From Zygnema circumcarinatum SAG 698-1b (lineage: Eukaryota; Plantae; Zygnematophyceae): a stretch of DNA of 64,000 bases. This document shows positions 1 to 64,000 of this stretch, piece by piece. The position numbers and the translations under genes were made by a program. Numbering within the stretch: the first letter of the stretch is position 1; the number at the start of each line of letters is the position of its first letter. Location of the stretch: the NCBI GenBank assembly GCA_037447605.1, contig CM074806.1:1860001-1924000 (forward strand), read 5' to 3'. The notes beneath the pieces are model-generated. The model was not told where the DNA came from, did not search any database, and worked only from the letters and a program-made list of their open reading frames with translations.

Positions 1-3000
1 GGCACACCTTAGAAAGCTTGGAGATGACGGAGTAGGAGAGGGCGGCGAAGAATGATTTGGAAAAGTTATCTGCGTGGACGATGAGGGTGAAGGAAGGCGG
101 GATGCGGGAGCAGAGGCAAGGCGGGGCGACGGAGGAGGCTCTCCCAATGATGATGAGAAGCTGAGGCCAAGTGGAGGTGCCCAAGGAATGTCGAATGAAA
201 AGTCGCCACCTGGAGATGACAGGTCGGAGCCAAGTCTCTGCCAGCCCCCTCCATCATCGGCTGCAGGTCCCCCCGGCCAGCTGCCGCCTCCCTGACTCAC
301 CTCCAGATCCCCTTCAGAATCCCCACCGCGCCTTTCAGGGGCCGACAGCTGGCGCCGCGTCATCTTCCGTACAGTCCTGTCGGTCGCCCCGGGGAGGCTC
401 CGACTGTTTGGAAGAGGAAGGCGCGACCCCCACCCGCTCTCTCTCGCAGGAAGGAGGTTCTTAGGGCTGCCGGGCCCAAGGAGAGGGACGTAGTGTTCCC
501 CAGCTAAAGCTTTTGTTATTGACAAGTAATCGCCATCATATGCTCTCACTTCTGCAAAAGTGTAGTTTGTTGGCCCTTCTTCTGATGAGCTACAGGTCTG
601 CTCTCCTAATTCACTGTCCACTCCAGAAGGACTGCTGCTTCGATCCCTCTTCCTGCGCCCAAATTCAAGGCTACTACAGCTACGACTTCTCCGCAGCTGA
701 GCGGGCTCCCTTCGTGACTCCTCACCTTCGTCCACAGCCATTGTGCTCACCTCGTCGTCTCTCTCAACCTCCTTCACACTGCAAGTGTAGGCTTCCTCTT
801 CAAATTCTTCGCCTTCAAAACGAAGGTTGCTGAAATTCACATCCACGGCTCCACCCCACGACCGTGCTTTTAACCGACTTCTGCGACTCCTCCTCGGCAT
901 TAATCGCTGCATAACTGAAAGGTGCTCTGAGAAGACATCACCATTATCGAGATCCATTTCTGACACATCAGCCATCTCAGAAGTCTCACTTCTGCTATCT
1001 CCCTCATCAGAAATTCTGATAGTTGAAACGACTTGTACTACTGGCTCCATTTCCTGCCTAGCCATGCTATCTTCTTCTGCTTCATTCCAATGCATAGGTT
1101 CTCCAGTCGAAGTCCCCATGTTAGGCATGCTGTTCTGTCTGAAACTTCCATTCGGCACAAACTTTGCTGTTGAATCACTGCCAGCTGTCACAGCCTCTAC
1201 CGGTGCTGCCTCTGCTTCCACAGGCCATTTAGTATCTCCCCCTTCTCTCCGTTGTGCTGGAGGAGGTTTAGGAGGTGAAACGAAGGGGTTACTTCTAGGC
1301 ACGAAGTCAAAGGTGCTATCAGGCTCCTTCAGTGCATCAATGAAGTGTACTCCTTCGCTCCCTTCAAGAATGGGCACCACTGGCCCTGACAACTTCTCAT
1401 ACCGCAGCATCTGCTGCGCAGCAGAATCTGCAGCTGCTCGGAGAAGCTCATTGCTCTTGTGGCCTCTCCAACTGTACAGAGTTCCACCCACCTGCAAATT
1501 AACAGAGCAGAAGGTGATTTAAGAAACTCAACTAGAGTACTCACTTCATAAGACTGCAATCCACAGCTCTAAAAAAGAGAAGGCTTGAGTCTTAAACTAT
1601 TTCAAAGCAGTTTGACATCAACCTTATTCCCCGTGCGCACCATATAACAACCCTGACATAATATTGGTAATCAGACTGTATCAACTGAGGAGGTCAGATG
1701 AGAAGCCGCGGCTCACTTGCAGAATGAAGGCTCCCCTAGGGTCCAGCCCATCCCTTGAAACCTGGGGGAGCGCCTTGGGGACAACATGCAGTGCATCGTA
1801 GGGGGAATGCGGGGCCATTCTGTACAGGCGGACAACAGGAGGTCCGGGCGAGCTCAAACCGAGTATTCTCTTATGCCACTGGAGCAGCTGGCATGCAAAA
1901 CCCATATTAGGGTTGGTTACCCCTCGTGCGGCCTTTACATATCGAAAGGCATCTTCGAAGCTTCGGCCCTGGCAGCAGAGAAACGGGTAACGGCTAGGTC
2001 ATCTATCTGACAAAATGAAGATTTCGTTATCAACTCACAGTGGATTGCAGAATGGCAGTAAAATTATCGGCCATAAATGGTTACTTGGGAGCAGAACAAA
2101 AGAGAGCTAGTATTTCCAATATTGCCATCATATGCCACGATTCAAATATCTCCGCCATGCTTAAGTCCAAAGCCCGTAACTAGACCTAACTGTATACATT
2201 TAAGTCTGGCAGTTAACAAAAGGGCTCCACAGCAACTGGCCGAGGACATTTGGGAGAGAAAGGAGGCACAACTCACCTGCAACCACATTAGATAAGCAAT
2301 GACTAAGGAAGTGGAGCGCGAGACGCCCTGGCAGCAATGGATGAATACACGACCTCGCAACTGCCGCACATCCTCTATGTAGTCGAACACGTCATAGAGT
2401 ACACTGATGATGTCTTCCCCGGGAGTATCCTGCAATGGCCAGAAGCACCTCTATGCTCAGAGTCTCGTTCTGAGGCAAACCTAATAGTGAAGGCCCAACG
2501 GGAAATCTGTCCCTATTGGTTGAAGCAAGCCCCTCACTGGACTCACTAACTCACTTTTTGTGACTGCAATTCGTTCAGAAATTCCAGGCAATGACAAGCT
2601 GACACAATCCACAGGAGTGTACAATGCAGAAAACATAGGTTGACAGTAGCTACAAGCTCGAACTGACACCTTCTCTTGTCAGAAAAGCTATTTCTGATGG
2701 AAAGATTCGGCTTTTGTGTGGCGTAAGGTGGCCACAAAATGGCCCGAGTCCCAAGCACCACTACTTGACAGGGTCGAAAAACTAATCTACGTGCACGTCT
2801 CACAAATGGGCCCTGAGACTATCCTTTACTGGAGCAATTGCTGACAACAGCCGAAATGTGCTCGTGAAAACAAGATACGCATAAGTACACACGCTTTGCG
2901 TCAACCATCAAAGAAGCCACCGTAACCAAACGGTCAGGCGATCTCAAACAGAGCAAAGCCGCATTGCAAAAGGAGAGGATAGGATTGGTCTCAACAGGGA

Positions 3001-3903
3001 AGAAGCTGCAAAGTGTTGAGAAAGGAGATTGGATCGTGTCAGAAACAGCAAAAAACGCACAATGTCCACATGATTGTTCAGATTTTTTCTTCCACGGAAA
3101 GCAATAGGAAAAGAAGTGACCGCCCAGTCACAAAGTCCGCGTACAGAACCTCATTTAATTTTTCAACGGAATGTGTGCGATAGTTCTACCAAAGCGACAC
3201 TCGTCGACAAGGTGGTGGTGGGCCTTACCTGTAGCCATAAGGTCTTGTATGTGAGGATTTCTGGAAAATGCTCACGACAGACAAAACCAACACAGTTGAG
3301 AACGTGGGTGATGCCTGCAGATCGAAGTGTGTCTATGTTTCGGGCGACGACTTCACTACCAAGGTAAACATGATCCAGGACCCGGGAACAGTCTTTCTCG
3401 AAGAATGCAAACTTGTCCCTTCTCAGCTGCAGCTCCGTTGGTTCGGACATATCCCGCGCTCTCTGAACTGCACCGAGGTCAAGTTTGATTTCCGGCAATC
3501 CTGCTCTTCCTCTCCCGCCATGTATCGAACCCCTGTTCCATACAGGCTGTGGGCCATTTCCCTTGCTTGAGCCTTCCCCTTTACTATTTGGCAAGGAGTC
3601 CAGACTCCGTCGATTGATTGAAAGCGATTTCATGGGTCTGTGGATAAGACCATTACTAGGTCTATCTCTGCCCTGTAGCTCCACAGGTGCTGGCACTTTG
3701 CTTGTTCCCGAGTCCGCACTTCTACTTGACTGAGCTACGCTGTGAGATGGACCTGCGCTTCCGTCACCTGCATATCTCCTGTCAAACACTCCTTGCAACG
3801 CGGGCCTATCTAACGCATTCTGCGTCGCCTGCTCCGTCGAAGTGCTGCTTGCTGCGGTGTCCTGGGACCTCAGTGCAGTAAGTTTTGACGAAACTTCCTG
3901 CAT
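1..3903 (-). CDS. MKP1: Plant MKP1-type dual-specificity MAP kinase phosphatase with gelsolin/villin-like domain; 3' end lies outside the window
   Basis: Exons 3903-3229, 2429-2277, 1968-1717 and 1491-<1 are joined by phase-0 GT..AG introns. The spliced protein reads RDKFAFFEKDCSRVLDHVYLGS...LWLQ|DTPGEDI...VFIHCCQGVSRSTSLVIAYLMWLQ|GRSFEDAFRYVKAARGVTNPNMGFACQLL...RMAPHSPYD...LDPRGAFILQ|VGGTLYSW. HCxxGxSRS is the DSP catalytic loop. The last exon, translated by hand, is open to position 1. Confidence 0.93.
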
Positions 3904-4920
3904 GGCCCAATGCTTCGTTGAGCAGAATGAAGAGATTCCGTTGTATATTTAACATCAACACAAGCTCCTTTAACCCAAGTGTTTGCAAGCCTATTAGCAG
4001 CAAACGAAGCAGTTTTCTGTCCGCATGGCCAGGAAAAACAGCCTTTCTCCTGGAAAAATGGCCGTCGGCATGAGGTCCTCAAGCTCCGCCTTCAGAACCT
4101 TGAGCACAACGTGCAAGCACTCTGCGCACCATATCTTCCAGCGATGTTCCTAGAATTGCTGTCCCTCCGCAACAGACTAACGCCAAGGGCTATTGCAGAA
4201 ACCGTCTCAAGTCCTCGCTTACCTGGGGCGAGACGAAGCTGCCGACTGGCATCACCGTCTGTGACATTGTTTCACTGGCCATCACTTCTGCCCTAATGAG
4301 TTCAGCAATGCTGCAAGCGACGCCTGCAAATAGAGCAATGTCTCGATGTCCGGGCCTAGATGCTAATCCCAACACAGCGCCACTGACGCTTTGCATACGT
4401 TGCGGGAGCTACGACGGATAACAACACGCAGCCGTGCCCGCGATGAGCGGCCAAGCCATCATCTCAGCACCGAAGAGTCCGTTCCCCGGGGGGCCGCGCT
4501 AGCGCTCCACACGGGCAGGAGAGGGGGAGGCCTGCTGCAGGCAGGCAAGCAGGCAGGCCCAACAGCGGCCGTCCTGCACGCATGGAGGGAGGGAGGGAGG
4601 AAGGAAATCGGGCCGACCCTGCCACGCCTTTCGAGGGTTAAGGGAGCGCTTGTCCGCCCGCGAGAGCTGCCCGCCTGCTCGCCTGCCTGCTCGCTTACGC
4701 GGCCGCCCGCCCGCCCGCCCGCCTGCGCGCTACGGACAGCCGACCGGGGCGACCGGCCGTCAGCGGCCGGGCGTCGGCCGGCGCCGGTAGGCGCAGCCGT
4801 CAGCGTCGGCCCAACTACTGCCGGCGCCGGCCGAAACCACTCCGCGATTCTCCTGCCCAAGGACCGACCGACCGACCGACAGCGTCAGCGTGCAGCGAGC
4901 GGCAGCGGGCAGTGGGCAGC

Positions 4921-5042
4921 GGGCAGCGGGCAGGGAGCAACAGGTATCGGGCAGCGGGCAGGGAGCAACAGGTATCGGGCAGCGGGCAGGGAGCAACAGG
5001 TATCGGGCAGCGGGCAGGGAGCAACAGGTATCGGGCAGCGGG
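4921..5042. repeat. 28-bp tandem repeat (4.3 copies) inside a GC-rich simple-repeat block
   Basis: Unit GGGCAGCGGGCAGGGAGCAACAGGTATC, four copies plus a partial, no spacers. Surrounded by (GCCC)n, (GACG)n and GCGGGCA runs from about 4680 to 5560. Confidence 0.9.
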
Positions 5043-6015
5043 TAGGGGGCAGTGGTCAGCGGGCAGAGGGCAGGGGGAAACAGGTAACCGGCAGCGGGCA
5101 GCAACGGGCAGCAGCGGGCGGAGGGCAACGGGCAGCGGGCAGCAGCAGACCGGGGGCAGCCCCGCCGAATTTTTTTCGCCGTCGCGGGCCGGCCAACTGC
5201 GGCGCCAGCTGGCAGTGGAGGGCGCGGCGCTCTGTGGGGGCCCCAGGCGCCGTCGCCAGCTGGGCGGGGGGGTGCCGCGCTGTGGGGACGGACGGACGGG
5301 CGGACGGACGGACGGGCGGACGGACGGACGGGGGAGGAACAGAAGGCGACCCGCCCGCCCGCCCGCCCGCCCGCCCGCCCAGTGACCGCGACGCGCGTCG
5401 CCCAAGGCCGTCCGTCCGCACGGCACTGGCCGTGCACGGCGCGCTGCTGACTGGAGAACGGACGGACGGACGGCCTCGGGCAGCGGGGCAGGCAGCCAGG
5501 CACCGACGGGCGCGCCTGGTGCCGAGGGCCCGCCCGGCCGCCCGGCCGCCCGGCGACGGCCGAGCTGACTTCGGCCCGCCCGCCGATTCGCCCCCTCCCC
5601 TCTCGGGGGAGGGTGGCTTTGGGCGCGTACCGTACGGTACGAGTGTACAGTAGGAGTGTTTGTGTGACGGGCCGACATACAGTACAGTACTGTACTGTAC
5701 TGCTCGCCCGGGGTACATCGTACGGTGGATCTGGTGATCGAGAAGGGGCCGATCAACGGCGAAGCTGGATCAAAGGAGCGGTTAGGATCGTGCGGCCACG
5801 TGGATGCTAATCACCACCTACAAGGGATAGAACCGAACAGGTTGACAAAATGGGAAACGAATTTACTTAAATTAGGGGGAGTCAGACTTGGACCAGCGCC
5901 AAATCAATTCAGAAAACCCCCGACCCTAATTCCGCGTTGTACGGCAGCCCAATTCCGCGAAAAGTGGACGTTCGACAGGCTCGGGCGTCACGAATTCCAG
6001 ATAGCAATTATTTTG

Positions 6016-7058
6016 GGAAAATGATACAGCGGCCCCACTTTTTGGATATCGACGCCCCCTTTTGGGAAAAATTGTACTTTTTTTTTTTGGCTAATCATCC
6101 CCCCCCTTGGATCTTTCGGGAGGAGAGATCTTGTAGACAATCGGACCCCGCGCCTCGCGCGCAGGATCCGACCGTGCACCGACGTACGGCGCCGCGCATC
6201 GCGGCGCGGCCCGCGAGATGCGGCGAGCCTACGGAAACGTTGTCCTCACCTGACCCTTTTGGGTCAGAGGTTGCCACGTGGCAGTCTTCCATTGCACAGC
6301 CCTGCTGCCGGTCCCCCATGCCGATACAGTGGACCCCCATAATATTTTCGCCATGGTTTCGGCAAATACTGGGCGAAAATATTGTAATTTGCAAATATAA
6401 GGTCCGTGTTACCAATAGGCGAGCGGTATTATGTTAGAGTTCATGCCTGTTCGTACGTATCGTATCGTATCGTACCGTGATTTAGATACACGAGCTCCTA
6501 TTGGTACCATACGTATACCGTACGACTTAGAGATTTTATTCGTACTTACCGTACAGCGTAAAAGCGTGACCCATGTTTGAAACCCGTTTCGATTAACAGA
6601 TTTTGTATTGGAGAATAGGTCAGGTTAGGTTAACACCCCTAATACGTTAACATTGAGTTACCGTACAAATAGGTGGTTTCGGCAAAATCGGGGCGAATTT
6701 CTTGGGAACGCACTGTACAAGGTGGAAAATATTATGGGGGTCCACTGTATCGGCATGGGGGACCGGCAGCAGGGCTGTGCAATGGAAGACTGCCACGTGG
6801 CAACCTCTGACCCAAAAGGGTCAGGTGAGGACAACGTTTCCGTAGGCTCGCCGCATCTCGCGGGCCGCGCCGCGATGCGCGGCGCCGTACGTCGGTGCAC
6901 GGTCGGATCCTGCGCGCGAGGCGCGGGGTCCGATTGTCTACAAGATCTCTCCTCCCGAAAGATCCAAGGGGGGGGATAATTAGCCAAAAAAAAAAAGTAC
7001 AATTTTTCCCAAAAGGGGGCGCCGATATCCAAAAAGTGGGGCCGCTGTATCATTTTCC
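6016..7058. repeat. Near-perfect 309-bp inverted repeat arms (6016-6324 and 6750-7058)
   Basis: The arms are reverse complements; I saw only about 2 mismatches. They abut the TA dinucleotides flanking the central MITE. Confidence 0.92.
6327..6747. mobile_element. pogo/Tc1-mariner-like MITE, TA TSD
   Basis: TA|CAGTGGACCCCCATAATATTTTC...GAAAATATTATGGGGGTCCACTG|TA. Internal sequence, including (CGATA)n and the AACTCTAACATAAT motif, is shared with the copies at 11058 and 52071. Confidence 0.8.
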
Positions 7059-7826
7059 TTATTTTGCCTCCGTATCTCCGGGCCAAGTCTGACTCCCCCC
7101 TTTTCGGCCCCACGCGCTCCCTCCGCCGCCCGCCGCCCGCCGCCCGCCGCCCGCCGCCCGCCGCCCTCCGTTTTGTCGCCATGCGCGTCACCACCGCGCG
7201 AGCGGCGTCCCGCCGCGGCGCCTCGCGCCCGCCGCCTGCCCGCCTGCTCGCTCTCAGCGAGCTCAGATCAGCTCGGGTTTAGGGTATAGGGCTCCTCCCT
7301 CGCCATCGCCCGAGCCATCCTTGCAGCGGAGTGAGCAGAGCGTCCTCTCGCCTCACCCCAGTGAACGGTGAACGGCGAGCGGTGTGCCGTCGACCACGGC
7401 AAAAGCGCGATCGGTTTTTAGGGACGACGGCGCATTTGATGTAAAATATTTGTGGTTATTTATCTTAGTTGTTTTTTTTTGTTTTTTGAGTTTCTTTCAA
7501 AATTTTGAATACCTTGTATACCATATTTTGTTTTGTGCTGCTGTTTCTGCTGTTGTTGCTGCTGCTGCTGTTGATGCTACTGCAGCTTTTTGTGGTGTTT
7601 CTTTTCCTGCTTTTGCTATTTCTGCTGCTACTGCTGTTGCAGCACCTGCTGCAGCTGTTGATGTTGCTGCTGCTTTCTATGCTGCTGCTTTTTTTGCTCT
7701 TGCTTTTTTTGCTCTTGCTTTTTCTGCTGCTGCTGCTGCCTCTTCTTCTTCTTCTTCTGCTGCCCGTTCCTTTGCCTATGCTTATGTTGTGTATGATTGC
7801 ATGTTATTCCTCCCCCTCCCCATTAT

Positions 7827-7897
7827 GTCGAAGTGGCGGATTGGTTACGCAACTGTTGCAAAACAGTAATAAAGGGGTTCAAATCCTCTCTTCGACT
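7827..7897 (+). pseudogene. tRNA-Cys(GCA)-like sequence with a non-canonical anticodon loop
   Basis: Acceptor stem GTCGAAG/CTTCGAC; D-arm GCG..TTGGTT..CGC; anticodon stem ACTGT/ACAGT around TGCAAA (6 nt, or 8 nt with a 4-bp stem); T-arm AGGGG-TTCAAAT-CCTCT; discriminator T; 71 nt. Confidence 0.6.
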
Positions 7898-9059
7898 TGT
7901 ACGATTTATTCATTCTTCTATTTTTATTCATTTATAGTTTTTGTGTTTGTGCTTTTGCTTTTTCTCTGCCCCTCCCCCCTCTTTGTGCCCTCTCTCTCCC
8001 ATTCTCACTTTTGTTGTTTGTGCATTCCCCCCATCCCTCACCCGCTTCCTCCTCTCTCTTTATGCTGGCCTTGGTGCGTTTGTTTTTTGTTTTTCACTCT
8101 CTTCGCAGCTTGGTGTTTGGAAACTCCATTTGAACGGCTGGTCTGCAGACAGACTGTCTTCCTGTCTGTTAAGATTATTCATATAGACGTCCGTCTAGTT
8201 TGCCACCTGCGACCCTTTCCTTTGCCCATCTCTCCTCATGTTTGTCTCTGTGTGCTCACTTGCTCCCTCCCTCCCACTCTCTCTCCCTCTCACGCTCCAT
8301 TCTCTGTTTTTCCCTGCCTTGTTCTTCCATCTTCCCCCCCCCCCCCCTTTCCTGTCCCCTACCTTCTTATCTCTCTTTCGCTTACCTTGCTGTGTCTTGC
8401 CCTCTCTTTTTTCTGTCACTTCCCTTCATGTTCCACCCCGTGCGTCTCCTTCCCCATCTTAGTATGTGACATCTTAGCATCTTGTGTTCTTTGCCCCTTA
8501 CAGTCTTCTTGTTGTTGTCTCCCTCTTATGCCTTATCCCCGACTCACTCTCGCTCTCCTCGTTAGTGGATCTCAACCCTCTCCAGTCTCTCTTGTTGATC
8601 CTCTTCTTCCCACCCCCGCCCACTTTGTCCCTCCTTTGCCCACACGTCGATCATTCTAATGATATTTTTTGTATTGTTGTTGAATCAATTGCACCTTTAT
8701 CAGCTTGTTTCTCCTAAGTCCGGACGTTTTGGATTTTGAGCACACGCAATTACAAGGGATTCTATAATTGTACTGATGGCATCAAATACAACCCATTGCC
8801 GCACTTGATATGGTTGCTTATACCACCAAGGTTTCCAAAAACCAAAGAAGAGTTTTTCCTGAGTGTGCCGGCATAATTTTGTTAGCAAACTACCTATATA
8901 TGCTCAAAACAAAATATGATGTAAAACGTATTCAAAGTTTTGAAGGAAAAGGCAAAAAGCAATAAAAACAACTAGGAAAAATAACAACAAATATAAGACA
9001 TGAAGCACAAACACAAAAACTATAAATGAATAAAAATGGAAGAATGAATAAACAGTGCA

Positions 9060-9130
9060 GGTCGAAGAGGGGATTTGAACCCCTTTATTACTGTTTTGCA
9101 ACAGTTGCGTAACCAATCCGCCACTTCGAC
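9060..9130 (-). pseudogene. Second tRNA-Cys(GCA)-like copy, inverted relative to the first
   Basis: Reverse complement is near-identical to 7827-7897, with a perfect T-stem (AGGGG/CCCCT) and the same aberrant anticodon loop. Confidence 0.6.
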
Positions 9131-9199
9131 TTAATGGGGAGGGGGAGGAATTATATGCAATCATACACACAACACAAGCATAAGGAACGGGAAGCACAA

Positions 9200-10060
9200 G
9201 GACAGGGCAATGCGGAATGCGGAAGAAGAATGCAGTAGCAAAAAAGAAAATGAATGCTGCAACAGTAGCAGAAAAAGCAGCAGCAGAAAGGACAACAGCA
9301 GCACCAGCACCAGCAGCACAGCAATAGCAGCAGCAGCAGCAACACAGCAACAACAACACAACAATACAACAACAGCAGAAAAAGAAGCAGCAAAAAAAAC
9401 TTCAGAAAAACAAAGCAGTAAAAAAAGCACCAGCAGCACTAGCAGCAACAGAACAACAATAGCAGCAGCAGCAGAGAATGAAGCAACAACAAAAGCAACA
9501 GAAAAAAAAGCAGTAAAAAATCAGCAGCAGCAGCAGCAGCAAAACAACAATAGCAACAGCAGCAGAGAATGAAGCAACAACAAAAGCAACAGAAAAAGAA
9601 GCAGTAAAAAAATCAGCAGCAGCAGCAGCAGCAGAACAACAATAGCAACAGCAACAGGAAAAGAAACAGCAAAAAATGCAACAGAAAAAGAAGCAGTAAA
9701 AAGAGCAGTAGCAGAAAAAGAAGCAAAAGCAGCAGCAGTAGCAGACAAGAAGCAGCAAAAAAAGCAGGAGCACCAGCAGTGGCAGCAGCAGCAGCAAAAA
9801 AAGCAGCAGCAGCAGCAGAAAAGACGGCAGGAGCAACAACAGCAGCAGCAGCAACAGCACAACAATAGCAAAACCAGCTGAAAAAGAAACAGCAGCAGCA
9901 GCAGCAGAAGCAGAGAAAGAAGGAGCACTAAAAGCAGCTGGTGCAGCAGCAGGGGCAGCAGCAGAAAAAGCAGCAGCAGCAGCAGAAAACGAAGCAGCGA
10001 GAAAAGCAGCAGCAGCACCAGGAGCAGCAACAGAAAGAGCAACAAGGGAGACAAGGGAGG
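9200..10060. repeat. CAG/CAA/A-rich low-complexity tract (inverted counterpart at about 7540-7760)
   Basis: Imperfect (CAG)n and (GCA)n runs with an internal ~90-bp duplication near 9475 and 9565. Confidence 0.85.
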
Positions 10061-10692
10061 CATGGGCCAGGCCGAGGGAGGCAGGGCAGAGTGGCACAGG
10101 CGGGGAGAATGTGGGAGAGATAACAGGGCGAGAGTGATAGAGGGAGATAGCAAGAGAGAGAGAAAGGGAGAACAGAGAGGGAGAGACGAGGGAGACAGCA
10201 ACAGAGGGGAATAGAGAGGGAGTACCTCGTCGCCTTGGCGTCTTCGCTCACCGCTCTCCCGTGGTGCTCACAGTTGCCGGAAAGAGGACGCTGGTGCGGG
10301 GGGAAGCGAAACCCTAAACCTGTGCCAGCACTGAAACGCTGCTCTGCGCGGCGGCGGGTCGCGGCGTCCGGGCGGCGGCAGAGAGACGCTCGCACGTGCG
10401 TGACGCGCATGGCGACAAGGCGGGGCACGATTCCTCATCGGCGGAAAGCTGGAATTTCGAAACGGGGGCCTCTGGAGGCCCCCCGTTTCGGAGCGCAGAG
10501 GCCCCCGTTTCGGAGCGCGGAATTCTGAAATTTGGGGGCATTTTTGTAACCTATTCCGCCGTACGGACGTGACAGACAGGTTCGGGGGGAGCCGTGGTTT
10601 TCGACCCGAATTCGGAAATCGAAATCAATACCTTTCCGCGGTCGAAATCTTGCAATTCCGCGGGCGATGGTCAAGGTCTGACTCCCCCTATT

Positions 10693-10888
10693 AGGGGGAG
10701 TCAGTCATTGACCATCGCCAAATCAATTGGGCAAGCCTGTCGGGCGAATTAAGCATTGGCTAGGTACGCATTTCGGTACGGTTGGGTACGGCGGAGATCC
10801 CGACCCGGAATTCGTACACGAAAGAAGTGACTTTTAGTAGAAGGAATTCGGGAATTTAGTACGCGATGGCCAATGTCTGACTCCCCCT
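10693..10888. mobile_element. ~196-bp MITE of the AGGGGGAGTCAG family, TSD ATT
   Basis: ATT|AGGGGGAGTCAGTCATTGACCATCGC...GCGATGGCCAATGTCTGACTCCCCCT|ATT. Homologous to 51722-51921. Confidence 0.85.
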
Positions 10889-11057
10889 ATTCTCAATTCT
10901 CAATCTTCTTTAGAGTTGAACTTTCAACACTCGAGGTCGAAACTTTTTCAATTTCAGAAAGCGAAACGGAAAAAGGAAAAAATTCAAAGACTCAACACGT
11001 TCGGGCGTACGTGTGGATTCCAATTTTCGCCACGTTAGTTCCGTGCGATTCGAGGTA

Positions 11058-11469
11058 CAGTCGGGGGTCCTCGTATTTACCACCCCAAGGAGTGCGCCCT
11101 CAATATTTTCGCCCCAATTTTTTGCCGAAACCACTTTTTTGTACGGTAACTTGTGTTAGCCGTACTGTCCGAACTGTCCGTACTATCTGTACTAGCCGTT
11201 ACGGGCTTACGCAAAACTCACCTAATCTCCCCGCTCGTGCCGCCGTAAGAGGCGCTCGCTCTTCTCCCCGTCTTCTTGACTTCGATACGATACGATGCGA
11301 TACGATACGGTCAATACGATACGAAACTCCCCGATGGTTGGATGACGACAGTATGTACAACAGTATATGCGTCACGATATGTCACGATACGATACGATGC
11401 TAAATGATACAGTACGATACGTACGGTTCAACATGAACTCTAACATAATACCGCCCGTCTATTCGTAAC
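11058..11469. mobile_element. Left part of a pogo-like MITE interrupted by the CRE element (right end at 50921-50954)
   Basis: TA|CAGTCGGGGGTCCTCGTATTTACCACC followed by the family core and (CGATA)n. The TIR matches the reverse complement of 50928-50954 at 24/27 positions. Confidence 0.75.
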
Positions 11470-13143
11470 GGGGAATGATATATTGAACTCACGATGGCAA
11501 AGCCATCAAACGTACAGGAAGGAAATCAACATCGGGAACCAAAGGGAGCGGTCACAAAGGACTAAAGGTCAAAGAAAAAGCTTCTGAACGGATGTCTACT
11601 CCTAGGCCCAACAACACGGCACTAGAAGCAGCCGCGAAGGTCGCCAAGATGTGGCGCAGCATGCGTAGGAAGGGGCGGGAGACCACCGGGACGAGCACCA
11701 ACAACCGCTGCACGCCGGAGGATGGTGGAAGCAAGGCAACGCTGCAAAGCAATAGAAATGCGTTGTCGATAAAAAGCCGCGAGGATCGCAGGGGGAGGGC
11801 TTCCGGGGCCGTGCATCTCAATGGAGCGATGGGCGCACTGGCGAAGGAAAACGTCCAACCGAGCATCGAGGCAGCCAAAAATCTCGACCGCTAATGGAAC
11901 AAACTCATCAGCCGAGTCGCGGTGAGCATATGCGCGCTCTTTACAGAGGGCCGCGTCTTGAGCAGCGACGCCCTCGTGGTGTGCAGAACGGGATAATAAG
12001 CCACGACGAGTCGGATCAGCCAATACAACGTCTCCAAAAATACGCCGCGCCCCATCCAAAAGAGCAAGGTCGGGACGCACGCCGCGCTCGCCTGTCGTAG
12101 TCTGCCGAGGTGGGATAACATGGGACGGCTCGCGCTGCACAAGGTAACCCGCCTCCTGAGCCACGGCGGCAATAGCGTCACGGACCACATTGTGGGCCAA
12201 GATGCGCTCGCCACCGCGTACACAACGAAGAAGGTGCACACCCTGCGCATTAATCAAACGACCACAACCACAACGGGGAGAGCCCTGCAAAGGGGGGTGG
12301 GGGAGCCCAAGACGAAGACGCGCAGCAAGCTGAAACTGGCTCGGAGAGAGTCGAAGGGTGGAACAAATCGGGGTAGCGGCCAGCCACGCCCCTGCACCAG
12401 GACCAGCACAAGATCGCAACCGAGCACGTGCAACATCGGAAGGGAGAGCCGCAAGAAGGGTAGAAAAATCAGCGGCAACAACCTCCTCGGTCACAGTGGG
12501 CTGGACACGTGAAACTGATTCAACAGCTAAAGAAGCAAAAGGGGGGACGCGAGCCTGAGCGCTAGGAGGGAGCAAACCATGAGCAACACGCAAAGCAACC
12601 TAGAACGGAAGATGACCATCATCAACATGAGCAACAACAGACTGAAGCAACGGACGATCATCCACAAGGAAACGCGAAGCTAAAACTGGAGCAACAAGAG
12701 CCCAACTACCCAAAAAAGCAGGGGATGCAACACGCGCAGTGGGGACAAGCCCCAAACCACCTGCAGAAATAGGAAGTGAGGCCTATAGACGAGCAAGTGG
12801 ACCTTCCGGCCGGTCAAAAATACCCGGACCCAAAAGACGATGACACACAGAAAAAAGGCGCTCATCAAAACTATGCAAAGACGCCAAAAAAGCAAGGGTA
12901 GGGGGTAAGGTCCGTAAAAGATAAGAGGGACGTAAAGCAAAACAACGAGTAAGCAAGGAAAAGGTCACCTGGGGATCAGAAAGATGAGGCAACTCATCAA
13001 CCTGAGACAAATCTTCAACCAAAGCATCATCCACAAAATGGTCAACATACGATGCAACCCCAAAAGGGCAACCAAGGACGCGAATACCAAACGCGTCTGA
13101 ACAGGCCTGTATACCAGATGGAAGCGAAAGGAAGAGGGGAGAC
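11470..13143 (-). mobile_element. CRE-clade non-LTR retrotransposon, 3' part (RT thumb, zinc knuckle, restriction-like endonuclease, 3' UTR)
   Basis: GIRVLGCPFG; GPGAGAWL...LRLS...LRLGLP; CGCG...HLLRC...HN zinc knuckle; RPDL...GDV...KERAY..FVPLAVEIFG PD-(D/E)xK-type endonuclease. A frameshift and a stop are present. Confidence 0.85.
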
Positions 13144-13844
13144 TGTCACGACTGAGAACCGCCTCCTCAGCCGCACGCGGAATTGCACTTCACTCAAGCA
13201 GCAATCAGAGTTCAGAGTGAGAGAGGGGAAGAGAGAGAGAGAGCTTCAGAGTGGGGAGCAGCCCGGGACGGGCATGCAACCGTATGCCGCACGTTGGTTG
13301 CGACGCATAGCCAATTTACGCCTTTACGCTTCCCTCACGAACCCTCCTACCAAAGATGGAGGTGATTGGAAGCTGTGGCCGCTCAGCGGCAAACCGCCAT
13401 GCGGCCAACTCGACTTGAAAAGATCGAGGAGTTTGAATGCGACGCGACGCCAGCGCCGCATTCCGCTACGGGTGCATGCCGCGATGTGGTGCGCTGTCAA
13501 GACGCCGGGCGCATCGTCGACTAGCGCGCTACGCGCTGGGTTCCGGGATGAAATACCGGCCCGGCATTCAACGATACCCGCCTCAGACGGACGACGGTTA
13601 CGTTCCAAAACGTAAGGGAAATGTAGTCAGGATTCGCTAATCCATCGACTACATCGGCGGCACGATATATCTATGTATATCGCGCCATATCGAACCCTTG
13701 CAATATTTGCAAGGTTCGATCCCAGGACCTTTTGGGTCCCAAATGGTGCCCGGCGCCTTAACCACTGGCCGGGCGCTCGGGCGAAGTACAAGGACGAAAG
13801 TACCCTAAGTACATCTCCCGAGGTGATCAGAAGGTTTCGCCACA
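13144..13844 (-). mobile_element. 3' LTR (701 bp) of a minus-strand Ty3/gypsy chromovirus (element G1)
   Basis: TGTGGCGAAACC...CAGTCGTGACA, preceded by polypurine tract GGGGAGTAA (13845-13853); interrupts the CRE coding sequence. Confidence 0.85.
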
Positions 13845-16800
13845 TTACTCCCCGGTGGAGAATGCGTGAACGCCGGCTCACGGTGTGGGGTGGCATGTGC
13901 AAATGTAGTTCAATCAAGATCGCCGAATCCCCACGACAACCGAGGGCTCACGCATAATCCCGGCCAAGTCCCCGCGCGAAGTTGCGCGAAGACGGCTGAG
14001 GGACCCTCCGTGCCGCCCTCGCCCGCGCTCTGGCGGCCTGCGCCTCCCAGTACAAGTTGATGAGCTCCTGGCAATTGGTTAAGTTGCCCTCGGCTTCCCA
14101 TGTGCTATGTTCAACCCCATAGCCCAACCACTTCACGAGGTATTCGTGACGGGAAGATCGACCCTTTCTCACAATACGGTGGGCTTGAATGGTTTCAACT
14201 TCATACTCAAGTTCACCTTCAAGTTCCACTGGTGGGGGAGGTGGCTGGATCCTCCCATCGCTGCGGTAGGCCTTTAGCAATCCCACATGAAAGACCGGAT
14301 GCACCTTCATATGAGCTGGTAAATCCAACCGGTAAGCGACATCATTGATTCGCTTCACGACCTTAAAAGGTCCTATGAAACGGGGCCACAGCTTACGTGT
14401 TCCGCCATAAGCTTTGAGTCTCAAGTTCGCCGTACTTAGCAACACCTCATCGCCTTCGTTGAAGGTGAGTTGGGTACGGTGACGGGTNNNNNNNNNNCGG
14501 GGGTTCTATGGACGCCCATGTTCCACGGATCAGGGGGCTGATCCCTTGGTTGCAGGGGATTTAGAGGATGCTGGCCAAAGTTCAAGAAGAAAGGGGTGGT
14601 ACCAATGGACTCCTGGTAAGCATTATTGATGGCGTACTCAGCCACTGGGAGCAGTTCATCCCACTCATCCGGAGTAGGTCCCACATAATGCCGGAGATAG
14701 TCCTCCAGGATCCAGTTCACCCGTTCTGTCTGGCCATCGGTTTGCGGGTGGAAAGCCGTACTCAGTGCCTGCTTGGTCCCAACGATCTTAAGCACTTCCG
14801 TCCAAAAATGTCCGGTGAATCGTGGGTCACGGTCAGAAACAATCTCTGACTGAAGTCCATGCAGGCTCCACACTTTGTCAACGTACAACCGTGCAATCTC
14901 GTCGGCCCCAGCGGTCTTAGTAGTTGGTGCAAAATGCACCATCTTGCTGAGCCGATCGACAAAGACGAGGATGGAGTCATGCCCCCGCAGGTGTCGCCAG
15001 AAGATCCGTGATCATCCATACCCACACTATCCCATTTCCTAAAAAGGAGGTGCAGGGGTACCGCCGGGATCCCCGCCAAAGGCGGGGTTTGTTTCGCTGA
15101 CAAGCTGGCTGCAGTACATACGCCACATCCCTCGAGAGTCCAGGCCACCATAACTCTCGGAGCACTGCCTCACGGGTTTTGGCAACTCCCATGTGACCTC
15201 GGTACGCAGGATCATGTAGCTCACCCAGAATGAGCTGCCGTACAGTCCCCGCCTTGGGCACGACTCACAATCGCTACCGTGGTACCGTAATCCGGCCTCT
15301 AGACACCACCACTTTGTCCTTATAGCCATTACCTTGGCCATCCAGGAACAAAGGATCACCAGTATACCCCTCTTGGATCATCTGTCTGAGATCGAGAGAG
15401 CAGGAGGGCCGTGATCAGCGGCCGGCCAAGCGCAGTATTCATGACAGCATGCCGGAGACGGAGACTGGTTGGCCGCCCTCACTGGGCTTTCATCCGCTCC
15501 CCAACACCTCGAGTCGACGAAGCACTATCCAGTAAAGATGCCGAGGCTGCCCGCCAAGGGTTCCGCTACATTCAGCCTACCGGGCCACAGACCCAATCGC
15601 GCCAAACCTTGGAGGAACTCGCACTACCAAGGCTCGCCGCCTAGACAAGGTCCGTTGGGTAGAGAGAAACGTCAGCGGACGGTGGTCAGTGACCAGCGTG
15701 ACCGCTTTCGCCCCCTCTAAATAGCACCGCCATGTCCTCAGGGCGTGGACCACTGCAAGCAGTTCCTGCTCTGTTGCAGAATAGTTGCGCTCAGCGGGAT
15801 TCATGTTGCGACTTTCATAAGCGAGAGGTTGACCATCTTGGAACAAGACGGCACCCAAGGCGAATCCCGAAGCGTCACAAACCACCTCATATGGCTTGGA
15901 CGGGTCCGCTAAATGGAGAGTGGGTGCGGTAACAAGTGCATGGCGTACACCCTCGAATGCGTCCTGGCACTCAGGGGTCCATGTGAAGGGGACACCGGAA
16001 CGTGTCAAATTAGTCAAGGGAGTAACCAAGTTACTAAACCCTTGGATGAACTTACGAAAATAATTCGCAAATCCCAAGAATGATCGCAACTGATGTAAGT
16101 CAGTCGGTGCTGCCCAAGTTTCTACCGCAGAAACTTTGGCAGGGTCTGGCCGAAGGCCTTGATCATTCAGGATATGCCCAAGATAAAGCAACTCACGTTG
16201 CATGAAGTGACACTTCTTCCTCTTGGCATAAAATTGGTGTTTCCTCAGGGTCTCAAACACTTTCCGAACGTGTTCAAGATGTTCCTCCTCCGTCTTACTG
16301 AAGACAAGGATATCATCGAGGTAAACCAAAACAAACTCGTCCATGCCGATGAACATTTCGTTCATGACAGCCTGGAAAGTCGCCGGAGCATTAGTCAATC
16401 CAAAGGGCAACACCTTATATTGGAAATGACCAATCGGCGTCCGGAACGCAGTTTTTGGCACATCAGCTTTTGTTACGCGGATCTGATGATACCCTTGAGC
16501 AAGGTCAAGTGAAGTAAACACTTTGGCGCCGTGAAGACGATCCAACAGATCATCGATACGTGGTAAAGCAAATCGATTCCTTACGGTGATCTTGTTGAGT
16601 GCGCGATAATCAATGCACATCCTCAACGAGCCATCTTTCTTGCCAACAAATAAGATGGGCGCCCCAAAGGCTTGATCGGTTCTATCCTCAAAATTTCTTT
16701 GTCACGTAGTTGCTAATCGCCAAGATCTCCTGTTTCTTTCGACTTAACCGGAGTATAGGATTCTACCGCGCGCTTGTGCTCGTGCTCAAGAGGGATTGTA

Positions 16801-17027
16801 TGCTCCCACTCCCAGAGGGTGGCAACCTCTTGAAGGTCATCAAGGAAGACATCCTCTAATTCATCCAACAGAGGTTGATCCGATGGAACAAATGAGAGCA
16901 CATCCAGATGTGGATCCGCCATTCGATCTTCGCCATGCACATCCTCGGTCGCCATGACATGCACCATGAACAAGGTGCAACCCTCCTTAACTGCTTTGGC
17001 CAATTGCATAGCCGAGCAGAGATAAGG
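13845..17027 (-). mobile_element. G1 pol: RT, RNase H, integrase and chromodomain (degenerate)
   Basis: ORF 15577-16626: [10 protein letters not shown]...YLDD...CDASG RNase H. ORF 14436-14942: SDRDPRF...FHPQTDGQTER integrase core. ORF 13948-14445: GPF..VHPVFHV and EYEVE..YLVKWLGY..TWE chromodomain. Confidence 0.92.
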
Positions 17028-20000
17028 TGTAGCGAAACGCTACAGTCAACCACGGGAGGTGTACTTAGGGCGTACTCCGTCCTGGTACTCTCACCCCGGG
17101 CGCGGGCCGAGTGGTCAAGGCGCCGGGGACCACCTAGGACCAGATAGGTCTTAGGATCGAACCTTCCGAAAATCGCAAGGGTTTTGTAACGCTTAAATGC
17201 AACCGCCGTCCGCATAATTACGTGACCGCTGGTACGGACGATCGACAAGCCGGACTCAAGGCCAGCGGCCAGACTGCCGCCGCAGACCGACAAGACGGGC
17301 GGCGCTGTCGCTGCCGCTGGCAAGGCTACCGCTGAACGCCGGCGAAGTTTCAGACAAGCAGTAACTCCTCGACCATTCGGGTCGATCACACGCGGCGCGG
17401 GTCACACGATGCCTCGCTTCCAATCCTCCATGCTGGTAGGAGGTTCAACGGGGGAAGCATATAGGGGCGAGGTTGGCTGTCGCCAACCAACCAACGCATC
17501 GGCATCTCGTTGCACCTCTCAAATTGTGGCTGCGCCACTTCCGGCTCTCGCTTGCTCTCGCCCTCACAACTCGAGTGCCGGTGTAAAGAGTTCGCCAGCC
17601 GTAAGGAGCGATTTCACTGCTACATTTGGTATCGAGCCGCTGGCGGCCTTCTTTGCCGTAGAACCTCAAGGGTCATGGTGACCACCGCCGGAGGGGGGAC
17701 CCTCGGGGCTCCTCGCTGCCACTTCACCACTGGGCCCCCGACGGTGGTGATGGAGGAGAATCCTGATCAAGGCCGCCCTCTCATGGAGGGGCCCAACAGC
17801 CCACGGGTGACCAAGGCTCGAGAACACCGCTTCTCCGGGATCCAATCGAGCCGTGGGCTCCCGAGAAGCCTCTACAGGCTCTACCCTGATGATCGGGCCC
17901 ACATCGGGCGCGACCCGTAAAATGAGGAAACGTAATTAAAGATCTCGAAGGTGCTGGAGCGTAACGCGGATACGCTGAGCCGCTTCAAGGAAGGTGGACG
18001 ACATGGAGCTCACGGTCCGCCGCCTGGTGGACACGCTCCAAATGGAATTCAGGGGCCTTTCAGATAGGCTCCGGAGGATCGAGGAAGGTATGCCCCACAC
18101 CCCCCCTCAGGCTGTAGAGGCAGTTGATGCGGCAGGTCCTGGGGAAGGGGTTAGGCATACCACTCCGGTCGCGTCGTCATTGCCGACGCCCCAACCGGCC
18201 GCCGGGCAACCGGGTGTAAGTCCGCACTCCCCGGCTTGTCCATTGGGGAGTCACTTCCCCACCTGGCATGCAACCACCCAAAGGGGGGACCCCCGCCGTG
18301 GCAGCTGGCCGGGTGGCAGAGATCCCGCCCCTGACCGCTTCCTCTAAACCCATTGAGGATGCTGCTTTAACCGGCCAAGGTGGCCCCATCTCCGCTTGGG
18401 GTGAACGCCCACACTCTGGACCGCTTCTATCGGTTGGGTCAAACGGTGGCGGGGTTACCTTCGCACTAACCGTCTCTTCAAGGGTAAGCTTCTTTGCTTA
18501 CTTCCAAAGACTCGCAGGGAGCCGCGACACCGCGGTGTATGAGGGCCTCTCTCATGAGATTGGGACGCATCGATAAGTTCAGAGATGAACTTATCAAACA
18601 CTTTGGGGCCTTGGATCCCGGCTTGGAGGCCCGGGATACATTTCAGAACATGGTCCAAACCGGCAGTGTCAAGCAGTTTCTGCGAGACCTGTGTCAAGTG
18701 GTGCCACAAATCACCATACACAAGCCCTCGGCAAGGCCGAAGTTTCTACCACTCGTGAATGGCTTGAAGCCACACCGGTGAAGCAACGGGACTAACCCAC
18801 TCTGACCAAAACCGTGGGACCCCCTCACGACTCGAAATGGGTGACTGATGCAAAATTATTCAATTGACACCGCCCCTCAGCGACATGTAGCCCTTCCCCG
18901 ACCCTTCAAAGCAGAGGCTCCGCGATGATTGTGGTCGTGGAAGGGCGTGATTCCTCGCCCCCTAAGGTGGCGCGTGAAAGAATAAGCTGAAGCAAAACCG
19001 GAACGACCGCCGCCCCACCCAATGTAAGGTCAGCAGGTTGACTCCAGAGGAAATGGAGAAGATGCAGCGGGAAAACAAATGTTTCCGTTGTAGGAAGGAG
19101 GGTCACAAGGCCCGTGATTGTCCTTTAAACACCAAGGACAGGAAGGGCAAGGGGCCGGAAAACCCCAACCCACCAGCAGCTTAGGAGTCGTTGCTGGTGG
19201 GGAGGATAGGCTGGGGAATAAGGGAGAAGTGGCTGCCATCAAGGTTAGGAAATTGTTGTTCCTTCGGCCTCTGGATATTGTGAAATTGATGGGCAGACCT
19301 TTCGGAGTGCATGACTTGTTTGTTTGTAATGCGCTTCCGGATTCCATTCCTCTATCCCCTGCCACTGTGGTGACTCCTTCTAAATTCATGGGTGTAGTGA
19401 TGCATGGTGAATGGCATGTCTTTATCCTCAATGTATTGGGCGATGATGTNNNNNNNNNNCATGCAATTGGCCAAAGCTGTTAAGGAGGGTTGCACCGTGT
19501 TCATGGTGCATGTCATGGCAGCCACTGAGGATGTTCATGACGAAGATCAGGAATGGCAGATCACATCTACGGATGTGCTCTCGGCTGTTCCATCCCAGAT
19601 CCAACCTCTGTTGGATGAATTCAGGGATGTCTTCCTTGATGACCTTCCAAGAGGGTTGCCACCCTCTCGAGGAGTGGGGCATACAATCCCTCTTGAGCCT
19701 GAGCACAAGCCGCCTTGGCGGCCGATCTATCGGTTAAGTCCGAAAGAAACCGAGGAGATGCGAAAGCAGTTGGCAACTTTACGTGACAAGGGCTGGATAG
19801 AACCCAGTCAAAGCCCCTTTGGGGCGCCCATCTTGTTTGTTGGCAAGAAAGATGGCTCGTTGAGGATGTGCATTGATTATCGCGCACTCAACAAGATCAC
19901 CGTAAAGAACCGTTTTGCTTTTCCACGTATTGATGATCTGTTAGATCGTCTTCACGGCGCCAAAGTGTTTACTTCACTTGACCTTGCTCAAGGGTATCAT

Positions 20001-20216
20001 CAGATCCGCGTAACAAAAGCTGATGTGCCAAAAACTGCGTTCCGGACGCCGATTGGTCATTTCCAATATAAGGTGTTGCCCTTTGGATTGACTAATGCTC
20101 CGGCGACTTTCCAGGCTGTAATGAACGAGATGTTCATCGGCATGGACGAGTTTGTTCTGGTTTACCTCGATGATATCCTTGTCTTCAGTAAGACGGAGGA
20201 GGAACATCTTGAACAC
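17028..20216 (+). mobile_element. Chromovirus G2 nested in G1: 5' LTR 17028-17624, PBS, gag, extra domain, start of RT
   Basis: LTR starts TGTAGCGAAACGCTACA; PBS TGGTATCGAGCC at about 17627; CFRCRKEGHKARDC zinc knuckle; RT to YLDD before an N gap. The gag portion is error-rich. Confidence 0.85.
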
Positions 20217-20226
20217 NNNNNNNNNN

Positions 20227-20893
20227 CAAATCTCTGGGTGAATGCAGAACTAAGAAAGTTAGCATCTGCCCCAGTATCTAGCAGTATAACTGCTGGGTGG
20301 CCATTGGCTGACCCTCGGAAGGTCATGGCACGATGGGCAGGATGGAACATGGATCGCACTATATGCGAGGGGTGAGGACGAGCTGTCCTCCACACCAAGG
20401 TGTAGGGTGATCCAACCAGCGAACTGGTGGATCCTTCCATCGTCTGCACCAATTTGTGCCCTTTCCTCAACTGTTTCACCAACCGCCAAGTGGCGTTGGG
20501 AAAGGTGCGAATTGCCATGTGCTGAGGAACCAGCACATGCAGCGCAAGGATGTGGGTGGTGTCCCGCATGACATGCAAAGCATCCACGGCACATCTCATC
20601 AAGACATCATCCCCCACAACATTGAGAATGGAAACATGCCACTGGCCACGCATCATTACATCCATAAACCTAGAGGGAGTCACCATGGTGGCAGGGGAAA
20701 GAGACATGAAATCAGGAAGCGCATGACACACAACAAGATCGTGCACCCCCAAAGGTCTGGCCATCAATTTAAGAATGTCCGTGGTCTTAAGCCACAAAAG
20801 TCCCTTAACCTTGACGGCAGCTTTCGTCCCATCCCCTAACCTATTCTCTCCACCAGCAGCGACTCCTAAACTGCCGGTGGGTTGGGGTTTTCC
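20227..20893 (-). mobile_element. G1 continued: extra N-terminal Pol domain and aspartic protease
   Basis: ORF 20162-20941, ...LLDTGADANF protease motif; homologous to the plus-strand copies. Confidence 0.85.
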
Positions 20894-21619
20894 TGTTGGT
20901 GTGAGGGGGCAGGACTGGAGACTAGTGGAAGGATAAAACATGCTTGAGTGAAACTACAAACTTCTTCCACATCTACTTAGGCCACATACCGCATCCGCCA
21001 CAGTATGCCTTCTCTTCCTCCCCTCACCAGGTGCGCACAGCGGAAAACAAAACGCGCCACCTACAAGAACACTTCTTCATCTCCTCCATGGTCTCGGCTC
21101 CTTCAGCTCCACGCTCCTCCAATGATCTCCACGTGTGATGCGACACACCGCCCATACAATGGTCGCCTCCACTCATCCATCACTCCAATCCAACACAAGG
21201 ACTCACATGTGACAAATGACACAAGTATAAGGAGAAAGCCCTCAGCCCTAAAACTCCTTAACATTCATAAGTGTAATACAAGCTCTCTTAGGAAATCTAC
21301 ATATAACCTTATGCTCAATTCTCCTCCTCNNNNNNNNNNCAGTCGCGCGCCGTCCGTACAGTCGCGCTCCAAATCAATTAATGCGCATCTAGCGCACCCC
21401 CTTTGGTACGGTCTAAGCCTAAGCCGCAATCCTACGACCCTAGACCTTCCCTAGACCTTCCGTACCATGCCCTAGCAATTCGGGCATCCCCCATGTTTGG
21501 TCCTACACCAAACATGACCATTCATGCATGACATTGTCCCTACATCAACACATGATCTCCTGGACAACTTTCATGCTAGGAACTAAGTACCAACACCATG
21601 ATGTACCTATACATCAACA
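20894..21619 (-). mobile_element. Ty1/copia-type solo LTR inserted in G1 at the gag/pol junction, TSD GGAAA
   Basis: Minus strand GGAAA|TGTTGATGTATAGG...CACACCAACA|GGAAA with an internal N gap. The same LTR family occurs at 24383 and 32784. Confidence 0.8.
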
Positions 21620-22361
21620 TTTCCGGTCCCTTGCCCTTCCTGTCCTTGGTGTTCAAAGGACAGTCACGGGCCTTGTGCCCCTCCTTCCTGCAACGGAAGC
21701 ATTTATTCTCCCGTTGCATCTTCTCCATCTCCTCTGGAGTCAACTTCTGCGGTCTCGCAGTGGCTGGGCGGGCAGCCGCTTCCGGCTGCTTCCGCTTATT
21801 CTTGCCTGCCAGTTTGGCAAGAGCTGAGGGTCCCGCCTTCATCGACCCTAGTACATCACCCGCCCGCTGCTGGGGTCGGGAAGGTCCTGCATCGCTTGCA
21901 GGGGCGGTGTCCAACTGAATGGCTGCATCAAAGTACAGCTCAGAGTCAGCGGGATCCCACGGTGTAACGAACCTGCCTGCAGCAGGGTTCGAACTCAGGA
22001 TCTCCCGGTATTCACCTAAATGCTTTACCATTAAAAGGCAACCGCGGATGTAAGTACTCGGCCATACAACCCATGTATAGCGTTTCGCTACACACGGTTT
22101 CAGAGTCCGTGGGTTAGTCCCTAACTGCTTCCTCAGGTGTGGCTTCAAGCCGTTCCTGAAGTGGTAGAAAAACTCAGCCTGTCCAGGCTTGTGCGTGGTG
22201 ATTTGGGGCACCACTTGGCGCAGGTCTCGCAGAAACTGCTTGACACTGCCGGTTTGGACCATGTTCTGAAATTTATCCCGGGCCTCCAAGCCGGGATCCA
22301 AGGCCCCAAAGTGTTTGATAAGTTCATCTCTGAACTTATCCCAATTGTCCCCAATCTCATC
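21620..22361 (-). mobile_element. G1 gag (retrotransposon gag domain and CCHC knuckle)
   Basis: DPGLEARDKF...QTGSVKQF...FRNGLKPHLR...CFRCRKEGHKARDC; contains the mini-LTR insertion. Confidence 0.88.
21963..22092 (-). mobile_element. 130-bp mini solo LTR with tRNA-like core, TSD CCGTG
   Basis: Minus strand CCGTG|TGTAGCGAAACGCTA...TAATGGTAAAGC...GAGTTCGAACC...GTTCGTTACA|CCGTG. Confidence 0.88.
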
Positions 22362-22371
22362 NNNNNNNNNN

Positions 22372-22815
22372 TGATCTGATCATTATTAGTTCTTCCATGG
22401 AAAGCATTCAGAGTCTGAAGGACTTGATGAAGAAGAACTTTCAGATGTCAGACTTAGGGGAGGCCCAATACTTATTAGGAATTCAGCTCAAGAGGGGGCC
22501 AGATGGCAGTTTGTTCCTTAGTCAAGAGAAGTATGCAAAGGATGTCTTGGCTAAATTCAGAATGGATAAGTGCACTCCATGCACAAGNNNNNNNNNNTTA
22601 TAAGGAGTTTTAGAGCCATGAGCTTTCTCCTAACACTCTCTCATTGTGATTTCCGCTGTGCTTGTCTTGTAGCTTCATTCTGTTGTTATGGGCGATGAGT
22701 GAAGTAAGATAGAGCTTTGAGTGTTTGAATGTCTTCATCCGTGGGAACTCAAGTTCCAATGGAGGGCGACACCCGAGGTGGCGCCGGAAGTGGGGAGCAG
22801 ACCCCTGCTTCAACA
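22372..22815 (+). mobile_element. Ty1/copia RT fragment and 3' end of a copia LTR
   Basis: DLIIISS...FQMSDLGEAQYLLGIQ...LSQEKYAKDVL..F.M..C.P is a copia RT segment. After the gap the LTR-like sequence ends ...CTTCAACA at 22815. Confidence 0.8.
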
Positions 22816-22937
22816 GTTCTGTCTTTCATTCTTTGCTTGGGGCTGTTTTAAGCTTTGTGAGTGAGATCTTGTGCTTCCGCAAAGGTGGCGTCTCCTAGTC
22901 CCAGGCGTGGAGAGATGTCCTCATCAGAGGCATCCTC

Positions 22938-23626
22938 TGTTGATGCAGGGACTCCTCCACTGCTGCCAGCTTCTCCACTCGCATCACCTTCCATCGGAGT
23001 TCGCGTTCCAATCGATGATGACATTTCCCAAACTCTCACATTCACTCATAGCCCATTTTACTCACAGTGTGAACCTCATTGAATATGCACAGCGGAATAA
23101 CAGAGAGAAAAGGATAGGAGAAAGCTCTCGGCTCTAAAACTCCTTAATAATAATCTTATCAACACAAATGAGAGACCCCCTCTCAAATAGCCCAATAAAC
23201 TCAAAAGCCCACTACCTTGCGACACAAGCAAGTGTAATGTTAAGCAACACGAGCATCAGCTTCTCAGAGTCTACAATAGCTACGTTGATAATCAGAAGTT
23301 AAGATTAACAACCAAACAAAACAACACACTATATACTATGTCACAACATCCNNNNNNNNNNGTCGCGCCAATTCTTCAATTCGCTCCGCGGCCGCATCCG
23401 CGCCACGTCACTTTCCGATTCGTCGTGTCGCGCCTCGTCACTTCTGACTCCGCCGCGCCGCGCCTCTTCCACCGACCAAATGTCCGTACCGCCGCCTACT
23501 AACTTAGGCGCACACCGCCGCCAAGGAAACACACAACACAAACACACAAAACTAATGTTCCAACACAAGCATGCTAACTATCATACACTAACATCCTCCA
23601 ACAGGTCAGGGGGCACCGTTTCAACA
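22938..23626 (-). mobile_element. Copia-type LTR sequence (TGTTG...CAACA, gap inside) interrupting the CRE RT right after QGD
   Basis: Starts TGTTGAAACGG at 23626 and ends GCATCAACA at 22938; homologous to 22598-22815. The TSDs do not match, so the two halves may belong to different copies. Confidence 0.55.
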
Positions 23627-24102
23627 TCACCTTGGCGCGTTCTTGTCGCAGACTCAAGAGTGGCAAGAAAACTGTCAGTACCTCCAAGAGGGAAAAGGAG
23701 AGGGCTGGAGCAAGAATAAAAGGCACGAACAAAAGGAAAAATGGAAGCAATAGGGGCAGGTGCCTCGCGCAACTCTCTGAAAATCTCCTCACGTGCGACA
23801 GTGTTGAAGGCGTTCGTCACATCAACTTGCAAAACCACCCAATCCGGATGAAGGTCAAGAGTCGCTCGAATGCCATGAACAACAGCCTCACAACCCCCCG
23901 GGGTCGCAACACCAAACTGATAAGGGGAGAAGTGATCCTAAAAAGCCCCCTGCAACTGCAAACACATAGCACGGGCAACCACACGATACAAAACCTCCCC
24001 CACAGCGATGGGGCGAACACCTCCGGTAAGCTTAGCAAGAGCTACTAAACGAGCAGAGGTGAGGAGATGACTAATAGACACAGGGACTCGACCCTGAGCA
24101 AT
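23627..24102 (-). mobile_element. CRE-clade element, middle part (RT domains 1-4)
   Basis: IAQGRVP...RLVALAKLTGGVRPIAVGEVLYR...YQFGVATRGGCEAVVH...VLQVDVTNAFN...RQGD. Confidence 0.88.
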
Positions 24103-24382
24103 TGTAGCGAAACGCTACAGTCATCCATGGGAGGTGTACTTAGGGCGCACTCCGTCCTTATACCGTCGCCGGGGCGCCGGCTGAGTGGCTAGGGCGCCGG
24201 GCACCACCTAGGAAGGTCCAAGGATCAAACCGTGCGAAAATGTAAGGGTTCGATACGGCGTGATATACATATGTATATATATCGCGTCGCCGAAATGGTC
24301 GAGGATTAGCAAAGTAGTCCGCCATCGGCCATATCTTCCCTTAACGTTTTGGAACGTAACCGTCGTCCGTACAGATACGGGT
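24103..24382 (+). mobile_element. Chromovirus LTR 5' part, inserted into CRE with TSD GCAAT (partner at 49276-49280)
   Basis: GCAAT|TGTAGCGAAACGCTACA; interrupted at 24383 by a copia LTR. Confidence 0.8.
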
Positions 24383-25167
24383 TGTTGATGTATAGGGTAC
24401 ATCAAGGTGTTGGTACTTAGTTCCTAGCATGAATGTTGTCCTGGACATCAATGTGGTGGTATAGGGACAATGTTATGCATGAATGGTCATGTTTGGTGTA
24501 GGACCGAACATGGGGGGTGCCCGTATCGTTAGGGCATGGTNNNNNNNNNNCAGCACTTGAGCGGGCGGCGGATATGTACGGCTGGGCGGCGGACGTGTAC
24601 GGCCGGGCGGCGGAACAGTACGGACGACCTTGCATAGGTCGGTGCTGGCGTAGGCTTACGTGAGACCGTGAAGTTGGCTGTTGAACGCGTAGCTGGCCGT
24701 TGAACGGCTTGCTGGCTGTTGAATGCATGCGCTTGCTAGTGCGCCTGTGACGTGACATCGGTGGTCACGTCACGCCGGCCGACATAGTTTAAGAGGGAGC
24801 AAGCTTGGCTCTCTCACTCACTCAGTCTCTCTGAATGTTATGCTGCTCGACCGTTGTTGTAAAGGAAGAGTAGGTAGAGGCTGAGGCCTAGAGGAGTCCG
24901 GCCTTGTGTATGAAGGTCGTGAAGGAACTAGCTCTCATCATGCTAAGCTTTAGTGAAGGAGCTAGATGGTGTGTCCCTCATGTGTTGAGGTAGAGGAGGA
25001 GTTCATGGAGGCGAGTAGTGCTTGGCTACTGCAGTTGGGGTGTCGGCTATCTATGAGAGGATAGGATAGTGCTCATGTGAGGAGGAGAATCTAGCATACG
25101 GGATCTATGTAGATTTCCTCAAGAGCTTGTATTACACTCATGAAGTTTAAGGAGTTTTAGGGCCGTG
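24383..25167 (+). mobile_element. Copia-type LTR (same family as 20894-21619), incomplete
   Basis: TGTTGATGTATAGGGTACATC... start, then the internal TAAGGAGTTTTAGGGC motif; N gaps. Confidence 0.7.
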
Positions 25168-25177
25168 NNNNNNNNNN

Positions 25178-28033
25178 GACCTTCCCGACCCCAGCAGCGG
25201 GCGGGTGATGTGCAAGGGTCGATGAAGGCGGGACCCTCAGCCCCTGTCAAGCTGGCAGGAAAGACTAAGCGGAAGCAGCCAGAAGCGACTGCTTGCCCAG
25301 CCACTGCGAGGCCGTAGAAGTTGACTCCAGAGGAGATGGAGAAGATGCAGCAGGAGAACAAAGGTTTCTGTTGCAGGAAGGAGGGGCACAAGGCCCGTGA
25401 TTGTCCTTTGAACAACAAGGACAAGAAGGGCAAGGGACCGGAAAACCCCAACCCACCAGCAGCTTAGGAGTCGATGCTGGTGGGCAGGATAGGCTAGGGG
25501 ATAAGGGAGAAGTGGCTGCCATCAAGGTTAGGAAATTGTTGTTCCTTAAAACTCTGGATATTGTGAAATTGATAGGCAAACCTTCTGGAGTGCATGAACT
25601 GTTTGTGTGTAATGCGCTTCCAGATTCCATTTCTCTCTCCCCCGCCACTATGGTGACTCCTTCTGGATTCATGGATGTAGTGATGCATGGTCAATGGAAT
25701 GTCTTTATCCTCAATGTAATGGGCGATGATGTCTTGGTGGAATGTTCCATGGATGCTTTGCATGTCATGAGGGACACATCCCACATCCTTGGGCTGCATG
25801 TGCTGGTTCCTCAGCACATGGCAGTTCGCACTTTTCCCAACGCCACTTGGCGGTTGGTGAAACAGTTGAGGAAAGGGCACCAGTTGGTGCAAGAGATGGA
25901 AGGATCCACCAGCTTGCTGGTTGGATCACCCTACACATTGGTGTGGAGGACTGCTTGTCCTCAAACCCCGCATATAGTGCGTTCAATCTTCCATCTTGCC
26001 CATCGTACCATGACCTTCCAAGGGTCAGCCAATGGCCACCCAGCAGTGTTACTGCTAGACTCTGGGGCAGATGCTAACTTCGTTAGTTCTGCATTCACCA
26101 CCCGTTTTGGGCTGACCACTGACCCCCATTCCGAGAGTGTTACTTTCGGGGATGGACGCAAAGGCCAAATTTCTGGTAGCGTCACACTCAAGATCAAGCT
26201 CCAATCCTACTCCGGGGCGGTCAAGTGTCTTCTGACACAACTGGCCCCTGAAACTGATGTTATTCTCGAGAGTGCTTGGTTAACCATGGTTAAAGCCCAA
26301 CTGGATTTCTCCACCCCTCAGTGCACTTTGCATTGTGGTGATAAGCGCATCACACTGCATCCTGGTAGACCCGCCACCACTGCGCCCAAGCAAGTGGAAG
26401 CTCCTTATCTCTGCTCAGCCATGCAATTGGCCAAAGCAGTTAAAGAGGGTTGTACCTTGTTTATGGTGCATGTCATGGCAGCCACTAAGGATGTGCATGA
26501 CGAAGATCAGGAATGGCAGATCACACCTACGGATGTGCTCTCGGCTGTTCCATCCCAAATCCAACCTCTGTTGGATGAGTTCAGGTGTAACGAACGGTAT
26601 ACATGGAGTGTATGACCTAGTACTTACATCCGCGGTTGCCTTTTAATGGTAAAGCACTTAGGTGAATACCGGGAGGTCCTGAGTTCGAACCCTGCAGGAG
26701 GCGGGTTTGTTACATCAGGGATGTCTTCCCTGATGACCTTCCAAGAGGGTTGCCACCCTCTCGAGGGGTGGGGGACACGATCCCTCTTGAGCCTGAGCAA
26801 AAGCCGCCTTGGCGGCCGATCTATCGGTTAAGTCCGAAGGAAATCGAAGAAATGCGTAAGCAGCTGGCTAATTTACGGGACAAGGGCTGGATTGAGCCTA
26901 GCCAAAGCCCTTTTGGGGCACCCATCTTGTTTGTTGGCAAGAAAGATGGCTCGTTGAGGATGTGCATTGATTATCGCGCACTCAACAAGATCACCGTAAA
27001 GAACCGTTTTGCTTTACCACGTATTGATGATCTGTTGGATCGTCTTCACGGCGCCAAGGTGTTTACATCACTTGACCTTGCTCAGGGATATCATCAAATC
27101 CGTGTTACGGAGGCTGATGTACCAAAGACTGCGTTCCGGACCCCGATTGGTCATTTCCAATATAAGGTGTTGCCCTTTGGATTGACTAATGCTCCGGCAA
27201 CTTTCCAAGCTGTGATGAACGAGATGTTCATAGGCATGGATGAATTTGTTTTGGTTTACCTCGATGACATCCTTGTCTTCAGTAAGACAAAGGAAGAACA
27301 TCTTGAGCACGTGCGAAAAGTGTTTGAGGTTCTGAGGAAAAACCGATTTTATGCCAAGAGGAAGAAGTGTCACTTCATGCAACGTGAGTTGCTATATCTT
27401 GGGCATATTCTCAATGATCAGGACCTTCGGCCAGACCCTGCCAAAGTTTCGACGGTAGAAACTTGGGCGGCACCGACTGACTTACATCAGTTGAGGTCAT
27501 TCTTGGAATTTGCGAATTATTTTCGTAAGTTCATCCAAGGGTTTAGTAAATTGGTTACTCCCTTGACTAATTTGACACGTTCCGGTGTCCCCTTTGTATG
27601 GACCCCTGAGTGCAAGGAAGCATTCGAGGGTGTGCGCCATGCACTTGTTACCGCACCCACTCTCTGTTTAGCGGACCCGTCAAAACTATATGAGGTGGTT
27701 TGTGACGCTTCGGGATTCGCCTTGGGTGCCGTTTTGTTCCAAGATGGTCAACCTTTGGCTTATGAAAGTCACAAGATGAATCCCGCTGAGCGCAACTATT
27801 CTGCAACAGAACAGGAACTGCTTGTAGTTGTCCACGCCCTGAGGACATGGCGTTGCTATTTAGAGGGGGCGAAAGCGGTCACGTTGGTCACAGACCATCG
27901 CCCGTTGACGTTCCTCTCGACCCAACAGACACTGTCTAGGCGGCAGGCACGCTGGTCTGAGTTCCTCCAAAGGTTTGACTGCCAGTGGGTCTATCCGCAA
28001 GGCAGGCTGAATGTCACGGACCCACTGAGTAGG
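25178..28033 (+). mobile_element. Chromovirus gag end, extra domain, protease, RT, RNase H (best-preserved copy)
   Basis: ORFs 25401-26615 (LLDSGADANF) and 26750-28138 (YLDD, CDASG); interrupted by the mini-LTR at 26586. Confidence 0.92.
26586..26714 (+). mobile_element. 129-bp mini solo LTR with tRNA-like core, TSD TCAGG
   Basis: TCAGG|TGTAACGAACGG...TAATGGTAAAGC...GGAGGTCCTGAGTTCGAACC...GTTTGTTACA|TCAGG; homologous to 21963-22092. Confidence 0.9.
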
Positions 28034-28043
28034 NNNNNNNNNN

Positions 28044-31000
28044 GGGGCCGGAAAACCCCAACCCACCAGCAGCTTAGGGGTCGCTGCTGGTGGACATGCT
28101 CGGTTAGGGGAAGGGATGGAAGCTGCCGCCAGACCTAGGGGACATTTGTTTCTTAGAACCTTGGACATTCTTAAATTGATTGGCAGACCTTTGGGAATGC
28201 ACGATCTCTTTGTGTGTGATGCACTCCCTGTTTCCATTTCCCTCTCCCCTGCCACTGTAGTGACTCCTTCTGGGTTTATGGATGTAGTGATGAATGGTGA
28301 TTGGCATGTCTTTATCCTCAATGCCATGGGCGATGATGTTCTCATGCAATGTGCCATGGATGCTTTGCATGTCATGGGAAACACCTCCCATGTCCTTGGG
28401 CTGCATGTGCTGGTTCCTCAGCACATGGCAGTTCGCACCTTTCCCAACGCTACTTGGAGGTTGGTGAAACAGTTGAGGAAAGGGCACAAATTGGTGCAGC
28501 CGATGGAAGGATCCACCAGTTCGCAGGTTGGATCACCCTACACCTTGGTGTGGAGGACGGCTCGTCCTCAACCCTCGCATATAGTGCGATCCATGGTCCA
28601 TCTTGCCCATCGTGCCATGACCTTCAGAGGGTCAGCCAATGGCCACCCAGCAGTTATACTGCTAGATACAGGTGCAGATGCTAACTTCGTCGGCTCTGCA
28701 TTCACCCTCCGTTTTGGGTTGACCACAGATCCCCATTCAGAAAGTGTTACTTTCGGGGATGGACGCAAGGGCCAGATCNNNNNNNNNNCCAATTGGACTT
28801 TTCCATCCCACACTGCATTCTGCACAGTGGGGATAGGCGCATCACACTGCACCCTGGCAAACCCACATCCACTGCTATCACGCAGGTTGATACTCCTTAT
28901 CTCTGCTCGGCTATGCAATTGGCCAAAGCAGTTAAGGAGGGTTGCACCTTGTTCATGGTGCATGTCATGGCAGCCACTGAGGATGTTCATGACGAAGATC
29001 AGGAATGGCAGATCACATCTACGGATGTGCTCTCGGCTGTTCCATCCCAGATCCAACCTTTGTTGGATGAATTCAAGGATGTCTTCCCTGACGACCTTCC
29101 AAGAGGGTTGCCACCATCTAGGGGGGTGGGGCACACAATCCCTCTTGAGCCTGAGCAAAAGCCGCCTTGGCGGCCGATCTATCGGTTAAGTCCGAAGGAA
29201 ACCGAGGAAATGCGAAAGCAGTTGGCAACTTTACGTGACAAGGGCTGGATAGAACCCAGTCAGAGCCCCTTTGGGGCGCCCATCTTGTTTGTTGGGAAGA
29301 AAGATGGTTCGTTGAGGATGTGCATTGATTATCGTGCACTCAACAAGATCACCGTAAAGAATCGATTTGCTTTACCACGTATCGATGATCTGTTGGATCG
29401 TCTTCACGGCGCCAAAGTGTTTACTTCGCTTGATCTTGCTGGGGTATCATCGGATCAGCGTCCGCGAGGCGATGTACTTAAAGCGCGTTCGAGCGCGCCC
29501 GATTGGTCATTCAATATAAGGTCGCCTTTGGATTGATGATGTCTCCGGCAACTTTCGGGCTGTCGCGGGCGAGATGTTCGGCGCTGAAACGAGGGGCATT
29601 TTGGTTTACCTGGGTGATATCCTTGTCTTAGGTAAGGCGGAGGAGGAGCATCGCTGAACCGTTCGAAAAGTGTTTGGAGAGCCTGAAACACAGTTTTATG
29701 CCAGAGGAAGAAGTGTCATTTTCATTTTAGCGATAGAGTTGCTTTATCTTGGGCATATCACGAATGATCGGGGCCTTCGGCTGATCACCTTAAAGTTTGT
29801 GGTGAAACTTGAAGCCACCGGCCCGACTTGCACCGGTTGAGGTCTTTTACGGGCTTTGCGAATTATTTTCGTAAGTTCATCGAAGGGTTTAGTAAGTTGG
29901 TGACTCCCTTGACTAATTTGACACGTTCCGGTGTCCCCTTTGTATGGACCCCTGAGTGCCAGGAAGCATTCGAGGGTGTCCGCCATGCACACTTATTCAC
30001 AGCACATACAAGGTTTGGCGGACCGTCCAAACCTTATGAGGTAGTTTGTGATGCTTCAGGATTAAGCCTTGGGTGCGGTCTTGTTTCAAGATGGTCCAAC
30101 CTCTGGCGTATAAGCATAAAATGAATCCCGGTGGCCCTTACATTACATTCCATAGCAAACGAGGGGCGCTACTGATGCGGTCACGCCGCGAGGACATAAG
30201 CGGTGCTGTTAGAAGCGGCGGTCCACGGTCACTGACCACCGCCAGCAGCGTTCTCTCTACCAGACCACAGTTTGGCGGCAAACGCGCTAGTCTGAGTTCC
30301 TCCAAAGGTTTGGCGCGGTAGGTCTATCGGCCGAGAAGGCGATGCTAGCGAACCCAACTGGCGGCTTCGGCATCTTGCACGGATAGTGCTTGTCATTTCG
30401 GTGTTGGTGGAGCGAGATGGCAGAGGTGAGGGGCGGCCAACCCGGTCTCAGTCTCGGTATGCTTTGTCATAGATCCTCACGATGGCCTTGATCAACCCTC
30501 CTGCTCTCTCGATCTCGGACAGATGATTCGGGGAGGGTATCTTTAGTGATCCTTTATTCTGGATGGCCAGGTGTGGCTATAAGGACAAGTGGTGCCCTAG
30601 GGGCGGATTTGGTACCCGCGACGTGAGTTAGTGCGTGCCCAAGGCGGACTTGTCTGGCGACTCATTACAGTGGCTCCATGATCCTCCGTCACGGGGGTCA
30701 CATGGGAGTTGCCAAAACCGCGTGAGGCCTTTGCTCGAGGAGTACGGTGGCACAGACTCACCGAGGGGCGTGGCGTATGCTGCAGCTTGTCCAACTTGTC
30801 CATGAGAACAAACCTGCTTGTGGCGGGATCACGGCGATTTGCGACCCCTCACACCTCCTTTTTGAAATGGGATGGTGTGGGTATGGACTTGATCACAGAT
30901 CTTCCTGTGACACCTCGGGGGCATGACTCCATCCTCGTCTTTGTCGATCGGCTCAGCANNNNNGTGCATTTTNNACCAACTNCTAAGNNNNNNGNNNNNN

Positions 31001-32783
31001 NCNNNATTGCACGGTTGTATGTTGANAAAGTGTGGAGCCAGCATGGTCTTCAGTCAGAAATTGTGTCTGACCGTGATCCACGATTCACCGGCCATTTTTG
31101 GACGGAAGTGCTCAAAATCGTTGGGACCAAGCAGGCGTTGAGTACAGCTTTCCACCCGCAAACCGATGGCCAGACGGAACGGGTGAACAGGATCCTGGAG
31201 GATTACCTCCGGCATTATGTGGGACCTACCCCGGATGGGTGGGACGAACTGCTCCCAGTGGCTGAGTATGCCATCAATAATGCTTTCCAGGAGTCCATTG
31301 GTACCACCCCTTTCTTCCTGAATTTTGGTCAGCATCCCCTAAATCCCCTGCAACCAAGGGATCAGTCCCCTGATCCGTGGAACATGGGCGTCCACAGAAA
31401 CCCCGATCCTTGGAAGGCTGAGAGGGGTAGAAGGGACTCAACCCCTCCCTTGATGAATCTTTTGTCGGCTAATATGCGGCTGCGAGAGGAGCCGCGGCAG
31501 ACCACCTTTAGCGGCCCGGTCGCGACAAAGGCCTATCGACGCGTCCGTCACCCAACTCACCTTCAAAGAGAGGCGATGAGGTGTTCTTTGATACGGTGAA
31601 CTTGAACTCAAAGCTTGTAGTGGAACCGTAAGTTGTGGCCCTTCGCCGGACCCTTCAAGGTAAATGGCGCATCAATGAGTCGCTTACGGTTGGATTTACG
31701 GACCATATGAAGGTGCATCCGGTCTTTCATGTGGGATTGCTAAAAGCCTACGCGTGATGGGAGGATCGGCCACCTCCCCACCGGTGGAACGGTGAACTTG
31801 AGTATGAAGTTGGAAACCATTCAAGCCCACGTATTGTGAGAAAGATGGATTCTTCCCGTCACGAATACCTCATTGAAGTAGGATTTGGGCTATGGGGTTG
31901 AACATAGCACATGGGAAGTCGAGGGCAACTTAACCAATTGCCAAGAGCTCATCAATTTGTACTGGGAGGCGCAGGCCGCAGGAGAGCGGGCGAGGGCGGC
32001 TCGGGGGATTCCTGAGCCGTCCCCGCGCAACTCGGAAAGGGACTTGACGGGGATTATCGCTGAGCCCTCCCGGTTATCACGTAGAGTTCGACGCGTGCCG
32101 TTGAAACTACGAGCTGCCTTTACCACCCCACACCTGTGAACGAGGGCGTTCACATTCTCACAGGGGGGAGTAATGTAGCGAAACGCTACAGTCACCCACG
32201 GGAGGTGTACTTAGGGCGTACTCCGTCCTAGTACTCTCACCCCGGGCGCGGGCCGAGTGGTCAAGGCGCCGGGGACCACCTAGGACCAGATAGGTCTTAG
32301 GATCGAACCTTGCGAAAATCGCAAGGGTTTTGTAACGTTTTGGAACGTAACCGTCGTCCGTACAATTACGGGTGACCGTTGGTACAGACGGACTGACAAT
32401 CGGACCCCGCGCCGCGCGCGTAGGATCCGGCCGTGCACCGACGTACGGCGGCGCGCCGCGTCGCGGCGCGCGCCGCGGAATGCGGCGAGCGTACGTACGT
32501 TCAACTCCTCTGACCCATTCGGGTCAGAGATGGACACGTGGCAGTCTGCCATTGGACAGCCCTGCTTCCAATCCTCCATGCTGGTAGGAGGTTCAACGGG
32601 GGAAGCATATAGGGGCGAGGTTGGCTGTCGCCAACCAACCAACGTACCGGCATTCGGTTGCACCCCTGACCAGGGCTGCGCCACTCTCTGAAGCTCTCGC
32701 TCTTGCTCTCGCCCTCTCGCTGAACTCTGAGTGCTGGTGTGTTATTCCGCGCAGGTTGAAGGAGTTAGATTTCAGCCGTTACA
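28044..32783 (+). mobile_element. Chromovirus pol (extra domain to chromodomain) with PPT and 610-bp 3' LTR (32174-32783)
   Basis: DTGADANF, RT, integrase FHPQTDGQTER, chromodomain GYGVEHSTWE; PPT CAGGGGGGAGTAA; LTR TGTAGCG...CCGTTACA. About 29450-30900 is indel-rich. Confidence 0.88.
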
Positions 32784-33578
32784 TATCGTGGCGGATGCGG
32801 TATGTGGCCCAAGTTGAAGATGAAGAAAGTTTTGAGCTTCATCCGGGCATGTGTTTTCCTTCCCTTAAGCCCTGCCCCTTGCACCAACACGCGCAACTCG
32901 GAAAGGGACTTGACCGGGATTATCGCCGAGCCCTGCCGGTTATCACGTAGAGTTCGACGCGTGCCGTTGAAAGTACAAGCTGCCTTTACCACCCCACACC
33001 TGTGAACGAGGGCGTTCACATTCTCACAGGGGGGAGTAATGTAGTGAAACGCTACAGTCATCCATGGGAGGTGTACTTAGGGCGCACTCCGTCCTTGTAC
33101 CCTCGCCGGGGCGCCGACCGAGTGGCTAGGGCGCCGGGCACCACCTAGGAAGGTCCTAGGATCGAACCTTGCGAAAATGCAAGGGTTCGATACGGCGCGA
33201 TATACGTAGGTATATATATCGCGTCGCCGATTTGGTCGAGGATTAGCAAAGTAGTCCGCCATCGGCCATATCTTCCCTTAACGTTTTGGAACGTAACCGT
33301 CGTCCGTACAGATACGGGTTACCGTTGGTACGGACGGACTGACAATCGGATCCCGCGCCGCGAGCGCAGGATCCGGTAGTGCACCGACGTACGGCGGCGC
33401 GCCGCATCGCGGCGCGCGCCCGTGGAACGCGGCGAGCGTTCGTACGTTGTACTCCTTTGACCCCGTTCGGGTCAGAGACGGACACGTGGCAGATTGCCAT
33501 TGGACAGCCCTGCTTCCAATCCTCCATGTTGGTAGGAGGTTCGACGGGGGAAGCGTAAAGGGGCGTGGGTGACTGTCG
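32784..33578 (+). mobile_element. Copia LTR 3' end (32784-32889), then chromovirus 3' UTR, PPT and LTR starting at 33040
   Basis: ...CCTGCCCCTTGCACCAACA matches the end of the 20894 copia LTR; CAGGGGGGAGTAA|TGTAGTGAAACGCTACA. Duplicated at 37224 onward. Confidence 0.75.
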
Positions 33579-33588
33579 NNNNNNNNNN

Positions 33589-34855
33589 GTCCCTTTCCGA
33601 GTAGCGCGTGGACGGTTCGGGAACCCCCCTAGCCGCACTCGCCCGCTCACCAGCGGTCTGCGCCTCCCAGTACAATCTCAGGAGCTCCTTGCTATTTGTC
33701 AGATTGCTCTCACGTTCCCACGTGCTATGTTCAACCCCATAGCCCAACCATTTCACGAGATATTCGTGGCGGAAAGTCTGACCTCTACTCACTGTCCTGT
33801 GTGTCTGAATGGCTTCAACCTCATACTCGAGATCACCTTCAACTTCCACTGGAGGGGGAGGTGGTTGGACTCTCCCATCGTTGCGGTATGCCTTAAGAAG
33901 ACCCACATGAAAGACCGGATGCACCTTCATATGAGCCGGTAAAGCCAACCGGTAAGCGACTTCACCGATTCGCTTCATGACCGAAAAAGGTCCCATGGAA
34001 CGAGGCCACAACTTGCGGGTTCCGCCGTAAGTTTTCAGGCGCAAGTTTGCCGTACTCAGCAATACCTGATCGCCCTCGGCGAAGGTTAATGCAGCACGAC
34101 GACGATCAGCATAGGCTTTCTGCTGCGACTGGGCTGCTAACAGGGTCTGCCTTGCCCTCTGTAACGCCTCGGACATTTTCCGAGTAAAAGCACTAACGGC
34201 GGGAGGTTGACTCCCGCCAGCTCCTCTCATGCCCCAAGGATCTGGGAGCCTGTGAACATCCATGTTCCACACATCTGGCTGCTGATCTCTTGGCTGCAGG
34301 GGATTTAGAGGATGCTGACCAAAGTTCAAGAAGAAAGGAGTGGTACCGATTGATTCCTGGAATGCATTGTTAATGGCATACTCAGCCACCGGGAGCAGTT
34401 CATCCCATCCATCCGGGATGGGTCCCACATAATGCCTCAAATAGTCTTCCAGAATCCGGTTCACCCGCTCAGTTTGGCCATCTGTCTGAGGGTGGAAGGC
34501 TGTACTCATAGCCTGCTTAGTCCCGATAATCCGGAGGATTTCTTTCCAAAATGGCCGGTGAATCGGGTATCACGATCTGAGATGATCTCAGATTGAAGTC
34601 CATGTTGACTCCGGACCTTGTCAACATATAGCGTGCTATCTGCGTCGGCTCTGTTGTCTTAGCGGTGGTACGCAAAATGCACCATCTTGCTGGGGCGATG
34701 CGACAAACGCGAGGATGGAGTCCAGCGGCGGTCCGCGAGCAGAGTGCGGTCGGTCCATACCAGCACTTTCCACTTCTTGTAAGGAGGAGGGCGTTTGGAG
34801 CAAGCCGGGCACCCGATCGGTCGCGAGCTTATCCCGTTGACAAGTTGGGCATGCG
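33589..34855 (-). mobile_element. Minus-strand chromovirus integrase-chromodomain fragment (divergent family)
   Basis: ORF 33472-34509: FHPQTDGQTER...VHPVFHV...EYEVEAIQ..YLVKWLGY..TWE. Confidence 0.88.
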
Positions 34856-36564
34856 TGTAGCGAAACGCTACAGTCACCCCAAGGGTGAAGGGTTACTTAG
34901 AGCCCGGCGTGGCTTTATGTTTCCATCCAATGCAGTACCTAACGGTTAGGGCATCGGATACCCTATAGGACGACGGAGGTCCTAGGTTCGAACCATAAGA
35001 ACTGGTTCACCCGTGGGGCCGCCACATAATCTCTATGGGCCCCACGTCAGCGGCCAAGGTCCCCTCCTCTCAGCGTAGAGGAGGATCACGGACTAACGGC
35101 ACCACGGGACCAATCCGGTCTCGCGATTGGATATCGGGCCCCGGCCCGGATCCCCCTTTGGACTTCCGTCGATACAATACTTGATTTACCCGTTGATGCA
35201 GACGAGGTGTCGGTCGGACCCAGCGTAGCCTCGTAGGCTTCGGACCCGTGCACCCGACTACGGCGTGGCGTCGCCCAGCAGCGCCCGTATCGTCGACGAG
35301 CATTAAATGCGTTATACACCTACGACCCATTAATTGAGAGAGGGACCTTACGTCTTGATCTGCCATTGGGCGGCCACACTTCAATCCTCCATGGCGGTAG
35401 GAGGTTCCAGCGGGGGCGTAAAGGGGGGCGAGGGGTGACTGTCGTCACCCAACCAGCGATACCGGCATCACGGTTTACCGCGGCCATCCGGGCTGCTCCC
35501 CACTACGAAAGCGCCCTCTCTCTCGAAGCCCTCTCATTACGAACTGTTTTCTTTGAGTCGCGGTTGAGATGCAATTCAGCGCGAAAGAAGGTAGATTTCA
35601 GTTGTTACATTGGTATCGAGCGTTAGCGGCCTTCTTCTTTTGGAAGAACCTAGTGGGTCATGGTGACCACTCGCCGGGCGGGGAGGGACCCGGGGCCCTC
35701 GGGGCCGCCACCTCCACCACCCGGCCCCCGGGACGCGGAGATGGAGGAGGACTCGGAGACGACGCCCGTCCCTATGGAGGGGCCGAGTCCCGAGCCCACG
35801 GGTGATCAAGGTCACCCGGAGACCACCGCCCCTCTCCCCACCCAACCGGAGCCCGTGGCTCCGGTAGAAGCCTCAACTGGGCCCTACCCCATGATCGGGG
35901 CCCACATCACCGTGGGCGCGGCCCAGAAGATGAGGAACAGGATTGAGGATCTGGGGAAGAGCGTGAGGGAGCAGAACGTGAATACGTTGAGCTGCTCAAG
36001 GAAGGTGGACGACATGGAGCTCACGGTCCGCCGTCTGGTGGACACGCTCCAAATGGAGTTCCGGAGCCTTTCGGACAGGTTCCGAAGGATCGAGGAAGGT
36101 ATGCCCCGAACCCCCCCTCAGGCTGTAGAGGCAGTGGATGCAGCAGGTCCTGGGGAAGGGGTTAGGCAAACCACTCCGGTAGCGTCGTCTGTCCCGACGC
36201 CCCAACCGGCTGCCGGAAGCAGCCGGCAGAAGTCCGGACCCCCTGGTTTTTCCACGGGGGGAAGTCACTCCCATGGGGGTGGCGAACCACCTAGCGAGTG
36301 GGGACCCGTGGTGGCATTTCTTTGGCCGGAGAGATCGATCCTGGTGCTCCCATAACCCTAGGATGCGGGAATGAACCCAGGTGGCCCCTCTTTCCTTTTT
36401 AGGCCCGAACATCCTACCGCGGACTGCCGATTGGCGGTGGTTGGGTCAAACGAAGGGTTACCTTCTTGCGACCAAGCTGTCCCCCCCTCCCAGTGGGTAA
36501 GCTTGCTTACCCGGCACTGAAGGAGCATGCAGGTATTGTATGAGGGCCTCTCGATGAATGAGGG
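34856..36564 (+). mobile_element. Chromovirus 5' LTR (34856-35609), PBS and gag start
   Basis: ATGCG|TGTAGCGAAACGCTACA...GTTGTTACA, then TGGTATCGAGC; gag N-terminus MVTTRRAG at 35660. Confidence 0.8.
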
Positions 36565-36664
36565 NNNNNNNNNNNNNNNNNNNNNNNNNNNNNNNNNNNN
36601 NNNNNNNNNNNNNNNNNNNNNNNNNNNNNNNNNNNNNNNNNNNNNNNNNNNNNNNNNNNNNNNN

Positions 36665-38140
36665 ACTTTAGGGCGCATCGTCCTGTACTTCCTCACCGGC
36701 CGGGCCCCAGTGGTCATGCCGGGGACCACCTAGGACCGATAGGTCTTAGGATCGAATCTGGGCGAAACGCGAAGGGTTTCCGTAACGCTTTTTGAATCTT
36801 TAACCGTCCGCATAATTACGGGTAACCCGGCACGATCAATCGACCGCTACCAAGGCGCCAGGATCCTCGCCGTGCATCGACGTGACGGGCGGCAAGCGCC
36901 GCTGCCGCGATACAAGGCCGCTGAACGCCGGGCGCAGCGCCGACGCTGCACCTCCCACCATTCGGGTCGAGATCTTACACGCGGGCGGTTGCCACCGGGA
37001 CGTTCTTCTGCTTCCAATCCTCCATGCCGTAGGGAGGTTCAATCTGGGAAGCATAGCAGGTTGGCCGCCGCCAACCAACCAACGTACCGGCATTCGGTTG
37101 CACCCCTGACCAGGGCTGCGCCACTCTCTGAAGCTCTCGCTCTTGCTCTCGCCCTCTCGCTGAACTCTGAGTGCTGGTGTGTTATTCCGCGCAGGTTGAA
37201 GGAGTTAGATTTCAGCCGTTACATATCGTGGCGGATGCGGTATGTGGCCCAAGTTGAAGATGAAGAAAGTTTTGAGCTTCATCCGGGCATGTGTTTTCCT
37301 TCCCTTAAGCCCTGCCCCTTGCACCAACACGCGCAACTCGGAAAGGGACTTGACCGGGATTATCGCCGAGCCCTGCCGGTTATCACGTAGAGTTCGACGC
37401 GTGCCGTTGAAAGTACAAGCTGCCTTTACCACCCCACACCTGTGAACGAGGGCGTTCACATTCTCACAGGGGGGAGTAATGTAGTGAAACGCTACAGTCA
37501 TCCATGGGAGGTGTACTTAGGGCGCACTCCGTCCTTGTACCCTCGCCGGGGCGCCGACCGAGTGGCTAGGGCGCCGGGCACCACCTAGGAAGGTCCTAGG
37601 ATCGAACCTTGCGAAAATGCAAGGGTTCGATACGGCGCGATATACGTAGGTATATATATCGCGTCGCCGATTTGGTCGAGGATTAGCAAAGTAGTCCTTC
37701 ATCGCCATATCTTCCTTTAACGCTTTTGGGACCGCGGAACTGGCCGGCCCTCGCATGTGATACGGGTTACCGCTGGTACGACGACGACACCGATCTTCCG
37801 CCGCTGTTGTGATCCTCGGGTAGTGCACTCTGACAGACGCGCGCGCCGGCGCGCGCTCGCGGAACGCTGGGCGAAGAAGCCAGACGTTGTAAAATTCTTT
37901 TGACCCCGCTCGGGTCGACGCATACGTGGCAGATTGCCATTGGATTTCGCTTCCAATCTCCATGTTGCAGGAGGTTCCCACGGGGTATGCGGGTGACTGG
38001 CCGTCACTCCAACCAACGCATCGGCATACGTTGTATTCCCCGCCTAGGGTCAGCGCTCTCGAAGCTCTCTCTCTCTCTCTCTCTTTTCTTGATTGTTCGG
38101 GCCGAAAAGTGTGTTGAGTGTTATTCGCCAAGCACGCACC
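36665..38140 (+). mobile_element. Degraded or duplicated chromovirus LTR segments (LTR end 37223, next LTR start 37480)
   Basis: 37069-37697 appears identical to 32629-33257; the flanks are error-rich. Confidence 0.65.
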
Positions 38141-38279
38141 GGAGGGGATACCCCCGGCTGCATGCAACGCCATGGGCCACCCCAAGGGAAGGATTACTAA
38201 AGCCCGGCGCGGCCTTATGTTTCCATCCAATGCTGCATTCCACGGTTAGGCATCTGATACTCTATAGGACGACATCGAG

Positions 38280-41200
38280 TGTAACAACCTCGCCGGCAAA
38301 GCCGCCTCGGGCGTCTGGGCGTGTCGAAGAGGGAGGAGAGAGAGAGAGAGAGAGGAGCGAGCCAAATGCTGGTACAAAGAGCTTCCTGATGGTCTTCCCA
38401 CCGGGCAGCCCCTTAAGCTCCCCCTCGCTGGAACCCCCTACCAGCAGGACCCGAGCGGACCGCCTCAATCGGCTCCCGCCATGCGGCGGAGATCCTTAGC
38501 CGAATTATCGGGCCGTGAGCCACAAGCCCGCGGGTCTCACAAGATCTTCATCGCGCGCCGCGACGCGGCGCTGCCGTCGCGGTACCGCGTATCGCTGGCA
38601 CCGACAGAAATGACTCGCCACCGGCCCGCATGTAAAGACGACGGTACTTGTCAAAGATGCTGCCGCGATTCGCGTCGCGCCGCTGAAGCGGTGTGCGCCG
38701 ACGCGGCGGCGGCGCTACGCCGATTCTGGCTGGTGATCTGTATAGCCGAAAAAGAGGTCTCGTACCTGTACGGACGACCAAAGATGATCCAAAAAGAGAT
38801 CCCTTGCCCGCGGCAAGGATCGAGCCCAAGACCTCTTGTGGTCTCGGCAGCGTCTTAGCCTATCGGCTAGACGCTGAGATGAAGGGATAGTCATAGTATC
38901 ACTATGAGTACGCCTCCAGGGTCACGCCGCTGTAGCGTTACGCCTACATTACTCCCCTCAGGAGTATGCGAACGCCGCTCACCGGGAGAAGTAATCTGGC
39001 GTTCTCGCCAGCTTTGCGAGGTATTCGCTCTTCGCCTCGCGGGTGTGTACGGGAGGCTCGCCAAGTAATCCCCGCCAAGTCCCTTTCCTCTCGAGTAGCG
39101 CTGCGGATCGTTCGGGAACCCCCAGTCAGCATTTCCCGCCGCCACGCCGGGTTCAGCCCCGTGCTATAATCTCAGAGCTTCCTCGGTATATTTTGGTCGT
39201 GATTACCACGTTCCCACGCATATGTTCAACCCCATAGCCTAACCATTTCACGGTGATATTCGCGGGCGGAAAGTCTGACCTCTATCATCAGCTCCCCGTG
39301 GTGTTCAATGGCTTCAACCTCATATCACTCTAGATCACCTTCAACTTCCACCGGAGGGGAGGTGGTTGGATTCTCCCATCGCTATGTATGCCTTAAGAAG
39401 ACCCACATGAAAGACCGGATGCACTTTCATATGAGCCGGTAAAGCCAACCAGTAAGCGACCTCACCGATTCGCTTCACGACCGTAAAAGGTCCCATGAAG
39501 CGAGGGGCTACAACTTACCGTTCACGTGAAGTTCGTAAGTTCGACAGTGTTTCCACAGCATTCTATCGCCTCAAATAAGTTGTTAATGCAGCACGCATTT
39601 ATCATCAAGATAGCTTCTTCTCGCCATGACTGGCCGCTAATGTGGTCTCAGCTTTGCCTCCTCTCAGAACGCCGGACATTTTCCGAGTGAAAGCACTAAC
39701 GGCGGGAGGTTGACTCCCGCCAGCTCCTCTCATGCCCCAAGGATCTGGGAGCCTGTGAACATCCATGTTCCACACATCTGGCTGCTGATCTCTTGGCTGC
39801 AGGGGATTTAGAGGATGCTGACCAAAGTTCAAGAAGAAAGGAGTGGTACCGATTGATTCCTGGAATGCATTGTTAATGGCATACTCAGCCACCGGGAGCA
39901 GTTCATCCCATCCATCCGATGGGTCCCACATAATGCCCTTCACATAGTCTTCCGTAATCCCGTTCACCCGCCAGCTTAATATCCAATTGAGGGTGGAAGG
40001 TCGCATCAGAGTCGCTTAGCTCCGGAGAACCGAGGATTTCCTTAAATGGCCGTGAATCGGTATCACGACCAGATGATCTCGCATTGAAGTCCATGTTGAC
40101 TCCAGACCTTGTCAACATATAGCCGTGCTATCTCGTCGGCTCTCGCTGTCTTAGCAGTGGCTGCAAAATGCACCATCTTGCTCAGGCGGTCGACAAACAC
40201 GAGGATGGAGTCAACACCCCGAGCGGTCACAGGCAAGTCTGTGATCAGGTCCATACCCACACTTTCCCACTTCTTGTAAGGAGGGGCGAGGGGCTGGAGC
40301 AAGCCAGGCACCGATCCGGTGCGAGGCTTATCCCGTTGACAAGTTGGGCATGCGTGTAGCGAAACGCTACAGTCACCCCAAGGGTGAAGGGTTACTTAGA
40401 GCCCGGCGTGGCTTTATGTTTCCATCCAATGCAGTACCTAACGGTTAGGGCATCGGATACCCTATAGGACGACGGAGGTCCTAGGTTCGAACCGTAAGAA
40501 CTGGTTCACCCGTGGGGCTGCCACATAATCTCTATGGGCCCCACGTCACCGGCCAAGGTCCCCTCCTCTCAGCGTAGAGGAGGATCACGGACTAACGGCA
40601 CCACGTGACCAATCCGTTCAAGGATTGATCTCGGCCGCGCTCCGGATCCCCTTTGGATTCTTCTTCCGCTCGTCCGTACAATAATCTGGGCACCCGCTGG
40701 TACGGACGGATCGCCGGGCCGACCCGCTGCCGCTGCCGTAGGGCTCGACCGCACCGATTTCACGGGCGGGCGCTGTCAAGGTTACAAGGCCATGAATGCG
40801 GCGAGCATTCGTATTGCTTGTACACCTCTCACCCATTCGAAATGAGAGGGACACGGGCAGTTCCGCCATTGGATGTTTCGCCTAACTCTCCATGCCGGTG
40901 AGGTTCAACGGGGAAGCGTATATGGTGGGTGACTGCTGTCACCAACTAACGCATCGCATACGGTTGCACGCGCCATCCCGGCTGTTCCCCACTCAAGCGC
41001 CCCTCTCTCTCGGCCCTCTCATTCTCGAATCCTCGCTTTGCCGAGGCCGGGTTGAGTGCAATTCCGCGCAGGCTGAAGAAGGTAGATTTCAGCTGTTACA
41101 TTGGTATCAGAGCCGCGTTGCGGCCTTCTTCTTTTGGGAGAACCTAGTGGGTCATGGTGACCACTCGCCGGGCCGGAGGGGACCCGGGGCCCTCGGGGCC

Positions 41201-44200
41201 GCCACCTCCACCTCCCGTTCCCCGGGACGAGGAGATGGAGGAGAACTCGGAGACTACGCCCGTCCCTATGGAGGGGCCGAGTCCCGAGCCCACGGGTGAT
41301 CAAGGTCACCCGGAGACCACCGCCCCTCTCCCCACCCAACCGGAGCCCGTGGCTCCGGTAGAAGCCTCAACTGGGCCCTACCCCATGATCGGGGCCCACA
41401 TCACCATGGGCGCGCCCGTAAGATGAGGAATGATTGAGGATCTGGGAAGAGCGCGGAGGGAGCGTAACGTGAATACGCTGAGCCGCCAAGGAAGGTGGAC
41501 GCATATGGAGCTCACGGCCCCGGCCTGGTGACACGCCCAAATGGAGTTCGAGCCTTTCGGACAGTTCCGGCGATCGAGAAGGTATGCCCCAACCCCTCAG
41601 TCAGAGAGGCAAAGTGGGATGCAAAGCAGTCCTGGGGAAGGGGTTAGGTGTTACTCCTGCAGAGCGCTGTCGTCCTCACGTCTTCAACCGGAAGTCAGCT
41701 GAAGCACCGCGTAAGTCCGACCGTTTTCCACGGGGAAGTCACTCCCATGGGGTGGCGCAACCACCTAAGAAGGGGACCCCGTCGGGGCAACGGCCGGGGC
41801 GGAGGGATCCTACCGGATCGCCCCCGCGAACCTATCAGGATGCCCGACGAATCGAGGCCAAGGTGGCCCCTCTTCCTTTTTGGGGCGAATATTCTTACCA
41901 CCCGGGACCGCCGGATGTATTGAGCAAAGGGTTGGGTCAAACGTAAGGGTTACCTTCTTATGCACTAACGCCCTCCAAAGGTAAGCTTTTGTTACTCAAG
42001 ACTCGTGAGGAGTCGCATACCGTGTGTAAGGAGGGCTCTCTCGGATGAGATTGGGGACGCATTGGGATAAGTTCGTAGATGAACTTAATAAACACTCCTT
42101 TAGCCTTGACTCGCCGAGTGCCCTGATAGAATACACATGATTAACACACGACCATCCCGAACAGAACTTGCATTTTGATGCAGCTATTCGGGCTTGACGC
42201 CGCCTCGGGCAGCGCGAGCGTAGCCCTTCCCCACCTCAGAGGTCGGGCGACGCGGACAGGTCGGGAAGGCGGGATTTCGTACTCGCCAAACCGGGCAGAA
42301 AAGAACAGTTTAGCAACCGAAGTGGCCGCCTCGCCCACCCACCGCATCGGCCGCTAGTTGACCTGTGAGGAAATGGAGAAGATGCACCGATGAACAAGTG
42401 TTTCCGCTGTCGCTAGTGAGGGGCACAAGGCCCGGATTGCCCCCTCTCTCAACACCAAGGACAAGAAGGGCAGGTCGAAAATTCCCAACCCACCGCCAGC
42501 CTTTAGGGGTCGTTGTCGTGGACATGCTAGGCTGGGGAGGGAAATGGGCCGCCGTCGTGATAAAAGACTCTGTTTCTGTGAACCCCGGAGATTTTAACTT
42601 GTACGTGCCTTTGGGAGTGCAAGATCTCTTTGTGTTTGATGTACTCCCTTCTTCCATTTCTCTCTCTCCTGCCACTGTAGTGACTCCTTCTGGGTTTATG
42701 GATGTCGTGATGAATGGTGATTGGCATGTCTTTATCCTCAATGTCATGGGCGATGATGTTCTCATGCAATGTGCCATGGATGCTTTGCATGTCATGGGAA
42801 ACACCTCCCATGTCCTTGGGCTGCATGTGCTGGTTCCTCAGCACATGGCAGTTCGCACCTTTCCCAACGCCACTTGGCGGTTGGTGAAACAGTTGAGGAA
42901 AGGGCACACGTTGGTGCAAGAGATGGAAGGATCCACCAGCTTGCTGGTTGGCTCACCCTACACATTGGTGTGGAGGACGACTCGTCCTCAACCTTCGCAT
43001 ATAGTGCGATCTATGTTCCACCTTGCCCATCGTGCCATGACCTTCATCGGATCGCCAATGGTCACCCAGCAGTTCTACTGCTAGATACTGGGGCATATGC
43101 TAACTTTGTTAGTTCTGCTCACCCGTAGATTTGCTGACCATGATCCTCATTCGTAAAGTGTGACTTTCGGGATGGACGCATGGGCCGACTCCGGTAGCGC
43201 CACACTCAAGATCAAGTCTAACCCCCATTCGCGCCAAGGTCTTCTAACACAACCGCCCCGTAATATGTTATTTTGGGGGCAGCTTGGTTAACCATGGTCA
43301 GTAATGTAAATGGACTTTTCGCCCCACATTGCATTCTCGCGACAAAGGGTGACAGCGGCTTACCCCGCACTCGGCAGAGCTACACCGGCCGCTATCGGGC
43401 GTACCGCTATCCCTTTATCTCGCCAAACTATGCAATTGGCCAAAGCAGTTAAGGAGGGATGCACCTTGTTCATGGTGCATGTCATGACAGCCACTGAGGA
43501 TGTTCATGACGAAGATCAGGAGTGGCAGATCACATCTACTGACGTGCTCTCCACTGTTCCCTCCCAGTTCCAACCTCTGTTGGATGAATTCAGGGATGTC
43601 TTCCCTGATGACCTTCCAAGAGGGTTGCCCCCATCGAGAGGGGTGGGGCACACAATCCCTCTTGAGCCTGAGCAAAAGCCGCCTTGGCGGCCGATCTATC
43701 GGTTAAGCCCGAAAGAAACCGAGGAGATGCGAAAGCAGTTGGCAACTTTACGTGAAAAGGGCTGGATAGAACCCAGTCAAAGCCCCTTTGGGGCGCCCAT
43801 CTTGTTTGTTGGGAAGAAAGATGGTTCGTTGAGGATGTGCATTGATTATCGCGCACTCAACAAGATCACCGTAAAGAACCGTTTTGCTTTACCACGTATT
43901 GATGATCTGTTGGATCGTCTTCACGGCGCCAGAGTGTTTACTTCACTCGATCTTGCTCAGGGGTACCATCAAATCCGTGTTACTAAGCTGATGCGCAAAT
44001 CAAGGTTCCTGACGCCGGACATTGGCTCATTTCCAATATAAGGTGTTGCCCCTTTTGATTGACTAATGCCCGCCACTTTCCCCAGTCGGGCCATGAACTA
44101 GATGTCTCTACGCATATCGAGTTTGTTTTAATTTACCTCGATGATATCCTTGTCTTCAGTAAGACAGAGGTGGAACATCTTGAACACGTTCGGAAAGTGT

Positions 44201-47200
44201 TTGAGACCCTGAGAAAACACCAGTTTTATGCCAAGAGGAAAAAGTGTCACTTCATGCAACGTGAGTTGCTCTATCTTGGGCATATCTTGAATGATCAGGG
44301 TCTTCGGCCTGATCCTGCCAAAGTTTCAGCGGTAGAAACTTGGGCGCCACCGACTGACTTGCATCAGTTGAGGTCCTTCTTGGGATTTGCGAATTATTTT
44401 CGTAAGTTCATCCAAGGGTTTAGTAAGTTGGTTACTCCCTTGACTAATTTGACACGTTCCGGTGTCCCCTTTACATGGGCCCCTGAATGCCAGGATGCAT
44501 TCGAAGGTGTGCGCCATGCACTTGTTACCGCACCCACTCTCCGTTTAGCGGACCCGTCCAAGCCTTATGAAGTGGTTTGTGATGNNNNNNNNNNGACCCC
44601 GCGCCGCGCGCGCGTAGGCTCGGACCGTGCACCGACGTACGGCGGCGCGTCGCGTCGCGGCGCGCGCCGCGGAATGCGGCGAGCATTCGTACGTTGTACA
44701 CCTCTGACCCATTCGAGTCAGAGAGGGACACGTGGCAGTCTGCCATTGGACAGCCCTGCTTCCAATCCTCCATGCTGGTAGGAGGTTCAACGGGGGAAGC
44801 GTAAAGGGGCGAGGGTGACTGTCGTCACCCAACCAACGTACCGGCATACGGTTGCACGGCCATCCCGGGCTGCTCCCCACTCTGAAGCGCCCTCTCTCTC
44901 TCTGAAGCCCTCTCATTCTGAGTGCTGGTTGAGTGCAATTCCGCGCAGGCTGAAGAAGGTAGATTTCAGCTGTTACAATGCGAGTACATATGCCTCCACG
45001 TCCGTTGTAATTCCGGGCCACCAGAATTCCCGGAGCAGTGCTTCACGGGTTTTGGCAACTCCCATATGGCCTCTGTACGGTGGATCGTGCATCTCACTCA
45101 GTATGAGCTGCCGTACAGATCCAGCCTTGGGTACGACTAACTGCTTATCGTGGTACCAAAAACCGTCCTTGAGCACGAGCTTGTCCTTATAGCCATTGCC
45201 TTGGCCGTCCAGGAACAAAGGATCACCAGTGTACCCCTCCTGAATCATCTGTCTGAAATCAGAGAGAGCAGGAGGGTTGACTACGTCATTGGTGGAGGGG
45301 TTTATGACAAAACATACTGGAGATGTAAACGCTGTTGGCCGGCCCTTCGTCCACACCTCTCGTACCACCAACACTCGAGTCGACGAGCGCATCATCCAGG
45401 CTAGATGATCGCCGTTCCGCTAAGGGCCTGGCATTCAGCCCTGTGCCCGTCAGATACCCACTTGCAAATAACCGTTGAGGAACTCAGACCAACGCGGCCG
45501 CCGAAGAGTTTGCCGAGTGAGAGGAACGCTGGCATGTGGTCGGTGACCAACAGGATCGCCACCGCCTCCAGATAGCAACGCCATGTCCTCGTGGCGGAAC
45601 TACGCTCAAGAGCTCCTCGCTCGTATGAGTAGTTTCGCCACCGGGTTCATCTGGCACTTTCGTAAGCAAAAGAGGTTGGTCGCCTTGGAACAAGACCGCA
45701 CCCAAAGCGAACCCAGAGGCGTCACATACCACCTCGTATGGTAAGGTGGGATCAGCCAACCTCAACGTAGGTGCTGTCACAAGCGCATGTCTAACACCAT
45801 CAAAGGCCGTCTGGCATTCTGGCGTCCATGCATAAGCGACACCGGAACGTGTCAAATTGGTAAGCGGTGTCACCAATTTACTGAAGCCTTGGATGAATTT
45901 ACGGAAGTAATTCGCAAATCCAAGAAAAGACCGCAACTGATGAAGATCAGCCGGTACAGCCCATGTCTTTACAGCAGACACCTTGGCTGGATCAGGTTTA
46001 AGGCCCTGATCATTCAAGATATGCCCCAGGTACAACAACTCACGTTGCATGAAGTTACACTTCTTTCGCTTGGCATAAAACGTGTGTTTTCGCAACACCT
46101 CGAACACTTTGCGCACATGCACAAGGTGCTCAGCGTCCGTCTTGCTGAATACCAGGATATCATCCAGGTAGACCAGGACGAACTCATCCATGCCGATGAA
46201 CATCTCGTTCATCACGGCTTGGAAAGTAGCCGGAGCGTTGGTCAGTCCAAAAGGTAGCACCTTGTATTGGAAGTGACCGATCGGCGTCCGAAATGCCGTC
46301 TTAGGCACATCAGCATCCGTGACTCGGATCTGATGGTACCCCTGGGCAAGGTCGAGCGAGGTGAACACCTTCGCCCCCTGCAGACGATCTAGCAGATCGT
46401 CGATGCGCGGTAAAGCAAACCTGTTCTTTACCGTTATCTTATTGAGTGCCCGATAATCGATGCACATTCTCAAAGATCCATCCTTCTTGCCAACGAAGAG
46501 GATGGGAGCCCCAAAGGGACTCTGGCTGGGTTCAATCCAGCCCTTATCACGCAGATTAGCGAGTTGCTTTCGCATCTCCTCAGTCTCCTTCGGACTAAGC
46601 CTATAGATAGGCCTCCAAGGAGGTTTCTGTTCTGGCTCAAGGGGTATGGTATGCCCCACCCCGCGGGCTGGAGGCAAACCCCTTGGCAGATCGTCTGGGA
46701 ACACATCCTCAAACGCCGTCAACAAAGGTTGAAACAAAGCTGGGACAGTAGGCATTGTCTCACCCGCAGTGGGTTGCCACTCCTGATCCTCCTCATGAGC
46801 ATCCTCGGTTGTCGTCATGACTTGCACCATAAACAAGATGCTATTCGTTTTCAGGGCCTTGCCAATTTGCATGGCAGAGCACAGAAACGACAAAGACGAC
46901 TGCGAAGAGGCCGGTCCGGAAGGACTGCCTGGTTGCAGCGTTATGCGTCTACCTTCACTACGGAGGACGCAATTAGGGACAACAAAATCTAACTGAGCCC
47001 CCATAAGAGTCAGCCATTTGCTCCCCAAGATAAAGTCTGTCCCTGGGGCCAAAAATGTCAACAAGTAGTTGACTACCCCAGAGTATGACTGAATCTTCAA
47101 TTTCACGCTGACGCTGCCAGAAATCTGACCCGTGCGTCCATCCCCAAAAGTTACACTATCGGAATGAGGCTGGACTGCAAACCCTGCAGTCCTGACAAAG

Positions 47201-49085
47201 GCTGCACTAACAAAGTTAGCGTCCGCGCCAGTGTCCAGCAGTACCACTGCTGAGTGCCCATCGGCCGAGCCTTGGAAGGTCATAGCACGATGAGCCAAGT
47301 GGAAAATGGACCGTAGCACATTGGGTGCGTGGGGGCGAGCAGTCCTCCACACAAGGGAATGAGGGGACTTCACCAGCGCACTGGTGGGAGATCCCTGCAT
47401 CCACCTAAGAAGGGGGAAGCCCTTCTTCCATAGCTTTACCACTTTCCAATCAGTCTGTGGATAAGCCCTCACTGCCACATGTTGTGGGAGCAGGACTCGC
47501 AGACTGAGCACATGGTCCTTCGACCGCAGCAAGCGCAAGGCATCAAATGCACATTGCACTAAGGCATCACTGCCCATGGCATTCAAGATAATGACATGCC
47601 ATTCATTCATCAAGGCAGCATTCGGAAATGCTGATGGAGTCACAGACATAGAAGGTAGCAAGGAAGAATCAGCAGGGAATGCATCGCACACAAACAACAG
47701 ATTCCCACTGAAAACTCCCCCAATCACATTAAGAATGTCATGTGTCTTCGGGATACAACATTCCATCCTAGTGATGGCAGCCAACGTGCTGCCCCCTCTA
47801 CTGTCAAGCCCACCGGCAGAGACTCCTAAACTGCTGGTGGGGAGCCGNNNNNNNNNNGCCTTGCGGCCGGCATAGACACTCCATGCCACGCCCCTCAAAG
47901 CGGGTGAAGCAAAGTTCACCCATTGATCGGGAGGGCATTGGGTAGCACACAGGTACCCACGCACTTGCCCCATCCAATGATCAATTGGGCAATCGGAATT
48001 CGGCCGATCTCCCCATAAGGAGATCGGGGGAACCTTCGCCCGATTTCTCGGGGGAGGATCCCGCATAGCCGGGGTAGATCCACCAATGTGGTCGCCCCGT
48101 CCGCCAGCAGCGCCAGCCGAAGGTGGATTGCTGCCTGGCGGTCCGCCCCCTCCTTCAAAAGGAACGGCCGCTGCCGCTTCCCCGCCGGCGAGAAGTAGCC
48201 GGGCGTACGGGCGATTCTGTCCCTCGGGCCGGAGCTTCAGATCTATATCGCCCGCCGCTGTGAGTAAGCCGGACGAAGCAGAGGTACCTATACACCCACG
48301 GGCGCCGCAGCCTCTATCACCGCAGAGTCAGCCAGCTTCCCATCAGACCGCCAAGATTGCTGTGAGGGAGGCCGCTTGGCCAAAGGGTCGAGGGGGAGGG
48401 TCCCCACGTTCAGTAAGCCCTGCCAAGATTCGCCAGGAGGCGCCCCACATTTTGCTGAAACGCGTCTTGCTGGCTCGCCATACGAGCCAGCGCCTCTTCC
48501 AGCGCGGAAAAGCGCTTATCTGCGCTGGCCTCCGCTCGTCGGAGGACTTCATCCCCATCCACGGGGATGGGCACCCCCATACTGACCGGGGGTGTCCGGG
48601 TGCTCGCTCCGCCGAGGGGCAGCCCCTTCCACTGGCCGCTCGGTGAGGCGCCGCCGCCTTACGCGGCCGCTGACCGGCGGCCGCTTCCTCGCGCCGGGCC
48701 GGGTCGCTAAGTTCGCCCCCGCAGTAGCAGCGCAGCCGGAGGTGGACCAGGGGCCTTGACCGCGTCCATGGGGCTCGGGTCGCTGCCCCCGTTCGCGCCT
48801 TGTCCACGCCCTCAATCTCGGGAGAAGGGGAGGAGTGGGCGCGACGCCATCTCGCCGACGCCGCCTCGCATTGCCCGCCAGAGCTTGCCGCCCCCACCCA
48901 AAAGAAAGCCCGCGATCTAAACGCGGCTCTGATACCACTGTAACAACCTGCCCCCTGGCAGGCTGCTCTGAAAGTCTAAGTGTCGAAGAGGGGAGGAGAG
49001 AGAGAGAGGAGCGTGAGCTCAATGCTGGTACAAAGAGCTCGGATGGTCTCCCCTCCGGGCGCAGCCCCCTTGAGCTCCCCCCGTT
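38280..49085 (-). mobile_element. Divergent chromovirus G6 (3' LTR 38280-38948; pol; PBS 48926-48937; 5' LTR end 48939-49085) with a nested element
   Basis: ORF 45484-48066 carries the extra domain, DTGADANF, YLDD and RNase H. The integrase zinc-finger YVL|ACPTCQ is split by the insertion at 40355-44977. PBS TGGTATCAGAGC (tRNA-iMet); PPT GGGGAGTAA at 38949. Confidence 0.85.
40355..44977 (+). mobile_element. Chromovirus nested in G6 integrase, 5-bp TSD ATGCG
   Basis: ATGCG at 40350-40354 and 44978-44982; 5' LTR 40355-41100; PBS TGGTATCAGAGC 41102-41113; gag, extra domain, RT; gap; 3' LTR end ...CAGCTGTTACA. Confidence 0.88.
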
Positions 49086-49275
49086 NNNNNNNNNNCTGTC
49101 GTCACTCAACCAACGTACCGGCATACGGTTGCACGCCCATCCCGGGCTGCTCCCCTCTCTGAAGCACTCTCTCTCTCGCGCTCCCTCTCTGAACTCTGCT
49201 GGCTGGTAGATCGGGTGCGAATTCCGCGTACAGCTGAAGAGGCAGTTTTCAGCCGTGACACCTGCGGTCGTTACA

Positions 49276-50845
49276 GCAATGATAGAAGCAAGCTGAAAGA
49301 ACAAGTCAAAACCACCCTCGCCCGTGTCGGGAGAAAAGACATCTCGAAATAACTCATAAACCATGCCTAACGGCCCCCCGGCAGACAAATGGGGAGACCG
49401 AGTGACCGCCCGAGCAAAAGCGACACGATCCAACACAAAGGCATCAACAGGTTCAAAGGTGTCAATGAAGGAAGGGAGGGCCGCCGGGGCGACATGGTGG
49501 AGAGTGCGCAAGCTATCTAAAGTGGCAAGGGTCGCTGGAGCAAGCGTGAAAGGACGCAAAGCCCGAGCAGCACGAGATAGCTCCCCATTACGACCCAACT
49601 GAACCGCTCGACGATGCCGGGCAGGGGCGTCAGAAAGGGAAGGCAAACGACTAGTGGTCGATGTAGACAAGGCACAAATCCGATCTGCATGCTCAGTCTG
49701 CAAAAGCTCCCAATCCCCCGCTGAAAAACGAATGCACCGCCGACGGGTCTCACGAATGGCACTAGCCCCACCACGAGGGGGTAAGACTAAAACCCAAAGA
49801 GGGAAAAGATGAAGGAGATGCCATGCACCAACATCAGACGGATCACCCACAAGGCGAGCATGGGGCAAGCGCAAGGCATCACGCACACAAACACGCAAGG
49901 CTCGTGGGATACGAGCATAAAGACGGGGACGACGAGACCCAAGAAAGAAAGATCCAAGGACATCAAGAGATTGGGCATAGGCCCAAGCTGACAGACTAGG
50001 CCACGCATGCAGGGAAGGCCTACGAGAGGCAGGGGCTGGGGTAGAAGAAGAGGGAGGAGGAGAAGGGGCTGCAAAAGGACGGGCAGGACAAGCACGCTCA
50101 TGCAAAGCCATTCCAGCACCCTGGGCAAAACAAGCCCCACAATGAATACAAGGAACCCTAGGTACGACCCGCCGAGGGCGAGGGCGAGCAGCAGCATGAG
50201 GGACAGAGCCAGGGCCAAGGACAGGAGGAGCAACAGCAACAGACGAGAATGCAAGGGGTGGGGCAGGAGGAGCAGCAGGAGATGAGAGAGAAAAGGGGGG
50301 GTAGGGCAGGAGGAGCAACTACAGACGAAGGAGCAAGGGGGGGCGAAAGAGAAAGGGAAGGAGAGGGGGAAGGAGAGGACGATTGAAGAGGGGATCCCGC
50401 CATGGCGAAGGAGACCAAAGGCACCGACAGAGCCGGCGCAGACGAAAGCCACCACGCCGCAATGTGATGCCACGATCGCAGCCGGTGGAGCCCATAGGAA
50501 TGCGGCAGCCCTGGCTGTGGGGGCAAGCGCGCACCTGCAAACAAAGGAATAACGGAATGGCAAGGCAAGAAACGACAGCGGGATGCAAAGGACGCCCTAA
50601 CGCAAAGCACAGCGAAGGGGATTAGAAAAACAAGCACAAAAGCAGAAAAAAGGGCAGAAAAAAGGGCAGAAAAAGAGACAAAAAGAAGGGAAAACAAAGA
50701 CGAACGAAAACAAAAACAAAACAGAACAAAAACAAAGACACACAAAAGCAAGAAACAGCAAGCGCAAAGCAGCGGGACACGCCGCAAGGGGGTGAACGAG
50801 GGGCCGCCACGTGGCAGCGGCGCGGGCGGAGAGCCGCAACGGTGA

Positions 50846-50847
<2 letters not shown>
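49276..50847 (-). mobile_element. CRE-clade element, 5' part (zinc finger and pre-RT region)
   Basis: CIHCGACF...LHERAC C2HC finger; G.LSRAARAL; SAGGPLGMVYE...FDLFFQLASIIA, which continues in frame into IAQG at 24102 across the duplicated ATTGC. Confidence 0.85.
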
Positions 50848-50876
<29 letters not shown>

Positions 50877-50887
50877 GNNNNNNNNNN

Positions 50888-50922
<35 letters not shown>
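50848..50922. repeat. Poly-G tract (with N gap)
   Basis: Directly visible homopolymer at the CRE 5' junction. Confidence 0.9.
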
Positions 50923-50924
<2 letters not shown>

Positions 50925-50954
50925 CAGGGTGGAAAATATGAGGACCCCCTACTG
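50921..50954. mobile_element. Right end of the split pogo-like MITE
   Basis: GGTGGAAAATATGAGGACCCCCTACTG|TA is the reverse complement of the TIR at 11058-11084 (3 mismatches). Confidence 0.75.
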
Positions 50955-51721
50955 TATCCGGTTACATGTACAGTACTGTAACCCGAGCGCCATTTTTGCC
51001 GTACGACTCTTCAGGCGAGCACATCAACAATTTCTGTACGAAAAACCGGGTCCACGCGCTTTTGGGATGCGCTAAAATCTCATTGTTGATTAGTGGACCC
51101 ACGGAAAACTCAAATTGAACACGAACGATAATTAATTGTTCCCTGTTCAATTGGTTCTCCATAAAAATTGTATTGGAAAAAAATTTGAAATTTATTTAAC
51201 ATTTCTCAAAATGAATCGTGTTCACAAATAATCGAAAGGTTTTTTTGAGAAACTGGTTTTGAAAGTTCTTTTTTGAGAAGCCAAAATCTTTAATTCCTTT
51301 TTTTCTCAACCTATTCGGTTTTACGGTAGGGATGTACATTTGTCCGTACAATCAACCTTTCGAGGTTTAAGATTTCAGAATTAGAACGTTCTAATATCTA
51401 AGAGTTTCAGAGTTCTAGAACACTTTTAGAATGACCTTACAACCATCGACTTTGAACACCCGCCAACTTGAATTGCTCTGGCGCTGACCGTGCAGTTAAA
51501 CCGTACGATCACACATTCGTACGATTGTCCGGCCATTCTACAAACGTTAATAAAACGGCCTACCTTTGAAATTTTTTGATTGGAATTCTAACACACGGCA
51601 CTGCGTACACCCCTGGCGCCGAGGCCAGAGGGCCGCGCTGCGCCCGCCCGCCCGCCCGCCCAGTGCGCACACAGGAGGCCGCAGTGTGGCGGCAGGCGGC
51701 CGGCCGGATCGCTCGCGGAAT

Positions 51722-51921
51722 AGGGGGAGTCAGACCTTGACCATCGCCAAATCAATTTCGTAAGCCTGTCGGGCGAATTAAGCATTGGCTAGGTATGCAT
51801 TTCGGTAAGGCTGTGTACGGCGGAGCCGCGAATCCCGATCCGGAATTCGTACACGTAACTTTGACTTTGAGTATAAGGAATTCGGGATTTCGTAAGCGAT
51901 GGTCAAGGTCTGACTCCCCCT
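51722..51921. mobile_element. ~200-bp MITE of the AGGGGGAGTCAG family, TSD AAT
   Basis: AAT|AGGGGGAGTCAGACCTTGACCATCGC...GCGATGGTCAAGGTCTGACTCCCCCT|AAT. Confidence 0.88.
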
Positions 51922-52070
51922 AATATCGGCGGGTGCCGCCCGCCCGCCGGAGGGCTGTCCAAAGAAATCTGCGGCGGCCGTACGGCCCACCGACCGCGGC
52001 GCCGTGGACACGGTTTGGAGTTTGGACGCGCCCGCGCCCGCCCGTACGGTCGTCGAGCGGGCAGACCATA

Positions 52071-52651
52071 CAGTAGGACCCCGTCATATTTTCCACCATC
52101 AAAAGTGCGTCCCCAAGAAATTCGCCCCGATTTTGCCGAAACCACCATTTTGTACGGTAACTCGTGTTAACCGTACTATTCGTACTAACCGTACTAACCA
52201 TACTAACCGTACTTCCCGTACTAGCTGTACTAGCCGTCACGGGCTTACGCAAAACTCACCTATTCTCCCCGCACTTGCCGCCGTAAGAGGCGCTCGCTCT
52301 TCTCCACTTCTTCTTGGTTTCGATACGATACGGTACACCCCGATACGGTACTATCCGTACGAGCCGTACGAGCTGTAGTAGCCGTTACGGGCTCGTAGCT
52401 TTTTGGTTTGCTGCCTCAGTGAACGCTAAGGCGTGCTTCATGTACTGTATGCTGTTAGCCACGATACGATACGATACGATGCGGTGCGATACGACAGCAA
52501 ACGATACGATACGATACGATACGATATGTACGGACACACGTAAACTCTAACATAATTCCGCTCGCCTATTGGTAAAACGGACCTTATATTTGCCAAATAC
52601 AATATTTTCGCCCGATTTTTGCCAAATGTAGGTGGAAAATATGACGGGGTC
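52071..52651. mobile_element. pogo-like MITE, right TIR truncated by a microsatellite
   Basis: TA|CAGTAGGACCCCGTCATATTTTCCACC...GGTGGAAAATATGACGGGGTC (21-bp perfect inverted repeat); internal (CGATA)n. Confidence 0.78.
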
Positions 52652-52726
52652 ATACCATACCATACCATACCATACCATACCATACCTTACCATACCATAC
52701 CATACCTTACCATACCATACCATACC
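52652..52726. repeat. (CCATA)n pentanucleotide microsatellite
   Basis: Directly visible; about 245 bp upstream of the TIP41 ATG. Confidence 0.95.
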
Positions 52727-52970
52727 TGTCTGTCTGCCTGTCTCCACGGCCGTTTTCTCTAGCAGCAGGTACCCTGCCGCTGTGCAGGCAGACAGGCAGG
52801 CAGGCAGGCAGGCAGGCACGCCGTGGCGGCAGCAGGCAGGCAACATACGGTACATACATACACAGCTCGCCGTCTCTATTCGCAGACTTTCGGTCGCGGT
52901 TGCTCCACCGTCTGCTCCCCCGTCTGCTCCCGTGCTCCCGTGCTTCCGTGCTCCCGTGCTTCCTTCCGCC

Positions 52971-55900
52971 ATGGCCGACGACTCCGGCAGCTCTACCTCT
53001 ACCACGGCTTCCGTAAGCGTAAGACATGTCGTGGAGGTGAGAAGCGACGCGCAAAGGTTCCAATCCCAAGCCACGACCGTGGTAGTGGGAAGCGCCGTTA
53101 CAACGAGGGAGTCTGCGCGGGGGGGCGCTGGTGTAAGCGCTACGGCGAGGGTGCACGTGAGCGAGGAGGAGGAGGCGGTCCGTAGAGCGCTCGATGCCGA
53201 AGGGGGCGCCTTCCTTCCCCGCCGCAGCGGAGTGCGCTTGAAGGGCTGGCTCGTGGAGACCCGTCATGGCCCCATTCTCAAGGCGCAGGAGGTGGCATGG
53301 TGAGGGCTCAGGTAGTCCTGGTCGTTGTTGGAAAAGAACGGAACGCTCCAGAGACTTTGCTGGACGTACCCTTTGTGATACGATTGCGTTGTAGCTGCAG
53401 GGAGGTATGGAATGATGAGGTCGGTTGCAGGCTTTGGAGTCTGCCAGTAGAGCGAGGGATCAACCTGCGTCAAGTTTCGGAGCAGGGGAGGTATCAGGCT
53501 GAGAGGGTGCTTTATGTAGAAATATGAGCGGCTCCTCTGCTTGGAGTTCGAGAATCTCGCCTATTCGTCGCTTATTGTTATCTATTTGATTTTGCGCAAA
53601 TTCCAAAAGCCAATAGTATTGTTTATTCTTGGCATTAATGTATGGCAGAGAACTTTAACACCTTTTTGTTGAGAGAATCCTGACATTACTTGGAGAGTGC
53701 GAAGAGTTTATTCCGGCAGGCTATACTTGTAAAGCATGTCATCATGTAGTCCTGAAAGCAGCAGCCGCACCATGACGGTCATTTGCAGCATCTTGCCATC
53801 AATGTACTACGCTATGTGACGGCATGGGTCGAGCACAGTTTGGTTGATACGGCAGACGGTGTTGTTCCTTCTTCTACCACAATTTACTATATTGCACCGT
53901 CATTTTTTCCTGAAACTTTATGGTCCCTATTTATATGCTCGTATATATGCTATATGCTATATATATGCTTATATGCTCATTTTGCATGTGTTACATTGGC
54001 CGAAACTTATAGGCTCTGGTCACTCCTTTAAAAGAAGAGGATTTTCTTTTTTTTTTGCGCTGATGCATTCATTTCTTGGGCAGGTGGGAACAGAACTTGA
54101 AGGCTTTCCGGCTGCCAGAAATGGTTTTTGGAAGCAGCTCCTTGAAGCTGGTCCATGAAGCCACTGGCACAGTGGTTCACTTCAATGCCTGGGATGCACT
54201 GAGCGGATGGATGAAGGAGAAGTTGCCGCCTGTTCAAATTCCAACGGCAGTGAGATGGATGCAGAGAGTGTGAGGCTTCCTTCGTATTCATTTCTGTATT
54301 GCATTTCTACTCCAGCTAGAAAAAGTGAATTGCATTGATCTCCCAATGGCGATGCCATCAAATGTACATGGACAAAACAACATGGGGAACCAAGAGGAAC
54401 CGGTCACAGAGGACCTAAAGGACAAAAGTAGGAAGGTTGCCAAATGACCAGAAGGAATGAAGGTTGTTCGAAGTGTTTATGAATCTTTAATTTATTGCTT
54501 GTCATTCAAGCAACGTGGTGCTCGTTCAGTTCAGCTGTGGCATCTATTGTCTCGTATGGTGTTCTTATAATTGGTTGGTAAAATTAGCGTCTTGTATGTA
54601 TTCATCTCCTTAAACTGTCTGCTTGATGGGGCAGGAAACCAAGCAAGGAGCTTCTTTTGGACTATGACTACACTTTTACGACTACATACTGTGGCAGTGA
54701 AAGGATCAACACCACTCAGCAAGTTGAGGTACGACTGCTCATCCTGCTGCAAGGTGGCGGACTTTCATTGGGGATGTGTAGTCTATTTCTATTGGACTTT
54801 GCACCCTTTCTTCCTATCCTTCTGTCATAATGAGCCCCAGCATCAATAGGAAATAGAAAAGCTGTCGCAGTTCATTTGACTTTTCTCCAGTTTCAGGAGG
54901 AGGATGTTTGGTCGATTCCTTACCATATGGGATGCACTAGCAAGAAATATTAATCATGGGTGAACTGCAATGTCTCAGCCAGTCAAACACTTTAAACAAG
55001 TAAACTGGTTGGCTGAAAGCCTTGCTCCCGCGCCCTTGCAGCTGGCTGTGGAATCCCTCACATTAGAAGACCATTCAGAGAAAGCCTCAGCGTCCTCTCG
55101 TACAGAGCCGAGCTCAGACGCAGAAAGGGGAGAACATGAGGATGACGGAGGTCAAATGCCGCAGACAGCTCGCCAGGCGGCCGAGCTGGAATGGAGAGAA
55201 TGTACGGAGCCTATTGATTGGGCGATGCTACAGGAAAGGGATCCAATTCTGTTCTACGATGAGGTGCCGCCTACTTCTAGCTCGTCAATTTCCTTATCGT
55301 TTGCTAGGTGGACCTGATCAATGCTTGAGTCTCCATGTGTCTTTTGTTCCTCACAGCAGGAATGAGTATCACAATGTTTGCACGTTGCACAATGCGTACA
55401 TCTCCTTGTCCAAAAGCTGTAACTTAGGCTTTTCTCAGTATTGCCAGTGACCTTCCAAGGTGGCTTCGAGCATTCGTCCACATTGCATTGGTCGAAGTTC
55501 TTTCATTCCCCTAAATGGAATATAGTGAGGCAAGCCAACTACCGCCTCCAATGTTGGTCATGAAGAAGGAGAGGGGCATGATATATGATGTGCTCGTTTG
55601 CACCCCAATAGAAGAAGTCATATTTTCTATATCAAGCTTTCGGACGTGAAGGCAATTTTGTGATGAGGGGACACTGAAAGGGCTGTGAGAGATGAGTAAT
55701 GGCTGTTGCTGCTGGGCGGTTGAGTCTCAGGTAGTGCTTTACGAGGATGAGCTGGCAGACAATGGCATCGCCCTCTGCTCCGTTAAAGTGGTCAGTGCAG
55801 GGCCTCCGGCTCCTCCTCTCACCTTGAAATCTTGGCCGAATAGACAGATGAGACGCCTGAGGTTGGCCTCTCAAAGTTGACTAACCTATATTTGGAGGTT

Positions 55901-56877
55901 AAACGCAGTCAAATGACATACAATCTCATATGTGGGGCCACTTTGTGTGGAGCCGTCGTCCTTTCTAGAGGATGGTGCAGCAATACACAGAGGCTGTGCC
56001 ATGTTAACTCCTGTGATAGTGAATTTTGTTTTCTTCTCCATCTGTGGTTCTGTGGATGCAGAGAGTTATGGCGCGTTGTTGGTTTGTGCTCCTCCGCTTC
56101 TGGGTGAGAACCAGCATGATTCATCCAGTTTTTGGTTTTGCTTCTGAACTTCTGTAGTTGGTTTTCAGCAGGCTCTCGGGCTTTTGCTTGAAAGGAAGTG
56201 AGGGATAGGGGTGTGATCTGTTTCGCCACAGATAAAAAGTTCAATGTCTCGCTGTCGTATAGCTTTTCTACTGTTTCGCATAATCATTAATCCCGGTTGA
56301 ACATGGCGCCTCCCTCTCCGACGAGAGAACGTTGCCAGTCAGTGAAAGGTTTGAGGGCGTGGCTTAAAGTAGTGTTTGCTCATGACTGCCACTGTAGGTG
56401 CGCTGTGTCCTGCCGTATAGTGTCCTGCTCCTGACGTGCTCGCTGTTTCTCTGTTCTTGCGGTGGGGCCAGCTTCGAGTTGATGGCGTTTTGATGCGGCT
56501 GAGGGACACGCGGCTCTTCTGTCGCTTTTCAGCGGATCCACGCAGCTTTCCGCTGGTGCTGAGAGAGCGGTCCCGACGAGAGTCCACTTTCCAAGAGCTT
56601 GCTGCGGTACGACCAGGCGTCGAGATCAGGAGTCTATTCAATTTGGACTCGGATACCGTGGCTTAAATTTGGAGAATTGTATCCGTAGTCTTCAATGGTG
56701 CAGTCTCTCTCTGCTCGTAGAATCTGATCGCCTTGATGTTTCCGGCTGTGAATGCAGGCTGGACTTCCTGCTGACTCTGTCTTCTACGCAGACCCAAACG
56801 TTGCGTCGAGTAAACTCCAAGACTTTCAGCGAGTCAATGAAAAACTAGTCCTCGTAAACCCAACAACCACCAGCTAG
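52971..56877 (+). CDS. TIP41: TIP41-like protein (TAP42/TAP46-interacting PP2A regulator)
   Basis: Exons 52971-53299, 54084-54269, 54635-54728, 55042-55263, 55731-55790, 56062-56103, 56472-56606, 56758-56877, all GT..AG and in frame. Motifs LPEMVFG, HFNAWDAL, LDYDYTFTTTYCGS, PILFYDE|VVLYEDELADNG, RVM..WFVLLRFW|LRVDGVLMRLRDTR. The start codon choice is an inference. Confidence 0.93.
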
Positions 56878-57029
56878 AATGACTGTTGTTCCTACGTAGC
56901 TACTCACAGCACGAGATTTAGGAAGCAAAGATGTTTCGCCCTCTGCCTATTCTTGTCACCCCACGAGAAGACATTCCCCTTTGCTGCCCCTTGTCTTGGC
57001 CATCCCAATCTTCAATGTAACCCGTGCAA

Positions 57030-57317
57030 CATGCATGCCGTCGCCATTGCTTGCGCTTTCCGGAATAAGACGGAGCGCTATGCGCCCCTTTCATGCCAAA
57101 CTTAGCTTTAACACGCCTCGATCGCCACAAAACGACATGTTACGTGGTGGGCCTCTCAGCCGTCCGATGACGCCTTGTCGCCCTGAGCCGTCACGTCAGC
57201 CGTCCATTGCGACCATGCATGCCGCGCATGAGATGTTCACGTGGCGGCAGCAGAGGCCGCCATCTGGCGTCCTGCATGCAAATCGTCGTCAGCAGCTCTC
57301 TATCAGCGCCACGTGGC
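57030..57317 (+). promoter_or_regulatory. Cluster of RY (CATGCATG) and ABRE/G-box (CACGTGGC) motifs upstream of the DUF3339 gene
   Basis: CATGCATG at 57030 and 57214; CACGTGGC at 57238 and 57310. Confidence 0.4.
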
Positions 57318-57502
57318 GGGCTAAAAGGGCGACCGCGCGAGCCAAGCAGCGGAGGGGCTGCGCCTAGAAAGGGGCGGAGGGGCCGGAGGAGTAGTAGGAG
57401 ATTCTTGGAAGGCGGAGCAGCAGCAAGAGAGGCGGGAGAGGTCGATAACAGGAGCTGGTACAAGGGAAGGAGGGGAGGGTAAGGGGTATTGGAAAGGTCG
57501 CC

Positions 57503-58124
57503 ATGGATTGGTGGAGCTTGCTCATCGCGGTGGTGCTCTTCATCGTGCTTTCTCCTGGGCTGCTGCTGCAGGTTTGGAAAAGCAGCTCTTCTGTTTTGTG
57601 TGGAGGTCCCAGGTCTTTTCTGTCAGAATGGTGTGAAATGGGGAATAGGTTTTTTACGGGGAGTTTGGAACTGCAAACACGCAAAACAGTTTTCACTTCT
57701 TTACTCGGTACCGTGTCCTTTCAATCTGTTCAGTTTTTTACCCCCTTTTTTTTTTTTTTGCTTCAAAAACTTTTATAAGATAGACGAGCGATCCATTTTT
57801 TGGTCCGTTCTTGTATTGTCTAATTAAGAGTCAAATTGTCAATTCACAGTGAAGAGATAGGCAGAACTCTATCGTCGAGTCCGTCCGACCCACTGGTCTG
57901 TTTCATGGTTCGATGGTTCAGTATGTACTGAGCGCTGATTTTCACAATAAATTGCATTGTTCATGCAGATACCAGGCGAGGATAATGCAGTGGAGTTCCA
58001 AAATTGGAAAACATCGTTGGCATCCGTTCTTGTGCATGCCGTTGTCTTCTTTCTTCTCTTTCTACTGGCGCAATACCTTCTGCATCTCGGCGACAAGGGA
58101 GGCAGGGGTCTCAAGACTGAATAA
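57503..58124 (+). CDS. Small two-helix membrane protein, DUF3339 family (74 aa)
   Basis: Exons 57503-57571 and 57969-58124: MDWWSLLIAVVLFIVLSPGLLLQ|IPGEDNAVEFQNWKTSLASVLVHAVVFFLLF..., matching the W..VL.AVVLF.LL.PGLL.Q.PG....VEF....TS...VLVH pattern of the family. Confidence 0.88.
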
Positions 58125-59571
58125 GATGATGCAGATGGGAGTACTATACTGCCACCTATAGAAGCAGGTCACGTTGGGACGAAGTTCGGTGTAACATGCG
58201 GTCGATTCCTGCTCATGGAGAGCCACGAAATCTCTATGCCAGCCTCTCATGGGACTTTGGAGTGGGCTCGCAGAAGTATGACGTGGACTCAGACATGGCA
58301 GATGTAATTTGCATAAAGGGCTCAGCTTTTTGCAGACATACTCTTAACGATGCTCGAGTACATACATAGCTGCTGGCTCCGCAACGTTGCTCCCTTCGAC
58401 AATTGAAACATTGTATAGTTTGCACAGGATTCCGAACAAAGCATTTTTGAGAACGTCTCTTGTTGAATGGTGTTCGTTATGATTGGAATTTGGAGAATGC
58501 TGTGGTCGTCCAGGACTTACAGAATGGTCGATACTAAATGGTTATTGTGTTTCAAGTTCGAAACACGATGTACTCCAATCTTAAATGGAGACAAATAATT
58601 ACGATGATGCTAAGATATATAAGAATATATGATGCTATATGGTACTTTGGGCCGTAGTTTTGAAAGTGTAAGGGGAAATGGCATTATCACGAAATGGCGA
58701 CGCTGCCACAGAAAAAAACCGACTTGACATGGTGATCAATCGTGATTTTGACAATGGAAAATTTCGATGCAAAGGAAGATAACGCGGAAGAGTTGCAATC
58801 TCAGTTTCATATCCGCACAAGCACAAGCAATTCAAATCTGGCGTTAGGTGTGACCTGCCTTCAAATTTGACGAAGATGTTATGAAGGACGACTGAGCACC
58901 TAAACATGGAGGCGCAAAGTCACATGTGGTCGAGATCGTGAAGAGGGGCTGTTGCTCACTTGCATTCGAGAAATTGCTGAATTAAGCGACTCGTCTGGTG
59001 TAACCACAAAAAATCCCTCCAATATGACGAAGTATATCGATATCGACATTATTTCGAAAGTCAATATAACTCGCGATACGACGTGTGAGAACATTTTACC
59101 TACGATATATCGAGTGACGATACCAGGCGATACATCGTACATCCGCTTGTATTGGTCGATACACCACGCGAATACATACAGAGCCAACACGACGACAAGG
59201 GGAAGTATCATTGAACTCGCGATGGCGAGGCCATCAAATGTACATGAGGCAAAATGTGGAACCACGAAGGGCCAATATACGAACGCGGACGCGAATACGA
59301 CCGTTTTGTGACACGTGGCACATTCCCCCTTTTTAGGATTTTTAGGGTTTTTAGGGCGCAATGTGTTGTACAGCGCTAGAGACCGTACAACTAATGGGAC
59401 ATAGACTCTCTAGGGCATGAAGGACTTGGGACTTAGGCGCGGACGCCAAGCGACAAGGATGGTCGCGCGGGCGCGGACGCGAAGAGTCCTAGGTTAAATC
59501 ATGGGACCGTGACGTGACGAACCGAAACATCATTCGGGCGTACGGACGACGGCGAAGCGCGACGCGACTAA

Positions 59572-60755
59572 GGGTGGGTTTCCATCAGCCCGTTATTCCG
59601 ACGTGGCGTCGTAATGGACGACGACCCATGGGTTCCATGAGGCCGTTTCCGCCAACGTGGCGCCGACGTGGCTGCCACGTGGTAACGAGCACCGTTCCAC
59701 AGAATGCTGCTCCGGAGGTGGTGTAACGCCATTACGACCATTCGCGTGCCGCCACGTGGCTACCAAAGATCCGCCAGCGTGCGACTGCCACGCTGGCTGG
59801 AAGCCGTCAACGCTCGGTGACCACCGGTCGTGGTCCCAGGTCGCTTCAGCGCCGAGGAAGCTTCCCAAGGTGCAGCCATGGCTGCCGACTTATCTGAAAA
59901 ACCACGAGGAGAAGCCCGAGTGCCTGCGAACGGACAACGGGCGTTCCATGAGCCAGTCAGCCAAACGACGTAGAAGCTCGTTGCAAGAGGGAGGGCTGCG
60001 GAGTTAAGCTCCGGTGCTTAACCCTAAAACAGACAGGGGATGGGCACCGAGGGGCCTCTCTTCCCATTCTCGCCTTAGGATTAGGGTTTGGAGACGGCTC
60101 TGGAGCATGCCGGGAGAGGGGGGGGCTCTCCCTTTACTTCTCGCACCGATGGAGATTTTCTATTAAAGGGAGGAGGGAGATCGCACTCTGTGGTGAAGGT
60201 CTAATGGTTGTGTCGCCGCTCCTCCGCACTTTAGAAGCAATTGATTAGGATTGTAATTATTATTATTCTTTTTGTTTAATTAATTTGAGTACGTGATTGG
60301 CAAATTTTCACTGTCAAATTTTTGCTTTCATTCTCATTCTTTTCATTTTTTTATGCTTGCATTTTGGAGAAGGAAAAAAACGAAAAGAGAGACGTATGTT
60401 GTCACATGTCCTTTCCACAACTTCCACCACAACAATAATATTTAATTCTCTTGAATTGCGAGGCAAACGCCGCGAATGGCGTTGCTTCGAAAGGCAGGGA
60501 AGGAGGGAAGAGAAGGGAGGGGAAGTGGCGGCTGTAGTGGCGGCGGCCGTCGCCTCCTGAAAACCCTAAAAAACTGTCCGCGGCGACGCGCGGACGGTAA
60601 CCGCTGTGGGCCAAGGCGCACGCTTCAAATTGTGCACGTGGCGATCGCTGATTGGAAAACGGCGTTTTGATGGAACTCGTCATTTTATCTGCAAAACGGC
60701 GTCCTACGTGGACCGTAACGAGCTTGTTACGAAACGGGCTGATGGAAACCCACCC
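59572..60755. mobile_element. Non-autonomous PIF/Harbinger element (1184 bp), TSD TAA
   Basis: TAA|GGGTGGGTTTCCATCAGCCCG...CGGGCTGATGGAAACCCACCC|TAA. Confidence 0.9.
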
Positions 60756-60758
60756 TAA

Positions 60759-63678
60759 GGGCCAGTTTCCATCAGCCCGTTATTCCGACGTGGCGTCGTA
60801 ATGGACGACGACCCATGGGTTCCATGAGGCCGTTTCCACCAACGTGGCGCCGACGTGGCTGCCACGTGGTAACGAGGCCCCGTTCCCCAGGACGGTCCGA
60901 AGAAGGTGGTGTAACGCCATTACGACCATTCGCGTGCCGCCACGTGGCTACCAAAGATACGCCAGCGTGCGACTGCCACGTTGGCTGGAAGCCGTCAACG
61001 CACGGTGACCGCCGGTCGTAGTCGCAGGTCGCTTCAGCGCCGAGGAAACTTCCGAAGGTGCAGCCATGGCTGCCAACTTATCTGGAAAACCACGAGGAGA
61101 AGCCCGAGTACCTGCGAACGGACAACGGGCGTTTCATGAGTCAGTCAGCCAAAGGGCGTAGAAGCTCGTTGCAGGAGGGAGGGCTGCAGAGTTAAGCTCT
61201 GGCACTTAACCCTAGAATAGGGGATGAGCACGGAGGGGGCTCTCTTCCCATTCTCGCCTTAGGATTAGGGTTTGGAGACGGCTCTGGAGCATGCCGGAAG
61301 GGGGGGGGGTGTGTCCCTTTACTTCTCGTGCCGATGGAGATTTTTTGTTAGAGGGAGGAGGGAGATCGCACTCTATGAAGGTCTAATGGTTGTGTCGCTG
61401 CTACTCCGCGCTTTAGAAGCAATTGATTAGGGTTGTAATTATTATTATTCTTTTTGTTTAATTAATTTGAGTACGTGATTGGCAATTTTTCACTTTCAGA
61501 TTTTTGCTTCCATTCTTTTGGATGGCTTTTTCTAATGATGCTTGTGTTTTGGAGAGGAAAAAAACGAAATTGGAGTGGCTTTGCGTCATCAAAGCCAATG
61601 GCTAAAAAATGAGGGAAAAATAAAGGGAAAGAAGAAAGATTGAGGAAGGGGTAGAGAAATAGAGGTGTGCATAGAAACCATTGCCTCTTTGTTTTTGTTT
61701 TTCGAAAATGATTTTTTTTCGCTTTATCTTTGCCATTTATTGTCTGTTTGTGTGCCTTTGTAGTCTGTAGTTGTTTATGTAATAATTTTTCCGTAGGGTT
61801 GTATGTAATTCGCAAGAAGCAAGAAACAAGAAGCAAGAAGCAAGAAGCAAGAAGCAAGAAGCAAGAAGCAAAAAGCAAAAAGCAAAAAGCAAAAAGCAAA
61901 AAGCCAGAAGCCAGAAGCCAGAAGCCAGAAGCCAGAAGCCAGAAGCCAGAAGCCAGAAGCCAGAAGCCAGAAGCCAGAAGCCAGAAGCCAGAAGCCAGAA
62001 GCCAGAAGCCAGAAGCCAGAAGCCAGAAGCCAGAAGCCAGAAGCCAGAAGCTGAAGCCAGAAGCCAGAAGCCAGAAGCCAGAAGCCAGAAGCCAGAAGCC
62101 AGAAGCTGAAGCCAGAAGCCAGAAGCCAGAAGCCAGAAGCTGTGAAGCCAGAAGCTGTGAAGCCAGAAGCTAGAAGCCAGGAAGCCAGAAGCCAGAAGCC
62201 AGAAGCCAGCAGCCAGACGGCAGAAGACAGGAGCGAGAAGCCAGACGCCAGAAGCCAGAAGCCAGAAGCTAGAAGCTGTGAAGCCAGAAGCTAGAAGCCA
62301 GAAGCCAGAAGCTGTGAAGCCAGAAGCTAGAAGCTAGAAGCCAGAAGCTAGAAGCCAGAAGCTAGAAGCCAGGAAGCCAGAAGCCAGAAGCCAGAAGCTG
62401 TAGCCAGAAGCCAGAAGCCAGAAGCCAGAAGCCAGAAGCCAGAAGCCAGAAGCCAGCTGTGAAGCCAGAAGCCAGAAGGCCAGAAGCCAGAAGCCAGAAG
62501 CCAGAAGCCAGAAGCCAGAAGCCAGAAGCCAGAAGCCAGAAGCCAGAAGCCAGAAGCCAGAAGCCAGAAGCCAGAAGCCAGAAGCCAGAAGCCAGAAGCC
62601 AGAAGCCAGAAGCCAGAAGCAAGCAGCAAGCAGCAAGCATCAAGAAGCAAGAAGCCTCTTGACAACAAAGAGAGAAATCAGCCTATGGAGAATAGACATA
62701 CGTGTCTGTCTATGGCGGAAACACGACCAATCAGACAGAGCTGAGCTTTGAAACATTCCTGACAGCAGCCAGACTCATTCTGGGTCTAGCTCTACTTTTC
62801 AAGATTAATGTATCAACTGTGCAGAAATGTGCCTTGATGCGGAATTAGCAAAAAATGGAGCTCAGTGTCTGCAAGCACGTAATTACTTTCGAATGCAGCC
62901 CCTGAACGTTCTCAAGGTGCAGGTGCAGGAATGGATTGAGCACTTAGTGGCGTCGGGGGACAAAACAGACTTCCCTCGAAATGTATTTTCTCTCACAGTC
63001 GTGAATGGGGGGCCATACACAATTGTGATTTGTAATGCTTTAGCTCACCCGTTCAACATACATATCCTCTCAATTTCTCAGTAATGGATTCAGCTGAACT
63101 TGATCTTCATGCTCTTTGTTGGAAACAATTCAGAAGTTGTTCCATGTGTACCTGCTGTTGAGAAAGTACATCACCGAGCACAAGATGGCTTACGAACGAG
63201 AGTGCCCAATTGCTGGTGTGCAGATTATGAAGGCACCAGCATTAGTGGAGCATTAGTGGAGCACCAGCAACAAGAGGGCTCGTCGATCCATACTGTTGCC
63301 GGAGAGTGTTGCTAGTACTACCAAACCTGGGAGAAGACGACGCAGAAAGGGAACGGAAGCCTCCGGCCGTGGAATTGCGAGGCAAACGCCGCGAATGACG
63401 TTGCCGCGAAAGGTAGGGAAAGGAGGGGACGAGAAGGGAGGGGGGAGGTGGCGGCTGCAGTGGCGGCGTCCGTCGCCTCCTGCAAACCCTAAAAAATTGT
63501 CGACGGTGACGCGCGTACGGTAACCGCGGTGGGCCACGGCGGACGCTTCAAATCGTGCACGTGGCGATCGCTGATTGGAAAACGGCGTTTTGATGGAACT
63601 CGTCATTTTATCTACAAAACGGCGTCCTACGTGGACCGTAATGAGCTCGTTACGAAACGGGCTGATGGAGACTGGCCC
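60759..63678. mobile_element. Related PIF/Harbinger element (2920 bp), TSD TAA shared with the previous element
   Basis: TAA|GGGCCAGTTTCCATCAGCCCG...CGGGCTGATGGAGACTGGCCC|TAA. The first ~800 bp and last ~330 bp are homologous to 59572-60755. Confidence 0.9.
61812..62656. repeat. Heptamer satellite (AAGAAGC)/(AAAAAGC)/(AGAAGCC)n
   Basis: Directly visible ~850-bp array inside the second Harbinger. Confidence 0.95.
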
Positions 63679-64000
63679 TAAGGAGCGCGAAGCGCGGAAA
63701 GTGAACGGAGGCGCGACGCGACAAATGTTCGCGAGCGCGACGCGGAACTGAAACTAAAGTCAAACTTCAGTCGGGCGCGCGGAAGGTTTCGCGCACACCG
63801 AGAAAGCCGCGTTTCGAAAACGCGCGCGACGAAGGAGAGCGGAGGCGCACTCACTCTGAGTGCGCTCCCCTCCCACTGAGCCTTGCCGCGCTGTGTAGAG
63901 AAGTCTGCACTGAGGCGCACTAAGGCGCACTGAGCATGCGACGGCGGTTACGCGCCCACGTAGGTGCATGTTCAGCCCTTGCATGCTGGCAGCCGTGACC

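Follow-up and report, generated by a model that had tools for sequence, protein, structure and literature searches.

A tRNA-like cassette in the LTRs of a chromovirus family and in miniature LTRs of Zygnema circumcarinatum

Do the long terminal repeats (LTRs) of a chromovirus carry a tRNA-derived element, and what could such an element be doing there? This question is raised by a 64,000-nt stretch of the Z. circumcarinatum genome (contig CM074806.1, positions 1,860,001 to 1,924,000; hereafter the window), for which an earlier note described a tRNA-like cassette with an A-box and a B-box in the LTRs and interpreted it as a captured tRNA promoter. The observation was confirmed; the interpretation is partly supported. 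To our knowledge, LTRs with promoters of small-RNA genes are known only from the miniature, non-autonomous elements Cassandra, Helenus and Ajax, and for these, Cassandra included, we know of neither an autonomous partner nor an origin of the cassette.

Cassette copies and their host element

A covariance model of the cassette (R1) was run over the 64-kb window and recovered exactly ten copies with scores of 44.6–105.8 bits, with no further match above 13.3 bits anywhere in the 64 kb (Table 1). All ten are oriented sense to the element and lie about 63–160 nt from the start of the LTR. The LTRs that bear them fall into five sublineages with an identity of only 40–67%, and the LTR head TGTAGCGAAACGCTACAGTCA occurs 7 times in the window, compared with 0 expected matches. 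The motif strings reported in the earlier note at 32251 (plus strand), 13770-13713 and 38869-38817 (both minus strand) are present there, and those assigned to 24103, 33040 and 40355 were also found, but 60–85 nt further in, as these coordinates are the LTR starts. The copies in LTRs H and F and the cassettes E and I had not been listed before. The assertion that all chromovirus LTRs carry the cassette holds for every LTR of the family in the window, but not for six relatives from other assemblies, in which the cassette is absent.

Table 1. Positions of cassettes, LTRs, mini-LTRs and coding regions in the window.
Feature	Position	Strand	Details
Cassette A	32237..32334	+	105.8 bits; D-arm/A-box-like, GGTC, T-arm/B-box-like; predicted three-hairpin fold
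LTR A, 610 nt, ends ..GTTACA	32174..32783	+	preceded by polypurine tract AGGGGGGAG
LTR H, 597 nt; cassette 17091-17188	17028..17624	+	102.6 bits; followed by initiator tRNA-Met PBS
LTR B, 3'-truncated; cassette 24165-24255	24103..24383	+	84.4 bits
LTR C, cut by N run; cassette 33102-33192	33040..33578	+	97.7 bits
Cassette E, LTR start 37480	37542..37632	+	same sequence as C across the cassette
Cassette I, degraded A-type copy; LTR head lost in N run 36565-36664	36690..36783	+	60.9 bits
LTR G1, 701 nt; cassette 13688-13785	13144..13844	-	95.7 bits
LTR F, 754 nt; cassette 34922-35012, standard GGTTCGAACC box	34856..35609	+	65.3 bits; followed by PBS
LTR D, 746 nt; cassette 40421-40511	40355..41100	+	65.2 bits; followed by PBS TGGTATCAGAGCC
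LTR G6, 669 nt, most divergent lineage; cassette 38794-38887	38280..38948	-	44.6 bits; fold z -5.4
Solo mini-LTR 1, 129 nt, TSD TCAGG	26586..26714	+	inserted in a chromovirus copy, between its protease and RT regions
Solo mini-LTR 2, 130 nt, TSD CCGTG	21963..22092	-	90% identity to mini-LTR 1
Internal region of 5'-truncated copy with 3' LTR A	28044..32173	+	degenerate gag-pol
ORF with integrase C-terminus and chromodomain, neighbouring copy	33472..34509	-	Pfam SH3_Tf2-1 5e-21, Chromo 1.1e-14

Pfam domains of the window comprise RVP_2, RVT_1 and RT_RNaseH, and the family is assigned to the chromoviruses because an ORF with an integrase C-terminus and a chromodomain is present; thus the order protease, reverse transcriptase, RNase H and integrase, a C-terminal chromodomain, LTRs, a primer binding site (PBS) as well as a polypurine tract (PPT) were all found. 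The internal region upstream of LTR A is decayed: a tblastn comparison with the relative P0001 crosses 3 frame changes as well as 17 in-frame stops. Right after the LTRs lies the PBS TGGTATCAGAGC, by which the family is primed by initiator tRNA-Met, and this PBS matches a plant-type tRNAiMet (L006:1089-1160). An 860-aa ORF had no counterpart among recorded sequences, and flanking ORFs gave no Pfam match. The relatives carry PF00385, and Volvox is the source of one named relative. When the cassette model was applied to the loci L001-L123 and L125-L129, the only matches with E≤1 were at background level (best 15.1 bits). A pattern match on a viral contig (L124) was dismissed as a chance hit in AT-rich DNA without a tRNA, and a protein scan of the viral contigs found no relative.

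Two solo mini-LTRs, each flanked by a 5-bp target-site duplication as in Helenus/TRIMp3, carry the same module. Mini-LTR 1 consists of a chromovirus-type head, a tRNA-like core (positions 19-74 of the tRNA-Asn profile, E 1e-4) and a GTTACA tail, and at paralogous empty sites TCAGG is present once. In the mini-LTRs, head, cassette and tail correspond collinearly to the initial ~165 nt of the chromovirus LTRs, so that at sequence level the module is common to both, whereas the downstream promoter block of the long LTRs is missing. The window contains the mini-LTRs as solo copies only, and they may represent a TRIM.

Likeness to tRNA genes

In a blastn-short comparison with a library of 227 fetched tRNAs, the cassette yielded two separate, collinear, same-strand matches to tRNA arms (E 0.004 and 6.5e-5). 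The D-arm half corresponds to positions 9-27 of tRNA-Ser (17/18 in A and H, 13/13 in G1, 15/16 in C), while the variable loop and T-arm correspond to positions 42-58 of tRNAiMet (17/17 in C, with 15/16 in A and 17/18 in G1 for the T-arm match). The nine top matches of a tRNAiMet profile in the window are all cassettes, and tRNA profile matches generally cluster on the cassettes and mini-LTRs. A degenerate pattern made up of cassette letters only retrieved 126 metagenome matches, 67 of which were tRNA-Met(CAT) genes according to ARAGORN. The columns that never vary among the cassettes and genuine tRNAs correspond to A14, G18, G19, G53, T55, C56, A58 and C61; these residues of the D-loop and T-loop are universal in tRNAs. 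The boxes are homologous to tRNA arms and follow tRNA order and spacing (50 nt from A-box to B-box in A, H and G1), as in SINE heads. The proposed succession of A-box/D-arm, GGTC and T-arm/B-box is therefore collinear with real tRNAs, and at the level of sequence the cassette is tRNA-derived.

The cassette is nevertheless no longer a tRNA. We required a cloverleaf model score of at least the gathering threshold (29 bits) for a tRNA gene, and no cassette reached it; RF00005 gave no match at E≤10, whether the whole window, the 161 nt around copy A or mini-LTR 1 was searched, so the tRNA covariance-model score anticipated for the cassette did not materialize. ARAGORN called only two true tRNAs in the window, at 7827 and 9060, and no cassette. 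The best Rfam match, RNAI with 15.4 bits, merely reflects the presence of three stem-loops. The suggested covariation of D- and T-stems also failed, as the proposed stems were no better than shuffles: 67% of the cells were paired in alignment A2, less than the mean of the shuffles, and a single compensatory cell was counted, with the T-stem columns off by one; sliding the columns by -1 brought the T-stem into register and the D-stem out of it (64% paired). The cloverleaf has been lost and the acceptor and anticodon stems are missing, which agrees with the SINE-head-like decay described earlier.

Matching of textbook consensus strings for the two boxes, each 11 nt long, was abandoned as a statistic since it is uninformative at loose thresholds: 81 matches were found at 8/11+9/11 (80.5 expected) and 4 at 10/11+9/11 (1.15 expected). 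A T4 run 20–30 nt downstream, which the earlier note gave for the motif at 32251, exists in copies A and H only and a nearby terminator is not conserved; in G6 a T5 run directly follows hairpin 3, and in mini-LTR 1 a T4 lies within the D-loop-like part. For annotation this calls for caution, as tRNA finders overlook the module and loose box matching detects it no more often than chance.

Conservation, predicted fold and candidate function

The best-conserved 20 nt of the whole LTR are those of the B-box block, where mean pairwise identity is 0.76 and 13 of 20 columns are invariant, compared with roughly 0.4 over the full LTR (read off 20-column windows); the A-box window reaches 0.58. The statement that the boxes persist while U3 diverges, and with it the proposed constraint on the cassette, is confirmed by these values, which show strong constraint on the B-box block. 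Another conserved stretch, a TATA-like block, is located downstream of the cassette at LTR A positions 410-429.

How can this constraint be explained? We see about an even chance that the cassette of ~98 nt is a degenerate tRNA module of the SINE-head or Helenus type which is under selection and acts as a candidate Pol III/TFIIIC site; judged from sequence, a Pol III/TFIIIC-type function of the selected module is the most likely one. The precedent of Helenus and Cassandra backs this reading (PMC10886601). The module would have been fixed about 63–160 nt into U3 of the family's ancestor and then kept in all five sublineages, and a mini-LTR derivative would have arisen that is made of little besides the module. 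The boxes would serve as an internal Pol III promoter of type 2 or as a TFIIIC-binding site. Non-autonomous derivatives tend to retain the parts required in cis, and in the mini-LTR element, which is too short to house a Pol II promoter, the module may supply transcription or another cis-required function. In the autonomous LTR of 600–750 nt, the genomic RNA would come from another promoter further downstream; the cassette would be bound by TFIIIC and might yield a short RNA with three hairpins. Pol III cannot make a genomic RNA of 6–8 kb, so that a benefit of the module for the autonomous element is not evident, and the missing tRNA model call, the near-chance consensus matching and the variable placement of the T runs also speak against a Pol III module.

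The main rival is a structured cis element in U3, in which three hairpins, formed either by plus-strand DNA or by the genomic RNA in its 3' untranslated end, would be needed for packaging, for replication or for forming the 3' end. The box residues would be retained as stem arms or protein contacts, and the tRNA likeness would be a relic; we consider this possible, if the less probable of the two. It draws on the predicted fold, as three hairpins were obtained in every lineage with the box nucleotides as stem arms. RNAfold gave -49.5 kcal/mol for copy A (z -5.0), and z is close to -5 for A, G1 and G6. In total 80% of the hairpin cells are paired, compared with 47% after a one-column shift of the partners. 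Covariation, with a score of 0.205 (0.154 in shuffles, reached by 0/500), is a modest signal; the alignment was fitted to the structure, and it comprises only five independent lineages, which makes the covariation statistics weak. An example of a compensatory change is GAACC/GGTTC in most lineages and GATCC/GGATC in G6; the pairing of hairpin 1 is kept in G6 and F/D despite almost wholly different letters, and in the stems there are 26 G-U pairs and 9 A-C pairs. Since box nucleotides take part in compensating hairpins, an RNA or DNA structure fits as well as a protein-bound promoter. Relatives at 50–63% protein identity have LTR starts that are rich in hairpins (z of -4.7, -4.4 and -2.9 for the first 140 nt of L125, L002 and L126) yet devoid of boxes, which favors the structured element and argues against the Pol III module, and the region has been retained by the mini-LTRs. 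On the other hand, the most invariant columns are universal tRNA loop residues and not the covarying stem positions, and hairpins 1 and 2 are not kept in the mini-LTRs. Of nine copies, seven have the more stable fold in sense orientation, whereas F and D have it in antisense, so that a comparison of energies was not decisive for the strand of the structure.

A Pol II enhancer, in which palindromes (CCTAGG, TTCGAA, GGCGCC etc.) would bind dimeric factors and both tRNA likeness and folds would be by-products, appears improbable. The cassette does lie upstream of the TATA-like block, and sense and antisense folds are alike in C and G1, but the collinear similarity to two tRNA arms would be left unexplained, as would retention in a 130-nt LTR without the downstream promoter block.

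We find it very unlikely that the cassette is related to priming, either as a second PBS half which pairs with tRNAiMet or as a T-arm mimic that recruits the same proteins. In Ty3 the PBS is bipartite, with parts at opposite ends of the RNA and the 3' part annealing to tRNAiMet (Gabus et al. 1998, as summarized in PMC11381356), and such a part must be complementary to the tRNA. The family shares with Ty3 its membership in Ty3/gypsy, the initiator tRNA-Met primer, whose PBS adjoins the LTRs, and, close to the genomic RNA's 3' end, a sequence related to tRNAs, but unlike the Ty3 part the cassette has the same sense as the tRNA and no special complementarity to it. Duplexes between the cassette and plant-type tRNAiMet were in the range of shuffles and ranked 35th to 198th among the 227 tRNAs, which largely refutes a Ty3-like pairing. 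The initiator-type T-loop GGATCGAA is found in 7 of 10 cassettes and in 67/67 of the retrieved tRNAiMet genes; however, at the position specific for initiators a T or a C is present in F/D, G6 and the mini-LTRs, which makes the A in the other copies probably a derived state of one clade. An origin of the cassette from the primer tRNA itself is weakened by the same outlying sequences, and a mixed profile of non-initiator tRNA-Met scores about equally. A chance resemblance of a GC-rich hairpin region to A- and B-boxes, for which the only point is that loose consensus matching yields as many matches as in simulated sequence, is hardly credible in view of the two collinear arm matches among 227 tRNAs, their recurrence in lineages 40–67% identical, the universal residues in the invariant columns and the real tRNA genes retrieved with the cassette-derived pattern.

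Relation to miniature retrotransposons and SINEs

The earlier note named no tRNA-type equivalent of Cassandra. Such a counterpart has been published with the Helenus TRIMs ('TRIMp3', Kojima 2024), and 'not a few' Repbase LTRs hold tRNA-like parts (PMC10886601), so that tRNA-bearing LTRs themselves were already known; what is not found in PMC10886601 is an autonomous chromovirus that shares a tRNA-derived module with a miniature derivative. The window elements resemble Helenus in the tRNA-derived LTR stretch with conserved A- and B-boxes from which no working tRNA is predicted, in an ordinary PBS and PPT of the LTR-retrotransposon type and, for the mini-LTRs, in the 5-bp target duplications of plant and fungal Helenus and in size, 129–130 nt being close to the 120 nt of Helenus-1_SMo (PMC10886601). 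Membership in the same family as this Selaginella element was rejected, as none of the window k-mers occur in its published LTR. Helenus is a non-autonomous TRIM of roughly 0.3–1.3 kb, in which two short LTRs enclose nothing but a PBS and a PPT (PMC10886601), whereas the ten cassette LTRs, with 600–750 nt, flank gag-pol with a chromodomain and are thus not short non-autonomous elements. TRIMp3 and its autonomous partners were moreover expected to have no long LTR stretch in common (PMC10886601), unlike the mini and long LTRs of the window with their common head, cassette and tail. With Cassandra the family would share an LTR carrying an internal Pol III promoter from a small-RNA gene (PMC10886601), here as a candidate only. 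The source is 5S rRNA in Cassandra and tRNA in the window, where no 5S family of Rfam matched at E≤10.

Because the chromovirus copies and the mini-LTRs have the same head, module and tail, the chromovirus is a candidate autonomous partner, and the module ties it to the Helenus class of tRNA-bearing miniature retrotransposons. We tentatively propose that an autonomous chromovirus keeps a working TFIIIC/Pol III module under purifying selection, and that such LTRs give rise to Helenus-type miniatures through reduction to head, module and tail, not through a SINE landing in an existing TRIM. If so, the window would suggest a route of origin for tRNA-bearing miniature LTRs, and the autonomous element and its parasite would have one common Pol III-type cis element, possibly also a short three-hairpin RNA. 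In common with SINE2 heads, the cassette has kept the boxes and the D-/T-arm sequence, with acceptor and anticodon stems decayed and no tRNA model score left. Unlike SINE2 heads, it has no LINE-type tail, occupies a fixed place in the LTR from which it is propagated by LTR-type replication, and has flanks that appear remodelled into three covarying hairpins.

The chromovirus family and its cassettes

The window is a nest of degenerate Ty3/gypsy copies in which Pfam domains for protease, RT and RNase H are present in several ORFs, and an integrase SH3 domain with a chromodomain identifies the family as a chromovirus. All pol copies are broken: compared with P0001, a protein of a relative, the copy with LTR A as its 3' LTR carries 3 frame changes and 17 in-frame stops, and the other seven pieces 0-4 frame changes and 0-9 stops each (counts only). 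Full LTRs measure 597-754 nt, are preceded by a polypurine tract and end in ..GTTACA; their head TGTAGCGAAACGCTACAGTCA was found 7 times on the plus strand (none expected), with 2 further heads on the minus strand. Directly 3' of the LTRs lies TGGTATC(A)GAGC, the classic primer site for initiator tRNA-Met. Its complementarity to the 3' end of a plant-type tRNAiMet gene (L006:1089-1160) confirms the initiator assignment.

Ten LTRs carry the tRNA-like cassette (D-arm/A-box, GGTC, T-arm/B-box), always in sense to their own element and roughly 63-160 nt from the LTR start. When the ten aligned copies were made into a covariance model, it recovered exactly these ten in the 64 kb searched (44.6-105.8 bits; best non-cassette score 13.3 bits). 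The copies, named like their LTRs, form five sublineages (A, H, I; B, C, E; G1; F, D; G6), between which LTR identity is 40-67%. The strings quoted in an earlier note are present in the window, and of its coordinates 24103, 33040 and 40355 turned out to be LTR starts, the motif being found 60-85 nt further in. Owing to two assembly gaps, LTR C is cut short at the 3' side and LTR I lacks its head; adjoining the gaps is a duplication that may be an assembly or a segmental duplication.

Features in the window, with positions and strand where defined
Feature	Position	Strand	Remark
LTR A	32174-32783	+	
Cassette A	32237-32334	+	
Conserved LTR block	32583-32602		LTR A positions 410-429
Integrase SH3 domain and chromodomain	33472-34509	-	
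B-box-like 3' arms of hairpin 3 (B, C, E, G1)	24247-24257, 33184-33194, 37624-37634, 13692-13702(-)		10/11 match to B-box consensus
Mini-LTR 1	26586-26714	+	target duplication TCAGG; in pol region of a chromovirus copy
Mini-LTR 2	21963-22092	-	target duplication CCGTG
N runs	33579-33588, 36565-36664		assembly gaps
Duplication	32618-32917 / 37058-37357		99% identity, spacing 4440 nt
True tRNA gene	7827-7897	+	Rfam 48.6 bits
True tRNA gene	9060-9130	-	Rfam 51 bits
Inverted repeat holding the tRNA genes	7544-7954 / 9003-9408		77% identity
Inverted repeat	6016-6349 / 6725-7058		334 nt, 99% identity
Satellite	61815-62656		AGAAGCC (TRF), ~120 copies, 89% matches

Likeness to tRNAs

The earlier note had looked to a tRNA covariance-model score, and none was obtained: the Rfam tRNA model gave nothing on the cassette at E≤10, even with only 161 nt searched, and ARAGORN made no tRNA call on the cassettes. 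The best Rfam match was plasmid RNAI (32200-32360; 15.4 bits, E 0.81), a three-stem-loop look-alike that is biologically meaningless here. Textbook box consensus strings gave 81 matches vs 80.5 expected when matched loosely; stricter matching (10/11+9/11) returned the two true tRNAs and copies A and H, vs 1.15 expected. By textbook box consensus the cassette is thus barely tRNA-like.

By homology to real tRNAs it is clearly tRNA-like. Metagenome contigs were scanned with a pattern of cassette letters only, and 67 of the 126 matches lay, in the same orientation, within tRNA-Met(CAT) genes called by ARAGORN, every one of them of eukaryotic initiator type. Among 227 distinct tRNAs from the pattern-matched loci, the best match to the 5' half is the tRNA-Ser D-arm (positions 9-27), scoring 17/18 for copies A and H, 13/13 for G1 and 15/16 for C. 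For the 3' half it is the stretch of tRNAiMet comprising variable loop and T-arm (positions 42-58), where C scores 17/17, G1, F and D each 17/18, and A 15/16. All nine top-scoring window matches of a tRNAiMet profile are cassettes, and class II tRNA profiles span both halves, weakly, in a single alignment. Invariant columns of the joint cassette-tRNA alignment correspond to A14, G18, G19, GGTC, G53, T55, C56, A58 and C61, universal tRNA residues that also belong to the A and B boxes. On these alignments the cassette is a tRNA-derived, SINE-head-like module; the cloverleaf has been lost. Judged by the same matches no single source tRNA can be named, the D-arm being Ser-like and the T-arm initiator-Met-like in one clade; at the initiator-specific position, other letters are present in F/D, in G6 and in the mini-LTRs, and a mixed profile of non-initiator tRNA-Met does about equally well as the initiator profile.

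About 20 metagenome contigs from a few projects (including L004, L008, L013, L032, L038, L039, L042, L050, L056, L060, L071, L074 and L108) share the string AGGTCCGGGGATCGAATCCTGG, on which ARAGORN makes no tRNA call; this is perhaps a repeat of tRNA origin from a eukaryote present in the samples. The two true tRNA genes of the window are near-identical and inverted, and both are flanked by CAG/CTG-rich tandem repeats with periods of 92-102. ARAGORN reads their anticodon as a 4-nt 'gcaa' and in the Rfam alignment the anticodon stem is one base short on its 5' strand; they therefore look like Cys(GCA)-type tRNAs with a shortened stem.

Miniature LTRs and relatives

The tRNA profiles match two further window sites, both solo LTRs of 129-130 nt (mini-LTRs 1 and 2) that are 90% identical to each other; uninterrupted paralogues of the mini-LTR 1 insertion site have a single TCAGG. 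They share the head kind of the chromovirus LTRs at the 5' end and GTTACA at the 3' end, and are collinear with the first ~165 nt of the chromovirus LTR, the shared part taking in the A-box-like site, GGTC and B box as well as a portion of the third predicted hairpin. Their tRNA-like stretch is longer than that of the cassette (profile positions 19-74, E 1e-4), and the Rfam tRNA model made no call on mini-LTR 1, the one searched. The module is common to the chromovirus LTRs and a miniature LTR consisting of little else.

Helenus elements are TRIMs of fungi, animals and Selaginella; their LTRs hold a stretch derived from a tRNA, in which the boxes are conserved. They parallel the 5S-rRNA-derived Cassandra, with a tRNA in place of 5S rRNA, and both have been grouped as 'TRIMp3' (Kojima 2024, PMC10886601). 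The same study mentions 'not a few' Repbase LTRs with tRNA-like parts, of which only TRIMs under 1 kb were followed up, and argues that a long LTR stretch common to TRIMp3 and autonomous partners is unlikely. The published Selaginella Helenus LTR differs in sequence from the mini-LTR, and later papers cite Helenus only in passing. In an incomplete coverage of the literature we found no report of an autonomous chromovirus with such a tRNA-derived module.

The nearest proteins to the pol and integrase-chromodomain of the window are only 50-63% identical. In the six relative contigs read (L001, L002, L125, L126, L128, L129), several of which resemble the window's family in the palindromic make-up of the LTR head and share its PBS, we found neither the cassette nor a comparable tRNA profile match at its place, and the claim that all chromovirus LTRs carry it holds for the family in this window but not for these relatives. 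Where folded, the first 140 nt of the relatives' LTRs are hairpin-rich (z -4.7, -4.4, -2.9); the module therefore characterises this family and is superimposed on a hairpin-rich 5' U3 of greater age. One relative (L129, 55% identical in the integrase-chromodomain) has a long hairpin ~460 nt into its LTR (1490-1565) with B-box-like arms (GGATTGAACC.. / ..GGTTCGATTCC) and weak tRNA profile matches, and B-box-like palindromes may recur in LTRs of this chromovirus clade.

Conservation, fold and possible function

Mean pairwise identity in 20-column windows among LTRs A, G1, F and G6 reaches 0.76 in the B-box block (13/20 columns invariant) and 0.58 in the A-box window, vs roughly 0.4 for the whole LTR as read off the same windows; the boxes do persist while U3 diverges, as the earlier note had it. 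The module was fixed in the ancestor of the family and is under constraint. The other best windows are the head (0.72) and the block near position 410-429 (0.72), which ranks second in conservation among the internal blocks of the LTR. Like its homologous places, this block adjoins a TATA-like stretch on its 3' side and may serve the autonomous element as core Pol II promoter.

Three successive hairpins are predicted for the cassette in every lineage. The A-box/D-arm motif lies inside hairpin 1. In hairpin 2, GGTC plus the two leading G of the B box make up the 3' arm, and the remainder of the B box forms the 5' arm of hairpin 3, pairing with a downstream inverted copy. In B, C, E and G1 this copy in turn resembles a B box, so that each of these cassettes has two B-box-like sites, inverted and 18 nt apart. 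The fold z-score lies near -5 in A, G1 and G6, with weaker values in B, I and F. Counted on a model-fitted alignment of five lineages, 80% of cells are paired (47% with partners slid one column), the covariation score is 0.205 (0.154 in shuffles; reached in 0/500), and 11 cells are changed on both sides (4.7 in the control). Compensation is seen at the outer pairs of hairpin 1, with GC, CG, AU and UG types at one position, and in GAACC/GGTTC of most lineages vs GATCC/GGATC of G6; both G6 and F/D also retain the pairing of hairpin 1 with nearly every letter changed. Since the lineages number five and the alignment was fitted, this covariation of the three hairpins is suggestive, not proof. The D-/T-stem covariation proposed earlier found no support (the T-stem columns were set one column off; the intended register is included in the slid control). 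G-U pairs exceed A-C pairs in the stems (26 vs 9) and the sense fold is stabler than the antisense in 7/9 copies, only weak hints that sense RNA would be the folded species.

We infer that the cassette acts as a Pol III/TFIIIC-type element, because its boxes are conserved, Helenus and Cassandra provide a precedent, and the mini-LTR is too short to accommodate the conserved TATA-like block found further downstream. Several points speak against such a role: the T runs are not conserved in place, a T4 run ~20-30 nt after the boxes being present in A and H only, a T4 lies inside the D-loop-like part of mini-LTR 1, and the long genomic RNA is beyond Pol III. The main rival is that the cassette is a structural U3 element in which the box letters persist as arms of the stems. 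The idea of a second, Ty3-like primer site (background in PMC11381356) was rejected, special complementarity of the cassette to tRNAiMet being absent.

Elsewhere in the window, the arms of the 334-nt inverted repeat include sequence that is homologous to part of the chromovirus LTR's 3' half (~80% to 32395-32581), and the satellite, with its 7-nt unit, appears with a 14-nt period in a direct-repeat search.
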